Shown here: positions 1-64,000 of the stretch, piece by piece
Layout: each line of letters opens with the position of its first letter
Numbering within the stretch: the first letter of the stretch is position 1
Origin: the human T2T-CHM13v2.0 reference genome, Homo sapiens
Assembly: GCF_009914755.1 (NCBI RefSeq)
Contig: NC_060928.1
Direction: 5' to 3' (one strand)
Length of the DNA stretch: 64,000 nucleotides
Program-made: the position numbers and the translations under genes
Notes under the pieces: model-generated
Told to the model about the DNA's origin: nothing
What the model saw: the letters and a program-made list of their open reading frames with translations, nothing else
The model's database searches: none

Positions 1-300
1 ATTTGTAAACGTGGTTTATGACGTTTTGTAACAGAATATCTTGACAGTAGCATGAGAACATTTAACGAGACAAGAACATTCCCCACTGACCAACCAGATG
101 GTTTCAGGGAACAGGATGCTGTGCTCAGTTTAATCTTCTGCTGAACCATTAGGCAGAAAATCCTCTGGGTCAATGCCTCTCACTGAATCCACTTCTCATC
201 CTGTCCACCTGCCTGCTTTGCAGTGCAGAGTAAAGTGGGCCTTCTTTGACCCTCTTCAGGGACCAATGTGCTTGAGGCCATCATGAGGACATTCATTCTT

Positions 301-609
301 TCTTTTTTTTTTTTTTTTTTTTTTTTGGAGAGAGTCTCGCTCTGTCGCTCAGGCTGGAATGCAGTGGTGTGATCTCAGCTCCCCACTGTAACCTCTGCTT
401 CCCAAGTTCAAGTGACTCTCTTGCCTCAGCCTCCTGAGTAGCTGGGATTACAGGCACGCATCACCAGGCCCAGCTAATTTTTCTATTTTTTGTAGAGACA
501 GGGTTTCACCATGTTGACCATGCTGGTGTCGAACTCCTGACTTCAAGTGATCCACCTGCCTCGGCCTCCCAAAGTGCTGGTATTACAGGTGTGAGCCAAC
601 ATGCCTGGC
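301..609 (-). mobile_element. Alu SINE (AluS-like), full length
   Basis: Poly-T followed by reverse-complement Alu consensus (gagtctcgctctgtcgctcaggctgg ... cctcccaaagtgctgg ... gtgagcca). Imperfect TSD gaggacattcattctt / gagggctttcattctt. Confidence 0.93.
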
Positions 610-808
610 AGAGGGCTTTCATTCTTCATGGACTGCTCCATAGCCTCAGAGACAGTCGGACTGGTTTCTTCAACCAGAGCGGAGCAGACAGGCAATTTCT
701 GTATCCACCAGGACAAATATTAGCCCAACTCTTCAATGTACAGAGAGCATCACATTTCTTATATACTAGAATATCTGTTGGTCTAAAATATAAATAAATA
801 GTATTGTA

Positions 809-1117
809 GCCAGCCACAGTGGCTCACACCTATAATTGCAGAGATTTGTGGGGCTGAGGCAGGAGGTTCACTTGAGGTCAAGTGTTCGAGACCACCCTGG
901 GCAACATAGCGAGACAACCCCCCCCCCCCACCGCCACCTGCCATCTCTACAAAAATTAAAATAATTAGCTGGGCATAGTAGTGTGGGCCTGTAGTCCCAA
1001 CTACTTGGGAAACTGATGTGGGTGGATTGCTTGAGCCCAGGAATCTGAGGCTGCAGTGGGCTATGACTGCATCACTGTACTCCAGCTAGACCTTGTCTCA
1101 AAAAAAAAAAAAAAAAA
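809..1117 (+). mobile_element. Alu SINE (old, AluJ-like) with internal poly-C tract
   Basis: gtggctcacacctataat ... ttgagcccagga ... ccttgtctc followed by a poly-A tail. C-run at about 918-929. Confidence 0.88.
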
Positions 1118-1269
1118 GTGTGCAATTGACATTACTTTATCATTTGAAAAGAGGGACAGACAAGAAAGGTATTTGGCATTTACCAAGCAATTACTCATAA
1201 TCCTCATCCCATCCTACCCCCACCCTTCCCCTAAAAATGTATGTATATGTTTGTATACCATAAAACATA

Positions 1270-1500
1270 CATCTATTTGGCTCTGGAACCAGATTGCTTG
1301 GGTTCAATTACCTGATCTAGCATTTGCTCCTGATGACTCAGTGCAGAAAAGCTCTGTAACTCAGTTTCCCCAGCTGTAAAATGGGGAATGGCGCCTTTAC
1401 TGGGCTGCCATGAGGGTAAAGGGGGTAACATATATTTATAAAGCATTCAGAACAATTCATGATACACAGTAAGCTCTATATATTTGAGCTTATTATTACT
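1270..1500 (+). mobile_element. MIR SINE fragment
   Basis: MIR core-like ctcagtttccccagctgtaaaatgggga and 3' part (aagcattcagaaca ... cagtaagctct ... ttattattact). Boundaries approximate. Confidence 0.7.
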
Positions 1501-1704
1501 GTCAGTACGATTATCATCATTTTGCTGTTTCCAATGGGTACATTTTCTACATTCTCTTTCTTAAAGACCTTTAAGTCCTTGGTATTCTCTCCACCACCAC
1601 AGAGGGCAGTGTCCTTGTAGTTTAAATTTTCAAAGACTTCATGGATCCAATAAGCACGACATTAACTAAGGGACAGTTTTCTTTCAGTGGATTGGAATCT
1701 AAAA

Positions 1705-1824
1705 TGGCTTTTTTATTGTTATTATTGGCCAGGCTGGTCTCGAACTCCTGACTTCAAGTGATTCCCCCCACCTCACCCTCCCAAAGTGTGCTGAGACTCC
1801 AGGCATGAGCCACCATGCACGGCC
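1705..1824 (-). mobile_element. Alu left-arm fragment
   Basis: ttggccaggctggtctcgaactcctgac ... cctcccaaagtg ... ggcatgagccacc. Confidence 0.8.
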
Positions 1825-1985
1825 TTCATTCTCTTCTTTTATAAGGACACCAGTCATTGCATCTGCCCCCTCACCAGCAGCCCCCAATCCAGGATGACTC
1901 ATCGTTACTTGATTACATCTAGAAAGACCCTATTTCCAAATAAGGTCACATTCCTGGGTACCGAGGATTAAGATTTCCAATTTTT
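1825..1985 (-). mobile_element. MaLR LTR fragment (MLT1-like)
   Basis: Resembles MLT1 LTR from recall: cttcttttataaggacaccagtcattg ... ttgattacatct ... agaccctatttccaaataaggtcacattc. Confidence 0.6.
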
Positions 1986-1996
1986 AACCTGACTCA

Positions 1997-2299
1997 TTTT
2001 TTTTTTTTTTTTTTTGAGTCAGCGCCTCACCCTGTCATCCAGGCTGGAGTACAGTTATGTGATTATAGCTCACTGCAGCCTCAAACTCCTGGGCTCAAGG
2101 GATCCCCTGACCTCAGCCTTCCAAGTGGCTGAGACTACAGGTGCACACCATCATGCCCAACTAATTTTTTTTGTTTTTTTGTGTGTTTTTTTTTGTACAG
2201 GTTAGGTCTCACTCTGTTGACCAGGCTGGTCTGACCTCAAGAGATTCTCTTGCCTTGGCCTCCCAAGGCACTGGGATTACAGGCGTTATCCCATGCCTG
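1997..2299 (-). mobile_element. Alu SINE (AluJ-like)
   Basis: Poly-T, then caggctggagtacagt ... gctcactgcagcctcaaactcctgggctcaag (J-type diagnostic) ... gcctcccaa ... gggattacaggc. Confidence 0.87.
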
Positions 2300-2961
2300 A
2301 CCCTCTTTCTACACCTCAATCATTGTATCATTAGCCTGAGCTGCCCATATTCCTTATTCTGCCCATCCCTGACCAACCTCCTCCTTTAACATAACTTCCA
2401 TCTCGATATCATGGGGCCTGCTGGGCACTGCAAACAGCCTAAGGAAAGTGGAAACTTTACTTAACCTTAAATTGTATTACAAAGCCCACATTGAACGTAA
2501 TTTATATTTAAACTATAAAAATTTTCTGTAAATTGAAACATGACCTATAAAGGTCTCTACACCCTGAAGCAACGTTTTAGAAAGAAATCAATTGGTCCTT
2601 TTCTGCAGAAACCATTAACCATAGGAGAGATAAAGGAAAAACTTCAATGTACTGATTGAACTTCCATGCCCATAAGTTAACTTCTAAAAGGCAACCATTC
2701 CATATTGTTAAACTGCCTTAGGTTGTTATTACTGTTATGAAAGAGATCTTCAAAGCCAGAAGTTGAATCTTGACTGTAGTTCTTGCACGTACACGCACAC
2801 TCTTGCAACTGAAACCACTCAGATTGTCCTAATGCTGCTCCCCATAGCAACACCACCTGGAATTTTACGTTTGGTTTTAAGCATCAGTCATAATCTTCAC
2901 TTGCACCCGAACACACCGCACCTGTGAGAGCCACGTGATATTAAAAAAATCCCTTTAGTGA

Positions 2962-3255
<294 letters not shown>

Positions 3256-3310
3256 TCAGTGCCTTGATCCTTCCAGATTCAGATCCAAGAGAGATGACAT
3301 TTGTCCATCA

Positions 3311-3667
<357 letters not shown>

Positions 3668-4699
3668 TCAGCTCTGTGGTCCGCTAGCGTCCTTCCTCAA
3701 TCTGCTTCCAATCTGTGGACTCAAGAAAGACTGAACCAACCTAGATTAATATTTTAGTGTAACATAATACAGTGTTACTTACTATGACATTGACCGTATA
3801 TGCCCTTTTGCTCCTTGGAGGAAAGACAATTAATAGCTATTATGTGAGTTAATAAAATAAGCCCAGGATTTATGAGTATAACTAACCTGTTCCCATTGGT
3901 CTTCCTCGTCTCCTGCAGGCAGAGAGCTGATCAAAACAGCAAAAGCAAAGCAGTGCCCCTGGCCCAGTTCTGAAGCCAATCTTCCTTAATCACCCAGACC
4001 CATCCCTGGTTAGGACTTGCTGTGGATTCTCAGGTGACTCCATCTCAGGATACAGGGACTGAGAGGGTGTATGCAACATCTCAGAGCCAGAAACCATTGA
4101 TTCTGTCTAAAAACACAGTAATAACCACATCCCATCCTCTTGATTTAAATGAAAGTGTTTGGAAGAATAAAAGATGAACCTTTTTTTTTTGTCAGATCTT
4201 GCGCTCATTTGGTTCTGGTGTGGAACAACAGCTATAAGAGAACAAGTGTATTCAATTAGAATTAATTCCCCTCTCTTATTCTCATAGCTGAGCAGGGCTT
4301 AAGTGCCTCTCATCTGAAAGAGGTAATAAGATTTTATCTGTCTCCTCATCTACCTTTTGCAAGTATACTTAACAAATTCGCTCTCGGGACTCTTCCAAAT
4401 GGAGTTTTATGAGGAATTTGCTAAGGTAAACGTTTTAGACTTTGAACACAGTTCAGATTTCAGGGGCAGTACTGAAATCTAAACTGTGTTGCTAACTGCC
4501 CTGCCTTTCAACTCAAGACACAAAAACTTTGAACTAAAATAATTATATTTTTGTTGTTTTCCACTCTGTCCCCACGTCTATATCACCACCACCCCCAATC
4601 CCACCCCGCAGGAGCTAACTCCTCCTTCCTGTCCCTGCAAGATCAAAACTCCTCCTGCAAGCCCCGCTAGCTCTGTCTGCTCACCTTCGTGGTAGATAT

Positions 4700-4870
4700 C
4701 GCTATCGTACTTTTATCCTCCTTTGTGTGATAAGTACTTCAATATCCACTTCTTCCACGAGCCCCTGAGTCCCTGAAGGGCCTGGACCACACCTAGTTTT
4801 TCTCACCGTTACATATCCCTTGTCAGGCACATGGTAGGCGCTTAAAAAGTATTTGGTGAACGAATGGCTT
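4700..4870 (+). mobile_element. L2 LINE 3'-end fragment
   Basis: ggcacatggtaggcgcttaaaaagtatttggtgaacgaatg resembles the L2 3' terminus. Boundaries approximate. Confidence 0.55.
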
Positions 4871-5039
4871 GTTTGGTGACAGTCCAAAGGCTGGGGGACA
4901 GAGGGAAAGCTCCCTCCTTTCGGGCCCCAGACGGGTGGCGCTGATGGAGAGGAGGCTAGCCTAAGTCCTCCAGGACCGAAGCATGCACCCGTAAGGCCCC
5001 TGCTAAAAAGACCTTCCTGAAGGCGGAGGAACTGCGAGA

Positions 5040-6570
5040 GTGCCTACGTTAGCCCAAGGCCTGACCCGACGATCCCAGGGACCCTCGACCTAACTGGCCC
5101 CGCCTCCCGGGCCCCAAACCCGGACTCGGCCCCCCCGAAGCTCCGGATCCTGGGGCCCGCCCCTGGCCCCGCGTCGGAAGACCATGGGCTCGCTCCTGGG
5201 CCTTCCTCAAACCCTCCGCAGGTAACGCCTCCCGAACTGGAGCCACATTCCGATCCCCTCCTCAAATCCCTCCCCGTTTCCCACACCCTGGACCCCTCGC
5301 TCCGTCTCGGCCCCGCCCCAAGCCCAGCTAGGTCTCGGCCCCCGAGCCCAGCCCCGACCGGCCTCCCAGTCCCTGGGTCCCTCCCGACACCGGCCCCTCC
5401 CTAAGCTCCGCCTCCCAGGGCCCACCTCCTGAGCGCAGCCCAGCCCGGACTCGGCCCCGCCTCCCGGACCCTGGGCCCCTCCCCACGTGGGTCCGTCCTA
5501 AGCTTCGCCTCCCGGAGTCCGCGCACCGCCTGGCCGTGTGCTACGACATAGTCAACGCCCCGCCCCTGCCCCGCCTCCTGAGCCCTTCCCTGGGTCTGGC
5601 CTTAGCCCCGCCCTAAGACCTCTCTCCTGGGCTCTGCTCTGAGTCCCGCCTCCTGAACCCAATGGCGTTTATCCCCGCCCTAATGCCCGCCTCCAGGACT
5701 CTTATCCTGCCCCCACGCAAGGCACTGCCTCCAGGACGCCACCAACCTGAACGCTTCCGAAGCCCAGCTTCCAGGATCGCCCTATCCTGGCCCCGCCCCA
5801 GGAACCGCCAACCTGGACTCTCCCCAGGACCTGCCCCAACGTCGCTTATCCTGGCCCTACCCCAGGCTTCGCCCTCATGACGTTCATCCTGGCCACACCC
5901 CAGGCCCCGCCCTCCTAACGCTCATCTTGGCCCCGCCCTAGAGTCCGCCCCCAGGACGCACCTCCTGACCGTATCCCCAGGCCCCGCCCCCTCTCTGCCC
6001 CCGCGCACTGCCCTCGGCCCGCCCCCTCTTCAGTCCAGGCCCGGCTTCCTCCAGGTCTCCAGGCAACGCTGCGGCTCCGCCCACGTCATGGCGCCCGAGG
6101 AGAACGCGGGGACAGAACTCTGGCTGCAGGGTTTCGAGCGCCGCTTCCTGGCGGCGCGCTCACTGCGCTCCTTCCCCTGGCAGGTGGCCGGCGGGGCGAG
6201 CGGAGAGGCCCGCGGGGGTCGCGGGAGTCCAGGGGCAGACGGGATGGGTCTCGGTGCTGAAACCCCTGGCGCTCCGGCCACGTGCGTTCCTGGGCTCTCC
6301 CCGGTCAGGGCCGCGAGACCCGGTCCCCGTCCCTGGGGCCTGGCCAGAGTCGCTCGCACCCCTTCTGCCCCGCGAGCTGGCGGCGGAAGCTGGGGGCGTC
6401 TCCACCGCCCTGGGGGGCAGACGCGCGTTCGGTGTGGGGCACAGTTCACGATCATTTTCACGACTTTTTAAAGGCAGTAATCGTTCTGGTCACTGGGACA
6501 CAGCTGCGCTCGCCCATTCTAAAAAGTCAGCGCCCTCAGGCCCGCGGGTAACCACCGCCTCCTGAGCGCG
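5040..6570. promoter_or_regulatory. CpG island / GC-box-rich promoter of the FAM86 paralog
   Basis: Very GC- and CpG-rich, with many ccccgccc / ccgcctcc Sp/KLF boxes. Spans the FAM86 start codon at 6088. Confidence 0.85.
6088..6183 (+). CDS. FAM86/EEF2KMT-family paralog, coding exon 1 (MAPEENAGTELWLQGFERRFLAARSLRSFPWQ)
   Basis: Near-identical to the N-terminus of EEF2KMT/FAM86B as recalled. Good Kozak context (gtcATGg) and phase-0 donor CAG|gtggcc at 6184. The specific paralog cannot be identified from sequence alone. Confidence 0.9.
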
Positions 6571-7119
6571 GTGACCAGGTCACAGGCTGTCTCTCATGCC
6601 TCAGTGTTCTCATCTGTATGTCGAGCACTGCACAGAATCGGCTCATGCGCTGAGGCTTTCACGCCTGTGATGGAAGAGACAGAGAAGGGGGTGGCCTCTC
6701 CTCTCCCTGGGGACCTGCCATTCTCAGCATAGGCATATGGCAGGCAGCAGCCTCCCTTCTGCCAGCAGAGGGGCTTAATGCACCCCGCTCCATTTGTAAT
6801 TCATGTGCAGTGAGCTCACTGGGATGAGTCAGTTTGGATATATATTCCTCCCTGTGTCTGCCCCATTTTATGGGGTGTTGCTTAATCATTTGCGTTATTG
6901 CATTGACATAAAATATTTAGCACTCAGGGATCATTTCTGGTCAGGAGAAATTTGTGCATTTTTAACCCAAAATAGAAACCTTCATAAAAGCATCATAGGT
7001 CTCCATTCAATATTGACTATAATTGTTCACATGCCCACACTGAATGCTAACTTGGGCTCACCCTCAACACCCACGAGGTGGGTACTATTATTATCACTCA
7101 CATTTGACCAGAGGGATTG

Positions 7120-7365
7120 TTTGATTAGGGTGAAGTAGTTGAGAGTTCAGACCCAGGAGACAGCCTGCCTGCTTCGAATCCTGGCCCAACCCCTGGCCCT
7201 GTGTGACCTTGGGCAAGTGACTGCATCTCTCTGTGTTATTGTTTTCTTATTAACAAAATGGGGGATATAATGATACCTACCTCTTAGGGTTGTTGTCAGC
7301 GTTGAATACAAAAGCCTGTGGATCAGTGCCTGGCTCATGGTAAATGCATGTCGGTGTTAGCTAGT
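7120..7365 (+). mobile_element. MIR SINE
   Basis: ttcgaatcctggc ... tgtgtgaccttgggcaagtgact ... aaaatgggggatataatgatacctacctc ... cagtgcctggc. Confidence 0.8.
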
Positions 7366-7379
7366 GTTTTATTCAGTCT

Positions 7380-7840
7380 CAAAATGCCTTCCGTGAGCCA
7401 GGCACCATGGATCAGCTGTACCCATGATAGATGAGGCTCTGCTTGCATGGGAGAGCCAGAGAATAAACAAATAAATGAATAAACAAGAAAAGACCAGATT
7501 AGAGTGGCTTTAAAACCAATAAAACAGGGAAATAGTGAATGGAGCAACTGGGAAAAAGTGTCACCAAAGTCAGGGAATCAGGGAAGCCTTCCCCAAAGGG
7601 GTGGCATTTGAACTGAGGCCTGAGTGGTGAAGCAGCCAGCCATGGGAAGGGTTTGGGGAACAGGATATGCAAAGGCCCTGTGGTGGAAATAAGCCAGCTG
7701 TGGTTGAGGAACAACAGCAAGGCAGCCAGTGTGGCTGGAGTGGAGTGAGCAGGGTGGGCCAGGGGTGAGGGAGAACAGGCCAGAGAGGGGGATTAGCAGC
7801 AGGTCTTGTAGGGCCTTTTATGGCATGGAAGGAGCTCTGA
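7380..7840 (-). mobile_element. L2 LINE fragment
   Basis: gccaggcacc ... catttgaactgaggcctga ... gcaaaggccctgtgg ... ccagtgtggctggagtggagtgagc resembles antisense L2. Boundaries approximate. Confidence 0.6.
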
Positions 7841-8315
7841 AGCAATGAAGTGCCTTGCCGTGTGTCACATACCAGCCGAGACAGTCTGCCTAACTCGGGA
7901 GCCAAAGCTCGCTGGTGGGCTTGAGGCCCCTGTAAGACAGCAATGTAACCCAGGCTGGAATGGGCACATTCTGCATTTCCACTTAAACTCAGATGGCAAG
8001 CCCATCAAACCTTGGTGCCATGGCTGCCCTGGTAATTCCTGGCTGACCAGTGTAACCAGGGAGCTGGCCCATGACCTGGGTGGCAACTGAGTAGCCAGGA
8101 CTAATGCGGCCAAGAGTCAGCCTTCTTCCTGTGACTCATCCAGGTGCACTCTGCGACATCTGAAGGTCAGGCTTTCAGCCGCTGTGGCTTCCACTTCCAA
8201 CTGGCTCCACGTCCCCAGGGAGGGATCACATAGAGCTTTGCCAACACATTCTATTGCGTGTTTTAATGTTCCTGTGAATGTGCCCTTGAGATTTCTCTCT
8301 CTCCCATCCACACAG

Positions 8316-8378
8316 AGCTTAGAGGCAAAGTTAAGAGACTCATCAGATTCTGAGCTGCTGCGGGATATTTTGCAGAAG
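8316..8378 (+). CDS. FAM86/EEF2KMT-family paralog, coding exon 2 (SLEAKLRDSSDSELLRDILQK)
   Basis: Pyrimidine tract plus cacag acceptor, 63-nt phase-0 exon, strong donor AAG|gtaaga. Peptide matches FAM86 residues 33-53. No further FAM86 exon is seen in the window. Confidence 0.9.
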
Positions 8379-9235
8379 GTAAGAATCCCAGAGTCCCTGG
8401 GACTCATGACCCTGCCGCCTGAATCTCTCCGGAAGACCTGAAAGAAGCAGCACTGGTGTGCTTGTACCCTTTAAAAACAGCCCTCTTCAAAGAACAAAAC
8501 CATTGAGTCAGCACTGCAGGAGGGTGTCAGCACCTCCCACAGCTCCTGCGCTTTCGTTTTCTATCTAAGACTTAGACAAAGACATCAGAATACACAAAAA
8601 TCTGCAAGAGGGGGGAAATCTAGGGAATGTTTTTTAAACCATCCACAGCAAAAACAGAGATGACAGGTGCAAAACAGCTTCTAGCATTGGGTAGATGCTC
8701 AGAGACTTTCTTTTTTGCATTTATGAGGCCTGTCCCGCCCACTCCTGTCTCTTCTAGACCTAAATGGGCCCTTGCTTTGCCCAGGGTAGGGTTTGGACTC
8801 AAGTGCATCTGCATGCAGGTGAGAGCCAGGATCACCACCCGGCCCAGCCACAGGCTGACCTTGGCCTTGAGGGCCAAGTGCAGATCACCCTGCATCCTGG
8901 GTCTTCACCTTCGAAGGGCCATGAGCCCTTCTGAAAAGACAAAGCAATAGACTACCTCCCAGAAAGAAGTGCACCAGAAGAATACATTTTCCATACAAAC
9001 TCAGGGGAGGCAGACATCCTCCACCCTCACCCACCCAGCCCAATCCTAGGAGCCCCGGGGAAGAATTCCTGTGCTAGAGGTGAATCAAGATTATCCACGT
9101 GGAAAAGATGCAGCCACAGCAGGGAAGACTTTGGGGCAATAGAGTAGGTCAGGGCTTCGAGCATGGAGATACCTGAAGTTATCTCGCACCTTGCTCTGAG
9201 TTTCACCCTGAGCCTCACTCACTCAAACTCTGAGC

Positions 9236-10148
9236 CCAGGCAGCTCAGAGTGTCCAGCAAGCTTTGGAACAGTTGGTGAAGCCCGAAGAACTCAATGGAG
9301 AGAATGCCTATCATTGTGGTGTTTGTCTCCAGAGGGCGCCGGCCTCCAAGACGTTAACTTTACACACTTCTGCCAAGGTCCTCATCCTTGTATTGAAGAG
9401 ATTCTCCGATGTCACAGGCAACAAGATTGCCAAGAATGTGCAATATCCTGAGTGCCTTGACATGCAGCCATACATGTCTCAGCAGAACACAGGACCTCTT
9501 GTCTATGTCCTCTATGCTGTGCTGGTCCACGCTGGGTGGAGTTGTCACAACGGACATTACTTCTCTTATGTCAAAGCTCAAGAAGGCCAGTGGTATAAAA
9601 TGGATGATGCCGAGGTCACCGCCTCTAGCATCACTTCTGTCCTGACTCAACAGGCCTACGTCCTCTTTTACATCCAGAAGAGTGAATGGGAAAGACACAG
9701 TGAGAGTGTGTCAAGAGGCAGGGAACCAAGAGCCCTTGGCGCAGAAGACACAGACAGGCGAGCAACGCAAGGAGAGCTCAAGAGAGACCACCCCTGCCTC
9801 CAGGCCCCAGAGGTGGACGAGCACTTGGTGGAAAGAGCCACTCAGGAAAGCACCTTAGACCACTGGAAATTCCTTCAAGAGCAAAACAAAACGAAGCCTG
9901 AGTTCAACGTCAGAAAAGTCGAAGGTACCCTGCCTCCCGACGTACTTGTGATTCATCAATCAAAATACAAGTGTGGGATGAAGAACCATCATCCTGAACA
10001 GCAAAGCTCCCTGCTAAACCTCTCTTCGACGACCCCGACACATCAGGAGTCCATGAACACTGGCACACTCGCTTCCCTGCGAGGGAGGGCCAGGAGATCC
10101 AAAGGGAAGAACAAACACAGCAAGAGGGCTCTGCTTGTGTGCCAGTGA
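9236..10148 (+). pseudogene. 5'-truncated USP17L copy (codons 228-530); lacks promoter, ATG and Cys89 box
   Basis: Identity to the array unit starts at ccaggcagctcagag (9236, equivalent to 13985 in the next unit). Upstream sequence is FAM86 intron. Frame stays open to TGA at 10148. Confidence 0.92.
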
Positions 10149-10181
10149 TCTCAGTGGAAGTACCGACCCACACGTAGGGGT

Positions 10182-10272
10182 GCACACACACACGCACACA
10201 CACAGACACACACATAACTACACCCAGAAGCGCGCACGCAAACACACACACACCCACACAAACACGAACACC
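10182..10272 (+). repeat. Interrupted (CA)n tract just 3' of the USP17L stop (recurs in every unit)
   Basis: gcacacacacacgcacacacacagacacacacataactacac ... Confidence 0.85.
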
Positions 10273-10875
10273 GTCAATCCTACATAAACTAATGAGGAGC
10301 CCAAGTTTCTGTCTCTACAACAGGGACAACTGGATAGTGATGGCTACATCTCAGGATGAGCCCGCATATGGGAAACATCAAGTTTTGGGGTCGTGAGTCT
10401 TCCGAACCTCTGGAGGGACTGTCTGAGTGTTTGTGTTCATGATAGGTGACATTCAGTGTGTATTTCTGAATATGACCTACCGACGTGTAGGTTTGCGTGT
10501 GAGGTAATTGCAGGGGACTCGGTTTCGTATTTTCTCTTGGGGTGTGTTTCATTCGTCAGTTGTTGGTCGGCATGAGAAGGTGAAATGCGGCTCATGTGGG
10601 ACATCCGTGGATCATTCTCGCCACCTTGAATAGTGGAAACTGGAATGCATTTGGAAGAGAAGAACGGTGCTCTTCTTTCTTCCCCGGGCTCGCCGTTTTT
10701 ACACTGGTTCCTGAATGGACCTCAGGCGCCCTGGGACTTGTGCTCTTGCTGGAACCCACATAACGCCGGAAGCGGACAGACCGACTTGCCTGTTTCACGG
10801 TGCCCGCTTCCCATGAGTCGAAACGGAAAATTTTCCCACGGGCATGTAAGTCATCTGGAAGTAAGCTGTATTGAT

Positions 10876-10922
10876 AATAAAGGAAAGCAAACACAGGAGT
10901 GTGTGTATTCAACTGAAATAAA
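10876..10922 (+). terminator. Two AATAAA hexamers, candidate USP17L polyadenylation signals (recur in every unit)
   Basis: AATAAA at 10876-10881 and 10917-10922, about 730-770 nt after the stop, each followed by a GT-rich stretch (gagtgtgtgtatt; gggtgtgttt). Confidence 0.5.
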
Positions 10923-12826
10923 TTCAGAAAGCCCTGAAATCAATCTCACTGGGTGTGTTTAAAAATGGCATTTGGGGAATTTCTGGGTCATTTGTCCAGC
11001 TGCGAAAGCTGCATCTCTGAAGCACAGTCCCTGTCCCGCAGTGAGACTTATTGATCCGACGTGGTGTTTCCGTGGAAATGATTGTGGGAAATGGCCCCTT
11101 CCTTTTCTCTATTTGCTGATTAGACTTCATGGTCCCTTTCTCGTCAGGTACAGTGATCAAAGTTGACCAACCCCAGAGGAAAGCTGCCCAGGGCAAAACT
11201 CAGGGCTCCGTAGAACCACAGAATCTTGGGCGCAACCCTGCTCAAGCACCCAAATGTGCATACGAACAGGGTCTCCGTGTGACGTGTGTGAAAACTACAG
11301 TGTGATGAGCATGACTGGCAGACAGCTTATCGATTGGGCTCCCCTCAAAATCGGTTATGAGCATTCAAGCCCACCGATGCCCAGGTCCCGGCTGCAGGAA
11401 TAAGACCCTCCATGGTCTTGTGTGAAGCCTCGGCATCTGCATTGCTCATGCTTCTGGGGATCATTCTCCTGAAAATGGTGGCTCCTTTCTCCCTGTGGAG
11501 CATCTTTCTAAGCAGTGCTCTTTTCTTCCCCCAGGACACTTTACATCCGGCACAGGAAGCCTTCTGATGGAGCACACCTGGCCCATGAAAAGACAAGGGA
11601 AAGAAACGGGGCCAAAGGTCACAGTCCTCTCATCCCATCATCCTCCTTAAAATCATCCTAATTTCATGGGCCCTGAAGCCAGGGCTGTTTCTCTACACCT
11701 AGAGGCCTTGGCGCCGGGCCTCAATTCCGCCCTGTTCCTTACCGTCTAAGACATGTTGGGAAAATCCCTAGAGCCAGGATCTTCATTCCTGCTAAGCCAG
11801 ACAGCCGGAAGACACACCCAAATTCTGTCCCTCTTACTTCAGGGAACATGTCCACTTTCGGCAGCATTACAATTTTGGCACCAAATGAGCTAACTGCAAT
11901 TCCACCATACAATGCGTAACTGGAAATGGAGAACACATCTCCGATCCTGAACGATCGATGCGAGAATCCAGGATATGCACGGCTTATTTTGGCCTTTTCC
12001 CACTGAAACAAGGGCCAGTATTAAAAATGGCACGCTATCCTCTGTTTCACTCCCTGCTTTTAAACGTCTCCGATGTTTCTCCCTGAGACAGGGCCTCACT
12101 TCCGTCAGCCGGGCATTTCTACGGTATAATTTTCCTTGTTTGCTTTTGTCCAAATTAGAACTTTTTATTTCATCTCTAGGAAACGTTGATCCATTATCAC
12201 ATACGTATGGAAATATTATCACACATGCTGTGAGATACGTTGTTTTTATTTTCATCAATTCTTTAATAAACAAAAGGTTATAGCTGGGATACCTTCTGAG
12301 TTCTCAAGTTTTTTGTTTCGTGTTTTCTTAAACTGCCGTCGCACGTCCGAAACCGCTCACTATGCAGTGTCATGACCGTCTCTCTTTTCTGGCAAACATA
12401 AATTTGGGGATTGTCATCAATTAGTCTCTCGGGGATTGCATGATTTCCCCAAAGGCTTTCACAGTCTACTTTGTGCACTGAGTATCTCTTCAAACTTCAG
12501 TGCACGTTTCTACCATTTGATGCTTTATTATTTGGCAATCTAGCTTCCACAAGAGCATTTCATGCAAAGACTTGTCTTGTTCTCCACTGGCAGGTAATTT
12601 CACTCGGACAGATAATCAATAGGCTCAACGTGGAAAGGTTTTCGCTGGAAGGTCTGTTTGATTCCACGGATCTCTCCTTTCTCATTAGGGAAGAAAATAC
12701 GCTGTGCTAAATACTATACTTCATTGACTATTCTCAGGTCAGAAAGCGCACTTTCGACTTCTTGTCCTTCCGTCGCTGAGAGGATGATGGCAGCTGCCAA
12801 AAGTACATACTTGGAAGTTCATCCCA

Positions 12827-12900
12827 GCACAAACACACACAGACACACGCCCCCCCCAAACACACACACACAAACACACTCACACACACACACGCACACG
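12827..12900 (+). repeat. Compound (CA)n-poly(C)-(CA)n microsatellite about 430 bp upstream of the USP17L ATG (recurs in every unit)
   Basis: acacacacagacacacgccccccccaaacacacacacac ... Length and structure vary between units. Confidence 0.88.
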
Positions 12901-13099
12901 GTTTCCTAGGTAAAAATTTCTTCCCTGCCATTGCTTTACCTAAAATAAGGCAATTGTGAGGCCACTGTCCCAACCCGGTTACACTCCTATTATATGTGCC
13001 TATCATCCTGAGGAGTAATTTGATTGAGGTGTTCTGGAAGTCATGCTGTGGGCTGTGTCTGTTGAATTCCCAGCGATGCCAGGGGACACACCCTGTGAC

Positions 13100-13230
13100 T
13101 CCTTCCTGAATTGAGTGCTGATATTTGATTGGCTTATCGCGCACCTGATGAGTGGGTGGGGTGTTCGCGGTTGGTGGGGGTGACTTACAGAAGGGCTGAT
13201 GCGGCCAGAGAGCTCGTCATTTGAAGACTC
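13100..13230 (+). promoter_or_regulatory. Putative USP17L proximal promoter (inverted CCAAT box, GT/CACCC boxes); recurs per unit
   Basis: tgattggct (AGCCAATCA on the - strand) at 13126-13134, gggtggggt and ggtggggg boxes, and a local CpG cluster 80-200 bp upstream of the ATG. Confidence 0.5.
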
Positions 13231-13304
13231 TCTCGGAAGGGATAGCGTCTTTCTGCAACCTGCGGTCCCAGCAGACAAACCTTGTGATCCTCGTTCCAGT
13301 CGAC

Positions 13305-14897
13305 ATGGAGGACGACTCACTCTACTTGGGAGGTGAGTGGCAGTTCAACCACTTTTCAAAACTCACATCTTCTCGGCCAGATGCAGCTTTTGCTGAAATC
13401 CAGCGGACTTCTCTCCCTGAGAAGTCACCACTCTCATGTGAGACCCGTGTCGACCTCTGTGATGATTTGGCTCCTGTGGCAAGACAGCTTGCTCCCAGGG
13501 AGAAGCTTCCTCTGAGTAGCAGGAGACCTGCTGCGGTGGGGGCTGGGCTCCAGAATATGGGAAATACCTGCTACGTGAACGCTTCCTTGCAGTGCCTGAC
13601 ATACACACCGCCCCTTGCCAACTACATGCTGTCCCGGGAGCACTCTCAAACGTGTCATCGTCACAAGGGCTGCATGCTCTGTACTATGCAAGCTCACATC
13701 ACACGGGCCCTCCACAATCCTGGCCACGTCATCCAGCCCTCACAGGCTTTGGCTGCTGGCTTCCATAGAGGCAAGCAGGAAGATGCCCATGAATTTCTCA
13801 TGTTCACTGTGGATGCCATGAAAAAGGCATGCCTTCCCGGGCACAAGCAGGCGGATCATCACTCTAAGGACACCACCCTCATCCACCAAATATTTGGAGG
13901 CTACTGGAGATCTCAAATCAAGTGTCTCCACTGCCACGGCATTTCAGACACTTTTGACCCTTACCTGGACATCGCCCTGGATATCCAGGCAGCTCAGAGT
14001 GTCCAGCAAGCTTTGGAACAGTTGGTGAAGCCCGAAGAACTCAATGGAGAGAATGCCTATCATTGTGGTGTTTGTCTCCAGAGGGCGCCGGCCTCCAAGA
14101 CGTTAACTTTACACACTTCTGCCAAGGTCCTCATCCTTGTATTGAAGAGATTCTCCGATGTCACAGGCAACAAGATTGCCAAGAATGTGCAATATCCTGA
14201 GTGCCTTGACATGCAGCCATACATGTCTCAGCAGAACACAGGACCTCTTGTCTATGTCCTCTATGCTGTGCTGGTCCACGCTGGGTGGAGTTGTCACAAC
14301 GGACATTACTTCTCTTATGTCAAAGCTCAAGAAGGCCAGTGGTATAAAATGGATGATGCCGAGGTCACCGCCTCTAGCATCACTTCTGTCCTGACTCAAC
14401 AGGCCTACGTCCTCTTTTACATCCAGAAGACTGAATGGGAAAGACACAGTGAGAGTGTGTCAAGAGGCAGGGAACCAAGAGCCCTTGGCGCAGAAGACAC
14501 AGACAGGCGAGCAACGCAAGGAGAGCTCAAGAGAGACTACCCCTGCCTCCAGGCCCCCGAGTTGGACGAGCACTTGGTGGAAAGAGCCACTCAGGAAAGC
14601 ACCTTAGACCACTGGAAATTCCTTCAAGAGCAAAACAAAACGAAGCCTGAGTTCAACGTCAGAAAAGTCGAAGGTACCCTGCCTCCCGACGTACTTGTGA
14701 TTCATCAATCAAAATACAAGTGTGGGATGAAGAACCATCATCCTGAACAGCAAAGCTCCCTGCTAAACCTCTCTTCGACGACCCCGACACATCAGGAGTC
14801 CATGAACACTGGCACACTCGCTTCCCTGCGAGGGAGGGCCAGGAGATCCAAAGGGAAGAACAAACACAGCAAGAGGGCTCTGCTTGTGTGCCAGTGA
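13305..14897 (+). CDS. USP17L: Ubiquitin-specific peptidase 17-like protein, 530 aa, intact (A183, T364, T376, Y412)
   Basis: [12 protein letters not shown] start, Cys box [17 protein letters not shown] (C89), QEDAHEFL, His box HNGHY (H334), KMDD (D350/351). Intronless. Confidence 0.95.
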
Positions 14898-17800
14898 TCT
14901 CAGTGGAAGTACCGACCCACACGTAGGGGTGCACACACACACGCACACACACAGACACACACATAACTACACCCAGAAGCGCGCACGCAAACACACACAC
15001 ACCCACACAAACACGAACACCGTCAATCCTACATAAACTAATGAGGAGCCCAAGTTTCTGTCTCTACAACAGGGACAACTGGATAGTGATGGCTACATCT
15101 CAGGATGAGCCCGCATATGGGAAACATCAAGTTTTGGGGTCGTGAGTCTTCCGAACCTCTGGTGGGACTGTCTGAGTGTTTGTGTTCATGATAGGTGACA
15201 TTCAGTGTGTATTTCTGAATATGACCTACCGACGTGTAGGTTTGCGTGTGAGGTAATTGCAGGGGACTCGGTTTCGTATTTTCTCTTGGGGTGTGTTTCA
15301 TTCGTCAGTTGTTGGTCGGCATGAGAAGGTGAAAGGTGGCTCATGTGGGACATCCGTGGATCATTCTCGCCACCTTGAATAGTGGAAACTGGAATGCATT
15401 TGGAAGAGAAGAACGGTGCTCTTCTTTCTTCCCCGGGCTCGCCGTTTTTACACTGGTTCCTGAATGGACCTCAGGCGCCCTGGGACTTGTGCTCTTGCTG
15501 GAACCCACATAACGCCGGAAGCGGACAGACCGACTTGCCTGTTTCACGGTGCCCGCTTCCCATGAGTCGAAACGGAAAATTTTCCCACGGGCATGTAAGT
15601 CATCTGGAAGTAAGCTGTATTGATAATAAAGGAAAGCAAACACAGGAGTGTGTGTATTCAACTGAAATAAATTCAGAAAGCCCTGAAATCAATCTCACTG
15701 GGTGTGTTTAAAAATGGCATTTGGGGAATTTCTGGGTCATTTGTCCAGCTGCGAAAGCTGCATCTCTGAAGCACAGTCCCTGTCCCGCAGTGAGACTTAT
15801 TGATCCGACGTGGTGTTTCCGTGGAAATGATTGTGGGAAATGGCCCCTTCCTTTTCTCTATTTGCTGATTAGACTTCATGGTCCCTTTCTCGTCAGGTAC
15901 AGTGATCAAAGTTGACCAACCCCAGAGGAAAGCTGCCCAGGGCACAACTCAGGGCTCCGTAGAACCACAGAATCTTGGGCGCAACCCTGCTCAAGCACCC
16001 AAATGTGCATACGAACAGGGTCTCCGTGTGACGTGTGTGAAAACTACAGTGTGATGAGCATGACTGGCAGACAGCTTATCGATTGGGCTCCCCTCAAAAT
16101 CGGTTATGAGCATTCAAGCACACCGATGCCCAGGTCCCGGCTGCAGGAATAAGACCCTCCAGGGTCTTGTGTGAAGCCTCGGCATCTGCATTGCTCATGC
16201 TTCTGGGGATCATTCTCCTGAAAATGGTGGCTCCTTTCTCCCTGTGGAGCATCTTTCTAAGCAGTGCTCTTTTCTTCCCCCAGGACACTTTACATCCGGC
16301 ACAGGAAGCCTTCTGATGGAGCACACCTGGCCCATGAAAAGACAAGGGAAAGAAACGGGGCCAAAGGTCACAGTCCTCTCATCCCATCATCCTCCTTAAA
16401 ATCATCCTAATTTCATGGGCCCTGAAGCCAGGGCTGTTTCTTTACACCTAGAGGCCTTGGCGCCGGGCCTCAATTCCGCCCTGTTCCTTACCGTCTAAGA
16501 CATGTTGGGAAAATCCCTAGAGCCAGGATCTTCATTCCCGCTAAGCCAGACAGCCGGAAGACACACCCAAATTCTGTCCCTCTTACTTCAGGGAACATGT
16601 CCACTTTCGGCAGCATTACAATTTTGGCACCAAATGTGCTAACTGCAATTCCACCATACAATGCGTAACTGGAAATGGAGGCAACATCTCCGATCCTGAA
16701 CGATCGATGCGAGAATCCAGGATATGCACGGCTTATTTTGGCCTTTTCCCACTGAAACAAGGGCCAGTATTAAAAATGGCACGCTATCCTCTGTTTCACT
16801 CCCTGCTTTTAAACGTCTCCGATGTTTCTCCCTGAGACAGGGCCTCACTTCCGTCAGCCGGGCTTTTCTACGGTATAATTTTCCTTGTTTGCTTTTGTCC
16901 AAATTAGAACTTTTTATTTCATCTCTAGGAAACGTTGATCCATTATCACATACGTATGGAAATATTATCACACATGCTGTGAGATACGTTGTTTTTATTT
17001 TCATCAATTCTTTAATAAACAAAAGGTTATAGCTGGGATACCTTCTGAGTTCTCAAGTTTTTTGTTTCGTGTTTTCTTAAACTGCCGTCGCACGTCCGAA
17101 ACCGCTCACTATGCAGTGTCATGACCGTCTCTCTTTTCTGGCAAACATAAATTTGGGGATTGTCATCAATTAGTCTCTCGGGGATTGCATGATTTCCCCA
17201 AAGGCTTTCACAGTCTACTTTGTGCACTGAGTATCTCTTCAAACTTCAGTGCACGTTTCTACCATTTGATGCTTTATTATTTGGCAATCTAGCTTCCACA
17301 AGAGCATTTCATGCAAAGACTTGTCTTGTTCTCCACTGGCAGGTAATTTCACTCGGACAGATAATCAATAGGCTCAACGTGGAAAGGTTTTCGCTGGAAG
17401 GTCTGTTTGATTCCACGGATCTCTCCTTTCTCATTAGGGAAGAAAATACGCTGTGCTAAATACTATACTTCATTGACTATTCTCAGGTCAGAAAGCGCAC
17501 TTTCGACTTCTTGTCCTTCCGTCGCTGAGAGGATGATGGCAGCTGCCAAAAGTACATACTTGGAAGTTCATCCCAGCACAAACACACACACACACACGCC
17601 CCCCCCAAACACACACACACAAACACACTCACACACACACACGCACACGGTTTCCTAGGTAAAAATTTCTTCCCTGCCATTGCTTTACCTAAAATAAGGC
17701 AATTGTGAGGCCACTGTCCCAACCCGGTTACACTCCTATTATATGTGCCTATCATCCTGAGGAGTAATTTGATTGAGGTGTTCTGGAAGTCATGCTGTGG

Positions 17801-18053
17801 GCTGTGTCTGTTGAATTCCCAGCGATGCCAGGGGACACACCCTGTGACTCCTTCCTGAATTGAGTGCTGATATTTGATTGGCTTATCGCGCACCTGATGA
17901 GTGGGTGGGGTGTTCGCGGTTGGTGGGGGTGACTTACAGAAGGGCTGATGCGGCCAGAGAGCTCGTCATTTGAAGACTCTCTCGGAAGGGATAGCGTCTT
18001 TCTGCAACCTGCGGTCCCAGCAGACAAACCTTGTGATCCTCGTTCCAGTCGAC

Positions 18054-19646
18054 ATGGAGGACGACTCACTCTACTTGGGAGGTGAGTGGCAGTTCAACCA
18101 CTTTTCAAAACTCACATCTTCTCGGCCAGATGCAGCTTTTGCTGAAATCCAGCGGACTTCTCTCCCTGAGAAGTCACCACTCTCATGTGAGACCCGTGTC
18201 GACCTCTGTGATGATTTGGCTCCTGTGGCAAGACAGCTTGCTCCCAGGGAGAAGCTTCCTCTGAGTAGCAGGAGACCTGCTGCGGTGGGGGCTGGGCTCC
18301 AGAATATGGGAAATACCTGCTACGTGAACGCTTCCTTGCAGTGCCTGACATACACACCGCCCCTTGCCAACTACATGCTGTCCCGGGAGCACTCTCAAAC
18401 GTGTCATCGTCACAAGGGCTGCATGCTCTGTACTATGCAAGCTCACATCACACGGGCCCTCCACAATCCTGGCCACGTCATCCAGCCCTCACAGGCTTTG
18501 GCTGCTGGCTTCCATAGAGGCAAGCAGGAAGATGCCCATGAATTTCTCATGTTCACTGTGGATGCCATGAAAAAGGCATGCCTTCCCGGGCACAAGCAGG
18601 CGGATCATCACTCTAAGGACACCACCCTCATCCACCAAATATTTGGAGGCTACTGGAGATCTCAAATCAAGTGTCTCCACTGCCACGGCATTTCAGACAC
18701 TTTTGACCCTTACCTGGACATCGCCCTGGATATCCAGGCAGCTCAGAGTGTCCAGCAAGCTTTGGAACAGTTGGTGAAGCCCGAAGAACTCAATGGAGAG
18801 AATGCCTATCATTGTGGTGTTTGTCTCCAGAGGGCGCCGGCCTCCAAGACGTTAACTTTACACACTTCTGCCAAGGTCCTCATCCTTGTATTGAAGAGAT
18901 TCTCCGATGTCACAGGCAACAAGATTGCCAAGAATGTGCAATATCCTGAGTGCCTTGACATGCAGCCATACATGTCTCAGCAGAACACAGGACCTCTTGT
19001 CTATGTCCTCTATGCTGTGCTGGTCCACGCTGGGTGGAGTTGTCACAACGGACATTACTTCTCTTATGTCAAAGCTCAAGAAGGCCAGTGGTATAAAATG
19101 GATGATGCCGAGGTCACCGCCTCTAGCATCACTTCTGTCCTGAGTCAACAGGCCTACGTCCTCTTTTACATCCAGAAGAGTGAATGGGAAAGACACAGTG
19201 AGAGTGTGTCAAGAGGCAGGGAACCAAGAGCCCTTGGCGCAGAAGACACAGACAGGCGAGCAACGCAAGGAGAGCTCAAGAGAGACTACCCCTGCCTCCA
19301 GGCCCCCGAGTTGGACGAGCACTTGGTGGAAAGAGCCACTCAGGAAAGCACCTTAGACCACTGGAAATTCCTTCAAGAGCAAAACAAAACGAAGCCTGAG
19401 TTCAACGTCAGAAAAGTCGAAGGTACCCTGCCTCCCGACGTACTTGTGATTCATCAATCAAAATACAAGTGTGGGATGAAGAACCATCATCCTGAACAGC
19501 AAAGCTCCCTGCTAAACCTCTCTTCGACGACCCCGACACATCAGGAGTCCATGAACACTGGCACACTCGCTTCCCTGCGAGGGAGGGCCAGGAGATCCAA
19601 AGGGAAGAACAAACACAGCAAGAGGGCTCTGCTTGTGTGCCAGTGA
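18054..19646 (+). CDS. USP17L: USP17-like deubiquitinase, 530 aa, intact (A183, S364, Y412)
   Basis: Full ORF with intact catalytic triad motifs. Confidence 0.95.
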
Positions 19647-22600
19647 TCTCAGTGGAAGTACCGACCCACACGTAGGGGTGCACACACACACGCACACACA
19701 CAGACACACACATAACTACACCCAGAAGCGCGCACGCAAACACACACACACCCACACAAACACGAACACCGTCAATCCTACATAAACTAATGAGGAGCCC
19801 AAGTTTCTGTCTCTACAACAGGGACAACTGGATAGTGATGGCTACATCTCAGGATGAGCCCGCATATGGGAAACATCAAGTTTTGGGGTCGTGAGTCTTC
19901 CGAACCTCTGGTGGGACTGTCTGAGTGTTTGTGTTCATGATAGGTGACATTCAGTGTGTATTTCTGAATATGACCTACCGACGTGTAGGTTTGCGTGTGA
20001 GGTAATTGCAGGGGACTCGGTTTCGTATTTTCTCTTGGGGTGTGTTTCATTCGTCAGTTGTTGGTCGGCATGAGAAGGTGAAAGGTGGCTCATGTGGGAC
20101 ATCCGTGGATCATTCTCGCCACCTTGAATAGTGGAAACTGGAATGCATTTGGAAGAGAAGAACGGTGCTCTTCTTTCTTCCCCGGGCTCGCCGTTTTTAC
20201 ACTGGTTCCTGAATGGACCTCAGGCGCCCTGGGACTTGTGCTCTTGCTGGAACCCACATAACGCCGGAAGCGGACAGACCGACTTGCCTGTTTCACGGTG
20301 CCCGCTTCCCATGAGTCGAAACGGAAAATTTTCCCACGGGCATGTAAGTCATCTGGAAGTAAGCTGTATTGATAATAAAGGAAAGCAAACACAGGAGTGT
20401 GTGTATTCAACTGAAATAAATTCAGAAAGCCCTGAAATCAATCTCACTGGGTGTGTTTAAAAATGGCATTTGGGGAATTTCTGGGTCATTTGTCCAGCTG
20501 CGAAAGCTGCATCTCTGAAGCACAGTCCCTGTCCCGCAGTGAGACTTATTTATCCGACGTGGTGTTTCCGTGGAAATGATTGTGGGAAATGGCCCCTTCC
20601 TTTTCTCTATTTGCTGATTAGACTTCATGGTCCCTTTCTCGTCAGGTACAGTGATCAAAGTTGACCAACCCCAGAGGAAAGCTGCCCAGGGCACAACTCA
20701 GGGCTCCGTAGAACCACAGAATCTTGGGCGCAACCCTGCTCAAGCACCCAAATGTGCATACGAACAGGGTCTCCGTGTGACGTGTGTGAAAACTACAGTG
20801 TGATGAGCATGACTGGCAGACAGCTTATCGATTGGGCTCCCCTCAAAATCGGTTATGAGCATTCAAGCACACCGATGCCCAGGTCCCGGCTGCAGGAATA
20901 AGACCCTCCAGGGTCTTGTGTGAAGCCTCGGCATCTGCATTGCTCATGCTTCTGGGGATCATTCTCCTGAAAATGGTGGCTCCTTTCTCCCTGTGGAGCA
21001 TCTTTCTAAGCAGTGCTCTTTTCTTCCCCCAGGACACTTTACATCCGGCACAGGAAGCCTTCTGATGGAGCACACCTGGCCCATGAAAAGACAAGGGAAA
21101 GAAACGGGGCCAAAGGTCACAGTCCTCTCATCCCATCATCCTCCTTAAAATCATCCTAATTTCATGGGCCCTGAAGCCAGGGCTGTTTCTTTACACCTAG
21201 AGGCCTTGGCGCCGGGCCTCAATTCCGCCCTGTTCCTTACCGTCTAAGACATGTTGGGAAAATCCCTAGAGCCAGGATCTTCATTCCCGCTAAGCCAGAC
21301 AGCCGGAAGACACACCCAAATTCTGTCCCTCTTACTTCAGGGAACATGTCCACTTTCGGCAGCATTACAATTTTGGCACCAAATGTGCTAACTGCAATTC
21401 CACCATACAATGCGTAACTGGAAATGGAGGCAACATCTCCGATCCTGAACGATCGATGCGAGAATCCAGGATATGCACGGCTTATTTTGGCCTTTTCCCA
21501 CTGAAACAAGGGCCAGTATTAAAAATGGCACGCTATCCTCTGTTTCACTCCCTGCTTTTAAACGTCTCCGATGTTTCTCCCTGAGACAGGGCCTCACTTC
21601 CGTCAGCCGGGCTTTTCTACGGTATAATTTTCCTTGTTTGCTTTTGTCCAAATTAGAACTTTTTATTTCATCTCTAGGAAACGTTGATCCATTATCACAT
21701 ACGTATGGAAATATTATCACACATGCTGTGAGATACGTTGTTTTTATTTTCATCAATTCTTTAATAAACAAAAGGTTATAGCTGGGATACCTTCTGAGTT
21801 CTCAAGTTTTTTGTTTCGTGTTTTCTTAAACTGCCGTCGCACGTCCGAAACCGCTCACTATGCAGTGTCATGACCGTCTCTCTTTTCTGGCAAACATAAA
21901 TTTGGGGATTGTCATCAATTAGTCTCTCGGGGATTGCATGATTTCCCCAAAGGCTTTCACAGTCTACTTTGTGCACTGAGTATCTCTTCAAACTTCAGTG
22001 CACGTTTCTACCATTTGATGCTTTATTATTTGGCAATCTAGCTTCCACAAGAGCATTTCATGCAAAGACTTGTCTTGTTCTCCACTGGCAGGTAATTTCA
22101 CTCGGACAGATAATCAATAGGCTCAACGTGGAAAGGTTTTCGCTGGAAGGTCTGTTTGATTCCACGGATCTCTCCTTTCTCATTAGGGAAGAAAATACGC
22201 TGTGCTAAATACTATACTTCATTGACTATTCTCAGGTCAGAAAGCGCACTTTCGACTTCTTGTCCTTCCGTCGCTGAGAGGATGATGGCAGCTGCCAAAA
22301 GTACATACTTGGAAGTTCATCCCAGCACAAACACACACACACACACGCCCCCCCCCAAACACACACACACAAACACACTCACACACACACACGCACACGG
22401 TTTCCTAGGTAAAAATTTCTTCCCTGCCATTGCTTTACCTAAAATAAGGCAATTGTGAGGCCACTGTCCCAACCCGGTTACACTCCTATTATATGTGCCT
22501 ATCATCCTGAGGAGTAATTTGATTGAGGTGTTCTGGAAGTCATGCTGTGGGCTGTGTCTGTTGAATTCCCAGCGATGCCAGGGGACACACCCTGTGACTC

Positions 22601-22803
22601 CTTCCTGAATTGAGTGCTGATATTTGATTGGCTTATCGCGCACCTGATGAGTGGGTGGGGTGTTCGCGGTTGGTGGGGGTGACTTACAGAAGGGCTGATG
22701 CGGCCAGAGAGCTCGTCATTTGAAGACTCTCTCAGAAGGGATAGCGTCTTTCTGCAACCTGCGGTCCCAGCAGACAAACCTTGTGATCCTTGTTCCAGTC
22801 GAC

Positions 22804-24396
22804 ATGGAGGACGACTCACTCTACTTGGGAGGTGAGTGGCAGTTCAACCACTTTTCAAAACTCACATCTTCTCGGCCAGATGCAGCTTTTGCTGAAATCC
22901 AGCGGACTTCTCTCCCTGAGAAGTCACCACTCTCATGTGAGACCCGTGTCGACCTCTGTGATGATTTGGCTCCTGTGGCAAGACAGCTTGCTCCCAGGGA
23001 GAAGCTTCCTCTGAGTAGCAGGAGACCTGCTGCGGTGGGGGCTGGGCTCCAGAATATGGGAAATACCTGCTACGTGAACGCTTCCTTGCAGTGCCTGACA
23101 TACACACCGCCCCTTGCCAACTACATGCTGTCCCGGGAGCACTCTCAAACGTGTCATCGTCACAAGGGCTGCATGCTCTGTACTATGCAAGCTCACATCA
23201 CACGGGCCCTCCACAATCCTGGCCACGTCATCCAGCCCTCACAGGCTTTGGCTGCTGGCTTCCATAGAGGCAAGCAGGAAGATGCCCATGAATTTCTCAT
23301 GTTCACTGTGGATGCCATGAAAAAGGCATGCCTTCCCGGGCACAAGCAGGCGGATCATCACTCTAAGGACACCACCCTCATCCACCAAATATTTGGAGGC
23401 TACTGGAGATCTCAAATCAAGTGTCTCCACTGCCACGGCATTTCAGACACTTTTGACCCTTACCTGGACATCGCCCTGGATATCCAGGCAGCTCAGAGTG
23501 TCCAGCAAGCTTTGGAACAGTTGGTGAAGCCCGAAGAACTCAATGGAGAGAATGCCTATCATTGTGGTGTTTGTCTCCAGAGGGCGCCGGCCTCCAAGAC
23601 GTTAACTTTACACACTTCTGCCAAGGTCCTCATCCTTGTATTGAAGAGATTCTCCGATGTCACAGGCAACAAGATTGCCAAGAATGTGCAATATCCTGAG
23701 TGCCTTGACATGCAGCCATACATGTCTCAGCAGAACACAGGACCTCTTGTCTATGTCCTCTATGCTGTGCTGGTCCACGCTGGGTGGAGTTGTCACAACG
23801 GACATTACTTCTCTTATGTCAAAGCTCAAGAAGGCCAGTGGTATAAAATGGATGATGCCGAGGTCACCGCCTCTAGCATCACTTCTGTCCTGAGTCAACA
23901 GGCCTACGTCCTCTTTTACATCCAGAAGAGTGAATGGGAAAGACACAGTGAGAGTGTGTCAAGAGGCAGGGAACCAAGAGCCCTTGGCGCAGAAGACACA
24001 GACAGGCGAGCAACGCAAGGAGAGCTCAAGAGAGACTACCCCTGCCTCCAGGCCCCCGAGTTGGACGAGCACTTGGTGGAAAGAGCCACTCAGGAAAGCA
24101 CCTTAGACCACTGGAAATTCCTTCAAGAGCAAAACAAAACGAAGCCTGAGTTCAACGTCAGAAAAGTCGAAGGTACCCTGCCTCCCGACGTACTTGTGAT
24201 TCATCAATCAAAATACAAGTGTGGGATGAAGAACCATCATCCTGAACAGCAAAGCTCCCTGCTAAACCTCTCTTCGACGACCCCGACACATCAGGAGTCC
24301 ATGAACACTGGCACACTCGCTTCCCTGCGAGGGAGGGCCAGGAGATCCAAAGGGAAGAACAAACACAGCAAGAGGGCTCTGCTTGTGTGCCAGTGA
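22804..24396 (+). CDS. USP17L: USP17-like deubiquitinase, 530 aa, intact (same protein as the previous unit)
   Basis: Full ORF with intact catalytic triad motifs. Confidence 0.95.
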
Positions 24397-27300
24397 TCTC
24401 AGTGGAAGTACCGACCCACACGTAGGGGTGCACACACACACGCACACACACAGACACACACATAACTACACCCAGAAGCGCGCACGCAAACACACACACA
24501 CCCACACAAACACGAACACCGTCAATCCTACATAAACTAATGAGGAGCCCAAGTTTCTGTCTCTACAACAGGGACAACTGGATAGTGATGGCTACATCTC
24601 AGGATGAGCCCGCATATGGGAAACATCAAGTTTTGGGGTCGTGAGTCTTCCGAACCTCTGGTGGGACTGTCTGAGTGTTTGTGTTCATGATAGGTGACAT
24701 TCAGTGTGTATTTCTGAATATGACCTACCGACGTGTAGGTTTGCGTGTGAGGTAATTGCAGGGGACTCGGTTTCGTATTTTCTCTTGGGGTGTGTTTCAT
24801 TCGTCAGTTGTTGGTCGGCATGAGAAGGTGAAAGGTGGCTCATGTGGGACATCCGTGGATCATTCTCGCCACCTTGAATAGTGGAAACTGGAATGCATTT
24901 GGAAGAGAAGAACGGTGCTCTTCTTTCTTCCCCGGGCTCGCCGTTTTTACACTGGTTCCTGAATGGACCTCAGGCGCCCTGGGACTTGTGCTCTTGCTGG
25001 AACCCACATAACGCCGGAAGCGGACAGACCGACTTGCCTGTTTCACGGTGCCCGCTTCCCATGAGTCGAAACGGAAAATTTTCCCACGGGCATGTAAGTC
25101 ATCTGGAAGTAAGCTGTATTGATAATAAAGGAAAGCAAACACAGGAGTGTGTGTATTCAACTGAAATAAATTCAGAAAGCCCTGAAATCAATCTCACTGG
25201 GTGTGTTTAAAAATGGCATTTGGGGAATTTCTGGGTCATTTGTCCAGCTGCGAAAGCTGCATCTCTGAAGCACAGTCCCTGTCCCGCAGTGAGACTTATT
25301 GATCCGACGTGGTGTTTCCGTGGAAATGATTGTGGGAAATGGCCCCTTCCTTTTCTCTATTTGCTGATTAGACTTCATGGTCCCTTTCTCGTCAGGTACA
25401 GTGATCAAAGTTGACCAACCCCAGAGGAAAGCTGCCCAGGGCACAACTCAGGGCTCCGTAGAACCACAGAATCTTGGGCGCAACCCTGCTCAAGCACCCA
25501 AATGTGCATACGAACAGGGTCTCCGTGTGACGTGTGTGAAAACTACAGTGTGATGAGCATGACTGGCAGACAGCTTATCGATTGGGCTCCCCTCAAAATC
25601 GGTTATGAGCATTCAAGCACACCGATGCCCAGGTCCCGGCTGCAGGAATAAGACCCTCCAGGGTCTTGTGTGAAGCCTCGGCATCTGCATTGCTCATGCT
25701 TCTGGGGATCATTCTCCTGAAAATGGTGGCTCCTTTCTCCCTGTGGAGCATCTTTCTAAGCAGTGCTCTTTTCTTCCCCCAGGACACTTTACATCCGGCA
25801 CAGGAAGCCTTCTGATGGAGCACACCTGGCCCATGAAAAGACAAGGGAAAGAAACGGGGCCAAAGGTCACAGTCCTCTCATCCCATCATCCTCCTTAAAA
25901 TCATCCTAATTTCATGGGCCCTGAAGCCAGGGCTGTTTCTTTACACCTAGAGGCCTTGGCGCCGGGCCTCAATTCCGCCCTGTTCCTTACCGTCTAAGAC
26001 ATGTTGGGAAAATCCCTAGAGCCAGGATCTTCATTCCCGCTAAGCCAGACAGCCGGAAGACACACCCAAATTCTGTCCCTCTTACTTCAGGGAACATGTC
26101 CACTTTCGGCAGCATTACAATTTTGGCACCAAATGTGCTAACTGCAATTCCACCATACAATGCGTAACTGGAAATGGAGGCAACATCTCCGATCCTGAAC
26201 GATCGATGCGAGAATCCAGGATATGCACGGCTTATTTTGGCCTTTTCCCACTGAAACAAGGGCCAGTATTAAAAATGGCACGCTATCCTCTGTTTCACTC
26301 CCTGCTTTTAAACGTCTCCGATGTTTCTCCCTGAGACAGGGCCTCACTTCCGTCAGCCGGGCTTTTCTACGGTATAATTTTCCTTGTTTGCTTTTGTCCA
26401 AATTAGAACTTTTTATTTCATCTCTAGGAAACGTTGATCCATTATCACATACGTATGGAAATATTATCACACATGCTGTGAGATACGTTGTTTTTATTTT
26501 CATCAATTCTTTAATAAACAAAAGGTTATAGCTGGGATACCTTCTGAGTTCTCAAGTTTTTTGTTTCGTGTTTTCTTAAACTGCCGTCGCACGTCCGAAA
26601 CCGCTCACTATGCAGTGTCATGACCGTCTCTCTTTTCTGGCAAACATAAATTTGGGGATTGTCATCAATTAGTCTCTCGGGGATTGCATGATTTCCCCAA
26701 AGGCTTTCACAGTCTACTTTGTGCACTGAGTATCTCTTCAAACTTCAGTGCACGTTTCTACCATTTGATGCTTTATTATTTGGCAATCTAGCTTCCACAA
26801 GAGCATTTCATGCAAAGACTTGTCTTGTTCTCCACTGGCAGGTAATTTCACTCGGACAGATAATCAATAGGCTCAACGTGGAAAGGTTTTCGCTGGAAGG
26901 TCTGTTTGATTCCACGGATCTCTCCTTTCTCATTAGGGAAGAAAATACGCTGTGCTAAATACTATACTTCATTGACTATTCTCAGGTCAGAAAGCGCACT
27001 TTCGACTTCTTGTCCTTCCGTCGCTGAGAGGATGATGGCAGCTGCCAAAAGTACATACTTGGAAGTTCATCCCAGCACAAACACACACACACACACGCCC
27101 CCCCCAAACACACACACACAAACACACTCACACACACACACGCACACGGTTTCCTAGGTAAAAATTTCTTCCCTGCCATTGCTTTACCTAAAATAAGGCA
27201 ATTGTGAGGCCACTGTCCCAACCCGGTTACACTCCTATTATATGTGCCTATCATCCTGAGGAGTAATTTGATTGAGGTGTTCTGGAAGTCATGCTGTGGG

Positions 27301-27552
27301 CTGTGTCTGTTGAATTCCCAGCGATGCCAGGGGACACACCCTGTGACTCCTTCCTGAATTGAGTGCTGATATTTGATTGGCTTATCGCGCACCTGATGAG
27401 TGGGTGGGGTGTTCGCGGTTGGTGGGGGTGACTTACAGAAGGGCTGATGCGGCCAGAGAGCTCGTCATTTGAAGACTCTCTCGGAAGGGATAGCGTCTTT
27501 CTGCAACCTGCGGTCCCAGCAGACAAACCTTGTGATCCTTGTTCCAGTCGAC

Positions 27553-29145
27553 ATGGAGGACGACTCACTCTACTTGGGAGGTGAGTGGCAGTTCAACCAC
27601 TTTTCAAAACTCACATCTTCTCGGCCAGATGCAGCTTTTGCTGAAATCCAGCGGACTTCTCTCCCTGAGAAGTCACCACTCTCATGTGAGACCCGTGTCG
27701 ACCTCTGTGATGATTTGGCTCCTGTGGCAAGACAGCTTGCTCCCAGGGAGAAGCTTCCTCTGAGTAGCAGGAGACCTGCTGCGGTGGGGGCTGGGCTCCA
27801 GAATATGGGAAATACCTGCTACGTGAACGCTTCCTTGCAGTGCCTGACATACACACCGCCCCTTGCCAACTACATGCTGTCCCGGGAGCACTCTCAAACG
27901 TGTCATCGTCACAAGGGCTGCATGCTCTGTACTATGCAAGCTCACATCACACGGGCCCTCCACAATCCTGGCCACGTCATCCAGCCCTCACAGGCTTTGG
28001 CTGCTGGCTTCCATAGAGGCAAGCAGGAAGATGCCCATGAATTTCTCATGTTCACTGTGGATGCCATGAAAAAGGCATGCCTTCCCGGGCACAAGCAGGC
28101 GGATCATCACTCTAAGGACACCACCCTCATCCACCAAATATTTGGAGGCTACTGGAGATCTCAAATCAAGTGTCTCCACTGCCACGGCATTTCAGACACT
28201 TTTGACCCTTACCTGGACATCGCCCTGGATATCCAGGCAGCTCAGAGTGTCCAGCAAGCTTTGGAACAGTTGGTGAAGCCCGAAGAACTCAATGGAGAGA
28301 ATGCCTATCATTGTGGTGTTTGTCTCCAGAGGGCGCCGGCCTCCAAGACGTTAACTTTACACACTTCTGCCAAGGTCCTCATCCTTGTATTGAAGAGATT
28401 CTCCGATGTCACAGGCAACAAGATTGCCAAGAATGTGCAATATCCTGAGTGCCTTGACATGCAGCCATACATGTCTCAGCAGAACACAGGACCTCTTGTC
28501 TATGTCCTCTATGCTGTGCTGGTCCACGCTGGGTGGAGTTGTCACAACGGACATTACTTCTCTTATGTCAAAGCTCAAGAAGGCCAGTGGTATAAAATGG
28601 ATGATGCCGAGGTCACCGCCTCTAGCATCACTTCTGTCCTGAGTCAACAGGCCTACGTCCTCTTTTACATCCAGAAGAGTGAATGGGAAAGACACAGTGA
28701 GAGTGTGTCAAGAGGCAGGGAACCAAGAGCCCTTGGCGCAGAAGACACAGACAGGCGAGCAACGCAAGGAGAGCTCAAGAGAGACTACCCCTGCCTCCAG
28801 GCCCCCGAGTTGGACGAGCACTTGGTGGAAAGAGCCACTCAGGAAAGCACCTTAGACCACTGGAAATTCCTTCAAGAGCAAAACAAAACGAAGCCTGAGT
28901 TCAACGTCAGAAAAGTCGAAGGTACCCTGCCTCCCGACGTACTTGTGATTCATCAATCAAAATACAAGTGTGGGATGAAGAACCATCATCCTGAACAGCA
29001 AAGCTCCCTGCTAAACCTCTCTTCGACGACCCCGACACATCAGGAGTCCATGAACACTGGCACACTCGCTTCCCTGCGAGGGAGGGCCAGGAGATCCAAA
29101 GGGAAGAACAAACACAGCAAGAGGGCTCTGCTTGTGTGCCAGTGA
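27553..29145 (+). CDS. USP17L: USP17-like deubiquitinase, 530 aa, intact (same protein as the previous two units)
   Basis: Full ORF with intact catalytic triad motifs. Confidence 0.95.
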
Positions 29146-32100
29146 TCTCAGTGGAAGTACCGACCCACACGTAGGGGTGCACACACACACGCACACACAC
29201 AGACACACACATAACTACACCCAGAAGCGCGCACGCAAACACACACACACCCACACAAACACGAACACCGTCAATCCTACATAAACTAATGAGGAGCCCA
29301 AGTTTCTGTCTCTACAACAGGGACAACTGGATAGTGATGGCTACATCTCAGGATGAGCCCGCATATGGGAAACATCAAGTTTTGGGGTCGTGAGTCTTCC
29401 GAACCTCTGGTGGGACTGTCTGAGTGTTTGTGTTCATGATAGGTGACATTCAGTGTGTATTTCTGAATATGACCTACCGACGTGTAGGTTTGCGTGTGAG
29501 GTAATTGCAGGGGACTCGGTTTCGTATTTTCTCTTGGGGTGTGTTTCATTCGTCAGTTGTTGGTCGGCATGAGAAGGTGAAAGGTGGCTCATGTGGGACA
29601 TCCGTGGATCATTCTCGCCACCTTGAATAGTGGAAACTGGAATGCATTTGGAAGAGAAGAACGGTGCTCTTCTTTCTTCCCCGGGCTCGCCGTTTTTACA
29701 CTGGTTCCTGAATGGACCTCAGGCGCCCTGGGACTTGTGCTCTTGCTGGAACCCACATAACGCCGGAAGCGGACAGACCGACTTGCCTGTTTCACGGTGC
29801 CCGCTTCCCATGAGTCGAAACGGAAAATTTTCCCACGGGCATGTAAGTCATCTGGAAGTAAGCTGTATTGATAATAAAGGAAAGCAAACACAGGAGTGTG
29901 TGTATTCAACTGAAATAAATTCAGAAAGCCCTGAAATCAATCTCACTGGGTGTGTTTAAAAATGGCATTTGGGGAATTTCTGGGTCATTTGTCCAGCTGC
30001 GAAAGCTGCATCTCTGAAGCACAGTCCCTGTCCCGCAGTGAGACTTATTGATCCGACGTGGTGTTTCCGTGGAAATGATTGTGGGAAATGGCCCCTTCCT
30101 TTTCTCTATTTGCTGATTAGACTTCATGGTCCCTTTCTCGTCAGGTACAGTGATCAAAGTTGACCAACCCCAGAGGAAAGCTGCCCAGGGCACAACTCAG
30201 GGCTCCGTAGAACCACAGAATCTTGGGCGCAACCCTGCTCAAGCACCCAAATGTGCATACGAACAGGGTCTCCGTGTGACGTGTGTGAAAACTACAGTGT
30301 GATGAGCATGACTGGCAGACAGCTTATCGATTGGGCTCCCCTCAAAATCGGTTATGAGCATTCAAGCACACCGATGCCCAGGTCCCGGCTGCAGGAATAA
30401 GACCCTCCAGGGTCTTGTGTGAAGCCTCGGCATCTGCATTGCTCATGCTTCTGGGGATCATTCTCCTGAAAATGGTGGCTCCTTTCTCCCTGTGGAGCAT
30501 CTTTCTAAGCAGTGCTCTTTTCTTCCCCCAGGACACTTTACATCCGGCACAGGAAGCCTTCTGATGGAGCACACCTGGCCCATGAAAAGACAAGGGAAAG
30601 AAACGGGGCCAAAGGTCACAGTCCTCTCATCCCATCATCCTCCTTAAAATCATCCTAATTTCATGGGCCCTGAAGCCAGGGCTGTTTCTTTACACCTAGA
30701 GGCCTTGGCGCCGGGCCTCAATTCCGCCCTGTTCCTTACCGTCTAAGACATGTTGGGAAAATCCCTAGAGCCAGGATCTTCATTCCCGCTAAGCCAGACA
30801 GCCGGAAGACACACCCAAATTCTGTCCCTCTTACTTCAGGGAACATGTCCACTTTCGGCAGCATTACAATTTTGGCACCAAATGTGCTAACTGCAATTCC
30901 ACCATACAATGCGTAACTGGAAATGGAGGCAACATCTCCGATCCTGAACGATCGATGCGAGAATCCAGGATATGCACGGCTTATTTTGGCCTTTTCCCAC
31001 TGAAACAAGGGCCAGTATTAAAAATGGCACGCTATCCTCTGTTTCACTCCCTGCTTTTAAACGTCTCCGATGTTTCTCCCTGAGACAGGACCTCACTTCC
31101 GTCAGCCGGGCTTTTCTACGCTATAATTTTCCTTGTTTGCTTTTGTCCAAATTAGAACTTTTTATTTCATCTCTAGGAAACGTTGATCCATTATCACATA
31201 CGTATGGAAATATTATCACACATGCTGTGAGATACGTTGTTTTTATTTTCATCAATTGTTTAATAAACAAAAGGTTATAGCTGGGATACCTTCTGAGTTC
31301 TCAAGTTTTTTGTTTCGTGTTTTCTTAAACTGCCGTCGCACGTCCGAAACCGCTCACTATGCAGTGTCATGACCGTCTCTCTTTTCTGGCAAACATAAAT
31401 TTGGGGATTGTCATCAATTAGTCTCTCGGGGATTGCATGATTTCCCCAAAGGCTTTCACAGTCTACTTTGTGCACTGAGTATCTCTTCAAACTTCAGTGC
31501 ATGTTTCTACCATTTGATGCTTTCTTATTTGGCAATCTAGCTTCCACAAGAGCATTTCATGCAAAGACTTGTCTTGTTCTCCACTGGCAGGTAATTTCAC
31601 TCGGATAGAGAATCAATAGGCTCAACGTGGAAAGGTTATCGCTGGAAGGTCTGTTTGATTCCACGGATCTCTCCTTTCTCATTAGGGAAGAAAATACGCT
31701 GTGCTAAATACTATACTTCATTGACTATCCTCAGGTCAGAAAGCGCACTTTCGACTTCTTGTCTTTCCGTCGCTGAGAGGATGATGGCAGCTGCCAAAAG
31801 TACATACTTGGAAGTTCATCCCAGCAAAAACACACACACACACGCGCCCCCCCCCACACACACACACGAACACAATCACACACACACACACTCACACGGT
31901 TTCCTACGTAAAGATTTCTTCCCTGCCATTGCTTTACCTAAAATAAGGCAACTGTGTGGCCACTGTCCCAACCCGGTTACACTCCTATTATATGTGCCTA
32001 TCATCCTGAGGAGTAATTTGATTCAGGTGTTCTGGAAGTCATGCTGTGGGCTGTGTCTGTTGAATTCCCAGCGATGCAAGGGGACACACCCTGTGACTCC

Positions 32101-32302
32101 TTCCTGAATTGAGTGCTGATATTTGATTGGCTTATCGCGCACCTGATGAGTGGGTGGGGTGTTCGCGGTTGGTGGGGGTGACTTACAGAAGGGCTGATGC
32201 GGCCAGAGAGCTCGTCATTTGAAGACTCTCTCGGAAGGGATAGCGTCTTTCTGCAACCTGCGGTCCCAGCAGAAAAACCTTGTGATCCTTGTTCCAGTCG
32301 AC

Positions 32303-33895
32303 ATGGAGGACGACTCACTCTACTTGGGAGGTGAGTGGCAGTTCAACCACTTTTCAAAACTCACATCTTCTCGGCCCGATGCAGCTTTTGCTGAAATCCA
32401 GCGGACTTCTCTCCCTGAGAAGTCACCACTCTCATGTGAGACCCGTGTCGACCTCTGTGATGATTTGGCTCCTGTGGCAAGACAGCTTGCTCCCAGGGAG
32501 AAGCTTCCTCTGAGTAGCAGGAGACCTGCTGCGGTGGGGGCTGGGCTCCAGAATATGGGAAATACCTGCTACGTGAACGCTTCCTTACAGTGCCTGACAT
32601 ACACACCGCCCCTTGCCAACTACATGCTGTCCCGGGAGCACTCTCAAACGTGTCATCGTCACAAGGGCTGCATGCTCTGTACGATGCAAGCTCACATCAC
32701 ACGGGCCCTCCACAATCCTGGCCACGTCATCCAGCCCTCACAGGCATTGGCTGCTGGCTTCCATAGAGGCAAGCAGGAAGATGCCCATGAATTTCTCATG
32801 TTCACTGTGGATGCCATGAAAAAGGCATGCCTTCCCGGGCACAAGCAGGTGGATCATCACTCTAAGGACACCACCCTCATCCACCAAATATTTGGAGGCT
32901 ACTGGAGATCTCAAATCAAGTGTCTCCACTGCCACGGCATTTCAGACACTTTTGACCCTTACCTGGACATCGCCCTGGATATCCAGGCAGCTCAGAGTGT
33001 CCAGCAAGCTTTGGAACAGTTGGTGAAGCCCGAAGAACTCAATGGAGAGAATGCCTATCATTGTGGTGTTTGTCTCCAGAGGGCGCCGGCCTCCAAGACG
33101 TTAACTTTACACACCTCTGCCAAGGTCCTCATCCTTGTATTGAAGAGATTCTCCGATGTCACAGGCAACAAGATTGCCAAGAATGTGCAATATCCTGAGT
33201 GCCTTGACATGCAGCCATACATGTCTCAGCCGAACACAGGACCTCTCGTCTATGTCCTCTATGCTGTGCTGGTCCACGCTGGGTGGAGTTGTCACAACGG
33301 ACATTACTTCTCTTATGTCAAAGCTCAAGAAGGCCAGTGGTATAAAATGGATGATGCCGAGGTCACCGCCTCTAGCATCATTTCTGTCCTGAGTCAACAG
33401 GCCTACGTCCTCTTTTACATCCAGAAGAGTGAATGGGAAAGACACAGTGAGAGTGTGTCAAGAGGCAGGGAACCAAGTGCCCTTGGCGCAGAAGACACAG
33501 ACAGGCGAGCAACGCAAGGAGAGCTCAAGAGAGACCACCCCTGCCTCCAGGCCCCCGAGTTGGACGAGCACTTGGTGGAAAGAGCCACTCAGGAAAGCAC
33601 CTTAGACCACTGGAAATTCCTTCAAGAGCAAAACAAAACGAAGCCTGAGTTCAACGTCAGAAAAGTCGAAGGTACCCTGCCTCCCGACGTACTTGTGATT
33701 CATCAATCAAAATACAAGTGTGGGATGAAGAACCATCATCCTGAACAGCAAAGCTCCCTGCTAAACCTCTCTTCGACGACCCCGACACATCAGGAGTCCA
33801 TGAACACTGGCACACTCGCTTCCCTGCGAGGGAGGGCCAGGAGATCCAAAGGGAAGAACAAACACAGCAAGAGGGCTCTGCTTGTGTGCCAGTGA
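32303..33895 (+). CDS. USP17L: USP17-like deubiquitinase, 530 aa, intact (V183, P310, I360, S392)
   Basis: Full ORF with intact catalytic triad motifs. Confidence 0.95.
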
Positions 33896-36800
33896 TCTCA
33901 GTGGAAGTACCGACCCACACGTAGGGGTGCACACACACACGCACACACACAGACACACACATAACTACACCCACAAGCGCGCACGCAAACACACACACAC
34001 CCACACAAACACGAACACCGTCAATCCTACATAAACTAATGAGGAGCCCAAGTTTCTGTCTCTACAACAGGGACAACTGGATAGTGATGGCTACATCTCA
34101 GGATGAGCCCGCATATGGGAAACATCAAGTTTTGGGGTCGTGAGTCTTCCGAACCTCTGGAGGGACTGTCTGAGTGTTTGTGTTCATGATAGGTGACATT
34201 CAGTGTGTATTTCTGAATATGACCTACCGACGTGTAGGTTTGCGTGTGAGGTAATTGCAGGGGACTCGGTTTCGTATTTTCTCTTGGGGTGTGTTTCATT
34301 CGTCAGTTGTTGGTCGGCATGAGAAGGTGAAAGGTGGCTCATGTGGGACATCCGTGGATCATTCTCGCCACCTTGAATAGTGGAAACTGGAATGCATTTG
34401 GAAGAGAAGAACGGTGCTCTTCTTTCTTCCCCGGGCTCGCCGTTTTTACACTGGTTCCTGAATGGACCTCAGGCGCCCTGGGACTTGTGCTCTTGCTGGA
34501 ACCCACATAACGCCGGAAGCGGACAGACCGACTTGCCTGTTTCACGGTGCCCGCTTCCCATGAGTCGAAACGGAAAATTTTCCCACGGGCATGTAAGTCA
34601 TCTGGAAGTAAGCTGTATTGATAATAAAGGAAAGCAAACACAGGAGTGTGTGTATTCAACTGAAATAAATTCAGAAAGCCCTGAAATCAATCTCACTGGG
34701 TGTGTTTAAAAATGGCATTTGGGGAATTTCTGGGTCATTTGTCCAGCTGCGAAAGCTGCATCTCTGAAGCACAGTCCCTGTCCCGCAGTGAGACTTATTT
34801 ATCCGACGTGGTGTTTCCGTGGAAATGATTGTGGGAAATGGCCCCTTCCTTTTCTCTATTTGCTGATTAGACTTCATGGTCCCTTTCTCGTCAGGTACAG
34901 TGATCAAAGTTGACCAACCCCAGAGGAAAGCTGCCCAGGGCACAACTCAGGGCTCCGTAGAACCACAGAATCTTGGGCGCAACCCTGCTCAAGCACCCAA
35001 ATGTGCATACGAACAGGGTCTCCGTGTGACGTGTGTGAAAACTACAGTGTGATGAGCATGACTGGCAGACAGCTTATCGATTGGGCTCCCCTCAAAATCG
35101 GTTATGAGCATTCAAGCACACCGATGCCCAGGTCCCGGCTGCAGGAATAAGACCCTCCAGGGTCTTGTGTGAAGCCTCGGCATCTGCATTGCTCATGCTT
35201 CTGGGGATCATTCTCCTGAAAATGGTGGCTCCTTTCTCCCTGTGGAGCATCTTTCTAAGCAGTGCTCTTTTCTTCCCCCAGGACACTTTACATCCGGCAC
35301 AGGAAGCCTTCTGATGGAGCACACCTGGCCCATGAAAAGACAAGGGAAAGAAACGGGGCCAAAGGTCACAGTCCTCTCATCCCATCATCCTCCTTAAAAT
35401 CATCCTAATTTCATGGGCCCTGAAGCCAGGGCTGTTTCTTTACACCTAGAGGCCTTGGCGCCGGGCCTCAATTCCGCCCTGTTCCTTACCGTCTAAGACA
35501 TGTTGGGAAAATCCCTAGAGCCAGGATCTTCATTCCCGCTAAGCCAGACAGCCGGAAGACACACCCAAATTCTGTCCCTCTTACTTCAGGGAACATGTCC
35601 ACTTTCGGCAGCATTACAATTTTGGCACCAAATGTGCTAACTGCAATTCCACCATACAATGCGTAACTGGAAATGGAGGCAACATCTCCGATCCTGAACG
35701 ATCGATGCGAGAATCCAGGATATGCACGGCTTATTTTGGCCTTTTCCCACTGAAACAAGGGCCAGTATTAAAAATGGCACGCTATCCTCTGTTTCACTCC
35801 CTGCTTTTAAACGTCTCCGATGTTTCTCCCTGAGACAGGACCTCACTTCCGTCAGCCGGGCTTTTCTACGCTATAATTTTCCTTGTTTGCTTTTGTCCAA
35901 ATTAGAACTTTTTATTTCATCTCTAGGAAACGTTGATCCATTATCACATACGTATGGAAATATTATCACACATGCTGTGAGATACGTTGTTTTTATTTTC
36001 ATCAATTGTTTAATAAACAAAAGGTTATAGCTGGGATACCTTCTGAGTTCTCAAGTTTTTTGTTTCGTGTTTTCTTAAACTGCCGTCGCACGTCCGAAAC
36101 CGCTCACTATGCAGTGTCATGACCGTCTCTCTTTTCTGGCAAACATAAATTTGGGGATTGTCATCAATTAGTCTCTCGGGGATTGCATGATTTCCCCAAA
36201 GGCTTTCACAGTCTACTTTGTGCACTGAGTATCTCTTCAAACTTCAGTGCATGTTTCTACCATTTGATGCTTTCTTATTTGGCAATCTAGCTTCCACAAG
36301 AGCATTTCATGCAAAGACTTGTCTTGTTCTCCACTGGCAGGTAATTTCACTCGGATAGAGAATCAATAGGCTCAACGTGGAAAGGTTATCGCTGGAAGGT
36401 CTGTTTGATTCCACGGATCTCTCCTTTCTCATTAGGGAAGAAAATACGCTGTGCTAAATACTATACTTCATTGACTATCCTCAGGTCAGAAAGCGCACTT
36501 TCGACTTCTTGTCTTTCCGTCGCTGAGAGGATGATGGCAGCTGCCAAAAGTACATACTTGGAAGTTCATCCCAGCAAAAACACACACACACACGCGCCCC
36601 CCCCCCACACACACACACGAACACAATCACACACACACACACTCACACGGTTTCCTACGTAAAGATTTCTTCCCTGCCATTGCTTTACCTAAAATAAGGC
36701 AACTGTGTGGCCACTGTCCCAACCCGGTTACACTCCTATTATATGTGCCTATCATCCTGAGGAGTAATTTGATTCAGGTGTTCTGGAAGTCATGCTGTGG

Positions 36801-37053
36801 GCTGTGTCTGTTGAATTCCCAGCGATGCAAGGGGACACACCCTGTGACTCCTTCCTGAATTGAGTGCTGATATTTCATTGGCTTATCGCGCACCTGATGA
36901 GTGGGTGGGGTGTTCGCGGTTGGTGGGGGTGACTTACAGAAGGGCTGATGCGGCCAGAGAGCTCGTCATTTGAAGACTCTCTCGGAAGGGATAGCGTCTT
37001 TCTGCAACCTGCGGTCCCAGCAGAAAAACCTTGTGATCCTTGTTCCAGTCGAC

Positions 37054-38463
37054 ATGGAGGACGACTCACTCTACTTGGGAGGTGAGTGGCAGTTCAACCA
37101 CTTTTCAAAACTCACATCTTCTCGGCCCGATGCAGCTTTTGCTGAAATCCAGCGGACTTCTCTCCCTGAGAAGTCACCACTCTCATGTGAGACCCGTGTC
37201 GACCTCTGTGATGATTTGGCTCCTGTGGCAAGACAGCTTGCTCCCAGGGAGAAGCTTCCTCTGAGTAGCAGGAGACCTGCTGCGGTGGGGGCTGGGCTCC
37301 AGAATATGGGAAATACCTGCTACGTGAACGCTTCCTTACAGTGCCTGACATACACACCGCCCCTTGCCAACTACATGCTGTCCCGGGAGCACTCTCAAAC
37401 GTGTCATCGTCACAAGGGCTGCATGCTCTGTACGATGCAAGCTCACATCACACGGGCCCTCCACAATCCTGGCCACGTCATCCAGCCCTCACAGGCATTG
37501 GCTGCTGGCTTCCATAGAGGCAAGCAGGAAGATGCCCATGAATTTCTCATGTTCACTGTGGATGCCATGAAAAAGGCATGCCTTCCCGGGCACAAGCAGG
37601 TGGATCATCACTCTAAGGACACCACCCTCATCCACCAAATATTTGGAGGCTACTGGAGATCTCAAATCAAGTGTCTCCACTGCCACGGCATTTCAGACAC
37701 TTTTGACCCTTACCTGGACATCGCCCTGGATATCCAGGCAGCTCAGAGTGTCCAGCAAGCTTTGGAACAGTTGGTGAAGCCCGAAGAACTCAATGGAGAG
37801 AATGCCTATCATTGTGGTGTTTGTCTCCAGAGGGCGCCGGCCTCCAAGACGTTAACTTTACACACCTCTGCCAAGGTCCTCATCCTTGTATTGAAGAGAT
37901 TCTCCGATGTCACAGGCAACAAGATTGCCAAGAATGTGCAATATCCTGAGTGCCTTGACATGCAGCCATACATGTCTCAGCCGAACACAGGACCTCTCGT
38001 CTATGTCCTCTATGCTGTGCTGGTCCACGCTGGGTGGAGTTGTCACAACGGACATTACTTCTCTTATGTCAAAGCTCAAGAAGGCCAGTGGTATAAAATG
38101 GATGATGCCGAGGTCACCGCCTCTAGCATCACTTCTGTCTTGAGTCAACAGGCCTACGTCCTCTTTTACATCCAGAAGAGTGAATGGGAAAGACACAGTG
38201 AGAGTGTGTCAAGAGGCAGGGAACCAAGAGCCCTTGGCGCAGAAGACACAGACAGGCGAGCAACGCAAGGAGAGCTCAAGAGAGACCACCCCTGCCTCCA
38301 GGCCCCCGAGTTGGACGAGCACTTGGTGGAAAGAGCCACTCAGGAAAGCACCTTAGACCACTGGAAATTCCTTCAAGAGCAAAACAAAACGAAGCCTGAG
38401 TTCAACGTCAGAAAAGTCGAAGGTACCCTGCCTCCCGACGTACTTGTGATTCATCAATCATAA
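37054..38463 (+). CDS. USP17L: USP17-like copy with premature stop K470* (469 aa, catalytic domain intact)
   Basis: AAA>TAA at 38461. The remnant of the normal ORF continues to 38646. Confidence 0.88.
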
Positions 38464-41400
38464 TACAAGTGTGGGATGAAGAACCATCATCCTGAACAGC
38501 AAAGCTCCCTGCTAAACCTCTCTTCGACGACCCCGACACATCAGGAGTCCATGAACACTGGCACACTCGCTTCCCTGCGAGGGAGGGCCAGGAGATCCAA
38601 AGGGAAGAACAAACACAGCAAGAGGGCTCTGCTTGTGTGCCAGTGATCTCAGTGGAAGTACCGACCCACACGTAGGGGTGCACACACACACGCACACACA
38701 CAGACACACACATAACTACACCCAGAAGCGCGCACGCAAACACACACACACCCACACAAACACGAACACCGTCAATCCTACATAAACTAATGAGGAGCCC
38801 AAGTTTCTGTCTCTACAACAGGGACAACTGGATAGTGATGGCTACATCTCAGGATGAGCCCGCATATGGGAAACATCAAGTTTTGGGGTCGTGAGTCTTC
38901 CGAACCTCTGGAGGGACTGTCTGAGTGTTTGTGTTCATGATAGGTGACATTCAGTGTGTATTTCTGAATATGACCTACCGACGTGTAGGTTTGCGTGTGA
39001 GGTAATTGAAGGGGACTCGGTTTCGTATTTTCTCTTGGGTTGTGTTTCATTTGTCAGTTGTTGGTCGGCATGAGAAGGTGAAATGTGGCTCATGTGGGAC
39101 ATCCGTGGATCATTCTCGCCACCTTGAATAGTGGAAACTGGAATGCATTTGGAAGAGAAGAACGGTGCTCTTCTTTCTTCCCCGGGCTCGCCGTTTTTAC
39201 ACTGGTTCCTGAATGGACCTCAGGCGCCCTGGGACTTGTGCTCTTGCTGGAACCCACATAACGCCGGAAGCGGACAGACCGACTTGCCTGTTTCACGGTG
39301 CCCGCTTCCCATGAGTCGAAACGGAAAATTTTCCCACGGGCATGTAAGTCATCTGGAAGTAAGCTGTATTGATAATAAAGGAAAGCAAACACAGTAGTGT
39401 GTGTATTCAACTGAAATAAATTCAGAAAGCCCTGAAATCAATCTCACTGGGTGTGTTTAAAAATGGCATTTGGGGAATTTCTGGGTCATTTGTCCAGCTG
39501 CGAAAGCTGCATCTCTGAAGCACAGTCCCTGTCCCGCAGTGAGACTTATTTATCCGACGTGGTGTTTCCGTGGAAATGATTGTGGGAAATGGCCCCTTCC
39601 TTTGCTCTATTTGCTGATTAGACTTCATGGTCCCTTTCTCGTCAGGTACAGTGATCAAAGTTGACCAACCCCAGAGGAAAGCTGCCCAGGGCACAACTCA
39701 GGGCTCCGTAGAACCACAGAATCTTGGGCGCAACCCTGCTCAAGCACCCAAATGTGCATACGAACAGGGTCTCCGTGTGACGTGTGTGAAAACTACAGTG
39801 TGATGAGCATGACTGGCAGACAGCTTATCGATTGGGCTCCCCTCAAAATCGGTTATGAGCATTCAAGCACACCGATGCCCAGGTCCCGGCTGCAGGAATA
39901 AGACCCTCCAGGGTCTTGTGTGAAGCCTCGGCATCTGCATTGCTCATGCTTCTGGGGATCATTCTCCTGAAAATGGTGGCTCCTTTCTCCCTGTGGAGCA
40001 TCTTTCTAAGCAGTGCTCTTTTCTTCCCCCAGGACACTTTACATCCGGCACAGGAAGCCTTCTGATGGAGCACACCTGGCCCATGAAAAGACAAGGGAAA
40101 GAAACGGGGCCAAAGGTCACAGTCCTCTCATCCCATCATCCTCCTTAAAATCATCCTAATTTCATGGGCCCTGAAGCCAGGGCTGTTTCTTTACACCTAG
40201 AGGCCTTGGCGCCGGGCCTCAATTCCGCCCTGTTCCTTACCGTCTAAGACATGTTGGGAAAATCCCTAGAGCCAGGATCTTCATTCCTGCTAAGCCAGAC
40301 AGCCGGAAGACACACCCAAATTCTGTCCCTCTTACTTCAGGGAACATGTCCACTTTCGGCAGCATTACAATTTTGGCACCAAATGTGCTAACTGCAATTC
40401 CACCATACAATGCCTAACTGGAAATGGAGGCAACATCTCCGATCCTGAACGATCGATGCGAGAATCCAGGATATGCACGGCTTATTTTGGCCTTTTCCCA
40501 CTGAAACAAGGGCCAGTATTAAAAATGGCACGCTATCCTCTGTTTCACTCCCTGCTTTTAAACGTCTCCGATGTTGCTCCCTGAGACAGGACGTCACTTC
40601 CGTCAGCCGGGCTTTTCTACGGTATAATTTTCCTTGTTTGCTTTTGTCCAAATTAGAACTTTTTATTTCATCTCTAGGAAACGTTGATCCATTATCACAT
40701 ACGTATGGAAATATTATCACACATGCTGTGAGATACGTTGTTTTTATTTTCATCAATTCTTTAATAAACAAAAGGTTATAGCTGGGATACCTTCTGAGTT
40801 CTCAAGTTTTTTGTTTCGTGTTTTCTTAAACTGCCGTCGCACGTCCGAAACCGCTCACTATGCAGTGTCATGACCGTCTCTCTTTTCTGGCAAACATAAA
40901 TTTGGGGATTGTCATCAATTAGTCTCTCGGGGATTGCATGATTTCCCCAAAGGCTTTCACAGTCTACTTTGTGCACTGAGTATCTCTTCAAACTTCAGTG
41001 CACGTTTCTACCATTTGATGCTTTATTATTTGGCAATCTAGCTTCCACAAGAGCATTTCATGCAAAGACTTGTCTTGTTCTCCACTGGCAGGTAATTTCA
41101 CTCGGACAGATAATCAATAGGCTCAACGTGGAAAGGTTATCGCTGGAAGGTCTGTTTGATTCCACGGATCTCTCCTTTCTCATTAGGGAAGAAAATACGC
41201 TGTGCTAAATACTATACTTCATTGACTATTCTCAGGTCAGAAAGCGCACTTTCGACTTCTTGTCCTTCCGTCGCTGAGAGGATGATGGCAGCTGCCAAAA
41301 GTACATACTTGGAAGTTCATCCCAGCACAAACACACACACACACACGCCCCCCCGCAAACACACACACACAAACACACTCACACACACACACGCACACGG

Positions 41401-41803
41401 TTTCCTAGGTAAAAATTTTTTCCCTGCCATTGCTTTACCTAAAATAAGGCAATTGTGAGGCCACTGTCCCAACCCGGTTACACTCCTATTATATGTGCCT
41501 ATCATCCTGAGGAGTAATTTGATTGAGGTGTTCTGGAAGTCATGCTGTGGGCTGTGTCTGTTGAATTCCCAGCGATGCCAGGGGACACACCCTGTGCCTC
41601 CTTCCTGAATTGAGTGCTGATATTTGATTGGCTTATCGCGCACCTGATGAGTGGGTGGGGTGTTCGCGGTTGGTGGGGGTGACTTACAGAAGGGCTGATG
41701 CGGCCAGAGAGCTCGTCATTTGAAGACTCTCTCGGAAGGGATAGCGTCTTTCTGCAACCTGCGGTCCCAGCAGACAAACCTTGTGATCCTTGTTCCAGTC
41801 GAC

Positions 41804-43396
41804 ATGGAGGACGACTCACTCTACTTGGGAGGTGAGTGGCAGTTCAACCACTTTTCAAAACTCACATCTTCTCGGCCCGATGCAGCTTTTGCTGAAATCC
41901 AGCGGACTTCTCTCCCTGAGAAGTCACCACTCTCATGTGAGACCCGTGTCGACCTCTGTGATGATTTGGCTCCTGTGGCAAGACAGCTTGCTCCCAGGGA
42001 GAAGCTTCCTCTGAGTAGCAGGAGACCTGCTGCGGTGGGGGCTGGGCTCCAGAATATGGGAAATACCTGCTACGTGAACGCTTCCTTGCAGTGCCTGACA
42101 TACACACCGCCCCTTGCCAACTACATGCTGTCCCGGGAGCACTCTCAAACGTGTCATCGTCACAAGGGCTGCATGCTCTGTACTATGCAAGCTCACATCA
42201 CACGGGCCCTCCACAATCCTGGCCACGTCATCCAGCCCTCACAGGCTTTGGCTGCTGGCTTCCATAGAGGCAAGCAGGAAGATGCCCATGAATTTCTCAT
42301 GTTCACTGTGGATGCCATGAAAAAGGCATGCCTTCCCGGGCACAAGCAGGTGGATCATCACTCTAAGGACACCACCCTCATCCACCAAATATTTGGAGGC
42401 TACTGGAGATCTCAAATCAAGTGTCTCCACTGCCACGGCATTTCAGACACTTTTGACCCTTACCTGGACATCGCCCTGGATATCCAGGCAGCTCAGAGTG
42501 TCCAGCAAGCTTTGGAACAGTTGGTGAAGCCCGAAGAACTCAATGGAGAGAATGCCTATCATTGTGGTGTTTGTCTCCAGAGGGCGCCGGCCTCCAAGAC
42601 GTTAACTTTACACACTTCTGCCAAGGTCCTCATCCTTGTATTGAAGAGATTCTCCGATGTCACAGGCAACAAGATTGCCAAGAATGTGCAATATCCTGAG
42701 TGCCTTGACATGCAGCCATACATGTCTCAGCAGAACACAGGACCTCTTGTCTATGTCCTCTATGCTGTGCTGGTCCACGCTGGGTGGAGTTGTCACAACG
42801 GACATTACTTCTCTTATGTCAAAGCTCAAGAAGGCCAGTGGTATAAAATGGATGATGCCGAGGTCACCGCCTCTAGCATCACTTCTGTCCTGACTCAACA
42901 GGCCTACGTCCTCTTTTACATCCAGAAGAGTGAATGGGAAAGACACAGTGAGAGTGTGTCAAGAGGCAGGGAACCAAGAGCCCTTGGCACAGAAGACACA
43001 GACAGGCGAGCAACGCAAGGAGAGCTCAAGAGAGACCATCCCTGCCTCCAGGCCCCCGAGTTGGACGAGCACTTGGTGGAAAGAGCCACTCAGGAAAGCA
43101 CCTTAGACCACTGGAAATTCCTTCAAGAGCAAAACAAAACGAAGCCTGAGTTCAACGTCAGAAAAGTCGAAGGTACCCTGCCTCCCGACGTACTTGTGAT
43201 TCATCAATCAAAATACAAGTGTGGGATGAAGAACCATCATCCTGAACAGCAAAGCTCCCTGCTAAACCTCTCTTCGACGACCCCGACACATCAGGAGTCC
43301 ATGAACACTGGCACACTCGCTTCCCTGCGAGGGAGGGCCAGGAGATCCAAAGGGAAGAACAAACACAGCAAGAGGGCTCTGCTTGTGTGCCAGTGA
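41804..43396 (+). CDS. USP17L: USP17-like deubiquitinase, 530 aa, intact (T364, T396)
   Basis: Full ORF with intact catalytic triad motifs. Confidence 0.95.
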
Positions 43397-46300
43397 TCTC
43401 AGTGGAAGTACCGACCCACACGTAGGGGTGCACACACACACGCACACACACAGACACACACATAACTACACCCAGAAGCGCGCACGCAAACACACACACA
43501 CCCACACAAACACGAACACCGTCAATCCTACATAAACTAATGAGGAGCCCAAGTTTCTGTCTCTGCAACAGGGACAACTGGATAGTGATGGCTACATCTC
43601 AGGATGAGCCCGCATATGGGAAACATCAAGTTTTGGGGTCGTGAGTCTTCCGAACCTCTGGAGGGACTGTCTGAGTGTTTGTGTTCATGATAGGTGACAT
43701 TCAGTGTGTATTTCTGAATATGACCTACCGACGTGTAGGTTTGCGTGTGAGGTAATTGAAGGGGACTCGGTTTCGTATTTTCTCTTGGGGTGTGTTTCAT
43801 TTGTCAGTTGTTGGTCGGCATGAGAAGGTGAAATGTGGCTCATGTGGGACATCCGTGGATCATTCTCGCCACCTTGAATAGTGGAAACTGGAATGCATTT
43901 GGAAGAGAAGAACGGTGCTCTTCTTTCTTCCCCGGGCTCGCCGTTTTTACACTGGTTCCTGAATGGACCTCAGGCGCCCTGGGACTTGTGCTCTTGCTGG
44001 AACCCACATAACGCCGGAAGCGGACAGACCGACTTGCCTGTTTCACGGTGCCCGCTTCCCATGAGTCGAAACGGAAAATTTTCCCACGGGCATGTAAGTC
44101 ATCTGGAAGTAAGCTGTATTGATAATAAAGGAAAGCAAACACAGTAGTGTGTGTATTCAACTGAAATAAATTCAGAAAGCCCTGAAATCAATCTCACTGG
44201 GTGTGTTTAAAAATGGCATTTGGGGAATTTCTGGGTCATTTGTCCAGCTGCGAAAGCTGCATCTCTGAAGCACAGTCCCTGTCCCGCAGTGAGACTTATT
44301 TATCCGACGTGGTGTTTCCGTGGAAATGATTGTGGGAAATGGCCCCTTCCTTTGCTCTATTTGCTGATTAGACTTCATGGTCCCTTTCTCGTCAGGTACA
44401 GTGATCAAAGTTGACCAACCCCAGAGGAAAGCTGCCCAGGGCACAACTCAGGGCTCCGTAGAACCACAGAATCTTGGGCGCAACCCTGCTCAAGCACCCA
44501 AATGTGCATACGAACAGGGTCTCCGTGTGACGTGTGTGAAAACTACAGTGTGATGAGCATGACTGGCAGACAGCTTATCGATTGGGCTCCCCTCAAAATC
44601 GGTTATGAGCATTCAAGCACACCGATGCCCAGGTCCCGGCTGCAGGAATAAGACCCTCCAGGGTCTTGTGTGAAGCCTCGGCATCTGCATTGCTCATGCT
44701 TCTGGGGATCATTCTCCTGAAAATGGTGGCTCCTTTCTCCCTGTGGAGCATCTTTCTAAGCAGTGCTCTTTTCTTCCCCCAGGACACTTTACATCCGGCA
44801 CAGGAAGCCTTCTGATGGAGCACACCTGGCCCATGAAAAGACAAGGGAAAGAAACGGGGCCAAAGGTCACAGTCCTCTCATCCCATCATCCTCCTTAAAA
44901 TCATCCTAATTTCATGGGCCCTGAAGCCAGGGCTGTTTCTTTACACCTAGAGGCCTTGGCGCCGGGCCTCAATTCCGCCCTGTTCCTTACCGTCTAAGAC
45001 ATGTTGGGAAAATCCCTAGAGCCAGGATCTTCATTCCTGCTAAGCCAGACAGCCGGAAGACACACCCAAATTCTGTCCCTCTTACTTCAGGGAACATGTC
45101 CACTTTCGGCAGCATTACAATTTTGGCACCAAATGTGCTAACTGCAATTCCACCATACAATGCCTAACTGGAAATGGAGGCAACATCTCCGATCCTGAAC
45201 GATCGATGCGAGAATCCAGGATATGCACGGCTTATTTTGGCCTTTTCCAACTGAAACAAGGGCCAGTATTAAAAATGGCACGCTATCCTCTGTTTCACTC
45301 CCTGCTTTTAAACGTCTCCGATGTTGCTCCCTGAGACAGGACGTCACTTCCGTCAGCCGGGCTTTTCTACGGTATAATTTTCCTTGTTTGCTTTTGTCCA
45401 AATTAGAACTTTTTATTTCATCTCTAGGAAACGTTGATCCATTATCACATACGTATGGAAATATTATCACACATGCTGTGAGATACGTTGTTTTTATTTT
45501 CATCAATTCTTTAATAAACAAAAGGTTATAGCTGGGATACCTTCTGAGTTCTCAAGTTTTTTGTTTCGTGTTTTCTTAAACTGCCGTCGCACGTCCGAAA
45601 CCGCTCACTATGCAGTGTCATGACCGTCTCTCTTTTCTGGCAAAAATAAATTTGGGGATTGTCATCAATTAGTCTCTCGGGGATTGCATGATTTCCCCAA
45701 AGGCTTTCACAGTCTACTTTGTGCACTGAGTATCTCTTCAAACTTCAGTGCATGTTTCTACCATTTGATGCTTTATTATTTGGCAATCTAGCTTCCACAA
45801 GAGCATTTCATGCAAAGACTTGTCTTGTTCTCCACTGGCAGGTAATTTCACTCGGACAGATAATCAATAGGCTCAACGTGGAAAGGTTATCGCTGGAAGG
45901 TCTGTTTGATTCCACGGATCTCTCCTTTCTCATTAGGGAAGAAAATACGCTGTGCTAAATACTATACTTCATTGACTATTCTCAGGTCAGAAAGCGCACT
46001 TTCGACTTCTTGTCCTTCCGTCGCTGAGAGGATGATGGCAGCTGCCAAAAGTACATACTTGGAAGTTCATCCCAGCACAAACACACACACACACACGCCC
46101 CCCCGCAAACACACACACACAAACACACTCACACACACACACGCACACGGTTTCCTAGGTAAAAATTTTTTCCCTGCCATTGCTTTACCTAAAATAAGGC
46201 AATTGTGAGGCCACTGTCCCAACCCGGTTACACTCCTATTATATGTGCCTATCATCCTGAGGAGTAATTTGATTGAGGTGTTCTGGAAGTCATGCTGTGG

Positions 46301-46553
46301 GCTGTGTCTGTTGAATTCCCAGCGATGCCAGGGGACACACCCTGTGCCTCCTTCCTGAATTGAGTGCTGATATTTGATTGGCTTATCGCGCACCTGATGA
46401 GTGGGTGGGGTGTTCGCGGTTGGTGGGGGTGACTTACAGAAGGGCTGATGCGGCCAGAGAGCTCGTCATTTGAAGACTCTCTCGGAAGGGATAGCGTCTT
46501 TCTGCAACCTGCGGTCCCAGCAGACAAACCTTGTGATCCTTGTTCCAGTCGAC

Positions 46554-48146
46554 ATGGAGGACGACTCACTCTACTTGGGAGGTGAGTGGCAGTTCAACCA
46601 CTTTTCAAAACTCACATCTTCTCGGCCCGATGCAGCTTTTGCTGAAATCCAGCGGACTTCTCTCCCTGAGAAGTCACCACTCTCATGTGAGACCCGTGTC
46701 GACCTCTGTGATGATTTGGCTCCTGTGGCAAGACAGCTTGCTCCCAGGGAGAAGCTTCCTCTGAGTAGCAGGAGACCTGCTGCGGTGGGGGCTGGGCTCC
46801 AGAATATGGGAAATACCTGCTACGTGAACGCTTCCTTGCAGTGCCTGACATACACACCGCCCCTTGCCAACTACATGCTGTCCCGGGAGCACTCTCAAAC
46901 GTGTCATCGTCACAAGGGCTGCATGCTCTGTACTATGCAAGCTCACATCACACGGGCCCTCCACAATCCTGGCCACGTCATCCAGCCCTCACAGGCTTTG
47001 GCTGCTGGCTTCCATAGAGGCAAGCAGGAAGATGCCCATGAATTTCTCATGTTCACTGTGGATGCCATGAAAAAGGCATGCCTTCCCGGGCACAAGCAGG
47101 TGGATCATCACTCTAAGGACACCACCCTCATCCACCAAATATTTGGAGGCTACTGGAGATCTCAAATCAAGTGTCTCCACTGCCACGGCATTTCAGACAC
47201 TTTTGACCCTTACCTGGACATCGCCCTGGATATCCAGGCAGCTCAGAGTGTCCAGCAAGCTTTGGAACAGTTGGTGAAGCCCGAAGAACTCAATGGAGAG
47301 AATGCCTATCATTGTGGTGTTTGTCTCCAGAGGGCGCCGGCCTCCAAGACGTTAACTTTACACACTTCTGCCAAGGTCCTCATCCTTGTATTGAAGAGAT
47401 TCTCCGATGTCACAGGCAACAAGATTGCCAAGAATGTGCAATATCCTGAGTGCCTTGACATGCAGCCATACATGTCTCAGCAGAACACAGGACCTCTTGT
47501 CTATGTCCTCTATGCTGTGCTGGTCCACGCTGGGTGGAGTTGTCACAACGGACATTACTTCTCTTATGTCAAAGCTCAAGAAGGCCAGTGGTATAAAATG
47601 GATGATGCCGAGGTCACCGCCTCTAGCATCACTTCTGTCCTGACTCAACAGGCCTACGTCCTCTTTTACATCCAGAAGAGTGAATGGGAAAGACACAGTG
47701 AGAGTGTGTCAAGAGGCAGGGAACCAAGAGCCCTTGGCGCAGAAGACACAGACAGGCGAGCAACGCAAGGAGAGCTCAAGAGAGACCATCCCTGCCTCCA
47801 GGCCCCCGAGTTGGACGAGCACTTGGTGGAAAGAGCCACTCAGGAAAGCACCTTAGACCACTGGAAATTCCTTCAAGAGCAAAACAAAACGAAGCCTGAG
47901 TTCAACGTCAGAAAAGTCGAAGGTACCCTGCCTCCCGACGTACTTGTGATTCATCAATCAAAATACAAGTGTGGGATGAAGAACCATCATCCTGAACAGC
48001 AAAGCTCCCTGCTAAACCTCTCTTCGACGACCCCGACACATCAGGAGTCCATGAACACTGGCACACTCGCTTCCCTGCGAGGGAGGGCCAGGAGATCCAA
48101 AGGGAAGAACAAACACAGCAAGAGGGCTCTGCTTGTGTGCCAGTGA
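46554..48146 (+). CDS. USP17L: USP17-like deubiquitinase, 530 aa, intact (T364)
   Basis: Full ORF with intact catalytic triad motifs. Confidence 0.95.
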
Positions 48147-51100
48147 TCTCAGTGGAAGTACCGACCCACACGTAGGGGTGCACACACACACGCACACACA
48201 CAGACACACACATAACTACACCCAGAAGCGCGCACGCAAACACACACACACCCACACAAACACGAACACCGTCAATCCTACATAAACTAATGAGGAGCCC
48301 AAGTTTCTGTCTCTGCAACAGGGACAACTGGATAGTGATGGCTACATCTCAGGATGAGCCCGCATATGGGAAACATCAAGTTTTGGGGTCGTGAGTCTTC
48401 CGAACCTCTGGAGGGACTGTCTGAGTGTTTGTGTTCATGATAGGTGACATTCAGTGTGTATTTCTGAATATGACCTACCGACGTGTAGGTTTGCGTGTGA
48501 GGTAATTGAAGGGGACTCGGTTTCGTATTTTCTCTTGGGGTGTGTTTCATTTGTCAGTTGTTGGTCGGCATGAGAAGGTGAAATGTGGCTCATGTGGGAC
48601 ATCCGTGGATCATTCTCGCCACCTTGAATAGTGGAAACTGGAATGCATTTGGAAGAGAAGAACGGTGCTCTTCTTTCTTCCCCGGGCTCGCCGTTTTTAC
48701 ACTGGTTCCTGAATGGACCTCAGGCGCCCTGGGACTTGTGCTCTTGCTGGAACCCACATAACGCCGGAAGCGGACAGACCGACTTGCCTGTTTCACGGTG
48801 CCCGCTTCCCATGAGTCGAAACGGAAAATTTTCCCACGGGCATGTAAGTCATCTGGAAGTAAGCTGTATTGATAATAAAGGAAAGCAAACACAGGAGTGT
48901 GTGTATTCAACTGAAATAAATTCAGAAAGCCCTGAAATCAATCTCACTGGGTGTGTTTAAAAATGGCATTTGGGGAATTTCTGGGTCATTTGTCCAGCTG
49001 CGAAAGCTGCATCTCTGAAGCACAGTCCCTGTCCCGCAGTGAGACTTATTTATCCGACGTGGTGTTTCCGTGGAAATGATTGTGGGAAATGGCCCCTTCC
49101 TTTGCTCTATTTGCTGATTAGACTTCATGGTCCCTTTCTCGTCAGGTACAGTGATCAAAGTTGACCAACCCCAGAGGAAAGCTGCCCAGGGCACAACTCA
49201 GGGCTCCGTAGAACCACAGAATCTTGGGCGCAACCCTGCTCAAGCACCCAAATGTGCATACGAACAGGGTCTCCGTGTGACGTGTGTGAAAACTACAGTG
49301 TGATGAGCATGACTGGCAGACAGCTTATCGATTGGGCTCCCCTCAAAATCGGTTATGAGCATTCAAGCACACCGATGCCCAGGTCCCGGCTGCAGGAATA
49401 AGACCCTCCAGGGTCTTGTGTGAAGCCTCGGCATCTGCATTGCTCATGCTTCTGGGGATCATTCTCCTGAAAATGGTGGCTCCTTTCTCCCTGTGGAGCA
49501 TCTTTCTAAGCAGTGCTCTTTTCTTCCCCCAGGACACTTTACATCCGGCACAGGAAGCCTTCTGATGGAGCACACCTGGCCCATGAAAAGACAAGGGAAA
49601 GAAACGGGGCCAAAGGTCACAGTCCTCTCATCCCATCATCCTCCTTAAAATCATCCTAATTTCATGGGCCCTGAAGCCAGGGCTGTTTCTTTACACCTAG
49701 AGGCCTTGGCGCCGGGCCTCAATTCCGCCCTGTTCCTTACCGTCTAAGACATGTTGGGAAAATCCCTAGAGCCAGGATCTTCATTCCTGCTAAGCCAGAC
49801 AGCCGGAAGACACACCCAAATTCTGTCCCTCTTACTTCAGGGAACATGTCCACTTTCGGCAGCATTACAATTTTGGCACCAAATGTGCTAACTGCAATTC
49901 CACCATACAATGCCTAACTGGAAATGGAGGCAACATCTCCGATCCTGAACGATCGATGCGAGAATCCAGGATATGCACGGCTTATTTTGGCCTTTTCCCA
50001 CTGAAACAAGGGCCAGTATTAAAAATGGCACGCTATCCTCTGTTTCACTCCCTGCTTTTAAACGTCTCCGATGTTGCTCCCTGAGACAGGACGTCACTTC
50101 CGTCAGCCGGGCTTTTCTACGGTATAATTTTCCTTGTTTGCTTTTGTCCAAATTAGAACTTTTTATTTCATCTCTAGGAAACGTTGATCCATTATCACAT
50201 ACGTATGGAAATATTATCACACATGCTGTGAGATACGTTGTTTTTATTTTCATCAATTCTTTAATAAACAAAAGGTTATAGCTGGGATACCTTCTGAGTT
50301 CTCAAGTTTTTTGTTTCGTGTTTTCTTAAACTGCCGTCGCACGTCCGAAACCGCTCACTATGCAGTGCCATGACCGTCTCTCTTTTCTGGCAAACATAAA
50401 TTTGGGGATTGTCATCAATTAGTCTCTCGGGGATTGCATGATTTCCCCAAAGGCTTTCACAGTCTACTTTGTGCACTGAGTATCTCTTCAAACTTCAGTG
50501 CACGTTTCTACCATTTGATGCTTTATTATTTGGCAATCTAGCTTCCACAAGAGCATTTCATGCAAAGACTTGTCTTGTTCTCCACTGGCAGGTACTTTCA
50601 CTCGGACAGAGAATCAATAGGCTCAACGTGGAAAGGTTTTCGCTGGAAGGTCTGTTTGATTCCACGGATCTCTCCTTTCTCATTAGGGAAGAAAATACAC
50701 TGTGCTAAATACTATACTTCATTGACTATTCTCAGGTCAGAAAGCGCACTTTCGACTTCTTGTCCTTCCGTCGCTGAGAGGATGATGGCAGCTGCCAAAA
50801 GTACATACTTGGAAGTTCATCCCAGCACAAACACACACACACGCGCCCCCCCCCACACACACACACAAACACAATCACACACACACACAATCACACGGTT
50901 TCCTAGGTAAAGATTTCTTCCCTGCCATTGCATTACCTAAAATAAGGCAACTGTGTGGCCACTGTCCCAACCCGGTTACACTCCTATTATATGTGCCTAT
51001 CATCCTGAGGAGTAATTTGATTCAGGTGTTCTGGAAGTCATGCTGTGGGATGTGTCTGTTGAATTCCCAGCGATGCCAGGGGACACACCCTGTGACTCCT

Positions 51101-51301
51101 TCCTGAATTGAGTGCTGATATTTGATTGGCTTATCGCGCACCTGATGAGTGGGTGGGGTGTTCGCGGTTGGTGGGGGTGACTTTCAGAAGGGCTGATGCG
51201 GCCAGAGAGCTCGTCATTTAAAGACTCTCTCGGAAGGGATAGCGTCTTTCTGCAACCTGCGGTCCCAGCAGACAAACCTTGTGATCCTTGTTCCAGTCGA
51301 C

Positions 51302-52894
51302 ATGGAGGACGACTCACTCTACTTGGGAGGTGAGTGGCAGTTCAACCACTTTTCAAAACTCACATCTCCTCGGCCCGATGCAGCTTTTGCTGAAATCCAG
51401 CGGACTTCTCTCCCTGAGAAGTCACCACTCTCATGTGAGACCCGTGTCGACCTCTGTGATGATTTGGCTCCTGTGGCAAGACAGCTTGCTCCCAGGGAGA
51501 AGCTTCCTCTGAGTAGCAGGAGACCTGCTGCGGTGGGGGCTGGGCTCCAGAATATGGGAAATACCTGCTACGTGAACGCTTCCTTGCAGTGCCTGACATA
51601 CACACCGCCCCTTGCCAACTACATGCTGTCCCGGGAGCACTCTCAAACGTGTCATCGTCACAAGGGCTGCATGCTCTGTACGATGCAAGCTCACATCACA
51701 CGGGCCCTCCACAATCCTGGCCACGTCATCCAGCCCTCACAGGCATTGGCTGCTGGCTTCCATAGAGACAAGCACGAAGATGCCCATGAATTTCTCATGT
51801 TCACTGTGGATGCCATGAAAAAGGCATGCCTTCCCGGGCACAAGCAGGTGGATCATCACTCTAAGGACACCACCCTCATCCACCAAATATTTGGAGGCTA
51901 CTGGAGATCTCAAATCAAGTGTCTCCACTGCCACGGCATTTCAGACACTTTTGACCCTTACCTGGACATCGCCCTGGATATCCAGGCAGCTCAGAGTGTC
52001 CAGCAAGCTTTGGAACAGTTGGTGAAGCCCGAAGAACTCAATGGAGAGAATGCCTATCATTGTGGTGTTTGTCTCCAGAGGGCGCCGGCCTCCAAGACGT
52101 TAACTTTACACACCTCTGCCAAGGTCCTCATCCTTGTATTGAAGAGATTCTCCGATGTCACAGGCAACAAGATTGCCAAGAATGTGCAATATCCTGAGTG
52201 CCTTGACATGCAGCCATACATGTCTCAGCAGAACACAGGACCTCTTGTCTATGTCCTCTATGCTGTGCTGGTCCACGCTGGGTGGAGTTGTCACAACGGA
52301 CATTACTTCTCTTATGTCAAAGCTCAAGAAGGCCAGTGGTATAAAATGGATGATGCCGAGGTCACCGCCTCTAGCATCACTTCTGTCCTGAGTCAACAGG
52401 CCTACGTCCTCTTTTACATCCAGAAGAGTGAATGGGAAAGACACAGTGAGAGTGTGTCAAGAGGCAGGGAACCAAGAGCCCTTGGCGCAGAAGACACAGA
52501 CAGGCGAGCAACGCAAGGAGAGCTCAAGAGAGACCACCCCTTCCTCCAGGCCCCCGAGTTGGACGAGCACTTGGTGGAAAGAGCCACTCACGAAAGCACC
52601 TTAGACCACTGGAAATTCCTTCAAGAGCAAAACAAAACGAAGCCTGAGTTCAACGTCAGAAAAGTCGAAGGTACCCTGCCTCCCGACGTACTTGTGATTC
52701 ATCAATCAAAATACAAGTGTGGGATGAAGAACCATCATCCTGAACAGCAAAGCTCCCTGCTAAACCTCTCTTCGACGACCCCGACACATCAGGAGTCCAT
52801 GAACACTGGCACACTCGCTTCCCTGCGAGGGAGGGCCAGGAGATCCAAAGGGAAGAGCAAACACAGCAAGAGGGCTCTGCTTGTGTGCCAGTGA
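51302..52894 (+). CDS. USP17L: USP17-like deubiquitinase, 530 aa, divergent copy (P23, D156, H158, F414, H430, S519)
   Basis: Full ORF with triad intact, but the QEDAHEFL box reads HEDAHEFL. Confidence 0.92.
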
Positions 52895-55800
52895 TCTCAG
52901 TGGAAGTACCGACCCACACGTAGGGGTGCACACACACACGCACACACACAGACACACACATAACTACACCCAGAAGCGCGCACGCAAACACACACACACC
53001 CACACAAACACGAACACCGTCAATCCTACATAAACTAATGAGGAGCCCAAGTTTCTGTCTCTGCAACAGGGACAACTGGATAGTGATGGCTACATCTCAG
53101 GATGAGCCCGCATATGGGAAACATCAAGTTTTGGGGTCGTGAGTCTTCCGAACCTCTGGTGGGACTGTCTGAGTGTTTGTGTTCATGATAGGCGACATTC
53201 AGTGTGTATTTCTGAATATGACCTACCGACGTGTAGGTTTGCGTGTGAGGTAATTGCAGGGGACTCGGTTTCGTATTTTCTCTTGGGGTGTGTTTCATTC
53301 GTCAGTTGTTGGTCGGCATGAGAAGGTGAAAGGTGGCTCATGTGGGACATCCGTGGATCATTCTCGCCACCTTGAATAGTGGAAACTGGAATGCATTTGG
53401 AAGAGAAGAACGGTGCTCTTCTTTCTTCCCCGGGCTCGCCGTTTTTACACTGGTTCCTGAATGGACCTCAGGCGCCCTGGGACTTGTGCTCTTGCTGGAA
53501 CCCACATAACGCCGGAAGCGGACAGACCGACTTGCCTGTTTCACGGTGCCCGCTTCCCATGAGTCGAAACGGAAAATTTTCCCACGGGCATGTAAGTCAT
53601 CTGGAAGTAAGCTGTATTGATAATAAAGGAAAGCAAACACAGGAGTGTGTGTATTCAACTGAAATAAATTCAGAAAGCCCTGAAATCAATCTCACTGGGT
53701 GTGTTTAAAAATGGCATTTGGGGAATTTCTGGGTCATTTGTCCAGCTGCGAAAGCTGCATCTCTGAAGCACAGTCCCTGTCCCGCAGTGAGACTTATTTA
53801 TCCGACGTGGTGTTTCCGTGGAAATGATTGTGGGAAATGGCCCCTTCCTTTTCTCTATTTGCTGATTAGACTTCATGGTCCCTTTCTCGTCAGGTACAGT
53901 GATCAAAGTTGACCAACCCCAGAGGAAAGCTGCCCAGGGCACAACTCAGGGCTCCGTAGAACCACAGAATCTTGGGCGCAACCCTGCTCAAGCACCCAAA
54001 TGTGCATACGAACAGGGTCTCCGTGTGACGTGTGTGAAAACTACAGTGTGATGAGCATGACTGGCAGACAGCTTATCGATTGGGCTCCCCTCAAAATCGG
54101 TTATGAGCATTCAAGCACACCGATGCCCAGGTCCCGGCTGCAGGAATAAGACCCTCCAGGGTCTTGTGTGAAGCCTCGGCATCTGCATTGCTCATGCTTC
54201 TGGGGATCATTCTCCTGAAAATGGTGGCTCCTTTCTCCCTGTGGAGCATCTTTCTAAGCAGTGCTCTTTTCTTCCCCCAGGACACTTTACATCCGGCACA
54301 GGAAGCCTTCTGATGGAGCACACCTGGCCCATGAAAAGACAAGGGAAAGAAACGGGGCCAAAGGTCACAGTCCTCTCATCCCATCATCCTCCTTAAAATC
54401 ATCCTAATTTCATGGGCCCTGAAGCCAGGGCTGTTTCTTTACACCTAGAGGCCTTGGCGCCGGGCCTCAATTCCGCCCTGTTCCTTACCGTCTAAGACAT
54501 GTTGGGAAAATCCCTAGAGCCAGGATCTTCATTCCTGCTAAGCCAGACAGCCGGAAGACACACCCAAATTCTGTCCCTCTTACTTCAGGGAACATGTCCA
54601 CTTTCGGCAGCATTACAATTTTGGCACCAAATGTGCTAACTGCAATTCCACCATACAATGCCTAACTGGAAATGGAGGCAACATCTCCGATCCTGAACGA
54701 TCGATGCGAGAATCCAGGATATGCACGGCTTATTTTGGCCTTTTCCCACTGAAACAAGGGCCAGTATTAAAAATGGCACGCTATCCTCTGTTTCACTCCC
54801 TGCTTTTAAACGTCTCCGATGTTTCTCCCTGAGACAGGGCCTCACTTCCGTCAGCCGGGCTTTTCTACGCTATAATTTTCCTTGTTTGCTTTTGTCCAAA
54901 TTAGAACTTTTTATTTCATCTCTAGGAAACGTTGATCCATTATCACATACGTATGGAAATATTATCACACATGCTGTGAGATACGTTGTTTTTATTTTCA
55001 TCAATTGTTTAATAAACAAAAGGTTATAGCTGGGATACCTTCTGAGTTCTCAAGTTTTTTGTTTCGTGTTTTCTTAAACTGCCGTCGCACGTCCGAAACC
55101 GCTCACTATGCAGTGTCATGACCGTCTCTCTTTTCTGGCAAACATAAATTTGGGGATTGTCATCAATTAGTCTCTCGGGGATTGCATGATTTCCCCAAAG
55201 GCTTTCACAGTCTACTTTGTGCACTGAGTATCTCTTCAAACTTCAGTGCATGTTTCTACCATTTCATGCTTTCTTATTTGGCAATCTAGCTTCCACAAGA
55301 GCATTTCATGCAAAGACTTGTCTTGTTCTCCACTGGCAGGTAATTTCACTCGGATAGAGAATCAATAGGCTCAACGTGGAAAGGTTATCGCTGGAAGGTC
55401 TGTTTGATTCCACGGATCTCTCCTTTCTCATTAGGGAAGAAAATACGCTGTGCTAAATACTATACTTCATTGACTATCCTCAGGTCAGAAAGCGCACTTT
55501 CGACTTCTTGTCTTTCCGTCGCTGAGAGGATGATGGCAGCTGCCAAAAGTACATACTTGGAAGTTCATCCCAGCAAAAACACACACACACACGCGCCCCC
55601 CCCACACACACACACGAACACAATCACACACACACACACTCACACGGTTTCCTACGTAAAGATTTCTTCCCTGCCATTGCTTTACCTAAAATAAGGCAAC
55701 TGTGTGGCCACTGTCCCAACCCGGTTACACTCCTATTATATGTGCCTATCATCCTGAGGAGTAATTTGATTCAGGTGTTCTGGAAGTCATGCTGTGGGCT

Positions 55801-56050
55801 GTGTCTGTTGAATTCCCAGCGATGCAAGGGGACACACCCTGTGACTCCTTCCTGAATTGAGTGCTGATATTTGATTGGCTTATCGCGCACCTGATGAGTG
55901 GGTGGGGTGTTCGCGGTTGGTGGGGGTGACTTACAGAAGGGCTGATGCGGCCAGAGAGCTCGTCATTTGAAGACTCTCTCGGAAGGGATAGCGTCTTTCT
56001 GCAACCTGCGGTCCCAGCAGAAAAACCTTGTGATCCTTGTTCCAGTCGAC

Positions 56051-57643
56051 ATGGAGGACGACTCACTCTAGTTGGGAGGTGAGTGGCAGTTCAACCACTT
56101 TTCAAAACTCACATCTTCTCGGCCAGATGCAGCTTTTGCTGAAATCCAGCGGACTTCTCTCCCTGAGAAGTCACCACTCTCATGTGAGACCCGTGTCGAC
56201 CTCTGTGATGATTTGGCTCCTGTGGCAAGACAGCTTGCTCCCAGGGAGAAGCTTCCTCTGAGTAGCAGGAGACCTGCTGCGGTGGGGGCTGGGCTCCAGA
56301 ATATGGGAAATACCTGCTACGTGAACGCTTCCTTGCAGTGCCTGACATACACACCGCCCCTTGCCAACTACATGCTGTCCCGGGAGCACTCTCAAACGTG
56401 TCATCGTCACAAGGGCTGCATGCTCTGTACGATGCAAGCTCACATCACACGGGCCCTCCACAATCCTGGCCACGTCATCCAGCCCTCACAGGCATTGGCT
56501 GCTGGCTTCCATAGAGGCAAGCAGGAAGATGCCCATGAATTTCTCATGTTCACTGTGGATGCCATGAAAAAGGCATGCCTTCCCGGGCACAAGCAGGTGG
56601 ATCATCACTCTAAGGACACCACCCTCATCCACCAAATATTTGGAGGCTACTGGAGATCTCAAATCAAGTGTCTCCACTGCCACGGCATTTCAGACACTTT
56701 TGACCCTTACCTGGACATCGCCCTGGATATCCAGGCAGCTCAGAGTGTCCAGCAAGCTTTGGAACAGTTGGTGAAGCCCGAAGAACTCAATGGAGAGAAT
56801 GCCTATCATTGTGGTGTTTGTCTCCAGAGGGCGCCGGCCTCCAAGACGTTAACTTTACACACCTCTGCCAAGGTCCTCATCCTTGTATTGAAGAGATTCT
56901 CCGATGTCACAGGCAACAAGATTGCCAAGAATGTGCAATATCCTGAGTGCCTTGACATGCAGCCATACATGTCTCAGCCGAACACAGGACCTCTCGTCTA
57001 TGTCCTCTATGCTGTGCTGGTCCACGCTGGGTGGAGTTGTCACAACGGACATTACTTCTCTTATGTCAAAGCTCAAGAAGGCCAGTGGTATAAAATGGAT
57101 GATGCCGAGGTCACCGCCTCTAGCATCATTTCTGTCCTGAGTCAACAGGCCTACGTCCTCTTTTACATCCAGAAGAGTGAATGGGAAAGACACAGTGAGA
57201 GTGTGTCAAGAGGCAGGGAACCAAGTGCCCTTGGCGCAGAAGACACAGACAGGCGAGCAACGCAAGGAGAGCTCAAGAGAGACCACCCCTGCCTCCAGGC
57301 CCCCGAGTTGGACGAGCACTTGGTGGAAAGAGCCACTCAGGAAAGCACCTTAGACCACTGGAAATTCCTTCAAGAGCAAAACAAAACGAAGCCTGAGTTC
57401 AACGTCAGAAAAGTCGAAGGTACCCTGCCTCCCGACGTACTTGTGATTCATCAATCAAAATACAAGTGTGGGATGAAGAACCATCATCCTGAACAGCAAA
57501 GCTCCCTGCTAAACCTCTCTTCGACGACCCCGACACATCAGGAGTCCATGAACACTGGCACACTCGCTTCCCTGCGAGGGAGGGCCAGGAGATCCAAAGG
57601 GAAGAACAAACACAGCAAGAGGGCTCTGCTTGTGTGCCAGTGA
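56051..57643 (+). pseudogene. USP17-like pseudogene copy, nonsense at codon 7 (Y7*)
   Basis: atg gag gac gac tca ctc TAG (56069-56071). The rest of the frame is open. The 523-aa ORF in the track starts at a TTG, not an ATG. Confidence 0.88.
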
Positions 57644-60600
57644 TCTCAGTGGAAGTACCGACCCACACGTAGGGGTGCACACACACACGCACACACACAG
57701 ACACACACATAACTACACCCAGAAGCGCGCACGCAAACACACACACACCCACACAAACACGAACACCGTCAATCCTACATAAACTAATGAGGAGCCCAAG
57801 TTTCTGTCTCTACAACAGGGACAACTGGATAGTGATGGCTACATCTCAGGATGAGCCCGCATATGGGAAACATCAAGTTTTGGGGTCGTGAGTCTTCCGA
57901 ACCTCTGGTGGGACTGTCTGAGTGTTTGTGTTCATGATAGGTGACATTCAGTGTGTATTTCTGAATATGACCTACCGACGTGTAGGTTTGCGTGTGAGGT
58001 AATTGCAGGGGACTCGGTTTCGTATTTTCTCTTGGGGTGTGTTTCATTCGTCAGTTGTTGGTCGGCATGAGAAGGTGAAAGGTGGCTCATGTGGGACATC
58101 CGTGGATCATTCTCGCCACCTTGAATAGTGGAAACTGGAATGCATTTGGAAGAGAAGAACGGTGCTCTTCTTTCTTCCCCGGGCTCGCCGTTTTTACACT
58201 GGTTCCTGAATGGACCTCAGGCGCCCTGGGACTTGTGCTCTTGCTGGAACCCACATAACGCCGGAAGCGGACAGACCGACTTGCCTGTTTCACGGTGCCC
58301 GCTTCCCATGAGTCGAAACGGAAAATTTTCCCACGGGCATGTAAGTCATCTGGAAGTAAGCTGTATTGATAATAAAGGAAAGCAAACACAGGAGTGTGTG
58401 TATTCAACTGAAATAAATTCAGAAAGCCCTGAAATCAATCTCACTGGGTGTGTTTAAAAATGGCATTTGGGGAATTTCTGGGTCATTTGTCCAGCTGCGA
58501 AAGCTGCATCTCTGAAGCACAGTCCCTGTCCCGCAGTGAGACTTATTTATCCGACGTGGTGTTTCCGTGGAAATGATTGTGGGAAATGGCCCCTTCCTTT
58601 GCTCTATTTGCTGATTAGACTTCATGGTCCCTTTCTCGTCAGGTACAGTGATCAAAGTTGACCAACCCCAGAGGAAAGCTGCCCAGGGCACAACTCAGGG
58701 CTCCGTAGAACCACAGAATCTTGGGCGCAACCCTGCTCAAGCACCCAAATGTGCATACGAACAGGGTCTCCGTGTGACGTGTGTGAAAACTACAGTGTGA
58801 TGAGCATGACTGGCAGACAGCTTATCGATTGGGCTCCCCTCAAAATCGGTTATGAGCATTCAAGCACACCGATGCCCAGGTCCCGGCTGCAGGAATAAGA
58901 CCCTCCAGGGTCTTGTGTGAAGCCTCGGCATCTGCATTGCTCATGCTTCTGGGGATCATTCTCCTGAAAATGGTGGCTCCTTTCTCCCTGTGGAGCATCT
59001 TTCTAAGCAGTGCTCTTTTCTTCCCCCAGGACACTTTACATCCGGCACAGGAAGCCTTCTGATGGAGCACACCTGGCCCATGAAAAGACAAGGGAAAGAA
59101 ACGGGGCCAAAGGTCACAGTCCTCTCATCCCATCATCCTCCTTAAAATCATCCTAATTTCATGGGCCCTGAAGCCAGGGCTGTTTCTTTACACCTAGAGG
59201 CCTTGGCGCCGGGCCTCAATTCCGCCCTGTTCCTTACCGTCTAAGACATGTTGGGAAAATCCCTAGAGCCAGGATCTTCATTCCTGCTAAGCCAGACAGC
59301 CGGAAGACACACCCAAATTCTGTCCCTCTTACTTCAGGGAACATGTCCACTTTCGGCAGCATTACAATTTTGGCACCAAATGTGCTAACTGCAATTCCAC
59401 CATACAATGCGTAACTGGAAATGGAGGCAACATCTCCGATCCTGAACGATCGATGCGAGAATCCAGGATATGCACGGCTTATTTTGGCCTTTTCCCACTG
59501 AAACAAGGGCCAGTATTAAAAATGGCACGCTATCCTCTGTTTCACTCCCTGCTTTTAAACGTCTCCGATGTTTCTCCCTGAGACAGGGCCTCACTTCCGT
59601 CAGCCGGGCTTTTCTACGCTATAATTTTCCTTGTTTGCTTTTGTCCAAATTAGAACTTTTTATTTCATCTCTAGGAAACGTTGATCCATTATCACATACG
59701 TATGGAAATATTATCACACATGCTGTGAGATACGTTGTTTTTATTTTCATCAATTGTTTAATAAACAAAAGGTTATAGCTGGGATACCTTCTGAGTTCTC
59801 AAGTTTTTTGTTTCGTGTTTTCTTAAACTGCCGTCGCACGTCCGAAACCGCTCACTATGCAGTGTCATGACCGTCTCTCTTTTCTGGCAAACATAAATTT
59901 GGGGATTGTCATCAATTAGTCTCTCGGGGATTGCATGATTTCCCCAAAGGCTTTCACAGTCTACTTTGTGCACTGAGTATCTCTTCAAACTTCAGTGCAT
60001 GTTTCTACCATTTCATGCTTTCTTATTTGGCAATCTAGCTTCCACAAGAGCATTTCATGCAAAGACTTGTCTTGTTCTCCACTGGCAGGTAATTTCACTC
60101 GGATAGAGAATCAATAGGCTCAACGTGGAAAGGTTATCGCTGGAAGGTCTGTTTGATTCCACAGATCTCTCCTTTCTCATTAGGGAAGAAAATACGCTGT
60201 GCTAAATACTATACTTCATTGACTATTCTCAGGTCAGAAAGCGCACTTTCGACTTCTTGTCCTTCCGTCGCTGAGAGGATGATGGCAGCTGCCAAAAGTA
60301 CATACTTGGAAGTTCATCCCAGCACAAACACACACACACGCGCCCCCCCCACACACACACACAAACACAATCACACACACACACAATCACACGGTTTCCT
60401 AGGTAAAGATTTCTTCCCTGCCATTGCATTACCTAAAATAAGGCAACTGTGTGGCCACTGTCCCAACCCGGTTACACTCCTATTATATGTGCCTATCATC
60501 CTGAGGAGTAATTTGATTCAGGTGTTCTGGAAGTCATGCTGTGGGATGTGTCTGTTGAATTCCCAGCGATGCCAGGGGACACACCCTGTGACTCCTTCCT

Positions 60601-60797
60601 GAATTGAGTGCTGATATTTGATTGGCTTATCGCGCACCTGATGAGTGGGTGGGGTGTTCGCGGTTGGTGGGGGTGACTTTCAGAAGGGCTGATGCGGCCA
60701 GAGAGCTCGTCATTTAAAGACTCTCTCGGAAGGGATAGCGTCTTTCTGCAACCTGCGGTCCCAGCAGAAAAACCTTGTGATCCTTGTTCCAGTCGAC

Positions 60798-62390
60798 ATG
60801 GAGGACGACTCACTCTACTTGGGAGGTGAGTGGCAGTTCAACCACTTTTCAAAACTCACATCTCCTCGGCCCGATGCAGCTTTTGCTGAAATCCAGCGGA
60901 CTTCTCTCCCTGAGAAGTCACCACTCTCATGTGAGACCCGTGTCGACCTCTGTGATGATTTGGCTCCTGTGGCAAGACAGCTTGCTCCCAGGGAGAAGCT
61001 TCCTCTGAGTAGCAGGAGACCTGCTGCGGTGGGGGCTGGGCTCCAGAATATGGGAAATACCTGCTACGTGAACGCTTCCTTGCAGTGCCTGACATACACA
61101 CCGCCCCTTGCCAACTACATGCTGTCCCGGGAGCACTCTCAAACGTGTCATCGTCACAAGGGCTGCATGCTCTGTACTATGCAAGCTCACATCACACGGG
61201 CCCTCCACAATCCTGGCCACGTCATCCAGCCCTCACAGGCATTGGCTGCTGGCTTCCATAGAGGCAAGCAGGAAGATGCCCATGAATTTCTCATGTTCAC
61301 TGTGGATGCCATGAAAAAGGCATGCCTTCCCGGGCACAAGCAGGTGGATCATCACTCTAAGGACACCACCCTCATCCACCAAATATTTGGAGGCTACTGG
61401 AGATCTCAAATCAAGTGTCTCCACTGCCACGGCATTTCAGACACTTTTGACCCTTACCTGGACATCGCCCTGGATATCCAGGCAGCTCAGAGTGTCCAGC
61501 AAGCTTTGGAACAGTTGGTGAAGCCCGAAGAACTCAATGGAGAGAATGCCTATCATTGTGGTGTTTGTCTCCAGAGGGCGCCGGCCTCCAAGACGTTAAC
61601 TTTACACACCTCTGCCAAGGTCCTCATCCTTGTATTGAAGAGATTCTCCGATGTCACAGGCAACAAGATTGCCAAGAATGTGCAATATCCTGAGTGCCTT
61701 GACATGCAGCCATACATGTCTCAGCAGAACACAGGACCTCTTGTCTATGTCCTCTATGCTGTGCTGGTCCACGCTGGGTGGAGTTGTCACAACGGACATT
61801 ACTTCTCTTATGTCAAAGCTCAAGAAGGCCAGTGGTATAAAATGGATGATGCCGAGGTCACCGCCTCTAGCATCACTTCTGTCCTGACTCAAAAGGCCTA
61901 CGTCCTCTTTTACATCCAGAAGAGTGAATGGGAAAGACACAGTGAGAGTGTGTCAAGAGGCAGGGAACCAAGAGCCCTTGGCGCAGAAGACACAGACAGG
62001 CGAGCAACGCAAGGAGAGCTCAAGAGAGACCACCCCTGCCTCCAGGCCCCCGAGTTGGACGAGCACTTGGTGGAAAGAGCCACTCAGGAAAGCACCTTAG
62101 ACCACTGGAAATTCCTTCAAGAGCAAAACAAAACGAAGCCTGAGTTCAACGTCAGAAAAGTCGAAGGTACCCTGCCTCCCGACGTACTTGTGATTCATCA
62201 ATCAAAATACAAGTGTGGGATGAAGAACCATCATCCTGAACAGCAAAGCTCCCTGCTAAACCTCTCTTCGACGACCCCGACACATCAGGAGTCCATGAAC
62301 ACTGGCACACTCGCTTCCCTGCGAGGGAGGGCCAGGAGATCCAAAGGGAAGAACAAACACAGCAAGAGGGCTCTGCTTGTGTGCCAGTGA
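60798..62390 (+). CDS. USP17L: USP17-like deubiquitinase, 530 aa, intact (P23, T364, K366)
   Basis: Full ORF with intact catalytic triad motifs. Confidence 0.95.
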
Positions 62391-64000
62391 TCTCAGTGGA
62401 AGTACCGACCCACACGTAGGGGTGCACACACACACGCACACACACAGACACACACATAACTACACCCAGAAGCGCGCACGCAAACACACACACACCCACA
62501 CAAACACGAACACCGTCAATCCTACATAAACTAATGAGGAGCCCAAGTTTCTGTCTCTGCAACAGGGACAACTGGATAGTGATGGCTACATCTCAGGATG
62601 AGCCCGCATATGGGAAACATCAAGTTTTGGGGTCGTGAGTCTTCCGAACCTCTGGTGGGACTGTCTGAGTGTTTGTGTTCATGATAGGTGACATTCAGTG
62701 TGTATTTCTGAATATGACCTACCGACGTGTAGGTTTGCGTGTGAGGTAATTGCAGGGGACTCGGTTTCGTATTTTCTCTTGGGGTGTGTTTCATTCGTCA
62801 GTTGTTGGTCGGCATGAGAAGGTGAAAGGTGGCTCATGTGGGACATCCGTGGATCATTCTCGCCACCTTGAATAGTGGAAACTGGAATGCATTTGGAAGA
62901 GAAGAACGGTGCTCTTCTTTCTTCCCCGGGCTCGCCGTTTTTACACTGGTTCCTGAATGGACCTCAGGCGCCCTGGGACTTGTGCTCTTGCTGGAACCCA
63001 CATAACGCCGGAAGCGGACAGACCGACTTGCCTGTTTCACGGTGCCCGCTTCCCATGAGTCGAAACGGAAAATTTTCCCACGGGCATGTAAGTCATCTGG
63101 AAGTAAGCTGTATTGATAATAAAGGAAAGCAAACACAGGAGTGTGTGTATTCAACTGAAATAAATTCAGAAAGCCCTGAAATCAATCTCACTGGGTGTGT
63201 TTAAAAATGGCATTTGGGGAATTTCTGGGTCATTTGTCCAGCTGCGAAAGCTGCATCTCTGAAGCACAGTCCCTGTCCCGCAGTGAGACTTATTGATCCG
63301 ACGTGGTGTTTCCGTGGAAATGATTGTGGGAAATGGCCCCTTCCTTTTCTCTATTTGCTGATTAGACTTCATGGTCCCTTTCTCGTCAGGTACAGTGATC
63401 AAAGTTGACCAACCCCAGAGGAAAGCTGCCCAGGGCACAACTCAGGGCTCCGTAGAACCACAGAATCTTGGGCGCAACCCTGCTCAAGCACCCAAATGTG
63501 CATACGAACAGGGTCTCCGTGTGACGTGTGTGAAAACTACAGTGTGATGAGCATGACTGGCAGACAGCTTATCGATTGGGCTCCCCTCAAAATCGGTTAT
63601 GAGCATTCAAGCACACCGATGCCCAGGTCCCGGCTGCAGGAATAAGACCCTCCAGGGTCTTGTGTGAAGCCTCGGCATCTGCATTGCTCATGCTTCTGGG
63701 GATCATTCTCCTGAAAATGGTGGCTCCTTTCTCCCTGTGGAGCATCTTTCTAAGCAGTGCTCTTTTCTTCCCCCAGGACACTTTACATCCGGCACAGGAA
63801 GCCTTCTGATGGAGCACACCTGGCCCATGAAAAGACAAGGGAAAGAAACGGGGCCAAAGGTCACAGTCCTCTCATCCCATCATCCTCCTTAAAATCATCC
63901 TAATTTCATGGGCCCTGAAGCCAGGGCTGTTTCTTTACACCTAGAGGCCTTGGCGCCGGGCCTCAATTCCGCCCTGTTCCTTACCGTCTAAGACATGTTG

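What the first reader, a model, noticed from the sequence alone, without database searches (positions are those of the whole stretch)
6088..10148. Candidate in-frame FAM86-USP17L chimeric gene created by the junction
Seen: FAM86 exons 1 and 2 (53 codons) have intact splice sites and end on a phase-0 donor at 8378, and no FAM86 exon 3 follows in the window. The junction reads ...cctcactcactcaaactctgagccCAG|GCA GCT CAG AGT, with CTCAC branchpoint-consensus (yUnAy) motifs about 20 nt upstream of a CAG at 9237-9239. Splicing 8378 to 9240 joins exactly in frame to USP17L Ala229 and gives 53+302 = 355 aa. Established: the USP triad is Cys89/His334/Asp351. The chimera would lack the Cys box but keep the His box, the two proposed hyaluronan-binding motifs and the basic C-tail. 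Inference: this could be a catalytically dead pseudo-DUB, possibly dominant-negative, driven by a housekeeping-type CpG island. The stop would be in the last exon, so it would escape EJC-dependent NMD. Caveats: the pyrimidine tract is weak and C-rich, and there is a competing GAG at 9232-9234.
Basis: partly seen in the sequence, partly recalled or inferred. Interest (0 to 1): 0.8.

Follow-up and report, generated by a model that had tools for sequence, protein, structure and literature searches.

The report
FAM86 stump meets truncated USP17L repeat
This is the edge of the human chromosome 4 USP17L tandem repeat, where a leftover FAM86 gene start abuts a half USP17L copy; a fused protein is possible on paper but the evidence points to an ordinary non-coding transcript.

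Summary
ATG 6088, FAM86 exons 6088-6183 and 8316-8378 (53 codons), a phase-0 GT donor at 8378/8379, a CAG at 9237-9239, and 302 codons plus stop at 9240-10148 that match USP17L residues 229-530 (299 of 302 identical).

The locus is the proximal boundary of the 57-unit RS447/USP17L macrosatellite on chr4. FAM86 intron-2 homology ends at 9220. A 15-nt filler occupies 9221-9235. Repeat-unit homology starts at 9236. This junction occurs once in the assembly.

The chimeric-gene reading is weak:
- On a rough recalled weight matrix the 9240 acceptor scores -1.05 bits, rank 52 of 275 AGs downstream of the donor.
- The acceptor of the RefSeq lncRNA model at 11535 scores 10.09, rank 1, and an AATAAA follows at 12265. 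That splice gives only a 63-codon frame.
- Being in frame is not remarkable: 38 of 88 AGs in the fragment are in frame, and four of them score higher.
- The product would keep 144 of 293 USP-domain residues and one of two CxxC pairs, so a folded pseudo-enzyme is unlikely.

No RNA data could be consulted. My verdict is a real but ordinary array-edge junction, most likely a promoter stump driving a lncRNA. A minor chimeric isoform is not excluded.

The parts
5300..6450 (.). CpG island / promoter of the FAM86 stump. It is shared head-to-head with the minus-strand lncRNA LOC105369250, which ends at 5286.
   Evidence: GC 0.72, CpG observed/expected 0.72, 102 CpG; GC profile. The hub table puts the lncRNA TSS at 6032 and RefSeq 'silencer' elements at 5364-5473 and 6097-6226.
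6088..6183 (+). FAM86 exon 1 coding part, 32 codons from the ATG (annotated exon 6032-6183), donor CAG|GTGGCC.
   Evidence: Pfam FAM86 E 9.4e-6, profile 3-27. 90-96% DNA identity to 13 paralogous loci. The frame is open and starts with ATG; this copy reads W at residue 12, where all 12 paralog translations printed read L.
8316..8378 (+). FAM86 exon 2, 21 codons, ending on a phase-0 donor AAG|gtaaga.
   Evidence: Pfam FAM86 profile 28-48. Identical over exon and splice sites to two chr8 paralogs, L004 and L005.
8379..9220 (+). Remnant of FAM86 intron 2, 842 nt.
   Evidence: The seven paralogs aligned stop matching the window at exactly 9220, and all 15 paralog hits end at query position 921, which is window 9220. 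In the seven paralogs inspected the intron continues with different sequence. Many Alu-like hits map about 55-350 nt past the break, and exon 3 lies about 1.05 kb past it.
9221..9235 (+). 15-nt filler at the breakpoint, matching neither parent. It supplies part of the candidate branch-point / pyrimidine region.
   Evidence: It echoes nearby motifs: a 7-mer at 9230-9236 repeats 9208-9214 (read). The inference is non-homologous or template-switch joining.
9237..9239 (+). Candidate cryptic acceptor CAG, which is USP17L codon Gln228.
   Evidence: Score -1.05 bits on a recalled Shapiro-Senapathy-type matrix. Rank 52 of 275 AGs in 8439-12287 and 14 of 88 within the fragment. 12 pyrimidines (4 T) in positions -23..-4.
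9236..10148 (+). 5'-truncated first USP17L copy. The open frame 9240-10148 equals residues 229-530; the Cys box and first CxxC are lost, the His and Asp boxes and the C-terminal tail are kept.
   Evidence: Pfam UCH profile 133-254 of 254 (E 5.4e-28) and HABP4_PAI-RBP1 (E 4.3e-5). 3-8 base differences from 11 full units.
9236..13984 (+). First period of the RS447 / USP17L macrosatellite, phased from the junction.
   Evidence: 99.5% identical to 13985-18149 and to the following unit. 57 exact copies of a 33-mer at about 4746-4751 bp spacing, chr4:9123240-9389081.
11535..12287 (+). Terminal exon of the RefSeq-predicted lncRNA LOC124906426. It lies inside the first repeat unit.
   Evidence: Hub table. 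Acceptor ttttcttcccccag|G scores 10.09 bits, the best of 275 AGs downstream of the donor and of 884 AGs in 20-13304. AATAAA at 12265-12270 is 17 nt before the annotated end. Reading exon 2 into it gives a 63-codon frame.

Best explanation
Window 6088-10148 is the proximal (left) boundary of the RS447/USP17L macrosatellite on chromosome 4p16.1. A copy of the FAM86 segmental duplication was broken in intron 2, keeping the CpG-island promoter, exons 1-2 and 842 nt of intron 2. It was joined through 15 nt of filler to a repeat unit broken inside the USP17L ORF at codon 228. The surviving FAM86 promoter most likely drives a non-coding transcript (RefSeq model LOC124906426). In that model the exon-2 donor skips the weak junction AG, uses the very strong acceptor at 11535 in the first repeat unit, and ends at the AATAAA at 12265, leaving only a 63-codon frame. 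The 355-codon FAM86-USP17L frame is an incidental by-product of the join. If the 9240 acceptor is used at all, I expect a minor isoform whose product is half a USP fold. Shown: the anatomy, the uniqueness of the junction and the frame arithmetic. Inferred: the joining mechanism, the splice-site preference and the instability of the product.
For: Anatomy. FAM86 homology ends at 9220 in the seven paralogs aligned, and all 15 paralog hits end at the same window position. Unit homology starts at 9236 and the filler is shown. Only chr4:9122300-9123300 covers the whole junction query, 1 of 40 scored matches.

Array. 57 of 57 exact 33-mer hits lie on chr4 at about 4.75 kb spacing. The distal end is at chr4:9389590, inside the ORF. 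That distal junction is shared at 92% with four chr8 loci. The two chr8 repeat blocks examined do not show a break at the 9236-equivalent phase; where the upstream edge was seen (chr8:7.06 Mb) the block begins at window-equivalent 11075. So the FAM86|USP17L joint is specific to chr4.

Missing FAM86 parts. No FAM86 exon 3 lies in or near the array.

Splicing. 11535 scores 10.09 bits (rank 1 of 275), 8316 scores 3.03, 9240 scores -1.05 (rank 52 of 275) and 9235 scores -6.77. AATAAA is at 12265, 17 nt before the annotated 3' end. The hub's RefSeq model joins 8378 to 11535.

Protein. The fragment covers UCH profile 133-254 of 254. It retains 144 of the 293 residues of the 80-372 domain. It loses the C207/C210 pair and keeps C254/C257, and both pairs are conserved in USP36.

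Selection. The open frame is explained by 99.1-99.7% identity to neighbouring units.
Against: No transcript data were available. The RefSeq model is 'predicted', and a model built from short reads in a 57-fold repeat could be wrong or incomplete.

The weight matrix uses frequencies recalled from memory and is crude. One of six annotated acceptors in the window scores lower (-2.24) than 9240, and 21% of 884 AGs score at least as high as 9240. The score therefore says 'weak', not 'impossible'.

The upstream site is transcribed 2.3 kb before its strong competitor. It has two yUnAy motifs at a suitable distance, and CAG normally outcompetes the nearby GAG (recalled knowledge). All of this would favour some use.

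Confidence: 0.75

Rival explanations
1. Exon 2 splices to 9240 at a meaningful level and the mRNA is translated into a 355-aa FAM86(1-53)-USP17L(229-530) protein. This protein lacks the catalytic Cys and acts as a pseudo-DUB or dominant negative through its His-box half and its hyaluronan/RNA-binding tail.
For: The frame and the GT...AG path are exact. The promoter is a CpG island. Branch-point-like CTCAC motifs lie 18 and 22 nt upstream. The tail with the two (R/K)X7(R/K) motifs at 401-410 and 445-453 is retained (PMC1665497, passages read; Pfam HABP4 hit). Poly(A) signals at 10876 and 10917 would leave the stop in the last exon. At the other end of the array a truncated 398-aa ORF exists. 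It has the same length as USP17N, which was cloned from cDNA and found active, so edge units can be expressed.
Against: The acceptor scores -1.05 bits with only 4 T in positions -23..-4, against a 10.09-bit competitor that is the one annotated (hub table). The fragment is half of the USP domain with half of the CxxC...CxxC pair. It is therefore unlike known pseudo-DUBs, which keep the fold (recalled). No paper links FAM86 and USP17L functionally: the 11 co-mention papers are, by title and abstract, gene lists or CNV reports; LOC124906426 gave 0 papers; 'USP17' with 'chimeric transcript' gave 14 papers, of which the 10 listed are, by title and abstract, unrelated to this locus. Even the full USP17L genes are said to have 'little to no supporting evidence' as coding genes (PMC12462614, passage read).
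Confidence: 0.05
2. A chimera forms, but through a different and stronger cryptic in-frame acceptor inside the fragment. Candidates are 9333 (joins at USP17L codon 260), 9654, 9678 and 9804. These would give shorter FAM86-USP17L tail proteins.
For: In-frame AGs score 4.39 at 9333, 2.71 at 9654, 5.49 at 9678 and 4.51 at 9804, all above 9240 and three of them above the native exon-2 acceptor.
Against: All remain far below 11535. None is in the RefSeq model. These same sites exist in all 57 units without any annotated splicing (hub table). The matrix is crude.
Confidence: 0.05
3. The stump is transcriptionally silent or produces only unstable unspliced RNA. On this reading the predicted lncRNA is an annotation artefact of multi-mapping reads from expressed FAM86 paralogs and USP17L units.
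For: Exon 2 and its splice sites are identical to two chr8 paralogs, and exon 3 of the model is repeated in every unit, so reads are ambiguous. RefSeq marks silencer elements at 5364-5473 and 6097-6226 (hub table).
Against: A spliced read joining FAM86 exon 2 to RS447 sequence can arise in cis only here, because the junction is unique. The model's 3' end sits 17 nt after an AATAAA, as expected of a real poly(A) site.
Confidence: 0.12

Closest known systems
RS447 / USP17L macrosatellite (4p16.1, with a few copies at 8p23)
   Same: A 4.7-kb unit with a 530-aa USP17 ORF in each unit. This agrees with the 20-103 copies of a 4.7-kb unit given in PMC3018141 and PMC5687341 (passages read).
   Different: The finding concerns the array's first, 5'-truncated unit and its joint to flanking DNA. 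That joint is not described in the papers I could search: 'FAM86' occurs 0 times in PMC2874809 and in PMC3018141.
USP17N (398-aa USP17 member lacking the hyaluronan/RNA-binding tail; Shin et al. 2006, PMC1665497)
   Same: It is also a truncated USP17 ORF. The last unit of this array is cut at codon 398 and encodes exactly 398 aa in 1197 nt, the sizes reported for USP17N. The two array edges are thus complementary: residues 1-398 at the distal end and 229-530 at the proximal end.
   Different: USP17N keeps its own promoter, its start codon and the whole catalytic domain, and it was cloned and shown to be active. The proximal fragment has none of these. I could not compare the distal ORF with the USP17N accession, so the match rests on length only.
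USP6 (Tre2), a hominoid chimeric gene born from TBC1D3 and USP32 by segmental duplication
   Same: A USP-family gene part is placed behind another gene's promoter and 5' exons by a duplication-associated rearrangement, on the same strand and with an open frame.
   Different: USP6 keeps a complete catalytic USP domain and has documented transcripts and protein. Here the USP domain is cut in half and the only transcript model bypasses it.
FAM86 pseudogene family (paralogs of EEF2KMT/FAM86A on chr3, 4, 7, 8, 11, 12 and 16)
   Same: Exons 1-2 and introns are 90-97% identical to paralogous loci (15 paralog hits, 13). The N-terminal FAM86 Pfam signal is present.
   Different: This copy ends in intron 2 and lacks exon 3 onward, including the methyltransferase part. 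The names FAM86KP and FAM86MP for the chr4p16.1 copies are recalled, not verified.
Pseudo-deubiquitinases (for example USP39, PAN2/USP52; recalled)
   Same: The putative product would lack the catalytic cysteine.
   Different: Known pseudo-DUBs retain an entire USP fold. This fragment retains 144 of 293 domain residues.

Membership tests
USP / peptidase C19 domain (Pfam UCH PF00443) | Cys box with the catalytic cysteine (Cys89 in USP17L) | tested here: not met
   The fragment starts at residue 229. Its Pfam match covers profile 133-254 of 254 only, whereas the full unit covers 1-254.
USP / peptidase C19 domain (Pfam UCH PF00443) | His box and Asp/Asn box (His334, Asp351) | tested here: met
   Both are present in 9240-10148 at fragment positions 106 and 123, and they align with USP36 8bs3.
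USP / peptidase C19 domain (Pfam UCH PF00443) | Complete thumb-fingers-palm fold, including both CxxC pairs of the fingers | tested here: not met
   144 of 293 domain residues are retained. The C207/C210 pair is lost and C254/C257 is kept. That these pairs bind zinc is recalled knowledge, not tested.
FAM86 / EEF2KMT | N-terminal FAM86 domain (PF14904, 94 positions) | tested here: inconclusive
   Only profile positions 3-48 are encoded: exon 1 E 9.4e-6, exon 2 E 0.0025. The second half, encoded by exon 3 in the paralogs, is absent.
FAM86 / EEF2KMT | Downstream exons that encode the methyltransferase part | tested here: not met
   No continuation of intron 2 or of exon 3 at this locus. The nearest exon-3 hit on chr4 is 569 kb away in another copy. 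Absence of the methyltransferase exons is inferred from the break in intron 2; they were not searched for separately.
RS447 / USP17L macrosatellite unit | A unit of about 4.7 kb in head-to-tail array with a 530-aa ORF | tested here: met
   Period about 4750 at 99.5% identity. 57 copies. Nine 530-aa ORFs in the window. The unit in the finding is the truncated first one.
Chimeric gene born at a duplication junction (USP6 type) | Two parent gene parts on the same strand with a continuous frame through canonical GT...AG | tested here: met
   This holds in silico only.
Chimeric gene born at a duplication junction (USP6 type) | A transcript that actually joins the two parts | not testable with these tools
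   No RNA data are held. The only model (hub table) joins 8378 to 11535 and bypasses the USP17L frame.
Chimeric gene born at a duplication junction (USP6 type) | Evidence of constraint on the chimeric frame | tested here: inconclusive
   Against the majority of 11 units there are 3 differences (2 non-synonymous, 1 synonymous), too few to test. The openness of the frame is explained by recency or homogenisation.

The most novel reading that the evidence does not exclude
In some cell state where the FAM86 stump's CpG-island promoter is active, a minor isoform joins exon 2 to the junction AG at 9240, or to the stronger in-frame AG at 9333. It is translated into a human-lineage, Cys-less USP17L C-terminal protein. 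That protein keeps the hyaluronan/RNA-binding, nucleolus-directing tail and competes with full-length USP17 for partners. It would be a new gene born at the edge of a macrosatellite, mirroring the 398-aa truncated ORF at the array's other edge.
Probability: 0.03. Interest if true: 0.6.

Novelty: new member of a known kind. Interest (0 to 1): 0.2.

Why it matters
If the chimera were made, it would be a rare case of a new protein created at the boundary of a copy-number-variable macrosatellite, and a natural inhibitor-like fragment of a deubiquitinase family tied to cell proliferation and motility. As the evidence stands, the value is more modest. The work gives a base-level description of how the chr4 USP17L array begins: a FAM86 intron-2 break, 15 nt of filler, and USP17L codon 228. 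It also shows how the array ends, at codon 398, a boundary shared with four chr8 loci. The left joint is unique in the assembly, which gives a specific PCR or read anchor for sizing or phasing the array. It also explains why a FAM86-promoted lncRNA ends inside the first repeat unit.

Tried and rejected
1. Tandem Repeats Finder returned 0 rows because its longest period is 500. I measured the array with blastn and a 33-mer scan instead.

2. I asked whether the array was inserted into FAM86 intron 2, with the rest of the gene at the far end. Rejected. The sequence that follows the break in the paralogs has no copy at the distal end of the array. The distal flank is unrelated DNA shared with chr8.

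3. I asked whether the FAM86|USP17L joint recurs in the 8p23 copies. Rejected. Only the chr4 place spans it, and the chr8 repeat block whose upstream edge I saw begins at another unit phase.

4. I asked whether a 5'-truncated FAM86 copy on chr7 is the reciprocal product; it starts 87 nt before the equivalent of the break. I did not pursue this. The overlap is only 87 nt at 92% identity.

5. A test for selection on the fragment was uninformative, with only 3 differences from the unit majority.

6. MaxEntScan and SpliceAI are not available. I used a log-odds matrix with acceptor frequencies recalled from memory (Shapiro-Senapathy type). As a sanity check, the six annotated acceptors in the window scored -2.24, 0.46, 3.03, 5.02, 8.33 and 10.09, so the matrix separates only roughly.

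8. Literature searches:
- 'FAM86KP': 3 papers, by title and abstract unrelated to this locus.
- 'FAM86' with 'USP17L': 11 papers, by title and abstract gene lists or CNV reports.
- 'LOC124906426' or 'XR_007074420': 0 papers.
- 'USP17' with 'chimeric transcript': 14 papers, 10 listed, by title and abstract mostly mouse-embryo work or reviews and none about this locus.
None describes this junction. I read only listings and passages, and opened no supplements.

9. I did not run structure prediction of the fragment. A model of a half-domain would not settle stability.

Full report
**1. What was checked**

The finding says that FAM86 exons 1-2 (53 codons) end on a phase-0 donor at 8378. It also says that a CAG at 9237-9239, at a junction with a USP17L fragment, would allow an in-frame 355-codon chimera. 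Every coordinate holds.
- The ATG is at 6088. 6088-6183 gives 32 codons with a GT donor.
- 8316-8378 gives 21 codons between an AG acceptor and AAG|gtaaga.
- Both pieces match Pfam FAM86 at profile positions 3-27 and 28-48 of 94.
- 9240-10148 gives 302 codons plus a stop. 299 of 302 residues are identical to residues 229-530 of the neighbouring full 530-aa ORF.
- Cys89 lies before the break. His334 and Asp351 lie after it (alignment to the USP36 structure 8bs3).
- The GAG at 9232-9234 and two CTCAC motifs (A at 9217 and 9221) are present.

**2. Anatomy of the junction**

FAM86 side. A 1-kb query across the junction matched 15 FAM86 paralogs on chr3, 4, 8, 11, 12 and 16 over its first 921 bases only, that is up to window 9220. 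One further short chr7 match also ended at 921. Seven paralogs aligned in detail all stop matching at exactly 9220 and continue with different intron sequence.

USP17L side. Homology to the USP17L repeat unit starts at 9236 and runs at 99.5% identity into the next units.

Between them, the 15 bases at 9221-9235 match neither parent. They echo motifs a few bases upstream. I read this as filler from non-homologous or template-switch joining, which is an inference.

The CAG of the candidate acceptor is USP17L codon Gln228. The pyrimidine and branch-point region is FAM86 intron plus filler. Only one place in the assembly spans the whole junction.

**3. The array**
- A 33-mer from the start of the fragment occurs 57 times. 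All hits are on chr4 between 9,123,240 and 9,389,081, spaced about 4746-4751 bp apart. This is the RS447/USP17 macrosatellite described as 20-103 copies of a 4.7-kb unit on 4p16.1 (PMC3018141 and PMC5687341, passages read).
- The window holds nine intact 530-aa ORFs and two shortened ones.
- The array ends at chr4:9,389,590, again inside the ORF. This leaves a 398-codon frame with a stop supplied by the flank.
- That distal junction and its flank are shared at 92% identity with four chr8 loci.
- Neither of the two chr8 repeat blocks I fetched shows a break at the 9236-equivalent phase. The one whose upstream edge I saw, at chr8:7.06 Mb, begins at window-equivalent 11075.
- So the right edge is old and shared with 8p23, while the FAM86|USP17L left edge is specific to chr4.

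**4. Where the rest of FAM86 is**

In the paralogs, many Alu-like hits map about 55-350 nt past the break, and exon 3 lies about 1.05 kb past it. None of this is present at or near the array. The next exon-3 match on the same strand of chr4 is at 9,691,506, 569 kb away. It belongs to a different copy that is 94% identical and has no exon-1 match.

**5. Would exon 2 splice to 9240?**

I could not consult RNA data or run SpliceAI or MaxEntScan. I used a log-odds matrix over positions -14..+1 with frequencies recalled from memory, so its numbers are rough.

| Site | Score (bits) | Context |
|---|---|---|
| 9240 (candidate) | -1.05 | rank 52 of 275 AGs in 8439-12287 |
| 8316 (native exon 2) | 3.03 | annotated |
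| 11535 (RefSeq lncRNA exon 3) | 10.09 | rank 1 of 275; best of 884 AGs in 20-13304 |

Four other annotated acceptors in the window score -2.24, 0.46, 5.02 and 8.33, and 21% of all AGs reach the score of 9240. The honest reading is 'weak, not impossible'.

The 11535 acceptor (ttttcttcccccag|G) is followed by AATAAA at 12265, 17 nt before the annotated transcript end. That looks like a genuine terminal exon. Reading exon 2 into it leaves a 63-codon frame, which fits the lncRNA label.

Some points favour limited use of 9240. It is transcribed 2.3 kb before its competitor. It has suitable branch-point motifs. CAG is a better context than the adjacent GAG (recalled knowledge). AATAAA signals at 10876 and 10917 could terminate such an mRNA with the stop in its last exon.

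**6. Is the in-frame property special?**

No. 38 of 88 AGs in 9225-10145 are in frame with the phase-0 donor. Four of them score higher than 9240:
- 9333, which joins at codon 260
- 9654
- 9678
- 9804

The intact frame needs no selection to explain it. The fragment differs from 11 full units at 3-8 of 909 bases. Against their majority it has two non-synonymous changes and one synonymous change.

**7. What the product would be**
- It would carry 53 residues of a 94-position FAM86 N-domain and the second half of a USP domain, Pfam UCH profile 133-254 of 254. That is 144 of the 293 residues of the 80-372 domain.
- The break separates two CxxC pairs, C207/C210 and C254/C257. Both pairs are conserved in USP36. 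In USP enzymes these pairs together form the zinc ribbon of the fingers (recalled knowledge).
- Known pseudo-DUBs keep the whole fold (recalled). This would be half a fold with a basic tail.
- The tail does carry the two (R/K)X7(R/K) motifs at 401-410 and 445-453 and the Pfam HABP4 match (PMC1665497 passages). A tail-mediated activity cannot be excluded.

**8. Comparison with known things**

The locus belongs to the RS447/USP17L macrosatellite and to the FAM86 pseudogene family. As a candidate chimera it resembles USP6 (TBC1D3-USP32; recalled) in how it arose. It fails the features that make USP6 a gene, namely a complete catalytic domain and a documented transcript.

The closest instructive case is at the other end of this same array. 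The truncated last unit encodes exactly 398 aa. That is the size reported for USP17N, which was cloned from cDNA, was active, and lacked the binding tail. I could not compare the sequences.

**9. Literature**

I found nothing in print on this junction.
- 'FAM86' does not occur in the two RS447/USP17 genomics papers I searched.
- 'FAM86' with 'USP17L' gave 11 papers, by title and abstract gene lists or CNV reports.
- The gene and transcript identifiers gave 0 papers.
- 'USP17' with 'chimeric transcript' gave 14 papers. The 10 listed are, by title and abstract, mostly mouse-embryo work or reviews, and none concerns this locus.
- A catalogue paper notes that the USP17L family itself has 'little to no supporting evidence' as coding genes (PMC12462614, passage read).

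I read passages and listings only, and opened no supplements. Subscription papers on RS447 (Saitoh 2000, Okada 2002, Gondo 1998) are not in the library and may describe the array ends.

**10. Verdict**

The best explanation, at about 0.75 confidence, is an array-edge junction whose surviving FAM86 promoter drives a lncRNA that ends in the first repeat unit. The 355-codon chimera is an incidental frame. A meaningful chimeric protein gets about 0.05, or about 0.1 if other cryptic acceptors are included. Interest is low to moderate. The junction map is new detail of a known kind, and a simple RNA junction count would settle the question.

Noticed in passing
window 13305-14897, 18054-19646, 22804-24396, 27553-29145, 51302-52894: Five intact 530-aa USP17L ORFs have no row in the RefSeq table supplied with the finding. 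That table lists four other intact units as protein-coding and two as pseudogenes. The truncated first copy at 9236-10148 is not listed either.
   Followed up: partly
L009 398-1594 (chr4:9388397-9389593), the distal end of the array: The last repeat unit is cut at codon 398 and reads as a 398-aa ORF, 1197 nt with its stop. This is exactly the size reported for USP17N in PMC1665497. The same truncated-unit-plus-flank junction occurs at 92% identity at four chr8 loci, so USP17N-type ORFs may have several genomic sources.
   Followed up: partly
chr7:7058328-7059912 (no locus fetched): A 5'-truncated FAM86 copy begins only 87 nt upstream of the position equivalent to the chr4 break, then continues through the rest of intron 2 and exon 3. 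Two independent FAM86 copies are therefore broken within 87 nt of each other, with many Alu-like hits mapping just downstream of the chr4 break point.
   Followed up: no
window 37054-38646 and 56051-57643: In the two units labelled pseudogenes, the longest ATG frames are 469 aa (37054-38463, early stop) and 446 aa (starting at 56303), instead of 530 aa.
   Followed up: no
window 10170-10275 (and the same place in every unit): An imperfect CA-rich, microsatellite-like run begins about 20 nt after the USP17L stop codon.
   Followed up: no
window 6121-6123 (exon 1, residue 12): This FAM86 copy reads W at residue 12, where all 12 paralog translations printed read L (a 13th paralog showed an indel and was not translated). 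This could serve as a copy-specific marker for assigning RNA reads.
   Followed up: no
chr4:9689548-9693209 (no locus fetched): A second FAM86 copy lies on the same strand about 300 kb beyond the array end. It is 94% identical, has exon 2 onward, and has no exon-1 or promoter match.
   Followed up: no

What the first reader, a model, noticed from the sequence alone, without database searches (positions are those of the whole stretch)
8379..9300. USP17L macrosatellite begins abruptly inside intron 2 of a FAM86 paralog, possibly an ectopic or rearranged array
Seen: unique FAM86 intronic sequence switches at single-base resolution (9236) into mid-CDS of a nearly undegraded RS447 unit, with no diverged edge unit. 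Established: RS447/USP17L arrays are known at 4p16.1 and 8p23.1, embedded in segmental duplications that also carry FAM86 paralogs. Inference: the sharp, young junction reflects either insertion of an array (for example via a circular intermediate opened at codon 227) or a deletion or rearrangement that fused the FAM86 5' end to the array. It may be polymorphic or absent from the standard reference.
Basis: partly seen in the sequence, partly recalled or inferred. Interest (0 to 1): 0.72.

Follow-up and report, generated by a model that had tools for sequence, protein, structure and literature searches.

The report
Deletion scar at USP17L array edge
The junction is real, but it is the ordinary telomere-side edge of the well-known chromosome 4 USP17L gene array, most likely left by an old deletion of about 50 kb that fused the first two exons of a FAM86 gene copy to the middle of a repeat unit.

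Summary
Homology to FAM86 paralogs stops at window 9220. Fifteen orphan bases follow (9221-9235). RS447 homology then starts at 9236, unit position 681, the third base of USP17L codon 227.

The circular-insertion idea fails. The array ends about 266 kb away at chr4:9389590, at unit position 1194 rather than 680, and FAM86 intron 2 does not resume.

The deletion alternative fits. On chr8p23.1 the same FAM86 block lies upstream of an RS447 mini-array in the same orientation. Both chr4 flanks are collinear with that chr8 block, at 3.6% and 4.0% substitutions. Chr4 has 15 bp where chr8 has at least 52.8 kb. That interval holds FAM86 exon 3 onward, the RS447 5' flank and its degenerate edge units, none found elsewhere on chr4.

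"Young" is not supported. The far edge is shared with chr8, so it is old, yet it is just as sharp and undegraded. The first unit carries 13 private derived changes.

The array is the canonical 4p16.1 one, and print already places a segmental duplication next to it (PMC3038909). Whether the junction is polymorphic could not be tested here. Interest is low.

The parts
506..9220 (+). Segmental-duplication block carrying the 5' end of a FAM86 paralog. It is collinear with chr8:7535001-7543656; the left limit is set only by how much of chr8 was fetched.
   Evidence: one HSP of 8737 columns at 95.3%; 311 substitutions in 8635 aligned bases (3.60%); 14-15 paralogous copies at 92-97%.
6032..6183 (+). 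FAM86 exon 1 (ATG at 6089), which is also exon 1 of the predicted lncRNA LOC124906426.
   Evidence: sequence: ATG at 6089 and a gt donor after 6183. PF14904 profile positions 3-28 at window 6109-6186, 23.1 bits. Exon limits come from the hub table.
8316..8378 (+). FAM86 exon 2 (SLEAKLRDSSDSELLRDILQK), with its donor gtaaga at 8379.
   Evidence: PF14904 at 18.2 bits, below the cut-off; profile positions 23-48 at window 8298-8378.
8379..9220 (+). Retained first 842 bp of FAM86 intron 2. Homology to every paralog stops at 9220.
9221..9235 (.). A 15-bp orphan filler at the breakpoint that matches neither parent sequence.
   Evidence: alignment; no copy with 2 or fewer mismatches in the window, the chr8 block or the far region, and no 8-mer or longer from 9211-9245 repeated within window 8901-9600.
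9236..13304 (+). First, 5'-truncated RS447 unit (unit positions 681-4750). It keeps USP17L codons 228-530 (9237-10148) and has lost the ATG and the N-terminal half of the UCH domain.
   Evidence: UCH profile positions 133-254 only; 13 private derived columns.
11535..12287 (+). Terminal exon of the predicted chimeric lncRNA, inside the RS447 spacer (unit positions 2980-3732). It has a polypyrimidine-AG acceptor and an AATAAA at 12266-12271.
   Evidence: Hub table. sequence; both signals are present in 28 of 28 chr4 units examined.
13305..64000 (+). Ten full RS447/USP17L units of 4747-4751 bp and the start of an eleventh. The array continues to chr4:9389590.

Best explanation
This is the fixed-looking telomere-side boundary of the canonical 4p16.1 RS447/USP17L macrosatellite. 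It is a deletion scar.

The ancestral layout is still seen three times on chr8p23.1, and in part on chr12. It runs: a FAM86 gene; about 46 kb; the RS447 5' flank; progressively degenerate RS447 edge units; full units; a partial unit ending at position 1194/1195; and the 3' flank.

The chr4 copy of this composite block lost everything from 842 bp into FAM86 intron 2 to position 680 of an interior RS447 unit. That is at least 52.8 kb by the chr8 yardstick. The ends were joined without homology, leaving 15 untemplated bases, which is the signature of end joining.

Because the cut fell inside the array, the degenerate edge units went with the deleted DNA. A former interior unit became the edge, which is why the edge looks clean. 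The array stands at about 55 full units plus two partial units in this genome.

Shown here: the breakpoints, the collinearity, the missing interval and the shared far edge. Inferred: the order of events, end joining as the repair route, and an age of millions of years.

A by-product follows from the signals present. The intact FAM86 promoter and exons 1-2 can now splice into a cryptic acceptor and poly(A) site that every RS447 unit carries. This matches the predicted lncRNA LOC124906426.
For: Breakpoints.

Collinearity: window 506-9220 matches chr8:7535001-7543656. Window 9236 onward matches unit position 681 of the chr8 units, the first at chr8:7596423. Chr4:9388001-9398175 matches chr8:7604793-7615000 in a single HSP that crosses the array end. 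All are on the same strand. Chr8 therefore has 52.8 kb where chr4 has 15 bp.

Equal age of the two flanks: 3.60 +/- 0.20% and 4.02 +/- 0.21% substitutions against chr8.

Closest relatives: in a tree of 10 of the 15 full-length copies, the window's FAM86 piece sits inside the chr12 + chr8 clade (supports 0.98-0.99). Those are the copies that carry the RS447 5' flank about 46 kb downstream.

Derived state on chr4: FAM86 exon 3 and later exons are absent here and present in the other paralogs. The chr8 clusters show edge pieces of 65-69%, 77-78% and 89% identity before the full units. That edge and the 5' flank are found full-length only on chr8, plus chr12 for the flank, and never on chr4.

No spare RS447 copies: 63-67 first-look candidates are about what 56-57 chr4 array copies plus four chr8 clusters would give. 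This tally is my own arithmetic.

Age hint: 13 private derived columns in the edge unit. Four of them are unique among the 40 copies scored of 63 candidates in each.
Against: Only one human genome was examined. No ape or second human assembly was available, so neither fixation nor age is shown.

The order 'copy the composite block, then delete' is a parsimony argument. The junction could have formed during the duplication itself.

Hurle et al. 2011 (passages read) report RS447 at 4p16 in orangutan without complex mosaic duplications. That could mean RS447 reached chr4 before the FAM86 block did.

The private-variant clock is weak. The far partial unit is ancient-edged yet has only 2 private columns, so homogenisation reaches edge units.

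Search lists score at most 40 candidates, so 'absent from chr4' is strong only for high-identity copies.
Confidence: 0.68

Rival explanations
1. Independent juxtaposition. RS447 was already on 4p16, and a FAM86-bearing segmental duplication whose copied segment happened to end in intron 2 later landed at or in the array. This could also have happened by a template switch during the duplication, with loss of the array's old 5' edge and flank.
For: Hurle et al. 2011 (passages) report that orangutan has RS447 at both 4p16 and 8p23 without mosaic duplications, and that the TBSD family expanded later. The 15-bp filler is equally typical of replication-based template switching. Another FAM86 copy, on chr7, has its edge only about 85 bp away, so this part of intron 2 has been a duplication edge before.
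Against: It needs the same order and orientation of FAM86 and RS447 to arise on chr4 as on chr8 by coincidence. It also needs a second event to remove the old 5' edge and flank, which are nowhere on chr4. Both flanks diverge from chr8 by the same amount within error. The chr12 copy shows that the FAM86-to-RS447-flank stretch is duplicated as one piece.
Confidence: 0.24
2. An RS447 array was inserted into an intact FAM86 intron 2 from a circular intermediate opened at codon 227.
For: Only the abruptness of the near junction.
Against: The far end is at unit position 1194, not 680. No FAM86 sequence appears in the next 10.4 kb. No orphan 3' half of FAM86 lies by the array: the downstream intron-2 piece has 15 copies, each belonging to another paralog. 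The far junction and its flank are shared with the chr8 clusters, so they predate the chr4 array edge.
Confidence: 0.02
3. The junction is an assembly error, or a private rearrangement of this one genome.
For: Nothing here speaks for it. Raw reads could not be inspected, and macrosatellites are hard to assemble.
Against: An independent clone-based assembly (hg17) already placed a segmental duplication immediately beside RS447 (PMC3038909, section 7). The edge unit carries 13 private derived changes, which an assembly join between array copies would not create. The filler and both flanks are clean, with no N.
Confidence: 0.04

Closest known systems
RS447 / USP17L megasatellite at 4p16.1 (Kogi 1997, Gondo 1998 and Okada 2002 as cited in the papers read; Burrows 2010, PMC2874809)
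   Same: The unit is 4.75 kb, each unit holds a 1593-bp USP17 ORF, and the units lie head to tail on 4p16.1. About 55 full units falls inside the published 20-103 range.
   Different: Nothing differs about the array itself. The papers read (passages only) describe copy number and genes, not the base-level edges. Burrows 2010 has 0 occurrences of FAM86, boundary, flank, partial or truncated.
chr8p23.1 RS447 mini-clusters inside the beta-defensin repeat (Burrows 2010: blocks of 3 units)
   Same: They have the same 3' end at unit position 1194/1195 and the same 3' flank (94-95% identity). The same FAM86 block lies upstream in the same orientation.
   Different: Chr8 keeps the whole FAM86 gene, the 46-kb spacer, the RS447 5' flank and graded degenerate edge units, and has only two full units. 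Chr4 lacks all of that and has about 55 units.
TBSD-family segmental duplication flanking the 4p16 inversion ('Chr4:9', Hurle 2011 PMC3038909; Darai-Ramqvist 2008 as cited there)
   Same: It is a high-identity multi-chromosome duplication at about 9 Mb of chr4, stated to lie immediately adjacent to RS447. The paralog places found here include chr4 at about 4 Mb, chr3, chr8, chr11 and chr12.
   Different: The paper never mentions FAM86 (0 occurrences) and gives no breakpoint. That the window's block belongs to the TBSD family is my inference from position, not a test.
D4Z4 distal edge (a partial unit plus a flanking poly(A) signal that stabilises the DUX4 transcript; as summarised in PMC3018141)
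   Same: It is a macrosatellite edge where flank and edge unit together define a transcript.
   Different: Here the flank supplies the promoter and the repeat supplies the acceptor and poly(A) site. The product is a predicted non-coding chimera. No phenotype is known.

Membership tests
RS447/USP17L macrosatellite | Head-to-tail units of about 4.7 kb at high mutual identity | tested here: met
   12 consecutive hits with a period of 4747-4751 bp at 98.9-100%; 28 full or partial units over 144 kb.
RS447/USP17L macrosatellite | Each unit holds a 1593-bp ORF for a UCH-domain deubiquitinase | tested here: met
   9 of the 11 units starting in the window have a 530-aa ORF. PF00443 at E = 4.9e-58; 22 of 27 full units are open.
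RS447/USP17L macrosatellite | Location at 4p16.1 (the canonical array, not an ectopic one) | tested here: met
   Hub coordinates chr4:9.11-9.18 Mb, with USP17L10-15 next; one continuous array to chr4:9389590. The tally of candidates leaves no second chr4 array (my arithmetic).
FAM86 paralog (5' fragment) | Match to Pfam PF14904 in exon order | tested here: inconclusive
   exon 1 scores 23.1 bits (23.5 with neighbours; cut-off 23.5) and exon 2 scores 19.4 bits; exon 2 scores 18.2 bits. Exon 3, the best-scoring exon elsewhere (30-50 bits), is absent here.
FAM86 paralog (5' fragment) | DNA paralogy with loci that hold the whole gene | tested here: met
   92-97% identity to 14 loci; those loci continue into intron 2, exon 3 and exon 4. 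The name of each locus is recalled, not given by a tool.
Insertion from a circular repeat intermediate | The far end stops one base before the near start (unit position 680) and the host sequence resumes | tested here: not met
   the end is at unit position 1194; no FAM86 intron 2 follows.
Interstitial deletion joined by end joining | Both flanks collinear and co-oriented with a paralog that holds the intervening DNA | tested here: met
   the chr8 block holds 52.8 kb between the two breakpoint equivalents; the flank divergences are equal.
Interstitial deletion joined by end joining | No long homology at the joint; a short filler or microhomology | tested here: met
   a 15-bp filler with no template found. 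The near flank has no BLAST match to the unit.
Interstitial deletion joined by end joining | An ancestral undeleted state at the same locus in an outgroup | not testable with these tools
   No ape or other human assembly is held. Only paralogs within one genome were compared.
Polymorphic or reference-absent structural variant | Junction present in some haplotypes and absent in others | not testable with these tools
   A single genome only. Indirect evidence: hg17 shows a duplication next to RS447 (PMC3038909).

The most novel reading that the evidence does not exclude
The deletion is specific to humans or to African apes. By removing the degenerate 5' edge and parking an active CpG-island promoter (FAM86) 3 kb from the first unit, it changed the behaviour of the array. 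Promoter-driven transcription into the edge unit (the predicted FAM86-RS447 chimeric RNA) would set the chromatin state or the stability of the array's distal end. The junction or its private variants would mark haplotypes that differ in copy number, USP17L expression, or proneness to the 4p16 inversion and the t(4;8) translocation.
Probability: 0.06. Interest if true: 0.55.

Novelty: new member of a known kind. Interest (0 to 1): 0.2.

Why it matters
Mostly it closes a lead. The array is not ectopic, it was not inserted from a circle, and a clean edge is no sign of youth.

Three things are modestly useful:
1. The exact anatomy of both edges of a medically relevant, highly copy-variable macrosatellite. 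It sits beside the 4p16 inversion and t(4;8) breakpoint duplications. The near edge offers a unique 15-bp filler and 13 edge-unit variants that could anchor long-read assemblies or junction genotyping.
2. An internal control. Homogenisation keeps even an ancient terminal partial unit at about 99.4% identity, so edge-unit identity cannot date an array boundary.
3. A concrete origin for a predicted chimeric lncRNA.

Tried and rejected
- Tandem Repeats Finder found nothing, because its longest period is 500. I used BLAST of a unit instead.
- A whole-unit search of the genome was not scored, with too many letters. I used 62-120-base pieces instead.
- I looked for a template for the 15-bp filler and found none. 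There was no copy with 2 or fewer mismatches in the window, the chr8 block or the far region, and no 8-mer or longer from 9211-9245 repeated within window 8901-9600.
- I looked for any similarity of the near flank (window 1-9235) to the RS447 unit with sensitive BLAST and found none. So there is no hidden degenerate unit on the near side.
- I considered the chr7 5'-truncated FAM86 copy as a possible reciprocal product. I rejected it because it overlaps the window's copy by 87 bp, is only 92-94% identical, and abuts an Alu.
- I wanted all of the roughly 57 units for the edge-divergence test. Only 28 units plus the last 1.6 kb of the array were compared.
- Literature: four searches and passages of seven papers gave no base-level description of the junction. 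'RS447 + FAM86' returned three papers that, from their titles and abstracts, look unrelated; none was opened. The supplements of PMC3038909, which list duplication coordinates, were not opened and may hold the map position of this edge.

Full report
WHAT IS THERE

By the hub's note, the window is T2T-CHM13 chr4:9114001-9178000. I took one annotated unit (window 41804-46553, position 1 = the USP17L ATG) as a yardstick. BLAST finds 12 head-to-tail copies in the window. The first spans 9236-13304 and corresponds to unit positions 681-4750, at 99.19% over 4070 bp. Ten full units of 4747-4751 bp follow at 98.9-100%, and an eleventh is cut by the window end.

Left of the junction lies the 5' end of a FAM86 paralog. 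Exon 1 starts with an ATG at 6089 and ends with a gt donor after 6183. Exon 2 is 8316-8378, reads SLEAKLRDSSDSELLRDILQK and has a gtaaga donor. Searched over the whole genome, Pfam PF14904 hits exon 1 at window 6109-6186 (23.1 bits) and exon 2 at window 8298-8378 (19.4 bits). It finds no exon 3 for this copy. Exon 3 is the best-scoring exon (30-50 bits) in the other paralogs, for example at chr8:7544703, about 1 kb past the breakpoint equivalent. So 'intron 2' is right.

THE JUNCTION IN DETAIL

Window 8000-9235 has 14 other full-length copies in this genome at 92-97% identity, on chr3, chr4, chr8, chr11, chr12 and chr16, plus an 87-bp partial copy on chr7. In every one the match ends at query base 1221, which is window 9220. 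All 9 fetched paralogs confirm this.

The paralogs continue past that point as TCGTAGGTGG... and reach an Alu about 54 bp later. The window instead reads ACTCAAACTCTGAGC (9221-9235) and then the RS447 unit from CCAGGCAG (9236). The 15 bases match neither parent. No copy with 2 or fewer mismatches occurs in the window, in 80 kb of the chr8 block or in 40 kb of the far region. No 8-mer or longer from 9211-9245 recurs within window 8901-9600. The join is therefore homology-free with a short untemplated filler. It is not a single-base switch, and the intron sequence is not unique.

THE FAR END AND THE CIRCLE MODEL

Unit-spaced matches run along chr4 to 9388397. I fetched 9388001-9428000. The array ends at chr4:9389590, at unit position 1194. 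By length and period that makes about 55 full units plus a leading 4070-bp and a trailing 1194-bp partial unit, 266,355 bp in all. I examined 28 units and the last 1.6 kb directly; the middle of the array is inferred from the spaced hits. This copy number is ordinary. Published ranges are 20-103 units with a mean near 60.

A circle opened at codon 227 would end at position 680 with FAM86 intron 2 resuming. Neither holds. The next 10.4 kb share only Alu-sized 74-82% matches with the FAM86 loci. The 1150 bp of intron 2 just past the breakpoint has 15 copies, each belonging to another paralog and none beside the array.

THE FAR EDGE IS OLD, AND CHR8 SHOWS THE ANCESTRAL LAYOUT

The first 910 bp after the array have four copies on chr8 at 90-91% identity. 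I fetched two of the chr8 clusters. Each shows the following, in order:
- edge pieces matching the unit at 65-69%, then 77-78%, then 89%;
- two full units at 91-94%;
- a partial unit covering positions 1-1195;
- the same flank as on chr4.

One HSP (chr4:9388001-9398175 against chr8:7604793-7615000, 94.8%) runs straight across the array end. The far junction is therefore shared and predates the chr4/chr8 split. Both chromosomes also carry, just past it, a 63-70% relic of unit positions 2729-3389.

The RS447 5' flank on chr8 (6 kb) occurs four times on chr8 and once on chr12:8207664-8213589. It is not on chr4. The degenerate 5' edge occurs full-length only on chr8. These lists score at most 40 candidates, so this is strong only for high-identity copies.

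COLLINEARITY

On chr8 a FAM86 copy (7542441-7543656, + strand) lies upstream of an RS447 cluster (7593.5-7606.4 kb, + strand). The same order and orientation recur at chr8:12.18/12.11-12.13 Mb and at chr8:12.71/12.65-12.67 Mb. On chr12, FAM86 is followed 46 kb later by the RS447 5' flank.

I fetched chr8:7535001-7585000 and aligned it:
- window 506-9220 matches chr8:7535001-7543656 at 95.3%, the left end limited by the fetch;
- window 9236 onward matches unit position 681 of the first full chr8 unit, at chr8:7596423.

Chr8 thus holds 52.8 kb where chr4 holds 15 bp.

Substitution counts against chr8 are 311 of 8635 (3.60 +/- 0.20%) for the near flank and 345 of 8572 (4.02 +/- 0.21%) for the far flank. 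These are equal within about 1.5 standard errors.

I built a tree of 2.7 kb of the FAM86 piece from the 10 best of the 15 full-length copies. The five more distant copies (92-93%) were not fetched. It gives (chr12,(chr4 window,(chr8 x4))) with supports of 0.98-0.99. The window's copy therefore belongs to the clade whose members carry RS447 downstream.

BEST READING

The chr4 locus is a copy of the composite FAM86...RS447 block. It lost the interval from intron 2 of FAM86 to position 680 of an interior unit and was closed by end joining with a 15-bp filler.

The truncated gene and the missing degenerate edge are the derived states. One event explains both, and it also explains why the edge unit is a clean former interior unit.

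The main rival is that the FAM86 duplication arrived separately at an existing chr4 array, or that the join formed by a template switch during duplication. It is not excluded. Hurle et al. 2011 report RS447 at 4p16 in orangutan without mosaic duplications. But this rival needs a coincidence of order and orientation, plus a second loss of the old edge.

IS IT YOUNG, ECTOPIC OR UNKNOWN?

Age. Among 28 chr4 units, the edge unit has 13 private columns of 4075, against 0-6 in the other 27. All 13 differ from both chr8 units, which carry the chr4 majority base at 11 of the 13. Three of the columns (11932-11934) may be one event. Two 62-66-base probes, each holding two of these variants, match at 100% only at the edge unit. 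The other 39 scored copies of 63 candidates are at 97%. This hints at long isolation, on the order of a million years or more at usual human rates. That figure is my inference.

The clock is weak, however. The far partial unit has a demonstrably ancient boundary, yet it shows only 2 private columns in 1194, both within 9 bp of the end. The safe conclusion is therefore the negative one: an undegraded edge unit says nothing about youth.

Ectopic or canonical. The array is the canonical 4p16.1 one, by the hub coordinates and because USP17L10-15 follow.

Already in print. Hurle et al. [quoted passage not shown] They do not name FAM86 (0 occurrences).

No paper found in four searches gives the base-level junction. 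Burrows 2010 has 0 occurrences of FAM86, boundary, flank, partial or truncated. Recent pangenome and pedigree papers mention only copy-number change at this locus. Presence in GRCh38, polymorphism and read support could not be tested here.

CONSEQUENCE

RefSeq predicts the lncRNA LOC124906426, with exons at 6032-6183, 8316-8378 and 11535-12287 (hub table). The third exon lies in the spacer of the first RS447 unit. It follows a polypyrimidine-AG acceptor and ends 16 bases after an AATAAA at 12266-12271. Both signals are present in 28 of 28 units, so the FAM86 promoter would use the first one it meets. The truncated first unit keeps USP17L codons 228-530, which hold only the C-terminal half of the UCH domain (profile positions 133-254 of 254). 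It has no start codon of its own gene. No function is implied.

VERDICT

The circle model is refuted and the deletion model is favoured. The feature is an ordinary boundary of a known array beside a known duplication.

Noticed in passing
window 13305-14897, 18054-19646, 22804-24396, 27553-29145, 51302-52894: Five units carry an intact 530-aa USP17L ORF but have no row in the hub's RefSeq gene table. The table lists only six of the eleven units that start in the window. The two rows called pseudogenes fit the sequence: the unit at 37054 stops after 469 codons, and the unit at 56051 stops at codon 7 and reopens from an ATG at 56303.
   Followed up: partly
G000 chr7:7059826-7059912 (locus L035), equivalent to window 9134-9220: A second FAM86 copy is truncated on its 5' side at about window-equivalent 9134-9140. 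It abuts an antisense Alu and continues normally into intron 2 and exon 3. Two independent duplication or rearrangement edges therefore fall within about 90 bp of each other in FAM86 intron 2.
   Followed up: partly
G000 chr4:9389600-9390400 (L011:1600-2400) and chr8:7072345-7072811: Just past the shared 3' end of the array, both chromosomes keep a 63-70% identical relic of unit positions 2729-3389. It looks like an ancient degenerate unit with positions 1195-2728 missing.
   Followed up: partly
window 13305-27552 and 27553-56050: Local sub-families exist within the array. Units 1-3 differ from each other at only 3-6 columns. Units 4, 5 and 9 differ at 11-18, and units 6 and 7 at 13. Between groups the differences are 23-54. 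This suggests recent local duplications or conversions rather than uniform homogenisation.
   Followed up: no
G000 chr4:9390543-9392638 against chr8:7054974-7057035: About 2 kb of the chr4 3' flank is 80-82% identical to sequence lying just upstream of the chr8 clusters. That chr8 stretch matches many dispersed genomic copies at 84-88%, so it is probably a shared transposable element rather than a larger old repeat period.
   Followed up: no
G000 chr12:8207664-8258807: Chr12 carries FAM86 plus the 46-kb spacer and the RS447 5' flank at 95-97% identity to chr8. No match to the next 4.1 kb of the chr8 block appeared, and that stretch includes the degenerate RS447 edge. So this duplication seems to stop about 2 kb short of RS447.
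   Followed up: no
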